Below, piece after piece: positions 1 through 64,000 of a DNA stretch of 64,000 nt. The translations under genes were made by a program, and so were the position numbers. The DNA is taken from positions 301,480-365,479 of the forward strand of contig JAKMXF010000320.1 in assembly GCA_024704765.1 (NCBI GenBank), read 5' to 3'. The stretch is from Oopsacas minuta. Its lineage: Eukaryota; Animalia; Porifera. Each line of letters opens with the position of its first letter. The stretch's first letter is position 1. The notes beneath the pieces were generated by a model, which was not told where the DNA came from, searched no databases, and saw nothing but the letters and a program-made list of their open reading frames with translations.

Positions 1-36
1 TTTACAACTGGAATTACTACTTGACAATCTTTACTT

Positions 37-522
37 TTGTCTCATATTTACATTCTTCGTATCATAAAAAGTCCCCGACAAATAAAACGTGGTCCAAAGG
101 AAATCTTTCAAAACGATGAGCAGAGGAAGAGAGTTAATCGACTCTATGAATCCTCTCAAATAATAGAAGCTAGACTTAAGAAGCAGCTTAATAACCATCT
201 AGCATATTTAGATAGCGAGAACGCAACTTAGCGGAATGCCCGTCTCAAGCGTCAGTTAGAATATGAAGTAGCTCAGAACGAAAACGAGAGCAATGAGAGA
301 TGCATTGCCCGTCTGAGCTATCGGAGAGGTTATAAATCCACAACAAAAGGTAGATCTAGAAAGAATCTCCTTAATGGCACTATACTTGAAGAGGAAGTAG
401 CATTGACTAAGATCATATTCAAAAAATGTTTCAAATGTCAATATTCAAAAATTAGTCACTCCTTTATTATTCTTCCCCTAGTATTATCTCTTAGCCTGCG
501 AAGTCGCGGCTTGCCAAAGTAG
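37..522 (+). pseudogene. Decayed ORF of unknown origin (basic/charged, one in-frame TAG)
   Basis: ORF 37-231 continues in the same frame after TAG 229-231 (RNARLKRQLEYEVAQNENESNERCIARLSYRRG...) to TAG 520-522. No family recognised. Confidence 0.25.
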
Positions 523-859
523 ATATTTCCCTTTGTTCACCATTCTTTAATAAATGGCTTGTTGATTTGATCTTTCAGATTAACTTGAAAAATTATCACC
601 AATGAAATAACTGACACTCTCAAGTCTTTCAATATTTGATATTAACAACTTCTTTGACTGTTAATATCTTTAATACCAGAAATTTAACAATCCAGAGAAT
701 CAAACTTTCATTGCCTAAGATGATTCATAAATTAAGAAAATTAGAGCAATCTTGTTGGATCGGTATAATGGTGAATTTTTGGGAACTTTTCATACAGAAT
801 TTTTGGCTTTGGGGCCATCCCCCATCTCCGGGCTCCCCAGAAGATTTGAGGATTTGGCC

Positions 860-2640
860 TCCTTGAGAAGACATAATTGAGTTGCAGATAGCTAATGGGG
901 ATACCCTTTTGAAGCAACATGTAGAGCAAGGGCTTTCAAATGCTCAGTCTACATCCAAGTTTTCGTGTGTTTCTCTGATAGAAGTAATTGACACTTGGAT
1001 CGAAAGAAGGCTCGTGTCCAATTTGAAATCGAGTCCATTATTTTCACTTTTGGCTGATGAATGTCAAGATGTGAGCACCCAAGAAGAGCTTTCCATTTGC
1101 GGTAGATGGGTGGCATCTATATATTTTGATAGAATTTTTTGTAAAACTTTGATCAAAATTTCTTATGTCGAACCTTGATCGAATGATGAAGAAGGCAAAT
1201 TTTGATCAAAGTTATACTAAAATGTCTTCAGTCGAACTTTGATCGAAAAAATTTCGTGCTCCACGACACCACAATATTCAGGGTGGCACCCCCTGACCCC
1301 CCATGTAATGCCACAATGCACCGGACTCGACTGATTTCAATCTAGGACGTGCTAGCACTTTACATTTTATTAATTAGAAAGAGTACCATTGGGAGGGGAT
1401 TAGAGATTTATTTCGCTACCTTATGGCCCTGGGAGTATTTATTTGTGTTCGTTATTAGCTACTAAAGGACGGGAGTGTGGAATTTATGCTAACTTTATGA
1501 TAGATGGAGTTTTTTGGATTGATTATTATTAATCTTTGTAAAATGGCGTATCGTTGGATTTTTTTGTTTTATTTTCTCCATTTTCGATCAAAGTTCACAT
1601 TTTCGATCAAGATTCTACAATTTTTCGATCAAAGTTTGACTGGAGACATTTGGGTAGAACTTTGATCAAAATTTGCCTTTTTCATCATTCGAGCATAGTT
1701 CGACATAAGAGAATTTGATCAAAGTTCTACAAAAAAATTCGATAGGTGGTAGATGGACATTCTTAAGAGCATTTCATGACCATACTCATATTCGATCTTT
1801 GGATGCTGAAACCCTTGCTAGTACAATCACTTCCTACGTGGAATCATAATGTTTGAATATCAATAGGCTAATAGGGCAGGATATGATGGGGCAGCTCCGT
1901 TCTCTGGAGGAATACTGGAGTTCAAAGGAGAATGTGTCCCTATCTGGTCATTCATGGTCAATTGCTCCTGTCATCGCCTATAGCTAGCTAGCATTCAGTC
2001 TGATTATGAGATCACAGTTTGTGCTTCTGTTGGTATAGTACGAGGGGCAGTACCTCCCTGACTATCACTAACAGTTTTCGCACAGCAGTCTTGATCCCTT
2101 TTGTCGATAAGTTAATCCAAAACATCCAAGTCGTTTTCCTGATGATGGTTTTGCAGTCGTTATTGCAATGTCAGTCTTCAATATACCTCAAGCAGATGAC
2201 CCTACATTTCGTACTTATGGACAGGAAGAAATCAAGCAATTAGGTGCTTTTTATAGAGAGGAAGCCGAAGTAGAATTTTAAGGTGTCAGTTTTCAGTTCC
2301 CTCCTTTAAATGACGGGGATGCACTTCTTTCTGAGTGACCTGTATTTAGAAGAGCGTTACTTCATGAAAAAGAAGCTTTCATGTTTTGCAATAAGCTACC
2401 AAGAGTCCTACTTTCCAGCAAGTATTCCAAGGAATCAAAAGGCTGACGCATATAATGGTATTTCCCTGAAATTTTCAAGTTGATTAACATTATGTTGACA
2501 TTTCCTGTAGGGACCACCACCGTTGAGAGGTCATTCAGCCAGGTGAACATAATAAAAACAAGGCTCCGCAACAGTCCAGAAATGAAGCTAGTTGACTTTG
2601 ATGAAGTTCTCGACTTATTTAGAGAAAAAATAGGGGTATC
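860..2640 (+). mobile_element. Degenerate hAT transposase, ZMYM1/PRKRIR-like group
   Basis: Motifs FSLLADECQDVSTQEELSICGRWV, GQGYDGAAPFSG (~1875-1910) and the C-terminal dimerisation motif TFPVGTTTVERSFSQVNIIKTRLRN. Multiple frameshifts and stops; split by an insertion at 1114-1744. Confidence 0.85.
1114..1744. mobile_element. Foldback/MITE insertion with ~125-bp inverted arms
   Basis: ~1128-1250 is the reverse complement of ~1621-1744 (built from TTTGATCAAA/TTTGATCGAA units). GGTGG flanks it at 1109-1113 and 1745-1749; removing the insert restores the hAT frame CGRWVVDGH. Confidence 0.85.
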
Positions 2641-2833
2641 AGTCTATAAACTTTGCTCCTGTCATAACAGATCACATAATTAGTATGTATCATCATTGTG
2701 CTGATTTATCTATATCTTGGAGGAAAAATCCCAGGTTCCCTCTTTCCCTCTCCTCTGAATGAAATCTTGCTATTACCGAAATGGAACTTGCTAAAATTAC
2801 GACGTTTATCAAATAGACAAATCAAGTCCGAAT

Positions 2834-3124
2834 TAGAGGCGTAGTCGGGGTGGTGCGCTGTGGTGCGGTTCACCACCTTGGATGATGCGCATCATCTAAC
2901 ATGTTCTGACTAATGTGGGCTGAAATTAGTAAATGGTACTAAATTTTTAATAAATTTAACTTCTGTATGGTTTCAGGTAGTAGTGTTTTAGATTTTGGAC
3001 AATCTATTAAACAATTTATCTCTTTCTTCAGTTACTTGACAAAATTACTTAACAGCTCCCTAAAATTCAACACTACTCGCACCACCACCGCACCACCTTA
3101 ACCAAAGACTTGGTTACGCCACTG
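2834..3124. mobile_element. hAT-type MITE
   Basis: Imperfect TIRs TAGAGGCGTAG / TTACGCCACTG and an exact 8-bp TSD GTCCGAAT (2826-2833, 3125-3132). Confidence 0.85.
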
Positions 3125-3386
3125 GTCCGAATGTATGACATTCTATCATATTTTCTTTCACTACCTCGATAATTGGCTACGTTTGTATAATTTATGACAA
3201 AAATTTAGATTGGTTATAATTGAATGACGATAAATTAATTGACTATCCAATCCTGAGGGATGTGTTGAATAATTATGCGCAGAAATTGCTTTGACTGATG
3301 ACTTGCTTAAGGAAGTATGCTGTCTTTAACGAACTTATAGAATTATCAATGACTTCTTATTTAGCCGTAGACAAGCGTTGGGGTAT

Positions 3387-3533
3387 CAGGGCCGGCGCCG
3401 CATATTAAAGCTTCGGGTGTCCATGATAATGGATAGTTAGTGTCTAAACAACCTTTACCATAGAGGATAATGTAAAGGTATTTCGTGACAGTGGGTGTAT
3501 GGCACCCAGAACACCCACAGTGACGCCGCCCTG
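3387..3533. mobile_element. Short hAT-like MITE
   Basis: Ends CAGGGCCGGCGCC / GACGCCGCCCTG; no clean TSD found. Confidence 0.45.
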
Positions 3534-3656
3534 GGTACATTACACGAAATAGCTTTCCCTGTAATAAGGAAATTATTATCTCCTATTTTTGATATCCCTG
3601 CATCTAATGCAGTGTGTGAACGAGTGTTCAGTTTATCAATGGTACATATATACTAG

Positions 3657-4262
3657 TTAATCTTCGATCAAGGTTAACTTGCCCATGATGTAATGCCACT
3701 GTTTAGCTACTGGGCTCAGAGGGACACCCTGTACTCTGTTTGGCCACTCCTCTAATCCAGCATAAGCTACCATTAGACGCAGGTAGTTAGTGAAGTTTTT
3801 TGTTAAGAACTCCATCTTCCCTCCGTGTCTAAGTAGAACGATAATTGGTTCCTCCCATATAGATTTTTCATCAATTTCCATACCAACTCTATCCTTGTAC
3901 AAGAGACATATGCTACCTACTGAAGGATTCTCATCTATTCTGATTATCTTGACAGGTAGATTAGAAAGCAAAAGTTGTTTTGTAATATGATTTATTTCTA
4001 TCATCACCATTTCCTTTAGCTCGCATATTGCCACTCTTCCTACCCGATATATGTTTGTACCTACCTTTATTGACCAAGTGAGTAACATTCCATTCTGGGT
4101 GAGGTAATACTCCTTAAGGTCAGTAGGCAAGAACACACAATGCTTGTACTCCCAAGATGACAGCTCGTTCTCTAACACTGGAGTTTGTGTTTTTATGTCT
4201 ATATCACAAACTTGGGGGTGTGAGTCAAGGGAATGCACCATACTTGAGAGTAATGTATCCAT
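3657..4262 (-). CDS. TPGS2: Tubulin polyglutamylase complex subunit 2
   Basis: The 201-aa ORF matches recalled TPGS2 features: SSWEYKHCVFLPTDLKEYYLTQNGMLLTWSIK, GSICLLY, FLTKNFTNYLRLMVAYAGLEEW, LSPVAKQW. Single uninterrupted ORF. Confidence 0.85.
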   Translation of the reverse strand: MDTLLSSMVHSLDSHPQVCDIDIKTQTPVLENELSSWEYKHCVFLPTDLKEYYLTQNGMLLTWSIKVGTNIYRVGRVAICELKEMVMIEINHITKQLLLSNLPVKIIRIDENPSVGSICLLYKDRVGMEIDEKSIWEEPIIVLLRHGGKMEFLTKNFTNYLRLMVAYAGLEEWPNRVQGVPLSPVAKQWHYIMGKLTLIED

Positions 4263-4376
4263 TCTAGTATTATCAATAAAGTATGGATTGAATTAAAACG
4301 CTCTGAGACAGCTTAGTGCCTCAGGTTAGCTTAAGTATTCAACAGATAAATTTCTTGGTTCGATTCGTAAGTAGTA

Positions 4377-5130
4377 CAAGGGTTGTTCAATAAATAAGGA
4401 GGCTTTTTTTTCATTATTTATATAGTAAACCTATACTTATCATAATTGATTATCAAATGTTTCGATAAATTCCCCCTTTAACTTTATTCATCGTTTCCAT
4501 CGTTCTGGTAACTTTTCCAGCCCAGTGGTATAGTATTCTTTAGGGATCCCTTTTTCCCACTGTTGTATTTCGTACTCCAGCCGTTTGAAATCCTCAAATC
4601 TCTTCCCTCGAAGGGGTCTCTTCATCTCTCCAAACAGCCAGTAGTCGCTGGGAGCCAGGTCTGGACTATACGGGGGATGAGGGAGGCATTCGAATCCTAA
4701 GTCGTCAATTGCAGCCATTGTCTTGGAGCTTACATGGGGACTTGCGTTGTCATGTTTCAGCAATACGCCACGTGTCAACTTGCCTCGCCTCTCACGTTTA
4801 ATCGCATGATGCAATTCTTTCAATTCGTCAAGGTAATAATCACTGTTTATGGTGATCTTCTCAGGCAACCAGTCGAGGTGTATAATTCCTTCCCTATCCC
4901 AAAATAAGGTTGCCATTCTCTTCCCTGCTGATTTTGCGGCCTCTACCTTGATGGGTACAGGTTCATCACGTCTCTTCCACTGCTTCGATTGAGTTTTGCT
5001 CTCTAGTTTCTAATAATGAAACCAAGTTTCATCCCCCTTTACTATACGATCCAAAAAGTCTTCCTCTGAGCTGTATTAGCTAGAATATGAAATCGATATA
5101 TTAGTCTCATTACTTATTGAACAACCCTTG
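4377..5130 (-). mobile_element. Internally deleted mariner (DD34D) element
   Basis: TIRs CAAGGGTTGTTCAATAA at both ends with TA flanks. Catalytic remnants GDETW, HDNASPH and HPPYSPDLAPSD (34 residues between the last two Asp). The N-terminal DNA-binding region is missing. Confidence 0.93.
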
Positions 5131-6089
5131 TATAATCGATTCTGAGAAGATTAGTAACGTATGAAGTTATGTAAATGGCGGATAGATATATTGATATATT
5201 CTTTAGTCCATAAATACCAGAAGTGTGAATCAATAATTAACATAATATTGCTTATTGTCATATTACTCATGTAAGAAAAAAGGAAGTCGAATAATTATTG
5301 AAAGTTGAAACCATTGTAGATAAATCTATACAGTTGAGGAAGTACTTGTAAATTTCGACAAAAGAACACAAATTAGAATAATTCTAACAAGTGAAGGTTA
5401 CCACGAAACCAGAGTTGTAATTAAGCCATTTAGTTGTTTTCTAAAAACAAAAGAAAATAAAATATTTGAAAATTTCAAATCATTTTTCAAATCAATTACG
5501 AATCACTTTTAATTCATGTTCAAATTTTGTTCAATTTTACAAATTTGGTGTCCAACTTCTCAATATTGTCCCTTTAGATGCATGTTTACTCCAACTAAAT
5601 TTCATTAGAATCGGAGTTCATTAAGGGTAGAGCAATCTACGGTAATACTATGTGGACTGCCATGGAAAATTTTGGAATTTTCATGGTCTGCGCAATTTAG
5701 TAGAAAACACAATGTCGAATATGGCAAATAACCGAATCGAGTACTCTAAGGGTGGTTTCATGTGTGAAGACAATACATTTTCACTGCTAAAATTGAATGT
5801 AGATACAACTCGGTTATAAAGTAATTTGTTTCTCTCCCTTGAGGGAACGTTATATCCGAGTTCTACTGTGCGTATATATATACACACACACACAATGTAG
5901 TGTCCGAATAACGAACACGTTTGGACATTGTATCTATCCGTGTAGAGAATTGTCCGCTCCTCAGAGACTGCTTAAGTAGTAATTACATGCTAGACAAATT
6001 CAAAACGTGCCACAAGGTTTGTCCGTTGTAGGGGGTTGTCCGCTTCTTGGAGAGTCCGTTTTCGAAACTCTACTGTATATGTTTGTATG

Positions 6090-6691
6090 TCCAGAATTGA
6101 TTGAAGAAACTCGAGGACCAACCCAGGGCTGATTTTTGGCATACAAGGGTATTTTGGGTCTGGCTCGGACATGTTGAGTCTTCCAACGAAAATTCACACA
6201 TGACGAAATTATGACTTCTTTGTCACCTTTTTGGATTTTCGAAAAACTGCACAGGCACTATACATGATAGAAATTGAAATTTGAATCACAGTTACTCCTT
6301 TCTATGCCAAATTTCCTGAAGTCATGATTTAGACCAAATACAAACTCATCATGGAATGATTACGTCATCATGATTATACAAAAATTCGAAATTGTTCAAA
6401 TGTCGATCTATTCTAGAAATTCTAAATACCTGAGGCATAAAGGCCCAGATTACTAACCAAAAGCGACATAGCATCTCCAATGTCACCACAGGAGGCCACG
6501 GTATGTAATTTGGATGGACAATGGATAATAAAATCTTAAATTTTCTGCTATATTATAAACTCGAGGCACGAAGTGCCGAGTTTATCCAGCCACGTAGCCA
6601 CCAAAAGCACTAAGAAATATATGTTTAATACTTAAGCTAACCTGCAGCACTAAGCTCTCGCGGAGTGACATAACAAGCGAAGCCGCGCTAG
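6090..6691 (+). mobile_element. Non-autonomous Helitron-like repeat (dispersed family)
   Basis: Ends ...AAGCGAAGCCGCG-CTAG|T and carries an internal GGCAC-GAA-GTGCC hairpin. Shares sequence with 31200-31981, 32240-32640, 62601-62857 and an inverted fragment near 59995-60040. Confidence 0.5.
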
Positions 6692-7170
6692 TACAGATCA
6701 ATCGCCTTTAGTATAGATAATTAACAAAAGGAAATCAGCTAATAAGCATACTAAAGTCAATTAGTGTATTTACAATTTACAAGGAATATTGTTGCAAAAA
6801 ATTACCCAATGAAATTCAAGTTTTCAATAGACTACTACTTTTGCCATCGTAAGGAAACGTATCTAACTGTATCTTTAGTAGGCTTTGGATCAGTATAAAA
6901 AGAACACTAATTATCACTCAATTTTGGGGATGGCGCCATTCCAGGCTCTATTCAACATTAAACCTCCAATAGGATTATCTGAACTAGGAATCCCAGATGA
7001 AGCAGCGCACACTATTGTGTTTCGAAGATGACTTGAGGAGAGTGAGTGCCGATATTATTTGTGCACAAGATGAGGCTCCCGCAGAACTATATTTCTCTGA
7101 GTTTGAGGACGGATATCAACCTAATTTATTACATCCATTCCCAGAAGTATATAATCCCTACAACATCGAT

Positions 7171-7829
7171 GGTAACGGAACTTTCGTCCCAGGAAATTTC
7201 GTATCCGGAAATTTGGTCTCTTGGAATTTTCGTATCCAGAATTTTCGTACTCGGAATTTTGCATCCTTTAGCGGTTTTAGCAATGTTTATTTGTTTTATA
7301 GAAAAAAAGAAGATGGATAATGTTTCAAAAGATCGATATAAAGGTAGCAAGGTTGCAAAAAGGTGGTAGAAAGGGCGGGATTTATAAGATATGACGGGAT
7401 CATCAAGGGATATTTATTAGATTAGCTAGCTAAAAGGTTATATAAAGGGTTGATCGGGGATTTAATGCTAGAGTAGATTCTGATGAATGTTTTGTTTTGA
7501 TTTGCTATATGATGGTCTGGGGTGGGAGATATGTGTTAGCATAAGGGAAAAGATGATGGCTAGGTTTCGAACGGTCATTATTGTTGCTAAAGTCGACTGT
7601 AAGGTGTGTTATGTTTGGGAAATTGGGACCAGGAATTTTTTTCGAATTTTTAGCGGAATAAGTAGTGTTTCTTTGTTTTATAGAAAATGAAGATGGATAT
7701 CTATAGTGTTGCAAAAGATGGATATAATATGTAGAAAGGTACGAAAATTCCAGATACGAGATTTCCAAGAGACCATATTTCCGAGACCAAGTTTCCGGAT
7801 ACTAAATTTCCTGAGACGAAAGTTCCGCC
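7171..7829. mobile_element. Non-autonomous MULE-like MITE
   Basis: Inverted ends CGGAACTTTCGTCCCAGGAAATTTCGTATCCGGAAATTTGGTCTC / GAGACCAAGTTTCCGGATACTAAATTTCCTGAGACGAAAGTTCCG. The GAAATTTCGTCC unit also occurs at the ends of the MULE at 17750-19644. No TSD found. Confidence 0.65.
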
Positions 7830-8309
7830 ATTCATATTATCCCATTGAAAATTGAGATTCAACTTACAAAATAATTTGGTTTAATGTTCCAAATTAGGGA
7901 GGGGGGGGCTAATTTTGAAAAATTTTCGGGTGCTGAATCTCTCATTTGGGGGACTAAAGCCCCAAAGTCCCCTTGGCCTCGCACCTGTCTGCTTAAAATT
8001 CAGTATCCTTTCTATAAAAAGTGGATGCTGGGACACCTTAGTATAGTTCACAATTTATTAAAATGGTTTGACGGTGCACATTTAGCAATTTCCAGAATGT
8101 ACAATGGTTAAATTCAATCCTGATTGCTTAAAATACAAATTTAATGTAAAGCTGAAATAATGAAAAGGAGCGCGGTCCATTTTCCTGGAGTGGGAGCCGC
8201 AGTCCTTTCTCAGTAGCGAGCGGTTGCGGGAGCGTTTAATGCTCTGAGTTACTGCAACTTATATTGACTCTTGACAGAGTTCCCAAACCCTATTAATAAC
8301 ACAGGCCTA

Positions 8310-10442
8310 CACTTTTAGTTGTATTGATTTTGTCAACTGATATATACTAATTGTGTGTTGCTGATTCCGATTATTTAGTCAGTTTCTCCCTAATACGTCA
8401 AGTTACCTCACAATCCTATTACTACATTTATAGAACAAAATTGGTTTCAACCCTTATACGTTAGATTGGATCTATTAAATTTCTGAAAATATCAATATTT
8501 CATTCACTAAGAATAATGATATAATTGTTACTAATATGAATGGAAGAAAGTGATACTATAAACATGTAATATGAGCACTATTCAATCTAAAAATTTCTCT
8601 TGTTTGACTTTCTTGAACGTTGTTCGTTAGGACAATCTCTTTTTAGGCACCAACAGTAATCTGCCATCATATGTGTGTCCCATCTTCCTTGATATCGCTG
8701 TTCCATCACTTTTATGTCTTGATGGAATCGTTCACCTTGTTCTTCACTCATATCACCTAGATTATCCGGAAATCTATCAAGATGGTCTCTCAAATAATGA
8801 ATTTTAATACTCATATTACAGCCAAGAGCATGATAGCTGTCGACTAACTCTGTGACTAGTTCTTTGTAGTTGGATGCCTTTTTATTACCAAGGAAATTAG
8901 AAACGACATTAGAGAAGCCTGCCACGCTCTCTTCTCTTCCTCGTTCATTGAATCTTTGAAGCTGTTATCTCTAAGTAACTTGCGAATCTGTGGACCTTTA
9001 AATATCCCTGCCTTTTTCTTCTCTTCACTGATTTATGGAAATAATTTCGGATATACTTGAAACAATATCTGTCTTTATCCAGTGCTTTGATGAATTGCTT
9101 CATTAAACCAAGCTTAAAGTGGAGAGGAGGTAGAATTATTTTATTTATATGTACCAGAGAGTTATACTGTCTCAATAACAAAGAAAATAGGGATACTTAG
9201 TGAACCCAGATTGTTGTCCTAATAGAAAGTTGACCATTTTGAGATCAACACAGATGACCCAATCATGTGCAGAGTAGTTAATAATCTCTCTAATATCTCT
9301 TTCACATTATGTACTCCTCTTTGAGTTTAACTGAATATCCTATAGGAATTGAACCGAATATATTTCCATTATGGAGTAGTACACATTTCAGACTCCTTTT
9401 GAAGCTGTTAATAAACAGCCTCCAGTCACTTGGATTGTAGTTCGGAACTCCCATTGCCAGTAGAAGACCCTCAACATTTGGACAAAACACCAAACCATTC
9501 TTTTCGCAGAAATACTGTTGAAACTCTTGCTCCCTGTAACGATATAATGTTACCTTTGTTCCTTGATGGAATAGATTCTTTTCTTTCAATCTAGTTGCAA
9601 GCAACTCAGAAGATTCTTTCGAGAGGTCAAGGTCACGAATTAAATCATTCAATTCCGCTTGGTTAAAGAGAGAAGGCTCCGAGGAAGGACCTCGAAAATC
9701 AACATCATATTCACAGTCATGATCATTGACTTCTGCAGAATTGGCACCATCTTCATCATCATGAGTCCGAGAAACTCTGTGAATATTGGTACAGGTAGAT
9801 CACTACAATGAGGGACTGGTCGAATAGCAGATTCTAAATTTGGGTAATTCAGCAGGTGTCTGTCACTCTTTTTGCAGCCCATAACATTTACCATGCAGAA
9901 ATACCAATCATCGAAATGACTTTTTGATTCTCTCCAAATCATAGGAATTCCGAAAGGGAGGTGTTTCTCTTTACCCTTACTCCAAGACCTCAATAATTCT
10001 ACACAAGATTTACAGACCTTATGAGGTGCCCAACTTTTGTCCTGGTCGCCCAGCTTAACTTTGAAATACGCATGGTAAGCTCTATTCACAAATTCAGTAA
10101 TATTCTGCATCTGAGGTTTCGGAGTATAGTAACCACAAATATAACAAAAAATGTCTGGAGAATTGAAACACTTTCTTTTCGACATATCAACAAAATAGAA
10201 TAACAGACTAGTTAAAAACCAATAAGCAAATAAGACTATTTGAATATATATACTATGTACATAATGTTATTGTTGTAATATGTAATCATGATGAATTTTT
10301 GGCAAATGTCGAAATTTTTCTGAAAATGTAGTTATATGGTTGTGAAAAAACCTGACGTGATAGGAAAAAACTGAATAGATATTCAGAATCAGCGCACCTA
10401 AATTAGTCTAAATCAGTGATCAAAATATAAACAGCTGCAGTA
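8310..10442 (-). mobile_element. Chapaev3-like DNA transposon, frameshifted transposase (~10185-8587)
   Basis: Motifs FCYICG, LGDQDKSWAPHKVC, FGIPMIWRE..H.DD.YFC, LKCVLLHN, LHFKLGLMKQF, MSIKIHYL, SEEQGERFHQDIKVME, MMADYCW. Imperfect ~90-bp TIRs, the left one starting CAC. Confidence 0.8.
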
Positions 10443-10469
10443 TAACATTTTTTAATGCCAATAGAACCA

Positions 10470-10905
10470 GAGCCTACGCACCTTTTCATTGACCAAATTT
10501 TCATGTACCATGGGTTACTTCAAGTCGATTATATTTGACTTACAATTCTATTTTTATTGATAAATCAAAATCGGTGCATTTAAGCTCGAATAAATGTATA
10601 ATTGATGGTTAATAAATTATGGAAGCCATATTATCCAACTATTACCAGTTTGTAATGACATCATCTGTTTGGTTAGAAGGGAAAATGTTGTTAAAAGTGT
10701 ACCATTTTTAACAACATTTTTCAATTCCAACCAAATAATATGGCTTCCGTAATTAATTAACCATCAATTATACATTTATTCGAGCTTAAATGCACCGATT
10801 TTGTTTTATCAATAAAATAGAATTGTAAGTCAAATTTAATAAACTTGAAGTAATCCATGGTACATGAAATTTTAGACAGCGAATAGGCTATAGTTACGTA
10901 GGCTG
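10470..10905. mobile_element. Foldback/MITE with ~150-bp inverted arms
   Basis: 10495-10640 is inverted relative to 10740-10873; internal hairpin AAAATGTTGTTAAAA...TTTTAACAACATTTT near 10682-10720. Confidence 0.75.
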
Positions 10906-11204
10906 TGAGTCTATTAAATATGGGAACGCATGCATTTGTCCAAATTCGTATGTATGCATTAGTCAAAATTTCATATGGTTGCGTAGGTACAAATATCAAA
11001 ATCGGTATTAGTCCAAATTTTTGTTGATCGAATGCAGGTATACACGGGAAATTTCGTCGCAAGGAAATATAGTCATTTACTTTGGTTGATTTGAATCTAA
11101 ATACTCTCTGCAACTCACAGCCTGCTCCAGATCCAACTCACGCAAACATCACCAAATTTTGGACTAACACAAACATATGAAATTTGGACTAACGAGGCAA
11201 CCCC

Positions 11205-11955
11205 TAAATTTGGTAGGAAATTTTAATATTTCTCGATAAAATCGAATTGGTACATTTTGGCTCGAATAAACGTAGTATTGATTGATAATAATCAACACAA
11301 GTAATGTGATCCAACTATTCCCAATTTGAATGACATCATCTGTTCGGGTGAAAGGGTAATATATTGTTAAAATATCCCAATTTTATAGTACTGATAAACG
11401 ATTACTAGTGCGTCTTTGATTTCAGGATTAATATACGCGATCTGACGATGTTTGTACATAAATTAAAATTACATTTTGATAAGATATCTCTAAACACTAT
11501 TGTGTAAATCTTGATAATGACCAAATATGGGCACACCGGTTAGAGAAATCGTATCAAAAGGAATTACAAGGGTTAGAGAAGTTGGTATTGTAGTAAATAT
11601 TGGCTGGACTGATTCACAATCTAGTTATAAGTGAATATTGGCCAAAAATGTGCCATCTATGGTATCTAGTATAACTCAATAACGTGACAACTTTATAATC
11701 ACAAAAATTGAAATTTTATGTATAAACATCTTCAGATCACTTGATATTACTCCTGAAATCAAAGACACTAGTGATCGTTTATCAGCGCTTTAAAATGGGG
11801 AGATTTTAACAACATATCATCCTTTTACCCAAACAGATTAAGTCATTTTAAACTGGAATAGTTGGATTACATGACTTGTGTTGATTATTATCTATCAATA
11901 AAACATTTATTCGAGCCAATTCGATATTATCGAGAATATCTACCTACCAAATTTA
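11205..11955. mobile_element. Foldback/MITE with >200-bp inverted arms, related to 10470-10905
   Basis: 11205-11430 is inverted relative to 11745-11955. Shares CTCGAATAAA...ATCCAACTATT...AATGACATCATCTGTT with the previous element. Confidence 0.75.
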
Positions 11956-12776
11956 ATTGAAGTAATCCATATTTATAACCAGTCAAATGTCTATGATTAC
12001 GATCTTTGCAATAGAACTAGTAGTTTTCGAGGTATCTATATTATTAAAACTCGATTGTTGGGTGTGTTTGTTTGTCAGTTATCAAGGAAATGATTTATGG
12101 AATGTTGTATTGATTCGAATTTCGTATAAATTGGCTACCATAACCTTGACGTAACTATAGGAGCTAGATCTTTTAAATTCAGAAACTGAGAAGGTATAGT
12201 AATATACAATTTACTAATGGTTAATGAGAGGCACGTGGCATCTCAGTGCCATCTCATAGCTCATCCAGGACAAAGAAGATAGGCAACCAAAAAGAAAAAC
12301 CAGAACCATTGGATTAAATGGAATCCATCCGTTGGTTAACTCGAACAGATTTTATTTCACCCTAAGGGTTCGAGTTACCGGATGTTGACTGTTGGTGGGT
12401 ACATGAGTTAGAAATTGCAAATTTACAGGATACGAACAAAACATATATTAGCCCATTAGAAAGCTAAACTGATATCAGCTATAAAGGCTGGGATATACAC
12501 CATTTTGGTGAATATCGGATAGCGCGCATTAAATTTGTTTACCAAAGGTGTGCGTTATCCGATTTCTACTGTATTTGTAGTTCATACATAATAATCGATC
12601 TATTCACGGTTAGCCTCCCCTGGTAACAATCCTATATGTTAGTTATATGATAAATATGATGGATATCTGATAATTAATAGATACAGAGTGATGGATGTAT
12701 TTTCGCTCTCAACCTTGTAGGTTATGCTCAAAATATTACAAATATATACAAATAAGCTTTACTTGATGAAGAACTG

Positions 12777-15239
12777 TTAGTTGACATCTTCATCAGAGGA
12801 AGTATCTTCAAAATTATTATGAGAGTGATAATACGAATAAGTGTATGCATGTGTGATATCAAACAGGTTAGTAAGGGCGTCTCCTAAACGTCTAGATTTC
12901 ATTTTCCTATTTGTTTGATTCTCCATTGTCCTACGCATAATCTGGTTAACCTTTAATTGATCTCTTAGCATATTTACGCATCCCATGCTAGAAGAGGAAT
13001 GGAGCAAAGATGCATAATGTGCATAACTAGTCATGCTCTTCCTTTTGTAGCTAATTGTACTGGAGGGTTTGTCGTAAGCTAAAGTCTTCCTTGAGTTGTT
13101 ACTAATATCATATCCCATACATTGGACATTAGTGATCAGGTTGAAATCTAACTGAAGCAAAATATTATTAACAATTTCCTTAATGAAATCTGTTACCATA
13201 GGACTATTAACAATATTATCTTCGATTAAAAAATCTTTACAATTATTAGGAGTTGGATGATCAATCTCCGATACTTCATTTACTCGAATTGTAAACAAAT
13301 TGGATGCAATGTCATCATCTGATTGACTATGGAAGGCTTGTAAATACTGCAATTGAATACTGTTATTATTTTGCTGAATTGCAATGTATTTACAGTCATC
13401 AACAATTTGTTCTAAAGAAAGAGATTGGCTACCATAAGGAGAATATATAACCCTCTCGGTCGATTGAATTAAGGATATCGGTGATTCCTCTGGATATTCT
13501 TTGAATAACAATTGTTTCTCATCTTTTGCACAAGAAACTGTATTGAGAATATGTTTATTATTACACTGATCCTTGTTAAACAAGTTTTCTTTCTCTAGGT
13601 ATTGATTAGGGCGTAGATTTGGTTCGAATAGAGAGTCATTAAAGGTAATATTCGGAGGAGAAGGAATTAATGATGTACGGGCATAATTGGAGTGCGAACC
13701 AGTCTTTGTTAAGTTTAAATAAGCAGAAGACAATTTTGTAGAGTAGGAATTTGACGAAAGGCTTGTTGAAGGCATATTTATTGTATAAGGCAATAATTCG
13801 TTGGAAAGAAGAGACACATTTGTATTTTTAGGACCCACAGTTGAAATTGTTGTAAGAGGGTTATTGGTAGGAAATTTGGGTTGGTGTATTGTTATATGAT
13901 CAGAATTAAGTATTGTCGTAGATTGCATCGGTTGATTACTGTTAATGATATCTGAAAGAGTACTATGGAGCATGTTCGATCTGCTAAGAGTATTTTGAGT
14001 ACGATTATTTTGCATCAATTGTACATCAGTCGTAGAATCATTATGGGTAGAATGAGGAGACCGATATTTAGTATTTGGAGATGCCTTAACAAGGACATCA
14101 TATGGTAACTTTGTTGTGAAGGCTTCTAAGAGGCATACATTACATTCTTGAAGGGAAGAAATATCCGATGGTTGAAGAACGGGAGAAATGATAGGTTCAA
14201 GATGTACTTTAGGAAAAAGACAAGGCTTGTATACGTTAGAAAAGGTATAAGCATCTGTACACTTATCATTTAAAATATTATATGGGATTTCAAGGTGCTG
14301 TGAACTATTTACTTGTTTTGATGGAGATATGCATATCCTAGAAGAATAGAATACATTCTTATAACGAAGCTCTCTAAAAGTTGAGAATCCTATTATAGAT
14401 AGTTCATTCGATGTGATATCCACCCTATGTTTCCTTTTGAAATAACCAATTTGATCATTATTCAGTAGAGAATCGTAATTGTTGGCTTTATTTATGCCCA
14501 TAACAAGACGCGATAAACAACGAGTCTTATAACCCTGGGGATGGATTTCAGGAATTGGGTGAAACGATATTGGAAAGCAATTGGCAGAATATTCTGAAGA
14601 ATTCGCAATTGGTATCATGTTTCGGATTGATGGAGAAAAACCATTCAACTCTGATAAATATTTATTAGTTCGAGGGTTGATTGATGGAATGGCGTTGTGG
14701 GTTTGAAATATATCATGAATTGGTTTTTTGAAATTAATTGGAGGGGCAGGAATAGAAAGAATATTTAGTTCGCTCTGTTTATGTGTGGGAAGTAGGATAT
14801 CAGCTTTAAGAGGTTCGATTCGTCGTAAGTACAATGAGTTTTCAATTAATAATTTTCGATTATTCTCAAATTTAGGAATGTAATCAAGGAAGCGATTTGT
14901 GGAATAGATAAAAGGTTTTGATTGTTTATGAGGTGACTGAGAGACTTTTGAATAAATGTGATGTCTATTCTTAGAATAGGAATGGTTAGAATCTACCAAA
15001 TAACAAATATTGTCTCGAGTATACTGATATGATTGAGGTTGATACATTTTGGGTAGAGAGCTCCAACGGCCTCTGACTTGCTCTCGATGGTCAAAGGATA
15101 ATGATAAGTTGACCCTGGGTAAATTAGTATAGAATATGTCCTTGTTAGAATTGCCTGGTGGGTTATTTCTAACAGTGCGGCATGGTGCAGAGGGACGGAA
15201 CTCCTGTGATTGAGGTGGGACTAAACGTAGAGACATCAT
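12777..15239 (-). CDS. Uncharacterised 820-aa Ser/Asn/Ile-rich protein
   Basis: An uninterrupted 2.46-kb ORF is very unlikely by chance in AT-rich DNA. No transposase or other domain motif recognised. Confidence 0.7.
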   Translation of the reverse strand: MMSLRLVPPQSQEFRPSAPCRTVRNNPPGNSNKDIFYTNLPRVNLSLSFDHREQVRGRWSSLPKMYQPQSYQYTRDNICYLVDSNHSYSKNRHHIYSKVSQSPHKQSKPFIYSTNRFLDYIPKFENNRKLLIENSLYLRRIEPLKADILLPTHKQSELNILSIPAPPINFKKPIHDIFQTHNAIPSINPRTNKYLSELNGFSPSIRNMIPIANSSEYSANCFPISFHPIPEIHPQGYKTRCLSRLVMGINKANNYDSLLNNDQIGYFKRKHRVDITSNELSIIGFSTFRELRYKNVFYSSRICISPSKQVNSSQHLEIPYNILNDKCTDAYTFSNVYKPCLFPKVHLEPIISPVLQPSDISSLQECNVCLLEAFTTKLPYDVLVKASPNTKYRSPHSTHNDSTTDVQLMQNNRTQNTLSRSNMLHSTLSDIINSNQPMQSTTILNSDHITIHQPKFPTNNPLTTISTVGPKNTNVSLLSNELLPYTINMPSTSLSSNSYSTKLSSAYLNLTKTGSHSNYARTSLIPSPPNITFNDSLFEPNLRPNQYLEKENLFNKDQCNNKHILNTVSCAKDEKQLLFKEYPEESPISLIQSTERVIYSPYGSQSLSLEQIVDDCKYIAIQQNNNSIQLQYLQAFHSQSDDDIASNLFTIRVNEVSEIDHPTPNNCKDFLIEDNIVNSPMVTDFIKEIVNNILLQLDFNLITNVQCMGYDISNNSRKTLAYDKPSSTISYKRKSMTSYAHYASLLHSSSSMGCVNMLRDQLKVNQIMRRTMENQTNRKMKSRRLGDALTNLFDITHAYTYSYYHSHNNFEDTSSDEDVN

Positions 15240-15954
15240 TCGAATTAGAGAATAACTGCTATATCAAATGTCAGAAAAGCTAAGGTAAGAACACAAATCG
15301 AACGAGGTGAGTAGAATAAAGGAAAATAATTGTCGGATGAACATTTGACTAGTCGATTTGCTATGAATTCCGCGGTTTATGCCTCAAATCATAACACGGA
15401 GTTATACAGGTTATTCGGGACATGTTCCTAGTGCTCCACATCAAAAATTTACATAGCCTAAATCAGTAAATTGGTGTTACGGATAGGGAAAGATACACAA
15501 GTGTGAAATTAGCAGACTATTCAACCATGTATATTTCCATTACTAATTTAATCCACTTCCACTTATCAGATTTTAACGAAATTAATCTCATTCAATAGAG
15601 GAGAGTTAAACGTTTTACACAATATGATTTTGTGTAAAAGTGTTTACTTTTTATAGGAGTTTTTTGATCAATTGTCTATGTATACGAATTCATTAAAATA
15701 CACCACCTAAAAGTTAGAATTCGATTTTGAAAATTCGTATACACATTTGTGCCAAAATATTGTTTATCTCAATTATATTTCATTAAAATATTGAAAACTG
15801 GCTGAGTTATGGCAATTCAATTTTGGTTGGTAGAGCACATTTAAATCTTTTAAAAATATTTCTGTATAGTAAACTCCCCAACACAAATTAATTGTTACGA
15901 TATATGCTTGATTTTCCTATCTGCAGGAACTTAAGAACGAGCTAACTTTATCAT

Positions 15955-16260
15955 GACAATTTTTTGATATTTGACAATCTATAGATCAATTCATATGCTC
16001 ACTTTGAAATGAAAGATGCATTATTTACCATACTACCAGGCATCAAAGAATAACATAATTTAACAAATAAATGCTTACTAGACACATTTTAACACTTCCT
16101 AGAATTTTAACATATAATGGTTGATAATATATTGTTCTACAAATATTTAATGCCTATATCCAGGCAAAAATGCACCGTTTCTGCAATATAGAATCTACAC
16201 GCAAATACCTTCACCTCCGACCGCATCTTTGGTCCAAAATTCACGAGAGGTTGACAGGCC
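15955..16260. repeat. One arm of the foldback family seen at 24205-25142; target of the Ginger-like insertion
   Basis: Direct similarity to 24820-25140 (GATCTATAGATCA...GGCATCAAAGAA...ATAAATGCTT...GGCAAAAATG). Confidence 0.7.
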
Positions 16261-17749
16261 TGTTGCATAGGATTTTGACCCGAAAGTAGCAATTCCAAAT
16301 CAAGTAATATCAACAATTCACCCTAGTCACATAGTATTTTCCGTATTTATACATGTGTTCCTATATGCACACGCTAACTTTTATTGTTTCTAGATTTCAG
16401 CATCAACACTTATATTGCTTTTGACATTTTTCATATGGATGCGACAGAATATGAAGCAATACGTGGATACCTAACTTGCCATGACTGTCATAATCTAGAT
16501 CCGAACTAGCCATGACTGTCAAACCTTTGCTGCTCTACCACAACGAGAACTTCAAACTATTTCTCCTCCTGAAGAACCATGGTATCATTGTGGGTTGATC
16601 TCATACTCAATATGTCTCACTATACTTGGATTTCAGCACATTCTTGTTATCGTGTGCTACCTGAGTAAATTTGTAATTGCCCACCAACTCAAGACAAAAA
16701 ACGTCTAAAGAAATATTGGATTGTTTACAAGAAATTTATCTCTCATTCGGCGTACCTAACATCTTCCAACATGATCAGGGAACAGAATTCTCAAGCATGG
16801 CAAATCATTCTTTCTGAACGATTTTGGACATTGGGATAGGACTCAACTACATAACAAATTCATTATGGTTATCTGTAGCAATCTAAAACATTCCCTTTCT
16901 GCGATCAACTGTATTTCTAAGCTATCAACTGTATTTCTAAGCTATAAATTCCATCGATGATATATGTGATTAATATTGAACATCAGATATAAATAGAACA
17001 ATATTATAGCTGCTCACTGTATCTAGTACTAATATGCACAACTTTCTATAGAGTATTGACTAGGATCAGGTTTAATTTATACTCAAACATACTACAATAC
17101 ACTAAAGACTAACTAATGCTTCTTGGATATTTGAAATTGGGGCTAGGTTTGTTGTTTCCTATGCACACTTCGATTTTTACTGTGCCGACTATACTTTAGA
17201 ATAGTAGCCCAGTATTGAAATGATTGCATATATTTTTCTCCGTGAAAGCCCTGTAGCCAAAACTGGATAGAATTTTGGTGATATATGGTGTGAGAAGGAT
17301 TGAAGATATTCGTCGGGTGTGCTTCTCCCCTTTGCTAATCAATCGGACACCAAGTGCCACTATTTCACACTGGTCAAATTTTTGTCTGGCCTCTAGCAAA
17401 AATTATGAAAGGAAAGGTGCCAAAATGTTCTCACCTTTCGAAAGAGAAAAAAATTCTACGCCTTTGTACTCTTCTAGAATTATTATATTGGTTATAGTTT
17501 TTATAGTTTTTTATTCCCGAATTTGACACTCTAGAATTTGTGCCGATCTAATCTCCTCCAGTATTCCCTTCTATTAATATTATTTATTCAAATGATAATT
17601 ACTGCCAACAATTGAACATTATATGGGCTGGATGATCATATTAATTTGTAAATAAATTGTTTGATGGATTTTATATCAGAGCGGAGCGAGGAAACAATAT
17701 AAAATTACAAACTGTGCCGACAGCTTCGTCTATTAAATAATTTTGTTTA

Positions 17750-19644
17750 AAAAGAATCCCGGAAATTTCGTCCCCTGAAATTTAGTTCCTGGATTTTTCG
17801 TCCCCTGAAATTTAGTTCCCGGATTTTTCCTCCCCAGGTGATTCCCTAACCCTTGTTATTCAGGTTATAGTCATGCATCTAGAGGATAAATATGGTTTAA
17901 TTAATTATTGAAATACGCATGTGAGGAATAATACAGTAGTCAAAACTCAAAATTGTATGCGATTCCCCTAAGATATGTTGGCTATATCCCAGTTCTCATA
18001 ATCTCCAACAAGTAACTGTATACGCTCATCTCGTTCAATGGACTTTTTGCTGCGTACTATTGTATCACCAGACTCCCACTTTATCAGTTTGGCCTCTTGT
18101 AGTTACTGTTCTCGTTGCAAAAATTTAAACAGCTTTGACACACTAGGGTGGGAACAACCAAAACTAGAATTAAATGCATTGTGTCACCCCTCAACTTCGT
18201 TATTAGTTCGTGGTAGTTGTTGACGTACCCTTTCGTACATGTTCCAGATTCTGATAGGAAAGGGCGGGATCCTTCTACTGTTATTAGGAAGTCTTTTTAC
18301 CAATATAGTTATCTTCAAAATAAGCAGCAACTCCTAGAGCAGATTCTGGATAATCTGCCATCAGAATATTGAAACAGTCCATCACATCTTGTTCTGGCAC
18401 AAAAGCAAGGCTGGGAAGCATCTTTTATTTCAGGAGAATTTCTCTATCTTCTTGATAGATTGTTGTTAACCCCTCTGATTGTATTATTCTATATATATTT
18501 TGGGAGAGATGAAAGAAGCACCCCGAAATTACAGCAAGAATTTTGTCCTCAAATACATTAATTACTGCTTTTTCGAAATCAGTCATTGTCGTGGAAGGGT
18601 CTAATTGTGGTTGTATTTCGAGGAGTTTAGAGAGAAGTCTGTTGTAAGTAGAACCAGCTTTACAGGTAGTAATGCATATATGCAAGGGTAGAAGAATCCA
18701 TCTCTCTCTGCATGAATGGTATACAACTGAAAAAAATATTCTGGTACTACCTTGAAAGTTCCATCAGCATACCAAGTTTCAGATTCTGAAAGAAGAGCAA
18801 AAAATTTTGGCTTAGCAAATATAATCATCCGATTGACGTCGCCAAAGCCAGAGTCGAAAAGTAAAATGGCTCCCCTTTAACCGTCACTTTGTATTTTTCC
18901 GCAATGATTATTTCAGCAGCACAGGTAGGATTCCCACAGTTTTCTTCAGATTTGCTTTTGTGTATACGGATGATCTCTTCACAAATTCCAATTTAGGGAG
19001 TTGTGCAATACTTGAAGATCCCATTTGCTCGATACCATGTGAGAGAATGACCCTTGTACTTTCTTCAGAATTTATTGAACGTTCTTTACTATATTATAAC
19101 CTCGAAGCATTTCGATTCGTACAGGGTTAGATTCATGCGCATGACTAGAATAAATGTCGTTTATCTGTGTCGGTTTGATAATTTCATCTTCTTTTGTGTG
19201 CATACGAGCTTTACACGTCACCCCATTTTCACATACCCACTGTTGTACTTCCAATGACGACTTTGTCAATGTATACACGAACCCTTGGAATGTAGCTTTA
19301 TCTTTCCCCTTATAGTTTTAACCAATTCAATTTTGAGTGGAGCAGCGGCCATTACAATGTTAAGTTTATGACAAGTGAATAATTCGTGGGACTCTGATTG
19401 ATCTTATTCTTAATATATGTATCCTTATATACCACGTGGAGTATTCACGGATTATTTACTTTTGCCAGACAGTGGTCAGGAAGTATACCTTTCAGACCTA
19501 CGATATGACTAGTGTAAATGATATACATCTATTGTATCTGCAAGACTAGTTTGGTTTCACTAAAGATACAGGAATTTAGTGTATCTAACTCATGGGATAT
19601 CCTGGGGGCGAAATTTCCAGGACGAAATTCCCGGGAAAATTTCC
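17750..19644 (-). mobile_element. Degenerate MULE (Mutator-like) element nested in Ginger intron 1
   Basis: Probable start at 19352 with a FLYWCH-like N-terminus (RGK...FVYT...WVCE...CKAR...HAH), then WYADGTFKVVPEYFFQLYTIH, TDFEKAVIN and GCFFHLSQNIYR. Imperfect TIRs built from GAAATTTCGTCC units; no TSD found. Confidence 0.85.
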
Positions 19645-21161
19645 ATTTACCGTATAAAAGTGGCACTATTAATTGGAGGCACTATGTATATTAGGATTAA
19701 ACCTGATCTTTCATAGTGCCACGTTTTAAATAAGGATTTACGAATTGATGCTAGTATTTTCGGATGTAAAATGTATTGAATTAATCGTTTTTTAGTCTTT
19801 CTAACTATTGTTATACAAGACTGAATACATTGCGCGTAGTAGATTGCTATTGTCCGGTTACTTACTTTTAAAATAGGAAATTCAAGAATTTCACAAGAAG
19901 ATAAATGTCATTACCAGTAGAACCATAGCATACTACCCACAAAGTAATGGACTTGTTGAGTCACACAACAAAATATTGAAAACGTGAGTATTGATGCTAA
20001 ATATATTAATTTTAAGCTCTTATAATAAATAAGTGGGTGATGATAATGTATACATAATAAACGTCATAAATACTTAGATAGCTTGAATCTATCCGACACT
20101 TTTTAAAAATAGAAAAATTAACAAGATGCAATCTGACGGGGGCACGGAATGGACAGGGAAATTACAGACAGCAGTACTTGCAGCAAATACTCAAACCAAA
20201 ATCTCACAAGCTAGACATCCTTTTATCTCGTGTTTGGGAGAGACTTTGATTCATCTACCCTTCTCAATCTTATCATGTCCCCAACTAACCCCGGATTATT
20301 AACCAAGATGCAGATTAATCACAACACATGAAATTATTCAAATGGATGCAAACTAACTATGCCCATTTGACTTTCCTATAATTGATAACGAATGGATAGA
20401 AAATCTTCCTTCAACACGTAGAGCTGCTAAGATGACTGCTATTGAAAGCATCAAGGCTGGTCAGAAAATTCAAAAGAAAACATATGACAGCATAGTTAAA
20501 CACAACAGGTAAGCAATAACGAAACACATTCTTGTTGTGATGTAACATGTTGGAATTTCATACATCATCTCTTACTAAATTCAATTAAATTCACTGACTG
20601 TTGTATAATCAGGTAAATATGAAATAGTCTTGAATCGGAACTAATTTATTGTTTCCTCAATTATATGAATTCTTAAATTCCAAAACACTTACTTTTAGTT
20701 ATAAAATTAGCAACATTACAACTGTACGTAATTGGCAGATTATAATTCTTTGTATAATCATTGTTTAAACTTTAGATCAGAATTTGTGGAAGGAGATGAA
20801 GTACTTGTACATAATATAAAGAAAGCCAAGCGACTCCCAGGAACAAAAGATGCAAGGAAATATTTGGGATCATATACGATAGAGAAAGTTAAACCAAGCC
20901 ACCTAGTTGCTCGCAAAGACCCAGATAATAAAACAACCAAATTACCTATCCATCTATCACGAAAATATCATTCTCGGATGAACGAAAAAAGGCAGGTTCG
21001 AACGAAGACCGGCATATCAAAGAAGTCTAAAAGATCTCGCAAATTCCCTTCTAGCGGTAAATATATTAGCGAGACAATATTGTACTGAACTATAACTAAT
21101 TGGCTCAGCCCATGATTACGGACATATAAAACTAGTTGTGTTCTGTATTGATTCAATAATA

Positions 21162-21229
21162 CAGTAAAACTCGAACAAGACGTACTAATTTCTGTTTCCT
21201 GAGGGGTACGTCTTATCCGAGTTCTACTG
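21162..21229. mobile_element. Minimal pogo/Tc1-type MITE in Ginger intron 4
   Basis: CAGTAAAACTCGAACAAGACGTAC ... GTACGTCTTATCCGAGTTCTACTG; same family as 37059-37241. Confidence 0.7.
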
Positions 21230-23877
21230 TGATAGCAATCCTACATTTCGCATATTTATTATGTATTTAGATTCTTTGGATGATATATTGAACCTGGATA
21301 CCATAGAAGAAACATTTGAAACACCGCAACAACACTCAATCTATGAAAATATCGACTCTGAGCTACCTCAATTGAAACCTCGAATACTATCAGCCCTTGT
21401 CAATAACATCTACTTAACCCAACTACATGAGAAACTCGCTACAAAAGCTGCATCTCTAACTTCATTGAATTTACTATATTCTTACCATCCACCCAACGAA
21501 CTAAATTTTGAGATTAGGGAGAAACTTGCTGTATCAGCCGGTAATTGGTACACAGAATATCGTTCCTCCTATCTTACTGAAATACCTGAGGAGACATGAA
21601 GAGATCTTGACTATCCAATTGCTGTTCTATTACCAGTAATAATTGAGTTAATATTCCCAACTGAGCAAGTTCATGAGATCATTTAAATACCAGAACAATC
21701 TATACAAAATGCATCAGATCTTGTCCCATGCCCCTAAATGGGGAGGAGAGTATAACAACATCGTGCAATCTAACACCTGTTCTATCACAATATATTGGCT
21801 ATTCTTAGTTCGAATAAAGCAACCATCATAGACTCACTGAAGTTAATCGGAAGTACACATATTGAAGCTGAATTCAACTACATATTCGAATTGGCTGCTA
21901 ATTGTGAATTTGAGAAACTTCGAGAATATGTTGCTACTAAAATTGGGCTTGAAGTTATTTATGGTTCCTCAGGATTGATACGGTCTTACGATTTCTTTGG
22001 ATCAGAGGGTAACATCATCAAATATTAACGAACCGAGGATTTGTGTCAGAACAAATAGTTCACTATCTTACAATGCCACCAATAAATTGGGACAGCTCCC
22101 ATGATTAGAAATATTGGTGCCATTATTACTAACCTGGAATCATCGGTTAACGTAAGTCTCGTTCCTATTAAATGTAAGTCTTGTGGATCAACTATTGCTG
22201 TCTTCTAGATGATATCTGGTCGATTCAACTCAATACCTATCTTGTTAACAATTTAAATCGGTCATCTACCTTAATTGCCAGACATTTTTGCGAGTGATAT
22301 TGACAAACACTTTATCATCAGCCACAACCAACGGACACTTCACTACCAACTTGCTGACTTTAGTATATTGAGTAAAAGACACTCTATTCAATCATATACT
22401 GAAACGGGCTATTCTATAAATATGACAGAATGAGAAAATCTTATCCAACTATGGAACTGTTACACTTTCATCGGATCTATCAATACTGAGACTATCTCTT
22501 GCACTCTTCTGACTAAATCTTGGCGATTTACGATGTAACACTTTTCCACCATTCGGAGCGTTCAAAGGCAAGGTACGTCGAACTTGCGTGGACCTCAACC
22601 CGAGGTTATTCAGGCAACGAAATCTCTATAATGGCGAGCTCAGATAATGTAAACGCGACCTGCAACAGCACATCCCCAGTGCCGCATATAATCACTCTAC
22701 TATCTCAAGTGTATTGCTAGGAAGGCAGCGCAACTGACGAATCTACGACTATACGAAATACAGCATTTAATCAGATACAAGCGAGTTTCTTATCTAATTT
22801 GTACTTTTATTGTTTCCTTATTTGTGCCCGGTCCCCCCTTACAGCCACCCCCTAACTCTAAATGTTAACCTCACCTTTTATATGTATAGTTGTAGATTTG
22901 CAGTATAGCAGCGAGTTTGCGTGCGAACACACGAAATCCGCTTCTACACTGCAACACATACGTATATGTACAATAAATCTTAATTTAACAGACGCCATAC
23001 AGTACAGACACGCGAAGAGCTAACGGACCCGGAAGATGAGACCACCGTAGCTGAATTGTTTTGTCTATAGAAATTGTAGTGATATTCATGAGTATGCAGG
23101 GCGCAAAAGGCTCATGGCTTCCACCTCAACACTCAATATTTATCAATATTCTACCAGGACTCCAGTAACAAATGCATAGCCTACGCGGGTGAATTTGATG
23201 AGCATCCCATTTAAGTGATATACTCCTTAAAGCTTGGTAGAAAGTATAGAGAAATGGACAAAGATGAAATCCCTTACAATTCGTATACAAGATCTCCCGA
23301 ATATTCATTATGATGCTAATGCTTTTGCATAATATTAGTTATTTAATAGAAAATATAACATATAGACTAACATGTTAAATTATTGAGATGCCTAAATATA
23401 GCTGAGCTATAGTATTGTACAGTTTTTTGCAATACAAAACTCCATATCCTTATTCGAAAAGATGACTTTCATTAATCCGAAAACAATGACCTTTCCTCGA
23501 AGATAGAAAAAGCTAATACACAAAAACAGTACTATAGTATAGCTGAGCTATATATAAGTTATTTGTAAATTATTTAAGTAGTTACCTATACAATTATCAA
23601 ATTCCTACTACCTTCGGTCCAAGTAATATTATTGTAAAATATTTATATACTGTCCGTTTTTGGCATATTGGATATTATAATACGTAGTTGGAACATATTT
23701 TACTTGCTATCAAAACATACTCATTACTGGAGTAATTCTTCTAGAGTCCAACTCTAGTTGACATATTTATTCAATTTTTACGTATAGTTAGTCTAAGTTG
23801 AATTACATTACGTAACGAAAAGTGTATGGAAATCAAATAAGTCTAAGGATAAATTAGTATCTAATTCATTACTTTTA

Positions 23878-24104
23878 GGGTCAAAGTCCGACGACAATAA
23901 TCATTATATGCTGGTCAAAATCCTACGACTATTATACATTATATGCGGGTCAAAATCTAACCACTATAATACCTTATATGCGGATCAAAATCCCACGACT
24001 ATAATACATTGCATACGGGTCAAAATCCAACGACTATAATACCTTATATGCGGGTCAAAATCCTACGATTATAATACATTTTGATGTGGATCAAATCCTA
24101 CGCA
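23878..24104 (+). repeat. Subterminal ~35-bp tandem array (about 6.5 units) of the Ginger-like element
   Basis: Consensus GGGTCAAAATCCTACGACTATAATACATTATATGC; each unit contains the TIR core. An inverted core copy lies at ~24116-24132. Confidence 0.85.
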
Positions 24105-24204
24105 TAGATTATATCGTAGGATTTGACTCGCACCATGGATATGCTATTAGGATTTTGTATTGCGGGTCAAAATCCTACGCAACAGGCTTTATATTAGAGT
24201 AGGC

Positions 24205-25142
24205 ATAGCCTACTAAATATAAGGCACCAGAGATGCAGTATTACCTTAAAGCATATATAGACATGGTTTCTTTATTGCAGAAAAATGCATTTTTGGCTGA
24301 ATAAATGTATTACATTTTTGTAATACATTAAATTTTGCACAAATGAATGCAAAAACCTTCAGGAATGTGTCAAAATATGTCTCTAGTAAGCATTTATTTA
24401 GTAAAATATGGCATTCTTTGATGCCTTGTAGAACGTCAAATATTGCATTTAACGACTCAAATTGAATAAATGAAATGATCTATAGATCCTTTTATACAAA
24501 ATGTCAAAAAATTGTCATTCAAAAGTTGGCTCGTGGTTGAGTTAAGGTAGAGACCATGAACGGCAAATTTTAGTGAATATTCAATTATAACTCGACAATC
24601 CCTAAAATTTTCGTAAAATCAGAATAGTCAATTTATACTCTATACCAGACTCCCCATACCCCTGCAATACATTTTGATATGATATCTCGCATCAATGTGA
24701 CGATGCTCATATATGGTCATTATCAAGATTCCGCATTACTCTTCAATTATTTCATATATTCACTAAAATTTGCCGTCCATAGTCACAACCTTAACTCAAC
24801 AACGAGTCAACTTTTGAATGACAAATTTTTGACAATTTGTATAAAGGATCTATAGATCATTTCATGTATTCACTTTAAGTTGATAAATGCAATATTTAAC
24901 GTCCTACAAGGCATCAAAGAATGATATATTTTACTAAATAAATGCTTGCTAGAGATATATTTTGACACATTCCTAAAATTTTCAGCATTTATTTGTGTAA
25001 AATTTGATGTTCTACAAATCTGCGAAACATTTATCCTGGCAAAAATGTACCTTTTCTACAATACAGAACCATCTATATAAATACTTTCAGCTAATACTGC
25101 ATCCTGGTACTTTACTGTTAGGCCTAATATTTAGTAGGCTAT
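24205..25142. mobile_element. Foldback element with ~390-bp inverted arms
   Basis: 24205-24590 is inverted relative to 24745-25142 (ends TAGCCTACTAAATAT / ATATTTAGTAGGCTA). Confidence 0.85.
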
Positions 25143-25797
25143 TCCTGATAATATGTTTTGGTATGATATTTTGACCATTGTGAAGTAATCCTGAATATGT
25201 CTAATTATGGTCATTTTCAAGATTGCGCAATAATCTTAAGAGATATCACATCAAAATGTATCATCAGAGTATGAGAAGTTGGGCATGTATTATAATTTTT
25301 GCTATCTTGATAAGACTACAACTGTATGTCTGTAACGATTATCGCGTTATAATTGAATATTAACTTAGAAGTGCAGTACATAGTGTCAGCTGTAACTCAA
25401 GACTTTATCACGACTATTTTTTTTGATCCTTTTGATAAATTTAATTCGACTAATTCATAATTCAACTATGAAATCAAAGATCAATATTATTTGTTTTATT
25501 TTCCAGCATATCAGCCTATTAAGCAATCACATGACGTCTTTGAAATATTTTCTAGATGTGAAATGTGCGATTTATCACATCATATTTGTGAAACTTGATG
25601 ATAGTCTTCCAATCAATTACGATCACTTTTTATTCATCCCTTGTCCAGAAAATAATTGTAGTCTCAAGTCCTTATATTACGTAGTTCACGATAAGGCCTA
25701 CCATCACCCTCAAATTTCCCCCCTCAATGATATAATAAACTCGTTATTGCCAATTTATAGTAGATAACCGATTTTCTTCTATGCTTTAACATTGATA

Positions 25798-28700
25798 CCT
25801 ACCTCCCATTAAGGAACATCTCGCTATAGTGAACAGGATGCACTCTTTTGTGTCCCAAATATCACCTAGCCATCCAAATGGACCCCGCCCATTAAAGAAC
25901 ATAAGGGTTTATCATAATTCGTGGGGATCAACATGACAGTCAGTGGGTTGAATATTGTTCTTAGTTTGTGGGGATCAGTGTGATCGATGTTGTTTTGTTC
26001 TTTACACGACTGATTATTGAAATGACAATTGTTTATATCAAAAGGAAGCCATTTCCCATTGTTTGGTTAGCTTACATATACCACTGTCTATATGAAGATG
26101 ACAGTTTGTCATCTTCCTTGGTCTGTTTATCTCAAAACAGAATCATCACAATGTCTTCAACAAAATCCAGAAAGAATCTAACCTTTTCACAGAAGTTAGA
26201 GATATTGAAGGAAGGTGAAAAAAGAAGTCAGCGGACAGTTGCCGCTAAGTTTGGCGTTTCCTTTGGAGATGTGAACCGCGTGGTTTAGCGAAATTTAGAA
26301 CTGGGAACATTGGCCAAGAACAACCCCCATCATACTGATAAACGCGTAAAATCTGAAAACGAGGATCTCGATGAGAAATTGTGGGAGTGGTTCGTTGCAA
26401 CCCGTTCCAAGAAAATCCCAGTGTCAGGTCCTATCCTCCAAGAGAAAGCCCTGGATATTGCGACAGAACTCGAAAAGACTGACTTCAAGGCAGCAAATGA
26501 CTGGCTTGAAAAGTTTCATCTTCGCTATAATGTCAACTTCCAAGTTTTGAGTGGTGAGAGAGCAGGTATTGACCAAGCCGTCGTCAAAAACTGGAAGCAA
26601 CGCCTTGACTCTCTCATCAACGAATACAGCCCTGACGACATCTTCAACTTCGATGAAACAGGCCTCTTCTACAAGGCATTGCCAACAAACTCTCTCGTGC
26701 AGAAGAGAGACTCCAGCCATGGGAACAAAGTACCAAAGGAGCGATTTACTATTTTCCTCTGTTTCAATATGTCAGTAACAGAGAAATTCATTCCGCTAAT
26801 TATTGGGAAGATCAAAAAGCCCGATGCTTCAACAACATCAAGTTTGTCTCAGTGCTGTCTGTAACTTGGAAACACAAAAAGAAAGCTTGGATGAACATAA
26901 CCATGTTCGATGAGTGGCTGAAAGACTTAGACCGCAGCATTGCAAAGAAGAAGAGGAATATTTTGCTGTTCGTGGACAATACTCCCAGCCATCCCAAGAT
27001 TGAACTCTCTAATGTTGTGATCAGGGTTGGGGTCAATTACATTTGTTCAATCACAATTACGAATCAAGTACAAGACAGGTAAAATGTTCAATTACAATTA
27101 ATTAAAATTACACTGTATAAATATTAACTTTTAATTATGAATGCAGTAAACAAGATAGGGCATAAATTAAGACAATCTTAATAACTAAACAAATTATGAG
27201 ACAAATATTAAACTAATCTACTATTTAAGAAGGATGATACTATTTCCAATTCAAATTTAATTCTTAATGGTAGATAGAGTTTCACCTTATGAACATTAGT
27301 TCTTCAAACCGATTATCTGATATCCTACATCTCTCCGGTTTGAAAACTTACCGGCTATCGAAAACAACCTTTCAACCGGGGCTGAAGAAGCGGGGGTTGC
27401 AAGATACCACAAGGCAACCTTTGTAAGCTGAGGAAACTCTTCCTGGTGTTACTGCAAATAGATTAATGGCTCAGCATTCTCTGAGATCGTTGGTTGAGAG
27501 AGATATATCTCCACCTGGTTTGTGACGGTTCCTTCGAATTCGATATTGGACTACTTTGAGATACCATAATGTTGAATAGTTTGCATATTTTCCTTGCAGG
27601 TGATGATGTTGTCTCCAATTCATCCATTTCATTCGGTCCATATTGTAATGAGACTTCTTCAATAAGGAGATTAGTGTAACGAGTAACTTCATCAGGTCTA
27701 CACCAGTCTAATTTCCACCTTAGATCAAGGATTGCTGCCATTTGAAATCCTTCATTTTGTTCGTATCGTGCAAAACGGATATTGACTGATGATATTAAAG
27801 TTGTGACAATTTGTGATTTGTATTGGGAAGAAAGAGTGGTTAGTTCGGATCTCATACCGCGAATGCAAGGTAGTATAAGGCTAGCTGTGACGAGGTCCTG
27901 ACCTTGGAACTGATCTGTTGCTATCTCAAAGGGAGTGAGTATCTCTGTGATTTCTTAGAGGATATTCATTTCCTACTTACTAAGTTTGCCAGAGAAATCT
28001 AACATTTCCATTTTCGCAGGATCCGCTTGAACAATAGCCTTTAGCATCTTATTAATATTATTCCACCTTGTATCATTCTTTGCTTTTAACTTTATATCAT
28101 TTTAAATAACTCTGTGGCCAAGGTTGAATGGCGGATGTGGCTAACCAGTTTGGACGCTTTAGTAATAGTATTCGATATTGATCCTATCTCCTTCAGTCCA
28201 TCCTTAACTACTAGTTGGAGAGTATGTGCAAAGCAGGGGACGTGTTTAGGGAGGTAATCCAAAATATTGAAACCAGGAAGGAATTCCATTTCATTGCCCT
28301 CATCATCACTGTCATTATCACTTAGGTTATCTACTTCAAATCAGGAAGAGTTACGAACGCTTTAATCATATTTGCAGCATTGTCACTGATTATGTAGTGA
28401 TCTTTTTCTCAATATTGAAACTACAAGTGACTTGTGTTGGTAGTTTAGAAGTATGTTTTCAGCAGTGTGAGGACTCTTAAAGCGACGACAGGCTAATATG
28501 ACACTCTTAAGTTTAAAATCTTCAATAAAATGTCCTGTTATGCCAACATAACTTCTCATATCTCTACTCGGCCAGTGGTCTAATGTCAAACAGATAGCAT
28601 CAACTGCGTTGAGACATGTGAGAATGTTGGCATGAAGTTGAGTTGTTCTCTCAGGTAGGAGCCTGGTACTAAGATGTTTACTGCTAGGTAAGATGTAAGC

Positions 28701-30562
28701 TGGTTGAGCTTTATGTAAAAGTGCACGGAAGTTTGGATCATCAAATCTGAAAAGTGGTTGTAGTGAGAAAGCAATAAATTTTACAACACTTTTTGTAAGA
28801 TTTATTCGCCTAGGGTCTTTTAAACTTCAAGTGTCTGATGTAACAGAAATAAATTTCGTAATACTCTGATCGGACGGTGGACCAGTCTCGGGATTTATGT
28901 CAACCTCTGGATGATGCCTCTAGTGATTAGAAAAAAAGTAATTTGACCTTTCAATGGTGAAAATGTAACTACGTATTCTGAAACTTACCTTCATGTGAGT
29001 ATGGAAGTTGGAGGTTGCTGTATATGAGCCAGATACCAATTTGTTCCAGTGTTTACATTTCAATTCAAATATGCCGCTAGTATGATTTTCAGGAGGATCA
29101 AAGTGATCAAATATAGGAGGAGACATTGTAAATGAAATTTTAATGTGAATACTACGTTGCAAGTTGTTATAACAAATGAAAGTTCTAATTTATATTATAT
29201 TTTGACAATGACTAGTATATTTGGCTTCTTTGTTAAATGAAAATATTGATCGTTTCATTTGTTTTTTCACAGGTTACATGCATTTTTTTAGTATTCATGC
29301 TGCAGTGATATTTATAGGAATTTTGTGTTTATGAACACACAATTCCAATCTTAGTGTGTTCGTGATACACAAAGTTTGGAACTGTGTGTTCTCGAACATA
29401 CAGAATTTTATAATTCACTGGAACATTTCACATCCATGAAAAACCAAAATGTAGTTGAAATATAATTGAAGTATTACACCAAATTGGAAATCAATTACGA
29501 TAAATTACGATTATAAGACTCCTCAAATTTTCAATTACAATTAAATTACAATCATAGAGTAATTGTAATTGACCCCAACCCTGGTTGTGATCAAGTTCTT
29601 CCCTGCCAACTGCACATCAGAACTTCAACCCATGGCCATCATCAAGAAATTAAAAACCGGATACAAGAAGCGACTGCTAAGTTGCCTCATAGTCAAAATC
29701 GACTCCATTGAGACTGGAGATGAACTTATCAAATCCGTTAACGTCCTAGTTTCCATCTACTGGGTCGCACAAGCTTGGCAAGATGTGACACAGGAAACTA
29801 TCCAGAAGTGCTTCGCTCGTAGTGGGTTCAATTTCTTCGAGGAATTTCGGTTATTCGAGACATCAGATTCAACAGAACTAAACAGTATAATGAAAAACTT
29901 CGCAACAATTTCCGAGACAGTCTCCTGTCACACCGAGGACTATGTGTACATTGACAGTGGGAACCAGGTTCATACTTTGGAATCAACTGACTGGGAAGCT
30001 GAATTTCACTCATGTATCAATGATAGGACATCATACTAGATGAGACTTCTCAAGATTTACCAGAACATTCAGTGCATTCTGACTTGGATGTTAACATTGC
30101 TATAGTGGTACTCAAGTTATATGCGATTCACAATTCTAGTGTCCTATGGTCAATCGTCAGTACTGAGATGTTGTTTATGGACATATTATAGAAAAGGGTT
30201 GCCACATGTCTCGGAAATTTCTCGCAGACATTTTCAAAGTTTTATCAATTGGACTATTAACTACATTTATTAATACAGATTCGTTAAACGTGTACCTACA
30301 TAGGTACTCAATGGCGTGTGTTATACTGAAAATGGTTAATAAAATACACTAAATTAGTTATTTAATCAACGTTCATTACGTCCAGTAGGACATCTTGCAT
30401 ATGTTTACAAATAAACATTCATACACCTCTTATAGTTTATGGTAGGTCCTTCATAATCTATAGGAGGTACATAAACTATACAAACCTCTTTTCAAGGAAC
30501 ACCTCCATATTAGGGACACTTTCAGCAGTCCCAAAAGTGTTTTCTAATAGGAAGTTTTACTG
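25798..30562 (+). mobile_element. pogo/Tigger-like element (CENP-B HTH + DDE_1 transposase, ~26151-30039), split by a hAT insertion
   Basis: Motifs RKNLTFSQKLEIL, LDEKLWEWF, PVSGPILQEKA, FNFDETGLFYK, KKAWMN, LLFVDNTPSH, resuming at VVIKFFPANCTSELQPM. The right TIR ends TTTTACTG|TA; the left TIR is degenerate. Confidence 0.88.
27022..29583 (-). mobile_element. hAT (Ac/ZBED-like) element with intron-containing BED-finger transposase (~29126-27280)
   Basis: Perfect 20-bp TIRs CAGGGTTGGGGTCAATTACA and an exact TSD GTTGTGAT (27014-27021, 29584-29591). Motifs CKH...HTHMK|RHH, LTLDHW...SYVGITGHF, CFAHTLQLVV, NDTRWN, KVFKPERCRI. Stops and frameshifts present. Confidence 0.93.
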
Positions 30563-31082
30563 TATATCGTTGGCTTTGTTTGTATACTATAATAATAGCA
30601 TTGTATTTATTATTGTATACAATAAACTGTTCAGTCATACTATTGGTTCGTATATAATTACATAGAAGAATAACTGCCATGGCTTTCCATAGAGATAGTA
30701 GTATACATAGCCTTCTCGATATAAGGGCAATTTCTAATATGGAAAGTTAAGACAAAATCCAATTTAGAAAGTTAGGACCAACTCCATTTTTACGTTTGGA
30801 CATTTTCCAAATTTCAATTACTAGTTAAAACAAATTCCAAACTTGGAATTGCTTTAGGACAAATTCCGAACTCAGAATTTGCACAAAATCCGATATCCCT
30901 TCTGATCGTAGGCCTTATATTGAAGGCTATGTATAATGAATGCTATCTCAATGGGAAGCCATAGGCTATGTCATTTAATTATATTATTTTAACACGAACC
31001 AAGTATTTGACTGAACTGTTTATTGTAAACAATAATAGATACAATGATATTATTATAGTCCATGAACAAAGCCAAAGATATA
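30563..31082. mobile_element. MITE/foldback with ~170-bp inverted arms abutting the pogo end
   Basis: TATATCGTTGGCTTTG ... CAAAGCCAAAGATATA; 30563-30730 is inverted relative to 30910-31082. Confidence 0.75.
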
Positions 31083-31199
31083 CAAATTTCCGAATATTTG
31101 TGAGTAATGTTGTGAAGAGGGCCTCGATTTGAAATTAGCCTAGGGCCCAGAACTACCATAATCCGCCCCTGGATAGTAGATAGTGCCGAGGAAAATATT

Positions 31200-31981
31200 A
31201 AAAAGCTGCGTTAGTGTCACAACAGGAGGCCATAATAATTCTTTGGGATTGAACATGGATGATAAATCCATAAATTTCCTCATATTTTGTGGATTCGAGG
31301 CACACAGTTCCGAGTATATCGTGTCGCGAAGTGCCCCAAATTACTAGGACAGTGATTCAGAACGGGGTCCACTTGGTCCCCCTGGGGAGGCATTTCATGT
31401 CCATGGGGAGGAATTAGTGAGGATTATGTCAAGGATTATCCACCAGGCCTAATGGGTCACTGACCACTCAAAATGGATTCATCTAGTCAATTAATTTTTT
31501 GGCTTAACAGGGTTCAGTACTTGCGCTAATATTCATATTATGATATCTAACCAAATATTTTTTATTAAACACATCCAAACATATGAGTATACATCGAATA
31601 TAGATAGGCGTTTAATAATTATGAGTAATAATACTTGTTCGGTAACACTATCATTGTTGAAATAATGTATAAGTGTTGATATCAACACCATATTTTATTC
31701 ATTATTTGTTATATTTTGGATTATTATACGTTGTTCTATTCAAAATGCCAAAATTTTCAATTGTTTGCTTGGTAGACTAGTTGAAAATAATCATAACTAT
31801 TACAGAAATTAAGGTATAATGATGATTCAAAGATTGGAAGGCTATGGAAGATCCTGGGGGTCGCTAGGGGAGGAATTCGATGTCAGACCTTGAGAAACAC
31901 TGCACTAGAAGAAATGTATGTTTTATACTTAAACTAAATCCGAGGCACGAAGTGCGCGAGATAGCAAGCAAAGCGGGCTAG
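31200..31981 (+). mobile_element. Non-autonomous Helitron-like repeat interrupted by a MITE
   Basis: Similar to 6470-6691 (TGTCAC..CAGGAGGCC, GAGGCACGAAGTG); ends GCAAAGCGGG-CTAG|T at 31978-31982. Confidence 0.5.
31350..31902. mobile_element. Buster/Charlie-type hAT MITE
   Basis: Ends CAGTGATTCAGAA / TTGAGAAACACTG; 8-bp flanks TACTAGGA / CACTAGAA (central TA, two mismatches). Confidence 0.6.
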
Positions 31982-32389
31982 TTTTACCAAAGATTGGGTC
32001 TCTCTGAATATTGTATCAATGTATATGAGTTTTGTTTGGAAATTACATGGCCTGTATTTTAAGCCAAATGCGAATCATGTCAGACTACCGAAGTACCAGG
32101 TACCTCGTGGCTACAAATCTGACATTAGACCCACCACCCAGCTATGGGCCCAAAATTTCGGGAGTGACCGCCCCCTTGCATTCGCTCCTTAATTCGTTTG
32201 CCGGACCAATGTTCAAATGCTTCCGCTGCTAATGAACTGGAAGACCTCCAGAGTTGATTTTGCCATACAGGGTTATTTGGGCCTGGCTCGGACCTTATGA
32301 CGTAATTGTCACCATTTTGGATTTTTGAAAAATATTAATATTAGCTACTGCTCAGATCAGCAAGTATAGATGATAGAACATTGAAATTT

Positions 32390-33748
32390 GAATTACAGGT
32401 AGGCCTCAATGCGACAAATGTCCTGGCGTCATGATTTCGACCAAATACAAACTCATCACGAAATTATTGCGTAGAAATTTCGAGGATAGGTTAGAATGTT
32501 TTCATACACGAGGCACAAAATGTCAAGTACACTGCATCGTCTAAGCGGCCAAGAGCACTTTGAAATTTAGCGGTTTCATACTATGCACTAAGCTCAAAAT
32601 GAGGTAATAAGTTGTCCGGAGCGCTCAAGCAAGCGAAGGGTACCCATATTTCCGTGTTTACGAGCGCAACTTTTGCAAGGAAGTACCGTGTAAAGTTGAT
32701 AAATAGTGTTACAAAATGGCAAAATACGCGTATTAGCTAGGAAAAGCCTTGTTGCAAATACGATTTGCTATTCGGCGGTTTTCACTGTAGAATAATTGCG
32801 TTTTAATAGTATAAATGACTTTAAAATGCTTAATCATCGTTAAAATTTGTCACTTTTCACGGCTGTTAGCTACAAAATTTCGAAAAAAATTCGAATTTCA
32901 ATTAGTACAGTATATAGTATTCCATACGCTAAGGGGAAATCTCACAATTTCTGAGCGTAAATTAATAAGCTGAATCATAAATTTTGAGTTGTAAATTTGT
33001 AATATTCAGATAAGGTGTACATAAGGTGTACAGTTCGACTCCACTTAATAGAATCACATATTGACTAGACCGTTTTGATCCGGTCAAGCGGAGTCATTTA
33101 ACACTACTTGCATGCATAGGTATAGTTGCAGGGGGGTTGGGCATTGTCCCATACCCTGGATTTTGTTAAAATGATCTTTACGATAGAATCTTTCAGGGGA
33201 GGTACTTAGGTAGTATCATAAAAGGCGGTCTGTGTGCAAGTTAATGCTGAAAAATCCTCCACTTTTCTCAGTTCATTAATTTTCTCCATCCTATGCAAAT
33301 AGATAAAGGGATATTCTTTATTAGTACAACGGGCGTTCAAAAAGTTCCCGACTCTACCCCATATTTTGTAACTAAACAGAATATACATGTACAATTCTTA
33401 TATTTTTTCTAAATAGTCACCATTAACGTCTATGACTCGTTGTAGACGATCTGACAATTTAAAAAAATACATTTTTATAGTCTCGGGGCGGGATGTCTTT
33501 TAGGGATCTCCAAATTGCGTTCCCTAGGTCGATTCTGGTATCAAAATGCCTGCCTGTAAGGTCCTTTTTCAACTTTCCAAAGAACCAGAAATCACAAGGA
33601 GCGAGGTCAGGTGAGTAGGGTGGGTGATCTAGCTCCACAACTCTCATTCTATCCAACTCTGACTTTATAAGCTTACTTTTATGTGGCCGTGCATTATCAT
33701 GCAATAATCGCATGCCCCACTGTCCAGACTTTGGTGTCTCCTCTCCCA
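32390..33748 (+). repeat. Copy 1 of a near-identical block repeated at 62601-64000
   Basis: Colinear with 62601-64000 apart from about a dozen scattered differences and one non-matching patch (~32640-32698 vs ~62850-62953). Confidence 0.95.
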
Positions 33749-36700
33749 GTAATGTAGTGGTTCTCAAACTGGGGTACGCCAGCACTTTTCCTAGGGGTAC
33801 GCCGGTGTTTCACCTAAGCATATCAATCCTGTAAGTATCATATACAAATATTTCGAGTTACACTCCATCATGTCAACAGACTCAGCATATAGATAGTAAT
33901 TTCATGCCAAATAATTAATATGTATCAGTTGCAAAGGTTTCATCACTATTTATTATCACCCTTGAATATTTATTGTTTGAGCTTATGCTAATTAAGGATT
34001 CCGTTGCCCGTACATATGTGTCAACTCATATTGATTTGAATATCACACCCATCCGTGTATCGTATTGTTCTTATAAAATGGAATAAAATGGAAATTGGAA
34101 GAGTATTTCTTTGAGACCTTGACTTTATCAACAAACTCATATGCAATCGGCTAAGAAACGGAAATATAATGAAGATTATATCAAATATGGATTTACATCC
34201 ATACTTAAAGAGGGACGGGAACTACCACAATGTGTAATATGTTATAAGGTGCTATCTGAGGGCTCGATGAAACCAAGTTTTCTAAAGTGCCATTTAAGCG
34301 GGTGCCACCCAAATCTTGCAGATAGGGATATAGATTTCTACAAGCACCAAGAGGTCGGAGTAAAGCGAATCCGTCTAGAACACAGAGGACAATTAAGTCA
34401 ACAGACTCAAGCAGGTCTTCGTGCCTCGTACATGGTGGCTTTGCGAATCGCTCAAGAAAAGAAACCACATACGATTGCAGAAAATCTTATACTCCCCTGT
34501 TGTAAGGACATCGTGCACTGCATTTTGGGAGATAGCGCCGAAAAGAAACTCGCCTCTCTGCCTCTCTCGAACGACACAATCAAGCACCGAATTACAGATA
34601 TGGTAGATGACGTTGAGCAGCAGGTAGTTGCTGAGATTTTGGGAGCCCCGTTGAACACATTTTCAATTCAACTTGATGAGTCAACGGATGTTTCTAGTTG
34701 TGCACAACTACTGGTATTTGCACGGTACATCAAAGACAGGGACTTCAAGGAAGAGTTCCTATTTTGCCATTGTTTGGAAACAACTACAAAAGGAGAAGAT
34801 GTCTTCCAGCAGGTCTCTGATTACTTTGATAGAATGGGACTATCCTGGAAGAATGTTTCTGCTTGCACAACAGAGGATGCTCCTGCTATGCTTGGAATTC
34901 ATTCGGGATTTCGAGCTCGGGTAAAGACAGTGAATCCCGTTTCGAAACACAATCACTGTATGATACACCGATACCCTCTTGCGTCTAAAACACTTCCATC
35001 CGATCTAAAACTTGTTCTTGATGATGTTGTCACCATGGTCAATTTTATCAAGTCCAGTGCTCTTAATACACATGTGTTCCGCCTATTGTGCCAAGAATTA
35101 TATATTGACCATCAGAATTTTCTGTTCTATACTGAAGTTCATTGGCTCTCACGAGGGAACATGCTCTCCCGAGTATATTAACTGAAAAACCAATTGCTTG
35201 AATTCTTTGAACGAGATGGGAAAGAGAAGCCAAAAGTATTCTTCGGCAAACTCTCAGTAAAAGAATGACTGAAAAACTCGCCTACTTAAATGATATCTTC
35301 TCACGAATCAACTTGCTCAACAAGTCCCTCCAAGGTTGTTTATTACCGTGATTGATTGTGTGGACACGTTTCGGCATTTGTTATGAAATTAGAACTCTGG
35401 GAAGTTAAATTAACCGTGTGAAGGTTCTATTTTTTTTGAAAGCCTCTCAGCAACTCTTGGAGAAGAGGGTACTACAGCAGAGTATAGGTACTCTAGCAAA
35501 GGCTCACCTCTCAGCATTTCGAAATGAATTTCAAACTTACTTACCAGATGTGAGCGATCTGGACATGAAAATGATTCGAAATCCATTTAGATGCGATGTA
35601 AGTTCTACACCAGACAGAGTCTAAGAGGAATTTGTTGAATTAGTCATGATTCTAATGCCCAAAATCAATTTGAAACACTCGCACTCACAAAGTTCTGGTG
35701 CGAAATGAGCTTGATATATCCCAACGTGGCAGATAGAGCAGTAAAAACCTGATATTTCTCAGTACTTACATTTGTAAACGAGGATTTCAGCACTATTACT
35801 CTATAAAAACAAATTTCGAGCGCAGTTGTCTGTGAAACTGATCTCCGTCTGGCTCTTTCAAAAACGGTGACACGAGTTGATAACCTGATACACAACATGC
35901 AAGCACAGCCTTCCTACTAATTAATTATGACTTTATTTATATTGCTAGATTCAAAACATTTTTATTTTTCACACCTGGGTAAATGGGATTGTAAACCTAA
36001 TGCTTACAATGCAGGCCATTTTAAGGAGTACATCACACACAAGATCCAGTTTGAGGGGTACGCAATGAGAAAAAGTTTGAGAACTACTGCAGTAATGTTT
36101 TTCTATTTCTGTGAGGCAACTGTTGGCATAAAAGTCCCCGGTAATTGTTTTCCCTTTTGGTATAATAATCTGGGAAAATGGGCCATGTGCATCAAAGAAA
36201 ATTGAGTACAGGACCTTCTGATCTCTGAAGTCCGACCTAAGATTGAGAGGAGGTGCCTCAACTTTTACGATCTTTACCTTATTTATTTCTTTGGATAGTG
36301 GCTTGCCGTATCTTATCCAAGTCTTGTCACCAGGAATGATTTCTGCCAGCCTTCTTGGATCCGAGTATTTATACTAGGAGAGCATTTTTCTTGCACAAGT
36401 TACTCGACGGTCCCTCTGTTCCTTTGTAAGGGAATGCGGGACCCACATCGAACAAATGTTGCTAACTTTCATCTCATCGATAAGTATGGAGTGAACAGCT
36501 CCCGTTGAGATCCCTACACTCATAGCTAACTCCTCAACAGTGATATGAGGATCTTCTTCCACTCCCCAGCGAATTTCAGGTGTTACTGCGAGTGACGGCG
36601 GATCTGGGTGCCCGATTCGTTCCTCATCTTACATTGACTCTCGTCTTCCACGAAACCGCTTGGCCCACTCCTTCACAGTAGTATATGAAAGGCTAGCATC

Positions 36701-37007
36701 TCCATAAACTACTTCCAAGTCAATGAGAATATCCTTAGGGCCAATACCACGAAGCGTGCGAATTTTGATATAGGATCTTTGAACAAATTTCAAATTTGAA
36801 AGCCATAAATCCTGGAAAATACAAGGATAGTCAAAACTGAGAAATTTCAAATAATCGTAACTAGAAAACTATTGACGATATGGTGAAAGTTAAAGTAGTT
36901 CTGAATAGATAATAAAATAAGGTTCGTTATGAATACAGGTACGTAATATAATATCTTATATCTTCAAATTCTACGACCTTGGTCGGGAACTTTGTGAACG
37001 CCCGTTG
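33327..37007 (-). mobile_element. Mariner (DD34D) element split by a Buster hAT insertion
   Basis: TIRs CAACGGGCGTTCAAAAAGTTCCCGAC / GTCGGGAACTTTGTGAACGCCCGTTG with TA flanks. HTH region near 36800-36400 (WVPHSLT); catalytic HDNARPH and HPPYSPDLAPCD at 33720-33590. Internally deleted. Confidence 0.92.
33755..36089 (+). mobile_element. Buster-family hAT element (ZBED8/SCAND3-like transposase ~34141-35920, decayed)
   Basis: TIRs TAGTGGTTCTCAAACT / AGTTTGAGAACTACTG and an exact TSD CAGTAATG (33747-33754, 36090-36097). Motifs RKYNEDYIKYGF, PQCVIC, KPHTIAENLILP, PLSNDTI, FSIQLDESTD, HCMIHR, EVHWLSRG. Confidence 0.93.
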
Positions 37008-37058
37008 TACTAATAAAGTTGTAATTCTTTCATTCATACAACTTGATACTTGTAATTA

Positions 37059-37241
37059 CAGTAGAACTCGGATAAGACGTACCCCCTCGGAAACAGAAAT
37101 TAGTACGTCTTAACCGAGTGTACGTCTTATCCGAATATGTTGCATTACAAATAATGATGACTGATATTTTGGGATATAAGAAATAGTACGTCTTAACCGA
37201 GTGTACGTCTTAAGCCGAGTACGTCTTATCCGAGTTCTACG
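37059..37241. mobile_element. pogo/Tc1-type MITE with internal GTACGTCTTA repeats
   Basis: CAGTAGAACTCGGATAAGACGTAC ... GTACGTCTTATCCGAGTTCTAC with TA flanks. Confidence 0.8.
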
Positions 37242-40200
37242 TATTTTAATTATCACAATTCTTAGTGATTCGAATCTATTGATCAACTTTGATGCCGCAA
37301 CTGGTGTTAGATGAAAAGCAAGCTCACCATACACGAAGCAACTGTTGCATCTAGTGTATGTTGAAAAGATTACAGTTGAGATGAATTTAAGCGTTCTATT
37401 GAATATATATCTCTAAATTTGTTGTTATAGAATGTAAAATCGTAGTTTCTCCCTAGACCGCAGCATTAAAGAGCAATGATCAATTTTGAGTTCCACTTGA
37501 TTCTTAGCTCTAATAATGGTGGGATACCAGTTCGTAAGATGTGGCACCTCGCATCCACCTTCAGAACTCTTGAGGCTTTCAATGAGCCCACGATCTTCGC
37601 ACTCATAATTTCAGAAATTTCAGAAATTCGACGCCTATGTTTGGATTGTTCTGTTTCTGACTATGTGATTCAAAATACTTACTACAGGCTTTTGAAAATA
37701 TAATAATTCCATAATATAATTAGTCCAACAAATTTCTAAAATAGGCCAACTAATCCCCTATTGTTTGTTGAGGTTGAACTCAAAGGAAATTTATAAAAGT
37801 AGTTACTAGATCACCATCTGTATTCATCAGAACATTAAGCGCTCCTCATTTTCTTACATATTCGAACCTACCCTGAAAAGGAGCGCACTCCAGCTCCAAC
37901 TCCTAAAAATGAAGCTCAATCAAATTCCGGTCCCTTCCATCCTTCCAGGGTTACTACATTAGAGTTGTATTATGGAGAATAATCACTTCCGAATTGGACC
38001 AATACACATTTAAATGTACAACTTCCAACCCGTTCCAACAAATACATGCGTGCCAATGTTAGTGTGAATTATCCAAATGGGCCCAACCTGGCAGCAATCA
38101 CCTATTCTACACAGAATTTTGAATTTTTTGCAGGATACCGATGCAATCAGATGCAGTTAAAATAACGATGTATGTAAATTTGATATAATCAAGAAAATAT
38201 TCCCCGGTGGTTAACGAGGTACCGATTAGCCAGGTTATCTGTAGTAAATTAATACTTTGTTCTTTTGATTATTCGAAGGTAAATTTGATAATTAGGTATT
38301 AATAGCGCATTAGTATCTTGAGATCATTTCTCGCAAGATCACGATCGTGGTCTATTTTTGATGATCGGAGGAAGAATAGGAAATTTGGTGAATATAGACC
38401 CCAAAATGTGTGTACTAGTTTTCATGGCAATCTGACTGGTATAATTCGCATCGCCGCGGGACGGACGGACGCATGCAATGGAGCATCTCCCCATAGCAGG
38501 TGGCTATAAATTTCAGAAAATGATTGGAAAATAATTGTGAATTAATCGCGATACTTTTGTGGAAGGATGGCAATAATGGTCTTAAATCATTGATTAACCC
38601 AATACTGTCGCGAAAATGTGTGATTTAATTGCGTCCGTAGGGGTTAAAATCTCGATTTGGGTGCGGGAATAGGTTAGAACGTAGTGACAAAAATTTTAGT
38701 GCTCCTATTTGTTAGGAATGTAACATTTAGGAATTAATCGGTTATAGTAGAGTAATTTTGGATATTGCTGTGTCGTGAAGCAGTTATTTGGGGCCTTTTT
38801 GGCCGCAGTTTGCGATGTTGCCATAGCAAACAGATCCTCATTTCAATCTGAGAGCTTCGCCCTCTCAGATAGATGGAAATTGCATTCCAAAATACAAACA
38901 CAAATGTAACTCCTACTTACATCTAATATATTCGAAAGAACTCGAAAAACGTTTAATGAAATTCACCCATTTTGCAATCTAGAAGCTAAATTCAAGCATT
39001 TTTTTAATTTAGACGGAAAAAATCTAATTATATGCCAGCATTTGAAGAATTTAATTCAAATGATATACAAACAGTATTTGATTGTCAAAAACTAGGAAAT
39101 TACGCCGGTATTTTCCAGTTTGTAAAATTCATTCTATCAATGGGCCCAGTATCAGTGACAAATATAAACAATACATTTCTAATGAAATTATAGCACGATG
39201 GAAAAAATATTTTGGCAAATCAACAAAATTATTTCCCAATTAGCCTGTTAATAGAGAAAATCGGCCTTTGGCCGATTTCATTAAAATTTATTTGGAAATC
39301 TTAGCACGACTTCGTCTTTGCTTTCTCTATTAACCGAATATTCGGATAAAATGTGCCATTTCAATTTATGGCGACAAATAGAATTTCCTTAGGCTTGTAA
39401 CATTAGTTATTAGGTCTATTTCCATTATTGACATAACTTCTACCATTATGATGAATAAGATATAAGCGTTTTCATTTGATATGTACTGTTGATCCAACGA
39501 CCGGTCGGGTCGGATCATAAAATGATGCTTCATCTCTGATACACACATTCTATATCTACAAAGTATTTCCAGGCCGAAATGACGCCGTCTGCTTGTTTAC
39601 CTACCAATTCAGTCAAATACATGCTCCAATGATAAAACTCTGTAATGAATTAATTAATCAGTGGTGGAATTAGGGGGAGGCAACGGGAGCAATTGCTCCC
39701 ACCCCCTTCTAGGAATAAATGTCCAAATAAATGTTTAAAATACGTAGTTTTGTACATAATGATATATTACAGTATATGTATATTCACAAACAATGTTGGC
39801 TATTTTTATATATGTGGTGCTAAGTATATAATAAGCGTAATCAGAGAGACTGGTAAATTAATTGACTACTCCGGTTAATTGCCACCAATTTCAGGAATAA
39901 TCTTTTATCGAATAAAATGACATTGAGTTTTAAAATATTAGAACTAAAATGTTGTTGCAGATGTGGGCTACCTGGAGGTTCACACTCCCCTGGTAGCCCA
40001 ACTTGGCGCCTATGTTTGAGTTCTTATGCTCATTTCTTTAATCCACTACACAATTGGATATTTCCTCTGAACATTTGGTAGAGAAGTAAAACCTAAAATT
40101 TTCGGATCACTCGTCGCTATGCTCGGTCGTAATAGTAAATTAGAGAGAACCGATGTGGAAATATTTTGTCAAGTTATACCCTGGGCTCAGGAATAATTAA

Positions 40201-41221
40201 TGTGAATTTCGGGTATTATTGCACGCAATGATTATGAATTTATGATTATGAATATGGGATACAGTAGGTATAATATAGATTCAGGCCCCCTGGACAGGAT
40301 TTGTGGACCCTGTAACATTAACTGGAGACCCAGGGTGTAAATCCATACCGAAACAGCAGCATTAGCTAAGATACAGATAATCAGAATATATAAATCATAT
40401 ACACAAAACCTTCGTTAAATTGCCAAATGTCAATAGTATATAATAATAATAATAATGAAAAACACATATCATTTTTATCTGAAACCGATAAATTATAATA
40501 TGGCGGCCATCATCTTAGGTAAAAGGGATAGGAAAATATATCAATACGAGGCTTCGGCTCGTCACTTCCCAATGAAATCGTGCTTTGTGCATTGATGTAT
40601 CTATTATTATCCGAATTTACGTCCCTTCGGGTAGGATTTAGTTAATTCTTTTATCATAAAATCAATAATTCATTTAATTTTGACAGACTTTAACTTGCAA
40701 ATTATGAATGCATTTATTGTTACTCCTATAGCCGTTGAGAGCGAATATCTACATAGATTTTTATATTTTGTTTTAGATATCTATAGTCATCGTATAAACT
40801 ATAAATGAAATTCTTTAGCATGAAATGTTCTCAAATTTACAAATGAGGAGATGGTCACCCTGCGTATGCACGTAAAATCCTCACGTCATGAAGTGACCTA
40901 GCAAGCGAAGGAGTAGTGGACCAGCTAAACACGACCCGGTAACAATTTGAGATAATTTATGATAAAGTATACCCCAAGCCGCAAACTTCACCACGAAGCG
41001 ACGAGGCAAAGATTCATAGCTTTTAAACCATTTTTGAACGAATTTCCGCTAAAGTTACGTGGTAAAGGATAACATCTAAAGTATTAAAATGATAATTATT
41101 AGTGGAGCAACATTTCATCTTAACCATGTCAGCAAATTCACTCGTGAACATCTGATTGAGAATTTAGACCAGGAGTATGTTCAGCAAGTTACCACTAATT
41201 GTTTTCTAAATAACATATAAG

Positions 41222-42022
41222 CTATGCAATGCTATTCGGAAGAATCTTCGTTAAGAAAGAAATATTCATAGATCTATCTTCCTGACATTTGTTTACTTCT
41301 GTTTGCACTTCCCTTTGAAGATGCTCTCGCCATGGTCCATCATTCAGCTCTTTATTATGCTTGATCTTTCTTTCTTGAATTGCTGTTAATTCTCTTCCTT
41401 TTTCCACATTTTGCATGTAAAACATAGTTTCCCGTTTCACTTGGGAGATCTCAGTGCGGAGTTGCCGGTCTCTTACTGCACTCTGATAAGCTATACTCTC
41501 TGTAAGATGAAACCACTTGAATCCTTTCAAATATTTCACAGTCCATAGGTCAGAGTAGTGGAAATTTCTCTTCTTCCCTCCGATTTGTGTGATATTTAGA
41601 GATTCAGCTATCTGTTTCGCTATAATTTTCTCCTTCAATTCGACCCAACCTTCAATGAAATTCATTTTCTTTTTGCGAGTATGCAGTTTACGCCTCCTGC
41701 GAACCATTGGATCTTCTTTTTGTAAATAAATCCTACCAACTTCGCCAAACTGGGATAGCAAATGTCTCACCTTATTTACACACATGTAAGGTGGAATCCT
41801 ACTCAAGTACACAACTCCAGGAGATTGTTTCTTCTTCTTAGTAATACTAGCTCTTGTATTGTGTTTTATTACTTGTGTAAATGTATAAGGTGGGAACACA
41901 GGTTCACCAGTGTTAAGATCTGGATTTCTGACTATGTTACATGTACTCAATTTTGTAGATTCCTGTTCATTCGAAATATCTTTAGCTTCAGAATCACTGG
42001 AGTAACTGCTCAGCCATGACAT
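41222..42022 (-). CDS. ABT1: Activator of basal transcription 1 / pre-rRNA-processing protein Esf2 (RRM-like)
   Basis: Motifs PGVVYLSRIPPYM, FGEVGRIYLQ, FIEGWVE, IGGKKRNFHYSDLWTVKYLKGFKWFHLTE, LRTEISQVKRE. The likely start is the Met at 42022 rather than the track's 42067. Single uninterrupted ORF. Confidence 0.93.
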   Translation of the reverse strand: MSWLSSYSSDSEAKDISNEQESTKLSTCNIVRNPDLNTGEPVFPPYTFTQVIKHNTRASITKKKKQSPGVVYLSRIPPYMCVNKVRHLLSQFGEVGRIYLQKEDPMVRRRRKLHTRKKKMNFIEGWVELKEKIIAKQIAESLNITQIGGKKRNFHYSDLWTVKYLKGFKWFHLTESIAYQSAVRDRQLRTEISQVKRETMFYMQNVEKGRELTAIQERKIKHNKELNDGPWREHLQREVQTEVNKCQEDRSMNISFLTKILPNSIA

Positions 42023-44460
42023 AATATAACTTAAAAGTAAAATATAATGAATAGAATGGGGTAGCAAGTCAAGCGACTGGGGCAGCTGGGCCGCCCCACC
42101 TTTATCACCACACCTAGAATGATCGCTCCTTCCATATCTTCATGCGGCCATAATACGAATATCCAAAGCATTCAAAACACTAAGGTAATTGCACTGGCCA
42201 TATTTTCAGGATCAGGGTTACACTGGCGGATCCAGATATGTTCAAAGGAGGAGCAAAACGAAAGCGAGCGTAGCTAGCGCTTTATTTGGGCGTCTGGGGT
42301 TGTACCCCAGAGACATTTGACTTATGTAGATAGAAGTTTCAACGCAAATTCTCACACCTAGTACTAAATAATTGTCATTATTATCTCGGATTGCACCCAT
42401 TCAAACGAATGAGTGGTCAGTAACTGGCTGATGTAAAGTCAAATATTCATACCTGCCAACAGTAAAGAGAATCAGAGTACAATATGGGGATTGCACTATT
42501 TACCATTATGCACACAGGCGTACAGGGTTTTCAGTTTTACAAAAGTACTGGTGGTGTGTATTGAATACATTAATGCAATCAATGTCTTTGGCTGGCGAAT
42601 TTCCTCTGTAGAAGTATTTGAGAATTTCTAGGACAAGCGAGTGTAACGAGCGGGAACATTTTGGGAAGTCAAGGGATTTGGGAAACTTAAAGGGGAAAAT
42701 TGGAGCCTGATAAAGAGAAAACACTGAAATAATGTGGCAGGTATGCAAGTATATCAATTTCTTTGTCCTCAAAGGGCCCTTGTCCCTCTGGAACAGTATA
42801 TGGGTTTGTCACTGAAAAATTAGTCGCCCTAAAATTTGGAATTTTGTTACTGGGTCCAAAGTTCCATGAAAATGTTCGTGTATTTTGGTCACTAATTGGG
42901 AGGAATACCAATCTAATCTAATCAAATGTTCATCGATTTTTATCAATATTTTCATCAATATCTATCATTATTTTTCGTTTTCTTCCGCAGAGGTGCAAAT
43001 CCAATTGGCAATACCATTCATTCCATCATGTTTTCATCGATATTCATAAAATTTATGCAATTCCAATCTGATAATTCCAATTTGAAATACTGTATTCAGT
43101 ACAGTAGCTTATCCTTGAATATATCTCCCAAAACATCCATGACCGTAGCAGACATACTTAAATTCTTCAGGTTATTCTATATGCGGCTATACATAAAATT
43201 ATAGCATGCGAAAGGATAAGCGATATCCATAATTACAAGTTATAATGATAATTTACTAAAATTTTCGCCTCAAAATATAGAAAATATCGATGAAATTCGT
43301 GGGAAATATCAAAACGATAAATATTGGCAATAATCCACTCGATAGGAGTTGTGCGAATCGACAATCGCTAATTGTCTCGATTCCGATTGGATTGGATTGG
43401 ATTAGCATCCCTGTTATATGGAAAATAGCCCAGAAATTTCCTCAGTGTCCAAGCTTCCAGGAGATTTTGTCCTGATACTAGACTACATCCTGAATGTTTG
43501 ATTGGGAGTTTTAGACATTGATCTGGTTCTTGAAATGGAGATTTTCTCAAATAAGCAAATTATCAATATTTTCAGGTACAGATACACCTCTAGTCAGATA
43601 TTGACTATCTCCAATAGCTCATCACCCATCAATTAAACGCTAATTATTAATTCACTAAGTAGATAAACATAAAACCAGGGGGGACAAAAATCCAAAGTAG
43701 GACCAATTTTCCCGAAGCCACCAAAATGTTCGTGACAGGCTAAACGAACAATGCATTATTACGCTAGAGCCTGGAGTATATATTTCTGAAACTGAGCACT
43801 GTTGGCCGAATGTATTACGTAATACGTACTAGAAGAAATACACATCTTCATTCCATTAAAGCAATAATTTTGTCAAAACATGAAATGCCAATTTATTTCC
43901 TTAATAAGCAATAATTTGGTGAAATAGCCCAAAAGCCTCTGATTTCGGTTTAGTCAATACCTTTGAAATCCAGGGTTCTCGAGAAAAATATCTAGGGCAA
44001 CAGTTACAAGCAGTTGGTTATATTGTATAATGAATAATTAATAATTTTCGGGCAAAGATTATTCACTACCGGTAACCCGAAAATTGAAAATCGGTATATG
44101 CAACGTTAAAGAATTCGTTGAGAGCAGGCTAACCTGTATATTTTGTATATTGCGGAGTATAAGGTATTCCGATGGTATAAGTACATCGAGGTATACCGAA
44201 CTCAATATACCTCTGTATACTATTCGAACTACCTCGATACACCAGCAAAAGAAATAGTAAGAACAAAATTGAATTCAAATACATGAAATTCAAAGATCTG
44301 ACTAGTCTATATACATTACACTAGAGACAGCGAGAAGATGGGACAAGGTTGGTCACACCAACGTTATATATATATATACCTATGTCCCATCAGTGGTGGC
44401 GTGGTAGCGCCACCACTCCAATACACTGAATAATAATAGCATTAAACCAAAACTGTGGTG

Positions 44461-45761
44461 CAGGGGGGCCAATAAGTTCTGCCACATAACTTCATATAGT
44501 GATATATTTTATGTAACCATGATAAATAGGTAGCTTTCGTATTCAATTCATCGATTTAAGTCTTAGGATCGAAATTCAAAAGAATAGTATAACATTTAGT
44601 ACATAGCAACAAATTTGGTGGCAATGGAAAGCAAACGATCAGCAATAATTGAATTATTCAAAAATGGGAAAAATCAAAAGGAAATCATGAGAATACTAAA
44701 TATTCCAGAAACAAGAAGAAAGTTGATATTTCGTACTATAAAACGATCCAACGAGACTATAGACAAACCTAGAAGTGGTCGCCCAGTGTCAGTTACGACT
44801 GTACGGATGAGAAAAACAGTCAGGAGTCGGGTATGGCGGAATCCTCAACGATCAGTAAGAAAAATGGCCAAAGAACTAAATATATCTCGTGGATCGCTTC
44901 AAAATATTGTAGGAAGAGACTTAGGGTTATCTTCTTTTAAGCGGTGAAAAAGTTCACTTCATTACTGATCAAATAAAATTGAAGAGGCTGTCAAGAAGCA
45001 AAGGACTCCTTTCTCGATACGCCACCCAAGGCCTAGATCGAGTACTTTTCTCTGACGAGAAACTCTTTACTGTGGAGCAAGCATCAAATCGTCAGAATGA
45101 TAGAATTTTGTTGACATGTACCTCTGCCATCCCTGAGAAATACAGATTTGTCAAACGAGTCCAGAAACCACTCTCGGTGATGGTTTGGGCGGGAATATCC
45201 TCTGTTGGTCGGACACGGCTTATTTTCGTCCCATCTGGTGTAAAACAACGCTGCAACATACAAGGAGCTCATTCTAGAACTATTAGTGAAAGACCTTGGC
45301 AAGACCATGTTTGAAAATGGTTCATTTGTGTTTCAACAGGACGGTGCGCCTGCTCACACTGCAAAATAACAATCAAGAGTGGCTTAGTGCGAATATTCCC
45401 CACTTTATCACGAAGGTAGAATGGCCTCCCTCTAGCCCAGATCTAAACCCTTTGGATTTCTCTCTTTGGTCGATTTTGGAGTCAAGAACCTGCTCGAAGT
45501 CTCATACGAATATCGAATCATTGAAGACATCTTTGAGGCGAGAATGGGAAAATATCCCTCAAGAAATGGTTCGTACCGCTGTAGCGGTAGTCAATCAGCG
45601 TCTGAAGTCTGTCATCAAGCAAAAAGGTGGATATATTGAATGACAGTCGTATAAAATATGTAATAGTATGTAGAAGCGTATGTTAAAATGTCAACAAGAT
45701 CTAATGAGAATTCGTTAAGTTACAATAATTTTTCAATGGGCAGAACTTATTGGCCACCCTA
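44461..45761 (+). mobile_element. maT/Bmmar1-type Tc1-mariner element (DD37D), pseudogenised
   Basis: TIRs AGGG.GGCCAATAAGTTCTGCC at both ends. Motifs PRSGRP, FSDEKLFT, VMVWAGIS, QQDGAPAHT and WPPSSPDLNPLD; 37 residues lie between the last two Asp after repairing a 1-nt frameshift. Confidence 0.9.
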
Positions 45762-45899
45762 TATGTAGATTGCAGGATACGGTATTCTATAAAAGTTTGC
45801 GCCTGGAAATTAGAGCGCCATAAAAACAGAGTTGGGTACACTTAGGTAGAACCAAACACTACTGTTATTGTAATTCATACATCTGTGAAAAATGAGTCA

Positions 45900-48100
45900 G
45901 TCGGCTGACTCAGAACATTCTGAAGAGGCAAATTGTTCTTGCAATTCTTGAATCTCACACTGCTGAGGTACGAGATTGCTCAATTTAGAAGGGAACTTGA
46001 GCGAGTTTCCGTCCAGATTCCAAAGGTTGAACCCACGCACTTCATGCCTCAAAGTATGTTCATCTATTGCTTCATCTGTTGTGGTACCCTCTTTAACATC
46101 CAATTATTCTAATATTTCGTTTAAAGAACAAGAAGCATCAAATTCTATGGGAACTCTCTTAGAGAAGCGACACCTCTCACGTTTTTCTCCATATAGCATA
46201 TAATGAGTTGTATTAGGAGATGACTCGTTGTCGTAGAAACTTTGAGTCGACTTTTTGGATGTGGAGCAAGTTGCTTAGCCATACTGAATACTCTTTCGAG
46301 ACATACAGTAGTGATCCACATCTCGAACAACTCCAACATACAGCATTTGATTAATCCCTACTGATGTGCTGTCTTAATAGGTAATCCTATGAAAGGATTA
46401 GTAATATAGGAACTTCAATATATCACAGGATCTACATCAATCAATTCTCTACTTCCAAAACGCATTGTCCAAGAATCGCCCTGAAGATACACGAAATCCA
46501 GCATGTGTTTTATGCACTCAGCGACCTGAGTTTCTGCCACTTTGGATCCATCCCTTTGTCTTGCTAACAACATTTTTAAGCCATCCTCAGCAATCTTCAT
46601 AAATTCTAAATCAGTTGAAAATTAAACTTCCTCTAAATCCAGGGTGGCAAAAATATGCAGTCGCGTGTAAACAAAAACCTATTTTTTGGGAATTAGGGTC
46701 TTCTCTTATCAGTGAATTCAAACGATCTTCACATTTGGTTATCACACGAAATTGTTCAATTTCATTAATAGAGAACTGACGGATAGCGAATGCTATTGCG
46801 AAAATAACTCCAAAGTTTTTTCCAAATTTGATTGAATCACTTGGTACAATGTCTAAGGTGATACAAAGTGGTTTGATGACTTCTACCAACTTAAGAACCC
46901 CATACCAAAACTCATTGTTAACAATTGCATCGCTTATTAGTGAGGGTAACTTCCTCCGCTTTGAATATTCCGTAATGTGGTCACGGTTGATAATCACACT
47001 CTCCAGAAGATCATCTGCTGAGTTCCAACGAACATCAGTTATACAAGCTATATTTTTCGGAACGCCACAATTTTCCTCTCCTACTCTCTCAAGTAATTAT
47101 TGAATTAATTGTTTTGCTCCAAGAACGGTTATTACATCATGCCAGAACTAGTTTAAGAGATGTGCTCAACATTGAATGATGAATGGGGGGATTTTATCAG
47201 ACTTTGAACTGAAAAGTGAGCCCGCATACCTGGCCCCCCTTTAAAATAGTAGCATCTCCATCAGAAATAAAACTTAGAACAGGTGTGTTTAGTTTTTCTG
47301 ACATGGTTTGAGCCCAATTGCAACATCTGATACCATAATATTCGTGATCTCGAAATTCACAAGGTCATAAATATGGTCGTAAAGAGTGTTACAAATTTAT
47401 AGTTCTTCCTCATTGAAGCGTAACGCAGTATCGGAAAAGAGCGAAGGAGTGAAGCGCATGTAACACTCCTACGCGATGGATCAATCCAAGTATCCACTGC
47501 TATTTGTGCCGACTCCCAGTTTTTGACAGAATTTTCTATTTCAAGTTTAGCCATTTGATAGAGGCGAGGGATGGTGACTTACGTAGCCTGTGAGCTGTAG
47601 GCATGGGACAATGTGGAGAAATTGTAGAAATTAATTGTTTAACAACATCCAACTCACACCCATCTTCCGGCATGAACTTTGGACAGCAAACTTTCCAGCT
47701 AGGTCTTCTATTATTCTGACTTGGTCATTTGTTGGTGGTGGTGAAGGAAATTCACACTTACTTTCAGTGGTGACTACTATTTTGGTTGCATCATGCTATC
47801 GAATTGAGTTGTGGACACAACTTGATAATCTTGAGAGCATGAATTGTAGAAGAAATACGTTTTTTCTGGGAGGTGGACAATCAATAACTGACTGTAATTA
47901 TCTAGAGATTTGGAGAGGATATTTTCCTTGAGTTTCCTTTCGAAAGGACAATGATTTAGAATATGGCCGATTATTTCGCTTGTCTGCGTTGAATTGACAT
48001 TCACAAGAGTACAAGTCCCAATGTGTGTCAGACCGCGAGAACCAAACAAATTTTTGCCACGATGTTTTAATTTTGTGTTCTTTACTTGAATTCGAGGTCT
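45900..48100 (-). mobile_element. Heavily decayed hAT-like transposase (DUF659-type)
   Basis: Motifs QIAVDTWIDPSRRSV, DVRWNSA, LVEVIKPLCITLD, AYFCHPGFRG, CLERVFSMAKQL, and a possible BED-like remnant (IIGHILNHCP) near 47950. Termini not located. Confidence 0.6.
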
Positions 48101-48858
48101 CCAATCATCTTTCAAATCATACATGGAGTCGTGAATTTGTGCCTCATAAGTTTCGTTACTTTTTACAATAGAATATATCATGTATACACGAAAAGGGAAA
48201 CTAGCATACTGAGAATCAAGAGAGTAGAGCACGTAGCCTATACACGTAACCATGTGTGAAGTTTTACTGCCAATTTTAAATGCCTTTTACATATCATAAC
48301 GGAGTTAGGGCCACATGGGCCCCCTTTGGTTGGCCAATACGAAGATTCGAGTTACTTATAGTCCTTTCTTTAGAATTAGATAAATCTCCAGGTCTGCTTA
48401 TAGAAAATTCGATTGATTCATCAATCATCTTCAGATTGCATAAAACAAATATCTAGGCATCATATCACATAGAATGAAATGCCTAAATTTCTTGAATAGT
48501 ATCCTAGGCGATAGTATTATATCTACATTTGGCCCTTAATGCTTATGAACACTAACTACAAAAGTGTTTAATTCCCGTATAGATGACTAATGAGAAACTT
48601 TTAAAAAATCACAACTATATGAGAAAATTGTGTGAATAATTTTGTTCTTGTTTTTCTACATGAAAAAATAAACGTAGATCTCTCTATGAATTCATCAAAT
48701 ATACTTATGGGCCTAACTGTATTTTACATCGTGACTGGTAATAGAACAAAGTTACATCATCATGTTTCATGAAGTATATGTGATCTTTGAAGGTATATTG
48801 GAAGTCTATTGGAGGTATATTGGAGGTATATTGTGGTATATCGTGGTATGCCGAAAGT

Positions 48859-50957
48859 GGAGCGCATGCATTTGTTAGGATCATGCAACCTTCACTTGTT
48901 AGAATCATTTATTGAGGTAAGCTTCACTTGTTGGAATCATTATAATTTGTCTTCTCTTGTCGCAATTTTCAAGCGCTTCCTCATCTGTATAGATTTTATC
49001 TATAATGGTTTAACTTTCAATAATTATTCGACTTCCCTTTTTCGTGTAGTGACAATAAGCAATATTATGTTAATTATTGATTCACACTTCTGGTATTTAA
49101 GGATAACTAAACAATACATATCAGCCATTTCACATAATTTCATACGTTACAAATAATCTCAGGATGGAATATTCTATTGAAGAATACAAACGCAGTCAGA
49201 TGGAAAAAATACATACAATCGAAATTGAAGGGGAATTATGTCTACATTAGTAGCGTATTATTCAGGCGTAAATGCAAGGAACGAGCAAGTTAAACTGTGA
49301 AACTGTATTGATAACACCTCTAGGGCAACGCAATCATGATGTCGATGAATATAGATCAGAGATTTATCATCTAAAGACCAAATGCAAAACTATTGCCAAT
49401 ACTTCTCAAGCCAACCTCAGAAAGGTATTTGATGATTCTACCAGAGACGACCCACACGCATGTGAACTTTCTTTTCCTAGATGTGAATCATCCATGTACC
49501 GTGCTCGGAAAACAACAGAACCTGGTATACCTTTGAACGCATCGGAATTCTGTGACTTAATCCCAACTACTCAATTAGGAAATTCTTCAAGATTAGTGTA
49601 ACGAGTGGCAATCAAACTGGAGTGGTTTTCTTCTCTGAACAAATGAGTGATTTCTTTCTGAAGTTAGCAATATCCAATTTGACGGTACTTTTTATACGGT
49701 TCCTAAGCAATATACACAATTGTGGACAATATTTGTGTGGGTAGGAAGACATACTCTGCCAGCAATACACTGCTTAATGTCAGGGAAAAGTCAGGACTTA
49801 TATCAAGCCTTACTTGATAATCTTTTCAGTAAAATCCCCAACTTTAGACAATTGACATCGATGTCAGATTAGGAGCAAGCACCTAGAAACGCAATTAAAG
49901 AAGTACTCCCTCTAATATAAAATTACGGATGTTGGTTCTATTTTCCTCAACGCATCTGGACCAAAACGCAAAAAATCGGACTTGCTCAAGATTTCATGCA
50001 TAATCAAGTAGTCCCGAATTATATAAGGCAATTAATGGCCTACCCTTTTGCCAGCTTCTCTAATCAATCCTACTTTTTCCCTTCTTCAGACACCGAATAT
50101 GGAAAATCTCGCTAATGCAAAACTTCAAAAACTGAAACAATATTTCAGAAGACGTTGGTTAAACCAAATTACACCTGAGGAGTTATCTATATTCGATCTA
50201 ACTATTACAACTAATAATGGAGCTGAGAGTTATCACTCTAAGCTAAAATCAATAATACATATAAATCATCCGAGGATTTTGACTTTTCTATCTACCCTCA
50301 ATCAGATAATACAAGACAACGATATTGGGCGCTTGTGTCTCGGTCTAGAGATAAGTAGATCTCAAAAAAGGAAGAATGTCCGAAATTTTGATCGCAGAAT
50401 GGTGCTGAAACAGAAGTTTAGTGATGGACAACTTAATCCTTGGGACTTTCTCAATGCAATCAGTCACACTATCGGCAGCTTAAATACTAATGATAGTTTG
50501 GTCTCTAGTAGCGATTCGGAGGATTCCGATTCGAAGGTTGATGACATACCTAGGGGAGAAAATAAATGTGTAGTATGCCTTGCAATCCGTACTTCTACAT
50601 GGATTTTCATGTCCTCTAGGCATACGAACTGTTGTAAAAGTTATAGCCAAATATTCAAGACCTTGGGCAATCATGCCCTGTCTGTCGCGCTAATATTGAG
50701 AACATGTTCCCTATCTTCATCAATTAGAGTCCAATATACTAGTCATATTATTAGTTTATTCGTACTGTTATGCTGTTATTGTATCTGTACTTACATTACT
50801 AGTACGTTTACTTATTTAATTATTAAGTGTATTGTCTACAAATAAATAAAGCAACCTGATCTTGAATTTTATACGACTACGACAAACTGCAAGGTTACCT
50901 CAATAAATGGTTCTAACAAATGAAGGTTTGCATGATTCTAACAAATGCTGCGGCTCC
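48859..50957 (+). mobile_element. MULE element whose decayed transposase ends in a RING finger
   Basis: TIRs of ~60 bp (GGAGC..GCATTTGTTAG.ATCATGCAA.CCTTCA.TTGTTAGAA.CATTTATTGAGGTAA) and TSD CCGAAAGT (48851-48858, 50958-50965). Motifs FDGTFYTVPKQYTQLWTI, GCWF, MALPFLP, TTNNGAESYHSKL, then CVVC...RHTNCC..(C)...CPVCR. Confidence 0.88.
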
Positions 50958-51689
50958 CCGAAAGTTTATACTTTTCTGGTATAATTATATACCTAATTAT
51001 ACTATCGATATACCTCCTCAAGTGAGAGAAGCTGATAGAGCAATAGAATTCAAAAATCGGATGAAAACTGACCAAGATACGAAAATTTCTTTACAAAGCT
51101 AAATCCTATACTAAGTCTTGCAAGAGCGCTCCTCCTCTCAAATTTCATACGCTTAAATCAGTACAAGTATATGTCTATACGATATCTTGGCTTTGGCCTA
51201 GCTCAGAGTTAAAGGCTTCAGAGAAATTCAAGTTGCTTCAAATTGTTCTGTGAGATATTTTGAACATTCCTTCAAGTTGTTGTATATTTATTTTTATCAA
51301 TGTTTCTAGCTGGTATATTAGTATAGTACTCAAAGATTGCGTCAAATTCTGGTTTACATATTTTGGACGTTTTCAAATAGTGATATATGTTTTTACTATT
51401 CAGTTGCTGGAATGCGTAATACATTTCAAAGAGGTATTTAATGTGAGTAGCGGATGTGCTTCATTTTAGTAGCACATAAATAGGCTATATTAAGATTATT
51501 GATAAGTCATATTTATAGATACACGTTATCGTATCAATCGTAGTTACCCAAAGTGCTGAATTGAAGGTGATTTGATAAGTTTGGTAACCAGAATACGACA
51601 AGTGGTCATTGGAATGCTGGTGCGTATATAATGTATAGTAGTAAGATATATAAAACTTACACCATTCGTTAGATAATTCTATTTTGGAA

Positions 51690-52223
51690 ATGGCTGAAAA
51701 AGTAACATCACAAACTGGGTTTGATAATATATACCCACATAAACGAAAAATCTATGAGAAAGAAGATATCAACTTCATCACATTAGACATCGACAAAGTA
51801 TGCCTATCAGAAGTTGTATCATATACATTGATAGAATCAGTTATACCAACATGGTCAAAACCAGGTGATTATTATACTTTAATTCCTTATGCTTTCAAGC
51901 AAAGTTTACTTGCTCGTTGATTTAATATAATTTCTCGCATAGGTCAATGGCCTGATTGCTTCTCAGAACCAGAAATGAAATTAGTAGAAATGCCTATCAT
52001 TGACCAGTATGTCAGACTATTGATGATGAAGTCTCGCGTATTTAAGTTAGAGGATAGTGAATATGTTATAATTACAGATTATGATCACTCACAAAAAGGT
52101 AATTTTACAAAATTATCACTAGTATTGTTTCCTGTTTGCATGTTTGTCCATCTGTCCTATATACTTGGTAGGTTAATCGGAACCAATTTTTACACTTTGA
52201 AAGTTATTACGAATGTAAAGTAA
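51690..52223 (+). pseudogene. Unassigned ~178-codon ORF with a single in-frame TGA
   Basis: Track ORFs 51684-51920 and 51975-52223 are in the same frame, joined by 18 open codons after TGA 51918-51920. Confidence 0.4.
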
Positions 52224-53589
52224 ACATTACTGAAATCTCACTATATCTATAGGCACTGATAATTATAACTTGCTTTCATGGCATAAAACTTTATAAATAA
52301 GTAAAGAAGACTGTAAACAGCAAAAGTCGTTGTATATTATATTAGAATTGATTAATCGATTCATAATTCAGATGACTACAAAAAGTAAATTAATATTGAA
52401 TTGTTCATTATTCTGGAGTTAACGATTCAATTTTTGAAGTATAGTATTCTCCGCTTAATACAGCCACCGGGTAATAGGTTCACTTGATGAGAAACAGAAT
52501 GCAAAATAATGTTAAATTGCTCCGTTTCTAGGGCCAACACTTTTATTTCGGGTAATCCGGCCAACATGGCCTGGTCCCAAGTGACCCTATTAACATTTAT
52601 TATTCTCACTACCAAAACTAAACATTATGTATCTCAAGGAACCGTTGTACTAAACGAAAGGAGAATCATAATTGAAACAAACAGGAATATATGCACATTT
52701 GTTATTACATGTTCTCATTATCAAGCTGGTGAACTCTGTTCACTAAATAATTGTTTGCAAGTTTGTGAAGCAAAAATTCTAGAAGACAATTTATTATTTC
52801 CCAAGTCTTAATGATATCTTTTTGTTTGACAGATCATACTTTTCACAACTTCCAATTAAATAGTGGTGGGCGGTATCTTGTTCTTGTTCTTCAAAGTGCA
52901 AGGAACACTTTAGACCCTATAATATTCTCGAAAAAGCTGGATCAAATACACAAAAAAGGTTGAATATAACACGATATCAACAAGACCAATGTCATTAAAT
53001 CTAGATGAAAGCCAAATAGAAATTTACACCCACCAGCACAGCTATGGCATCAATTTACCTTTAAATATGTATCCTGAAATGGAATTATGTGGCTATGGTT
53101 AAAACTCAATGAAGAAGAGAAGCTTAAACAAAAGAAGGTTGGAATAATTATCTATTTAGAAAATGATGTCAATGAATTCAAAGATTATAAATTTATATAT
53201 TTATATATTTATAATCAATGAACCATTCGCTCAGTCGTTTCGCGACGATTTCTCAACCACACTGCTTCTGGGTATGCAATTTTAATTTAGTATGGGCGGT
53301 TATCCACGCATTTAACTGTTGAAAACAAGTCTTTACAATTATAAAGTAATTTCAATATACATTTTTACTGTATCGACTATACTATAGTGTGGTGGTCCGG
53401 TATTAAAAGGGTCTTCTCCTAGACCTTCTATAAAATCCAAAAGAGTTATTAAAATTATAGGCCTAATAGCCTTTCCAACACGAGGGGAAATTTAATTAAT
53501 TAATTGTATATAGAAAAGGCAACTGGTCTACCTATAAGATTGTTCATATGATTGCAATCAACTTGTCCTAAATTACCCCTCCTACATTT

Positions 53590-55980
53590 GCCAGTACCAA
53601 GAGGAAAGCCAGGCTCCAATATATGATTGATCGGCAAGATTCTCGGTTGAAGGCTGAAACTCGTAGGAAGAGAGTTACGCGATGCCTCGATATGAGTGAA
53701 CGTCAGGCTACTCGGGTGACTATTGAGGCTGATGAAGACCGAGAGTTTCGATTTTATGATATGAGTGAACGTCAAGCTACGCAACTATCAATGACGACGA
53801 TTGAAGACCGTGATGTGTCCGTCTTAACGATAAGCGAGAGCGTTAAGCCTCTTTGGAAACATCTTTGACGGTGAAACAGGCCCTTGAAAGAAAGGTTCAG
53901 TTCAAATAAGCGTAAATCTCAAATATTCCATTATTTTGCCAGATCACTATTTGCCTGTGATGTTCCAGATAGTTTTGTGGATGAACATTCATGTGGCAGT
54001 TTTTAGTTTAAGCTGCTCTGTGAGTCTGGCTAAATCCTGGGAGGGAGAGAAGCTTTCGGGTAGTACTAAGTTATGAATCAAGTTCCCGCGTTGTTGTGGG
54101 AACGCGAAGGTAATTCTATCCCCTTTAGCTTTGATTCCTGACCTGTTGATGCACCTCCTGACTGCTACTGACCCGCGCGGAAGAGCTTCTCAAGAGAAAA
54201 TCCGGGCATACAATCGTGCACTGGCGTCTGCTTCTCTTGGGACTAATATATACAAGGTCTAGCAATTGCTAATGAGAGAGTATGCACATTTCGTATCCAC
54301 AGTGTAGTATGCCATTGCATTGGACAGTTATTGCCTAAAGATAATGAGGCAAGCAAATACCTGCAAATCTATATTCACGAAGGTACCGCTGATGCTGAGT
54401 GGAGAACGGTCTGCGGCGCCTTAGAGATGCGTCTCTTCTGAGTTGGAAATACTTCAACAGTTGCTGCATGAGAATAACCCTACCATTTCTTTCTTTAGAC
54501 ATGGTATAGAGGTGATCCGTGAAGAAGGGCATGATGATGTGAGATGGTTATCCTTTCCGAGGGGACTCCTGACTCTCGACTTTCTAATATACCACTTCCC
54601 CCGAAGTAGCTGTCTTTATTCCAGGTGTCGGCTATGGAGAGGAGGCAGCCAGCAGAGACATAGTGTCGTACATGCGTTTAGGCAAATGTTTTAGTTATAT
54701 CGGGATGCGAGGGGTAGTCAGGAAATATGGTAAGCTTGACTTTTTCATTACATTTACATGTAACCCGCAATGGGAGGAGATTACGTCCGTACTCCAATTA
54801 ACTCAAAAGCTGAGCTATCGTCTCGATTAAATGTCCGAGTGTTTAAATGAAGTTGCTATGCTTAATTGAGGATTTGATGAGTGGTTGCGTATTGGGCAAC
54901 TGAAAGGATATGGTTATATGATCGATTTCCAAAAACGTGGTCTACCTCACGCTCATATTTTGGTCATGTTATATGATCGCGATAAACCTCGAAATCCCAG
55001 TGATTATGATCATATTGTTTGTGCTGAGATCCCACACCCGGTTAAGCAATCCGACTTGCACGATATTGTTAAACACTGTATGATGCATGGCCCATGTGGG
55101 GTTGCGAAAAGAATGCACCTTGCAACGTGACGGTAAGTGCACTAAAAACTTTCCGAAACCATTTTCACCAATTGTTACTACAGCTGAAGATGGCTACCCT
55201 ATATATCGTCGTTGTGACATCGGCCGTGCTGTCAATGTGGGCGGATAAAGCTTGGTAATAGGTGCGTAGTGCCATACAATCCTATCCTATTACTTAAGTA
55301 TAATGCTCAGTATAATGTCGAGATTTGCTCTACAGTGAGTGCAGTCAACTATCTTTATAAAAATATCTGTGAAGGTCATGATAAAGCTATTGTGGAATTC
55401 ATGTCATGTGGCGAGGATAGATACTACTCCATCTAAATCAGTGAATGAAGTTTCCGAGTATTTAGAGGGTAGATATGTGTCTGCTGCCAAGGCGTGTTAT
55501 CGTATCTTTGGGTAGGAACTCCATGCCAAAATGCCACATGTGTTAAGGTCAGCTCTGCATATCAAGGATCGCCAGCCAGTGTATTTCCCTGAACAGGATG
55601 AACTAGAGGATGCATTGAATAGACAACATAATACGACTCGAGAGTCATGGCTCCATAAAATCGAACTCTTCCCGATGGGAAGGTCGTAACCTATGCGAAT
55701 TTTTCTGGTAAATTATTTGTTTGGGAGTCTAAGCACGTGTGGAAGGTTAGAGTGAAAGGACATAGTACCATGATTGGGCGCAACTATGCTGCACATCCTT
55801 GGGGAATGTGAGCGTTTATATATGCGAATGCTCCTGAACCATGTTAAAGGATGCGACTGTTAAGAGGACCTTCGGACTTTGGCTGATGGTATCGTCTACT
55901 GTAGGCCGCACGCAGACTAGGAATGTTGGAAAATGAAAATGAAGATGAATTGGATGAGTGTTTGACAGATGCTGCGGATG
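53590..55980 (+). mobile_element. Decayed Helitron Rep (HUH) region; no helicase part seen
   Basis: N-terminal AYNRALAS / FRIH...IGQLLP...YLQIYI, motif 1 YGKLDFFITFTCNPQWEEI, motif 2 DFQKRGLPHAHIL, MMHGPCG, FPKPF...DGYPIYRR, and VPYNPILLLKYNAQYNVEIC. Confidence 0.88.
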
Positions 55981-55999
55981 GAAGAAATCAGCCAATGGT

Positions 56000-57524
56000 G
56001 GAGTAATGGTTAAGAATGTCGTCTATCGGGAGATTTCTCATGCACAGGTGGTTGTAGAAATCTTTTGTCGTCCAGCATCGCCAGCATTGATCTTTATAGG
56101 TCATTTCTCAGGATTACCCGATAATTTCCTCTCATTCTGTACTCGTCTTCTCCCCCTGGTAAGAGAGGATTGATAGGAAATAGTTCTTAGAGAGAGAGTA
56201 AAGTGTCCAAGATCTTCGAATTTGGTAGTGGTAGAGATGTCGTTGCGAAGGAGACTCCGAAAGTGTGCAATCTTAACAGTAGTGAGGTTACATCCGGATT
56301 ATCTGATAGTCTTTCCCAGAGGTTATTAGAAGTCAAAACTACGCTCGGGAAGGTCTTTTGCATGGAACATCCTTATGTCATTATGCATCACTCACCGATA
56401 AATTGTTTAATAATTTGATGCTAGATTTAATTAATTTCCAGTTCACTGTGATGGTAACTGTTTATACCGAGCTCTATCTCATATCACTTTGGTAGTGATC
56501 GCCCTTATAATAACCTTAAAAGGTGTTTGTTCTGGACATTTTTGACAAAGCCAGAGCATTTTTTAATGTAATGGCTTGGACTGGGATATCGAGTGAGGAG
56601 GACCTTCACTTCCACTTTCGAGATATTTCAGCGCACAACAAATGGGGAAGAAACAAGGAATTGGATATCTTAGGGACTAGCTCGGATCGATGTGGTGACA
56701 ATAAATGCATGTGGTGTTGACCCTGCTAACTGGAGAGCCTGTACGCTATTCATCATGAATACTTAGATCCTACGTTAGTATGTGCTCCCATTTATGAAAG
56801 TAATAAATTTGTAGTGATTTTCTATTCGATTAACCATCATAAAAGAATTGAGCAGTTTGTTCCATTTTACATGTAACTCGATAATTTTACTAATCTGTGT
56901 GTGTATTGCATTTATTTGTAGATATACATGGATTGATTTGCGAATATTGTAAACTTCTTTCCTGAGACTATTTTTGCAACGCGTTACTTTAGCTATCTGT
57001 GTCGTCCCATTGTTATCCACATATATTTGGGTGTTAAACTGAGCACAGTAGTACCTTGGTATGGCTGTAATCATTACAGATTTCGGGAATCAGGTGTTCT
57101 GCCTGGAAGATACTCCTCTACTTAGGTAGAGAGTTGACAACAGGAGGAGCGACTGAAGCTCACGGAGAATAGACTACTTTCCTCACTGACTCTTCTACTT
57201 CTGTATAGCTGTTGACAGGTAGTGTATCTCTGCCTGTTTGATGCTTCTACTTCGGTGGTTGTGTTAGCAGGTGGGGTGGCTGGTTCCCCCTGTTGAATCG
57301 CTTACTCTACCTGGAGGACGCTTTCTACTTGGAGGACGCTTTTCCATAGGTTGAGCGACATCTTTGTCTGTTATAGACTCTATTTTGATAGATTTTTGAT
57401 GGACAGAGAGACTCCTCCTTCGGGTTTGAATCAGTGCTCTGACTGAAGATGCTTTAACTTCGGTAGTTGCATTGACAGCTGGCATGGCTGTATCCCCACA
57501 AATTGAATCGGCTGCTACTAACAT
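56000..57524 (-). pseudogene. Unassigned decayed coding tract convergent with the Helitron remnant
   Basis: One frame runs from 57074 to ~56000 with scattered stops (e.g. KTFPSVVLTSNNLWERLSDNPDVTSLLLRLHTFGVSFATTSLPLP). An S/T/P-rich stretch precedes it at 57524-57120. Confidence 0.25.
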
Positions 57525-57689
57525 ACTATATTACTTTGGTAGTTTATTTGTCCAGTAATGCAGCTTATTCACCGTAGGTATTATCTAGTACTATTTCTGA
57601 TTATGGTGCTACTTAGGTAGTGCTTCTATTGATTTGAAATCTGTAAACTGTAGGTTCCGTAACAATAGTTTAACAGTTTCAAACAAATA

Positions 57690-58417
57690 GAACCCCCGAA
57701 AGGGAAGGCAAGCGGAGCAAAAAGGCTAGGGGACCGTGGATCTGGCGGTAATTTTACTTCCCGACCCCTGGCCATCATAGAGAGGCTGGTAAGTGTACAC
57801 TTGAAATATTAATCCATGTATTCAATTTATTTAATTGTAATTGGTATGTAACTTTTTAGGCTCGAATGGAGGAAGCACGTACAGTTGGTAGTACTAATAT
57901 TACATTTCAGTTTTAACAACTCGATCTGTTCTATTTAATCCAATTCATATATTCTAGAATGAGGAGAGAGCCAAAAGGTATTGGAAAACAAAAGTAAGTA
58001 TATCCATGTTTATGCAATTTGTGATTCCTAAACAATTGAGTATCAATTCATTAAATATTCATCAAAATGGAAGAGAAAGGTGGTTGCAAAGGGGGAAATA
58101 CATTCAAAGTTAGTTTGTATATTTGCGTTTAATTGTATTAAGATATCCTCTGTCAGAATTTATCATACCTTTATATCCATTTAGATAGACTCTAAAATGG
58201 CCGGAACAGGGCCAGGGATGGGAACTGTGGGAAGCCCCTCCATAAGTCTATTTGTATTTGAAGTTATTATTTGATGTTTCATCGATAAATGTGTTATTTA
58301 ATTCTCCATTAATTCCTTTCACTTAATCTCATTTGTCTAGAAATTAAAGGCTGGAACACCATCCAAAGAGAGGCGGGAGGCGAGGGAGACGATCCCGCAA
58401 TACAAGGAGCAGCGAAA
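57690..58417 (+). CDS. Possible micro-exon gene fragment encoding a basic peptide
   Basis: GC/purine-rich islands bounded by AG/GT in AT-rich DNA: 57690-57788, from 57860 (donor uncertain), 57958-57993 and 58341-58417. They translate as NPRKGRQAEQKRLG..., ARMEEART, NEERAKRYWKTK and KLKAGTPSKERREARETIPQYKEQR. Confidence 0.4.
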
Positions 58418-59186
58418 GTAAGTATATATGTTTATTTACTGACATGTTTGTCAAATTTATAAAATAAATTATTTTTTGATATACGTACAATAGTGTTCTC
58501 GTACCCAAAGTTTTCCCTGAAGAATTATAAAAAAATTTTAATAGTAAAGATTTAATTGACTCACGTCTGGAATCATACCCGAGTTCAATACGCGTAGAAT
58601 GTTTCAAACATACATCAATGTAAATAATTATTATTCACTGTTGGGGTTGAAATTATCTTCCTTACCCCGGCGCTTATTCAAACCTCACAAAACTTTATCT
58701 TATATTTTTTGTAGAATAACACGAAGAGACAATAGATTGTAAATTGTTTAACTTTGGGTGCTCTGATTAATGTTATTTCAGGTAGGTGTTTTATATATTT
58801 ATTGTTTTTTAGATGAGGAATTGAAAGTAATCAGGTCAGTAGCTTGATTATGTCTTTAGGTACATAATTTACTATTTTCTCAATTCTTATTGAGTAGACA
58901 ATTAGAAATATATAAAATTTAGAAATAAAACAAAAATCACAAAGATACACAAAATTTATTCAAACAAAAACACAGCATAAAACTTCACCAAACAAAATAC
59001 TTTATACAGATTACGAGAAAGAAACAGAAGATTTGGAATACATACAAGGAATTATCTATTGAACAAGAGAAAGACGAAGATAGCAATTTATATGTAAACT
59101 TCTATCATTGCTTTTCAAAAGCAAAATTATATTGTTATGGAAATATCATAGTATATAAATTTAATTCTATGTACACAATTGATATA

Positions 59187-59451
59187 CAGTGCCGGATTTA
59201 GGTATGTGGGGGCCCTGTTCGAGGGCAATTTCCAGAGCCCCCTGAAGCCATTTCAAAGCCGTCACGGTTCGCCCACTTGTACTAATTCCTCAATTTAGAA
59301 TGCTTGTGTTTATTGTTCATGTGAAGGTTATGTTCTAGTATTTCTAGTATAAGATTTATAGTGATTAAAGTAGAATTACAGTGTGTATAAAATTTATGAC
59401 ATTGAGTTGTGGGGGGCCCTATTCGGGTGCACACTCCTAAATCCGGTACTG
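59187..59451. mobile_element. hAT-type MITE
   Basis: TIRs CAGTGCCGGATTTAGG / CCTAAATCCGGTACTG and an exact TSD TTGATATA (59179-59186, 59452-59459). Confidence 0.9.
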
Positions 59452-60604
59452 TTGATATAATTATATGAACTCGCCGTCGAGTGTAAGGTCACCACGAAGC
59501 GGTCATAGTCAAGATGCCTTACTTCACGTTGTGAAGCGACCGAGCACGATCGTAGCATATAAATTTCCAAATATATTCCTGGATTATTGTATAATCAGGG
59601 ACAATCCAGGGGTACAGTGAGGGTTTGCTAGAATGAACTGTATTTTGTTGGCCAACCCAATAGATTTAGTAAGCCGAGAATTTTTGATAAACGAAATATA
59701 TTTGGTCAACCGAAATACTTGTTATCTAATCGAGTACTGAATCGAAATATTGGGCAAATACATTTGGTTAAAGCGAATATTGAACTATTCGGTTGCAAAC
59801 TTGATAAATATATGTATATATACACATACTAGCGCACTTCGCTCGACTGGCGGAAGTATCCTTGAGCTTTGTCCCTTGATTTAGTATAAGTAAGAACTTC
59901 CAGTGGTAAATACTGTAATTATTCGAAGAGGCAAAGAGGTGAAACTGCCGTCATAATTTCATCATAGGTGTGAATTTCGGAAAAGATACGAACTTGTCCG
60001 AGCCAGGCCCAAAATACTCCTGTATGCCCAGATTTTGACAACTTTCGAAAGAGACAAAATTCTACACCATCGTACTCTTCCAGAATATTTATATTAGTTT
60101 ATAGCATTCTATATACTAAGGCAATGGCACTCTATTGAAATTTTTGTACCATGGACTGTCATTACCATCAGACTACATTACATAATAACTTTGGTATTTC
60201 TTAATATATCAAAATGATTTCAACATTTATGTGTAGAAATAACTGCCTGCTCCTTAGATCCTATTTTGGCATAATTTTGCCTGATTTATAAGACTTCAGT
60301 TTGCATATATTTGAATATCCAATTCAGTCGTATTGTTCGCGCGAATTAATCGCTTATAGTGCTTTAAGAATATATATAATTCATCATAAGCATAGAGATC
60401 TTATGTAGCAACATGCAAACTATGTATTTGCGTAAATATTTGTGACTACTTTTGAAATTTTGTGTCTCAAACGTCTTAATATGTAGAATATTATATCAAC
60501 CCATAAATTTTGTATTCAATGTTAATAATATATAATAATTATTGTAAATATTTTCGTTTCTTCCAATTACTGCAATATTTATACTGCATCATCACATAGT
60601 CAAC

Positions 60605-62599
60605 ATGACATGCTGGTACCTGGTTGTAAGTAGAATTATCACAGTCAAGGGGATTTATACGTGCCTACCTTATCCTTTACTACTGATGTTGAAACTCGTG
60701 AAAAGTGGTTTCGAGCGATCCCCGACCAAAGGAGACTATGAGGAGAATAAACGATTTTGGGTAAGTTGTTATTGAAATTGTCTGTGGTATAGTATGATTA
60801 TTTCTCTCTTTATAAGTCTGTATTCATCATTTCCGCGAAGAAGATATTGAGAGGAAAATTGAATATTGAATATTATAACGGAGTTGAGATGATCAAGGTG
60901 CCCAGGAAATAAGTTGTTCTCAAGAAATTTGCAGTTCCTAGTATCTTTCCAAATTGTCCAACTTATTTTACAGATGCAGTTGCTAAAACCCAAAGGCTAT
61001 CTCTAGACGATAAAGAGGAGAAGAGGATGCAGGATGTATACAAGAAAAGTCGAGCAGAATTTCAAGAGACCGAAGCTAGGTTCATGATTTCGAGTCTTAG
61101 TGTATATATCTAAGTTGCACATGATCGAACTCCCAAACGGTTGACTTTTCCATCGCCCTGATTCTTCCAACATACTATTTCTTAAGATTCAATTTTGTAA
61201 CGAAGTTTCCACTATCGAACGACATATAATTGTCGATGAAAGTTTATTTTGTAAGTCTTTTTATAAGGAAAAGAACAAAATTCAGCTCTCGTCTTCCTCA
61301 ATCAATGATATCAGGTTATTAGAAAACATGATACATGAAGTTAATTTATTTGAAATATCTCCAAGTACTAATATAAATACCTCTGCGACATCTCTGATAC
61401 ATCATGTGGAGAACTCAATTCATAGTCTTGGTCAAGGTATTGATACATTAGAGCACACTGATTCCAAATTATATTTCGAAATCGCTGAGGCTTCTTTACG
61501 AATGCGTCTTACTTTTTTGCTCGATCAGTTGAAATATCTAATCATTGATCAACATGCTCGAGGTTATAACATCATCACCCAGGTCTTTTGTTTAAAAATT
61601 CACGGCATTTCCCCAGCTAGTTACAGGGCTCTAATTGCTTAACTTTTCCTCATGAGCGTAATTTGTTGAAAGTAAAAAATAGTATTGGCTTAGAGAGTGA
61701 TTATACAAAAATTCTCAAGGAAGTTACCACTACATTCAATAATTTAGAATGCCAAATTATTCTTCAAATGGATGAAGTACATATCCGTGGTGATGCACCA
61801 TATAAGAGAGGGAGAGTAATTGGGTCGATTGACAATCCTAATGATCTATATACCACAGTTTTCTCCATGATGGTTTCTAGTCTATCGGCAAAGTTTTCTA
61901 CCATTGTTCGGTTGATTCCTTTGGGTTCTTCTTCTGCTGAATCATTGTATCCTATTGTCAGGTCAACTATCTGTGATATCGAATCTTGCGGTCTATTTGT
62001 AGAAGCTGTTTGTAGTGACAACTATACACTGAACGTTCGTTTATACAAATTGTTTTCAACTAGTCGAAACTGGAGACAAAAGTACAACACCCCTGCAACC
62101 CACATAGAAATTGTATTTTGCTCTTTGATAGTGTTCACATCATTAAGTGCATCCGAAATAATTGGTTGAATCTCAAAAATATTGACAACACTTTCATTTT
62201 CCCGAAGTTCAACGAATGTCTAGTAAGTATTCAAAATATCATTGACACCAACAAAAATTTTTACCTCTCCATCCCTAGAGCCAGCATTTCCACTGCCAAT
62301 TTGACTTCTAAATCTGTATATCCAGATATTTGTTACGCTCGATTTCAAGATATACGAGATTTGATTAGATCGGATAGATGTAATTTATTTGAAACGAGCA
62401 CCAAAATAACAGCTAAAGCTTGTTGACCCTCAAGCTTAGAACGGTAAAATGTCAGTTTTGTATTGAAAATTTCCAAGAGACAACATCTGCCGGCCTATTA
62501 GCTTGGAAAATCGAAAATGACATCAAACACATCAATCAAACGGTAGATTTCTGGATTTTATTAACGGGGTATGGAAAATATTCAATGTGAACTCGGTTG
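60605..62599 (+). mobile_element. Decayed THAP-domain P-element-like transposase, cut by the assembly gap
   Basis: THAP-like VPGCK...REKWFRAIP...AVPSIFPNCP, then LQMDEVHI, VFSMMVSSL, VCSDNYTLNVRLY and FDSVHIIKCIRNNWLN. Confidence 0.8.
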
Positions 62600-62600
62600 N
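62600..62600. other. Single N: probable contig junction or assembly gap
   Basis: The only N I saw in the window; the sequence switches abruptly from P-element ORF to the duplicated block. Confidence 0.8.
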
Positions 62601-64000
62601 GAATTACAGGTAGGCCTCAATGCGACAAATGTCCTGGCGTCATGATTTCGACCAAATACAAACTCATCACGAAATTATTGCGTAGAAATTTCGAGGATAG
62701 GTTAGAATGTTTTCATACACGAGGCACAAAATGTCAAGTACACTGCATCGTCTAAGCGGCCAAGAGCACTTTGAAATTTAGCGGTTTCATACTATGCACT
62801 AAGCTCAAAATGAGGTAATAAGTTGTCCGGAGCGGTCAAGCAAGCGAAGCGTGCTAGTATATATAAAGTTGAAACCCCTATTAGCAATTTGTTTACTAGC
62901 AAAATATGCATATTAGCAACTTTTTTATGGACATAGAGTACAGTTTTATACGGTAAATAGTGTTACAAAATGGCAAAATACGCGTATTAGCTAGGAAAAG
63001 CCTTGTTGCAAATACGATTTGCTATTCGGCGGTTTTCACTGTAGAATAATTGCGTTTTAATAGTATAAATGACTTTAAAATGCTTAATCATCGTTAAAAT
63101 TTGTCACTTTTCACGGCTGTTAGCTACAAAATTTCGAAAAAAATTCGAATTTCAATTAGTACAGTATATAGTATTCCATACGCTAAGGGGAAATCTCACA
63201 ATTTCTGAGCGTAAATTAATAAGCTGAATCATAAATTTTGAGTTGTAAATTTGTAATATTCAGATAAGGTGTACATAAGGTGTACAGTTCGACTCCACTT
63301 AATAGAATCACATATTGACTAGACCGTTTTGATCCGGTCAAGCGGAGTCAGTTAACACTACTTGCATGCATAGGTATCGTTGCAGGGGGGTTGGGCATTG
63401 TCCCATACCCTGGATTTGTTAAAATGATCTTTACGATAGAATCTTTCAGGGGAGGTACTGAGGTAGTATCATAAAAGGCGGTCTGTGTGCAAGTTAATGC
63501 TGAAAAATCCTCCACTTTTCTCAGTTCATTAATTTTCTCCATCCTATGCAAATAGATAAAGGGATATTCTTTATTAGTACAACGGGCGTTCAAAAAGTTC
63601 CCGACTCTACCCCATATTTTGTAACTAAACAGAATATACATGTACAATTCTTATATTTTTCTAAATAGTCACCATTAACGTCTATGACTCGTTGTAGACG
63701 ATCTGACTATTTAAAAAAATACATTTTTATAGTCTCGGGGCGGGATGTCTTTTAGGGATCTCCAAATTGCGTTCCCTAGGTCGATTCTGGTATCAAAATG
63801 CCTCCCTGCAAGGTCCTTTTTCAACTTTCCAAAGAGCCAGAAATCACAAGGAGCGAAGTCAGGTGAGTAGGGTGGGTGATCTAGCTCCACAACTCTCATT
63901 ATATCCAACTCTGACTTTATAAGCTTACTTTTATGTGGCCGTGCATTATCATGCAATAATCGCATGCCCCACTGTCCAGACTTTGGTGTCTCCTCTCCCA
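62601..64000 (+). repeat. Copy 2 of the 32390-33748 block
   Basis: Contains the Helitron-like 3' end (CTAG 62854-62857), a pogo-MITE remnant and the mariner end. Confidence 0.95.
63580..64000 (-). mobile_element. Mariner (DD34D) 3' portion, running off the window
   Basis: TA|CAACGGGCGTTCAAAAAGTTCCCG TIR; HDNARPH and HPPYSPDFAPCD. Confidence 0.9.

Follow-up and report, generated by a model that had tools for sequence, protein, structure and literature searches.

Among described mobile elements, those closest to the locus studied here are the Ginger1 DNA transposons, especially the four-intron Ginger1-5_HM. In the parts of Bao et al. (2010; PMC2836005) on which we draw, Ginger1 transposases end in an OTU or Ulp1 domain in all but one family, the target is CCGG or CCGT/ACGG, and both protease types are suggested, as a proposal, to act in transposition. 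Ubiquitin-family proteases are also carried by other mobile elements, namely Mutator (Ulp1) and Helitron (OTU/VTD), the deubiquitinases of Helitrons being active enzymes (PMC9741609), and the same parts of PMC2836005 report a Trichomonas protein joining transposase_11 to Peptidase C19, the protease type that the present element likewise resembles. Unlike this element, however, all three belong to other transposase classes, none of them integrase-type Ginger.

Here we describe an element lying in a 64-kb stretch of DNA from the sponge Oopsacas minuta (the window). We conclude with good confidence that it belongs to a multi-copy family of Ginger1-like DNA transposons with five exons and is itself dead, and that the family's intact protein (894 residues) combines a Gypsy-type DDE integrase with a cysteine protease of predicted USP fold, which likely removes ubiquitin or SUMO from proteins and so would aid transposition. 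Set against the Ginger1 features given in those parts of PMC2836005, the element shares TGTNR ends, a terminal inverted repeat (TIR) of about 40 bp, a 4-bp GC-rich flank, and a single spliced gene with H2C2, DDE, GPY/F, and a predicted C-terminal papain-like isopeptidase domain; with Ginger1-5_HM it shares four introns, by number alone, and a GC-AG first intron. It differs from the Ginger1 described there in its C-terminal fold (USP rather than OTU or Ulp1), in the length of its protein (894 versus 500 to 800 residues), and in its host, a sponge that is not among the four species listed in that text. Because its flank, known from one copy, reads GGCC/GGCT and not CCGG/CCGT, we file the element as Ginger1-like rather than as a typical Ginger1. 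Assignment to Ginger2/Tdd was rejected, since that group calls for an absent GPY/F and an AT-rich RTATAY target, whereas here GPY is present and the target is GC-rich.

Termini and insertion site

15928..16256, no strand: older foldback repeat, left half, interrupted by the element
16257..16260, no strand: left target-site copy, GGCC
16261..16300, + strand: left TIR, a 22-bp core with a weaker match to about 40 bp
23878..24102, + strand: subterminal array, 35 bp x 6.5, inner TIR motif in every unit
24146..24184, - strand: right TIR, core at 24163-24184
24185..24188, no strand: right target-site copy, GGCT
24189..24543, no strand: older foldback repeat, right half

The original prediction, which was made from the sequence by eye, had placed 22-bp TIRs of the form TGT...ACA at these ends, and it was borne out: the cores at 16261-16282 and 24163-24184 are identical at 21/22 positions, both ends start with TGTTG, and a gapped alignment reaches about 40 bp at 82.5%. 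The 4-bp flanks that it had also noted are indeed present at both ends, but only three of their four positions agree (GGCC on the left, GGCT on the right), an imperfect duplication in a single copy. Moving the ends 3 bp further out also gives a matching inverted pair, GGCC being a palindrome, but no flank duplication results, and these ends were rejected. The window being repeat-rich, such a TIR pair is not rare by itself, with 264 inverted pairs of 22-mers at 21/22 in the 64 kb, 7 of them bounded by TGT..ACA; what carries this pair beyond chance is that it brackets one whole family gene. The inner TIR motif recurs within the 35-bp subterminal array, whose units are likely the transposase-binding sites. 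Removing the element in silico rejoins a palindrome of ~690 bp whose center lies about 11 nt off the junction, showing that the element inserted into an older foldback repeat. A search of metagenome contigs with the TIR pattern gave 0 matches, and the presence of the same TIRs and target-site duplication on other copies of the family is only hinted at.

The spliced gene and its family

16436..16799, + strand: exon 1, with the start, an N-terminal motif remnant, the CC half of the zinc finger, D143 (16597), and D202 (16773); frameshifted
16800..19876, + strand: intron 1, 3,077 bp, GC..AG in the window copy, swollen by nested repeats
19877..19983, + strand: exon 2, with the catalytic E238 (19958)
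20113..20508, + strand: exon 3, last part of the integrase core plus the linker; carries stops and frameshifts
20776..21056, + strand: exon 4, GPY/F module (GSY in the window copy), open frame
21271..22516, + strand: exon 5, a helical domain, then the USP-fold domain; runs up to the stop
21729..22513, + strand: USP-fold protease domain, with Cys645 (21778), His849 (22380), and Asp864 (22424)
22972..22977, + strand: sole AATAAA downstream of the stop codon, possibly a poly(A) signal

An intact 894-residue relative, P0122, is annotated in O. minuta, and the window copy is identical to it at 684/801 residues (85%). The four splice junctions originally proposed are confirmed at these coordinates, each in register with the exon boundaries of P0122 (residues 210/211, 246/247, 382/383, and 476/477). 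Donor 1 of the window copy is GC instead of GT; the canonical GT occurs at this donor in a contig from sequencing run X5. D143, D202, and E238 are all kept in the window copy, with an exact 35-residue D-E spacing. As to the integrase motifs named beforehand, HDQGTEF and YPQSNGLVE were both found; PFYLVFGR does not lie in a single frame, with a frameshift and a stop ahead of it; and the GPY/F-like module is located in exon 4, where the window copy reads GSY and P0122 has GPY at residues 413-415. Judged by eye, Tyr12, Pro19, and Tyr40/Phe41 of P0122 may correspond to the YPYY motif that Ginger1 has upstream of the zinc finger.

Two full-length copies agree at 869 of 894 residues (97%). A search with exon 5 returned 17 relatives. 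One 90% cluster, to which the two full-length copies belong, has 29 members, and each of the 15 listed is an O. minuta locus on a contig of its own. The family had been thought to be probably uncatalogued, which is half right: its copies are already annotated, but as hypothetical or "Gag-pol fusion" proteins, and the element accounts for this set of sponge genes. Outside these loci, alignment of exon 5 with metagenome, genome, and viral contigs gave no confirmed locus, and one viral locus (L001) was matched by exon 4 over 23 residues in a Lys-rich stretch.

Integrase affinities

By Pfam, intact P0122 carries rve (E 7e-11) and Integrase_H2C2 (E 1e-11), both above the cut-offs, so the family protein does align to rve as foreseen for the spliced product; the broken exons of the window copy give weak rve only (E 0.02-0.09). 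The earlier statement that RT, RNase H, and LTRs are lacking also holds: scanned frames of the element gave no Pfam match to RT or RNase H, no LTR-like direct terminal repeat was found in it, and 12 RT-bearing pol proteins align to it by their integrase part alone. An RNase H-like string near 22560-22620 lies past the stop codon, is without Pfam support, and was set aside. Together with the TIRs and the junctions, these results support the earlier reading: the locus is a Ginger-type DNA transposon, now decayed, whose Gypsy-like integrase is encoded by a spliced gene.

The alternative, in which chance inverted repeats flank what is left of a Gypsy LTR retrotransposon or a domesticated GIN1-like integrase host gene, would be in keeping with the commonness of inverted pairs in the window, with integrase matches that are mostly RT-bearing Gypsy pol proteins (about 30% identity), and with the clusters named GIN1-like among the Atlas neighbors, which are a lead only. 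This explanation is nevertheless very improbable and largely refuted by the four introns, the absence of an RT/RNase H match and of direct terminal repeats, the many dispersed and often truncated copies at 88 to 99% identity, and the older palindrome interrupted with a 4-bp near-duplication.

The integrase of the family was placed among others in a FastTree analysis of 116 rows, for which 121 proteins were offered (P0225, P0250, P0257, P0271, P0278, and P0291 were left out). Here the element family and P0204 (O. minuta LOD99_3154) form a long-branch clade as sister groups with a support of 100, in a tree that holds no named Ginger1, whose deep branches are unresolved and which came with long-branch warnings; the integrase matches likewise included no named Ginger1 or GIN1 sequence. 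P0204 has the nearest integrase (45% over 417 residues) and is RT-free like the element, but its C terminus, which has no relation to the USP-fold domain, gives a weak, below-cut-off OTU match (E 0.074). Since Ginger1 transposases carry OTU or Ulp1 and P0204 ends in this weak OTU match, a swap of the protease domain is likely.

A predicted USP-fold protease in exon 5

The original prediction had spread integrase motifs over five exons. All five are real, but exon 5 is not integrase: it is predicted to encode a USP-fold cysteine protease with a Cys-His-Asp triad. Two AlphaFold models of the domain were compared with known structures by Foldseek and VIA-align. For model 2 (pLDDT 74, pTM 0.74), every row listed by Foldseek is of the USP family (best E 4e-8), and rows 1 to 35 of VIA-align are all USP-family chains (Z 12.1 to 8.9), the best with an rmsd of 4.6 over 224 residues; model 1 is concordant, with USP-family folds on top. 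The modeled domain resembles USP/C19 and USPL1 (C98; PMC8983731) in its thumb-palm-fingers fold, its Cys-His-Asp order, and its four-Cys zinc finger, with Cys-His and His-Asp spacings of 204 and 15 versus 220 and 16 in USPL1. Unlike them, it is without a Pfam match and fused to a transposase, and its identity to solved USPs is 10 to 16% (rmsd 4 to 5.5).

The triad and the finger (cysteines 744, 747, 780, and 783, of which 747 is a stop in the window copy) were assigned by motif, order, and conservation. In close relatives (43 to 63% identity, counts that include near-copies), the triad is kept in 62/63 rows for Cys, 56/57 for His, and 51/51 for Asp, and the zinc cysteines in 63-64 of 63-66; since conservation reaches 95% or more in 92 of 260 domain columns, triad conservation by itself is not exceptional. 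Among 147 more distant representatives, the rows covering each site keep Cys in 61/65, His in 33/36, and Asp in 26/29, and the triad residues together with an oxyanion-region Asn are unchanged down to about 25 to 35% identity.

Sequence profiles scarcely register the domain. Pfam UCH matched 0/60 close members and 1/26 of a wider set (E 0.042), scanned frames of exon 5 and the 3' region of the window copy gave no Pfam match, and searches of PDB sequences with the profiles A1 and A3 returned nothing; no OTU or Ulp1 was matched by Pfam on the family proteins either. Atlas neighbors that carry a family assignment are assigned to UCH, and 189 representatives of the domain were collected at E up to 0.001, so that it would mark a USP-fold subfamily undetected by Pfam. 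Linkage of the domain to an integrase was observed in the gene models of O. minuta and the window copy alone.

A host fragment captured and carried along passively, be it a pseudo-protease or nothing more than a module for interactions, and without a role in transposition, could likewise escape Pfam and PDB sequence searches, and inactive USP folds (Pan2 and a splicing factor) do occur among the fold matches. Yet the fixation of the triad and of the oxyanion-region Asn over such distances, and the two intact copies that keep the domain in frame with the integrase, make a passenger improbable.

A narrower version of the favored reading keeps the element as above and takes the domain for a SUMO isopeptidase of the USPL1 kind, which would have come by convergence to fill the place that the SUMO protease Ulp1 has in other Ginger1 families and would act against SUMO-dependent silencing or repair control. 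USPL1 is recognized by a Phe after the catalytic His and by lost blocking loops, ubiquitin USPs by a Tyr and an upstream His (PMC8983731). In the exon-5 domain, a Phe adjoins the catalytic His in 57/57 close and 33/36 distant rows, both models have a mere 2-residue turn ahead of the His strand and lack the second blocking loop, no His stands at five places upstream of the catalytic His, one distant member matches Peptidase_C98 (E 0.0024), and USPL1 ranks first with model 1 (Z 12.1). The better model, however, puts USPL1 fifth, tied with ubiquitin USPs (Z 11.5 versus 12.1), and Foldseek puts it eleventh; the Tyr found five residues before the His in USPL1 is Ile, Leu, or Val here in 37/38 rows; the C98 match concerns 1 of 26 members, below cut-off, while a different member matches UCH; and compact viral and bacterial USP-like enzymes are present in the fold lists too. 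SUMO specificity is thus possible, though on the unlikely side.

Possible role in transposition

We propose a model based on Ginger and integrase biology, in which the spliced mRNA would yield a single protein. Binding to the TIRs and to the 35-bp array at the right end, this protein would cut at TG..CA and carry out insertion at a GC-rich site with a 4-bp stagger. From its tethered position, the protease would take ubiquitin or SUMO off targets around the insertion complex, be they the transposase, chromatin, or repair factors. Such a protease likely helps the element to move or to escape host control. With it, a third unrelated protease fold would stand on one transposase scaffold, beside a sister family in which OTU has likely been retained, which argues that selection favors the activity, removal of ubiquitin-family tags, and not one captured gene. 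Natural copies that are still intact agree at 97% of residues and make substrate and role directly testable.

A doubtful extension would see here a distinct Ginger lineage that was recently active among glass sponges, has GGCC as a target of its own, and has OTU/Ulp1 replaced by a new, compact, Pfam-missed USP-fold subfamily that removes SUMO. If this were true, integrase-type transposons would have taken up a de-SUMOylase on two occasions, with unrelated folds as the sources, and SUMO-dependent silencing would be indicated as the host defense being countered.

Decay and later insertions in the window copy

16475..16498, + strand: internal-deletion junction, about 92 codons lost, with a 13-bp duplicated filler
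17739..19655, - strand: nested Mutator-like element in intron 1
21155..21231, no strand: 77-bp hairpin MITE in intron 4, not in other copies

Relative to P0122, the window copy has 11 stops, about 10 frameshifts, and a deletion of 92 codons, and is dead, a fossil. The deletion lies in exon 1 and takes out residues 14-105 of the family protein, among them the HH half of the zinc finger. The first account of the locus was incomplete in that it missed this deletion, the nested elements, and the USP-fold C-terminal domain. The Mutator-like element has a FLYWCH finger (E 5e-8), a MULE transposase (E 1.5e-5), and inverted arrays of a 15-bp repeat at both ends, and is missing from other contigs. Of the 7.9 kb, about 2 kb stem from later insertions; without them the element measures about 6.2 kb. 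The window copy must have been moved by other copies; after its insertion it lost the 92 codons, acquired stops and frameshifts, and took in the Mutator element and the MITE. A microRNA in the intron-4 hairpin was rejected, the single Rfam match being sub-threshold and ascribed to chance. A relative of this MITE lies elsewhere in the window, at 37055-37119.

An integrase gene with introns and inverted ends

The element at 16261..24184 of the window is an integrase gene without reverse transcriptase (RT), interrupted by introns, bounded by terminal inverted repeats and dispersed, so that the original prediction of a Ginger/Gin-like transposon is upheld overall. It shows most of the Ginger superfamily features tested, its 4-bp flanks being only near-identical, and would work like Ginger1, and its finding of interest is a USP-fold protease predicted in exon 5. 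Its ends, flanks and nested insertions are as follows.

Element ends and nested insertions
16261 and 24184: terminal inverted repeats, TGTTG at both tips, 21/22 positions identical
Outside both ends: 4-bp flanks, GGCC left and GGCT right, read directly in one copy
Intron 1, minus strand: nested Mutator-like element (FLYWCH, E 5e-8; MULE, E 1.5e-5)
Intron 4: 77-bp MITE, not in other copies

The predicted 22-bp TGT...ACA repeats are thus present, and their match extends to ~40 bp once gaps are allowed. The window is repeat-rich, with 264 inverted pairs reaching 21/22, 7 of them bounded by TGT..ACA. We consider the element's pair to be real because (i) it encloses one complete gene of the family, (ii) an array of 6.5 units of 35 bp, located within the right end, repeats its inner motif, and (iii) excising the element in silico restores a palindrome of ~690 bp (706 columns at 69%), whose centre lies ~11 nt from the element junction. 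Foldback repeats akin to the interrupted one are clustered at 24201-25400, and more distant kin lies at 10481-11919. As for the predicted 4-bp flanks, they exist on both sides as imperfect copies and, in this one copy, differ from the CCGG/CCGT of Ginger1.

Introns 1 to 4 measure 3,077, 129, 267 and 214 bp, with GC-AG splice sites for the first and GT-AG for the other three. The four in-frame junctions proposed between five exons all coincide, without a gap, with those of the gene model P0122, an intact 894-residue O. minuta relative (residues 210/211, 246/247, 382/383 and 476/477), to which the window copy is identical at 684/801 positions. Junction 1 is supported independently of gene models by the exact D-35-E spacing across it and by a GT donor at its position in a run X5 contig. 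Alignment to the rve domain, checked on the intact family protein, exceeds the Pfam cut-off, as does Integrase_H2C2, and GPY lies at residues 413-415. The exon 5 query, with X at stops, retrieved 17 relatives, and those closest to it are Oopsacas minuta proteins that bear names, which points to this glass sponge or a closely related species as the likely host. A cluster at 90% contains 29 members, of which 22 are named; the 15 members listed are O. minuta loci spread over different contigs, and two of its proteins, each 894 residues long, are mutually identical at 869/894.

The decay inferred at first sight could be counted: the window copy carries 11 stops and ~10 frameshifts (12 listed by script, minus one alignment-edge artefact and one deletion junction) and lacks a 92-codon region (residues 14-105), in place of which a duplicated filler of 13 bp lies at the deletion junction; catalytic D143, D202 and E238 are still present. 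Other contigs jump the Mutator-like insertion, from 17738 to 19656, and intron 1 probably also holds further repeats from ~17174. Subtracting the nested insertions and restoring the deletion gives a family length of ~6.2 kb. A short element at 7173-7827 shares inverted 15-bp repeat arrays with the intron 1 Mutator element and is likely its non-autonomous form.

Integrase relatives

Twelve RT-bearing pol proteins match the element by their integrase part only, and no direct repeat is common to both element ends, in agreement with the RT- and LTR-free structure first proposed. The best 120 of 178 integrase matches are nearly all RT-bearing Gypsy pol proteins (~30%), the exception among the matches listed being the RT-free O. 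minuta protein P0204 (LOD99_3154; 45% over 417 residues). P0204 is sister of the family with support 100 in a FastTree phylogeny built on 116 rows, from which 6 proteins were omitted; its deep branches are unresolved, and it includes no named Ginger1 sequence. The C-terminus of this sister protein has a weak OTU match (E 0.074), which suggests that protease domains were swapped between sister families. P0204 represents a second RT-free integrase family, likely a conventional Ginger1. GIN1-like-named Atlas clusters rank 2-4 once RT clusters are skipped, which is a lead only.

A predicted USP-fold protease in exon 5

Exon 5 has no Pfam family above cut-off (UCH in 0/60 members), and sequence profile searches of the PDB with its domain gave no matches. 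Structure prediction points to a USP-family fold, which both models match (22 sequences, pLDDT 61; 60 sequences, pLDDT 74, pTM 0.74). With the second model, all Foldseek matches listed were USP (best E 4e-8), and VIA-align rows 1-35 were USP-family chains (Z 12.1 down to 8.9; top USP35, rmsd 4.6, 224 aligned), followed by viral papain-like proteases. UCH is the family carried by those Atlas neighbours having any. Residues ~487-625 are confidently predicted as a helical domain.

In the close set (relatives at 43-63% identity, 103/108 proteins aligned), the covering rows keep Cys645 in 62/63, His849 in 56/57 and Asp864 in 51/51, and the four zinc cysteines in 63-64 of 63-66; among a further 147 representatives the covering rows keep the triad in 61/65, 33/36 and 26/29. 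Near-copies are included in these counts, and in the close set 92/260 columns show comparable conservation. Searching the full library with the profile yielded 189 proteins with E no higher than 0.001, the best 150 being mostly short fragments, as expected from decayed repeats.

Regarding substrate, USPL1, a SUMO protease, is described as having a Phe that follows its catalytic His and as lacking the blocking loops (PMC8983731). Like USPL1, the domain has this Phe (57/57 and 33/36 rows) and a modelled 2-residue turn before the His strand, which would fit the lack of blocking loops, and one distant member matches Peptidase_C98 (E 0.0024). Against a USPL1-like activity, the upstream Tyr of USPL1 is absent, USPL1 and ubiquitin USPs score equally with the better of the two models, and another member matches UCH (E 0.042).

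Proposed mechanism and comparison with Ginger1

We propose, from Ginger and integrase biology, that the DDE domain would perform cut-and-paste at the TG..CA ends with a 4-bp stagger, and that the subterminal array may offer extra binding sites. An active USP-fold isopeptidase is predicted in the same polypeptide, and could take ubiquitin or SUMO off the transposase itself, repair factors or the chromatin nearby. Such a role has been proposed for OTU/Ulp1 in Ginger1, in a paper that also notes a transposase of another class with a C19 domain (PMC2836005), and Helitron-borne DUBs have been shown to be active enzymes (PMC9741609).

The element has no OTU/Ulp1 domain, unlike Ginger1; with this domain and, in the one copy read, the CCGG/CCGT target both lacking, we class it as a Ginger1-like variant. 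No Ginger with a USP domain was found in the literature searched, and Repbase, Dfam or Marin 2010 may already include families of this kind. In the paper on the O. minuta genome, whose repeat table may not list the class, 'Ginger' has 0 occurrences in the available text and in 2 supplementary files (PMC10280926).

Other features of the window and relatives

Directly after the stop, 22514-22850 is non-coding, higher in G+C and CpG and densely covered by contigs of two organisms, with no Rfam or Pfam match. The repeat at 32390-33703 recurs 30 kb away, at 62601-63955, with 98-100% identity, probably through transposition or duplication in very recent time, and has an inverted partner of 37 bp at 36982-37018. 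Inverted arms at 5132-5402 and 48916-49172, 43.5 kb apart and at most 98% complementary over 54 nt, are either two copies of one repeat or the ends of a large element.

Three intronless minus-strand frames comprise an 828-codon, Ser/Asn/Pro-rich one without Pfam match (12777-15263), a gene with a weak SMI1/KNR4 match (3657-4292, E 6e-4) and an ESF2/ABT1 homologue, which served as a marker of the host (41222-42139; nearest matches ENA/Logan proteins, 53-69%). The many decayed transposase-like frames (4488-5009, 8587-10266, 26289-30039, 34123-36373, 44925-47096, 50036-50845 and 61145-62426) we take, by their motifs, to be mariner-, pogo-, hAT-, P- and Mutator-like. Lastly, in the Logan record P0460, a distant USP-fold relative, a short stretch upstream of the domain presumably resembles the surroundings of Lys9 in the histone H3 tail, and this protease may carry a histone mimic.
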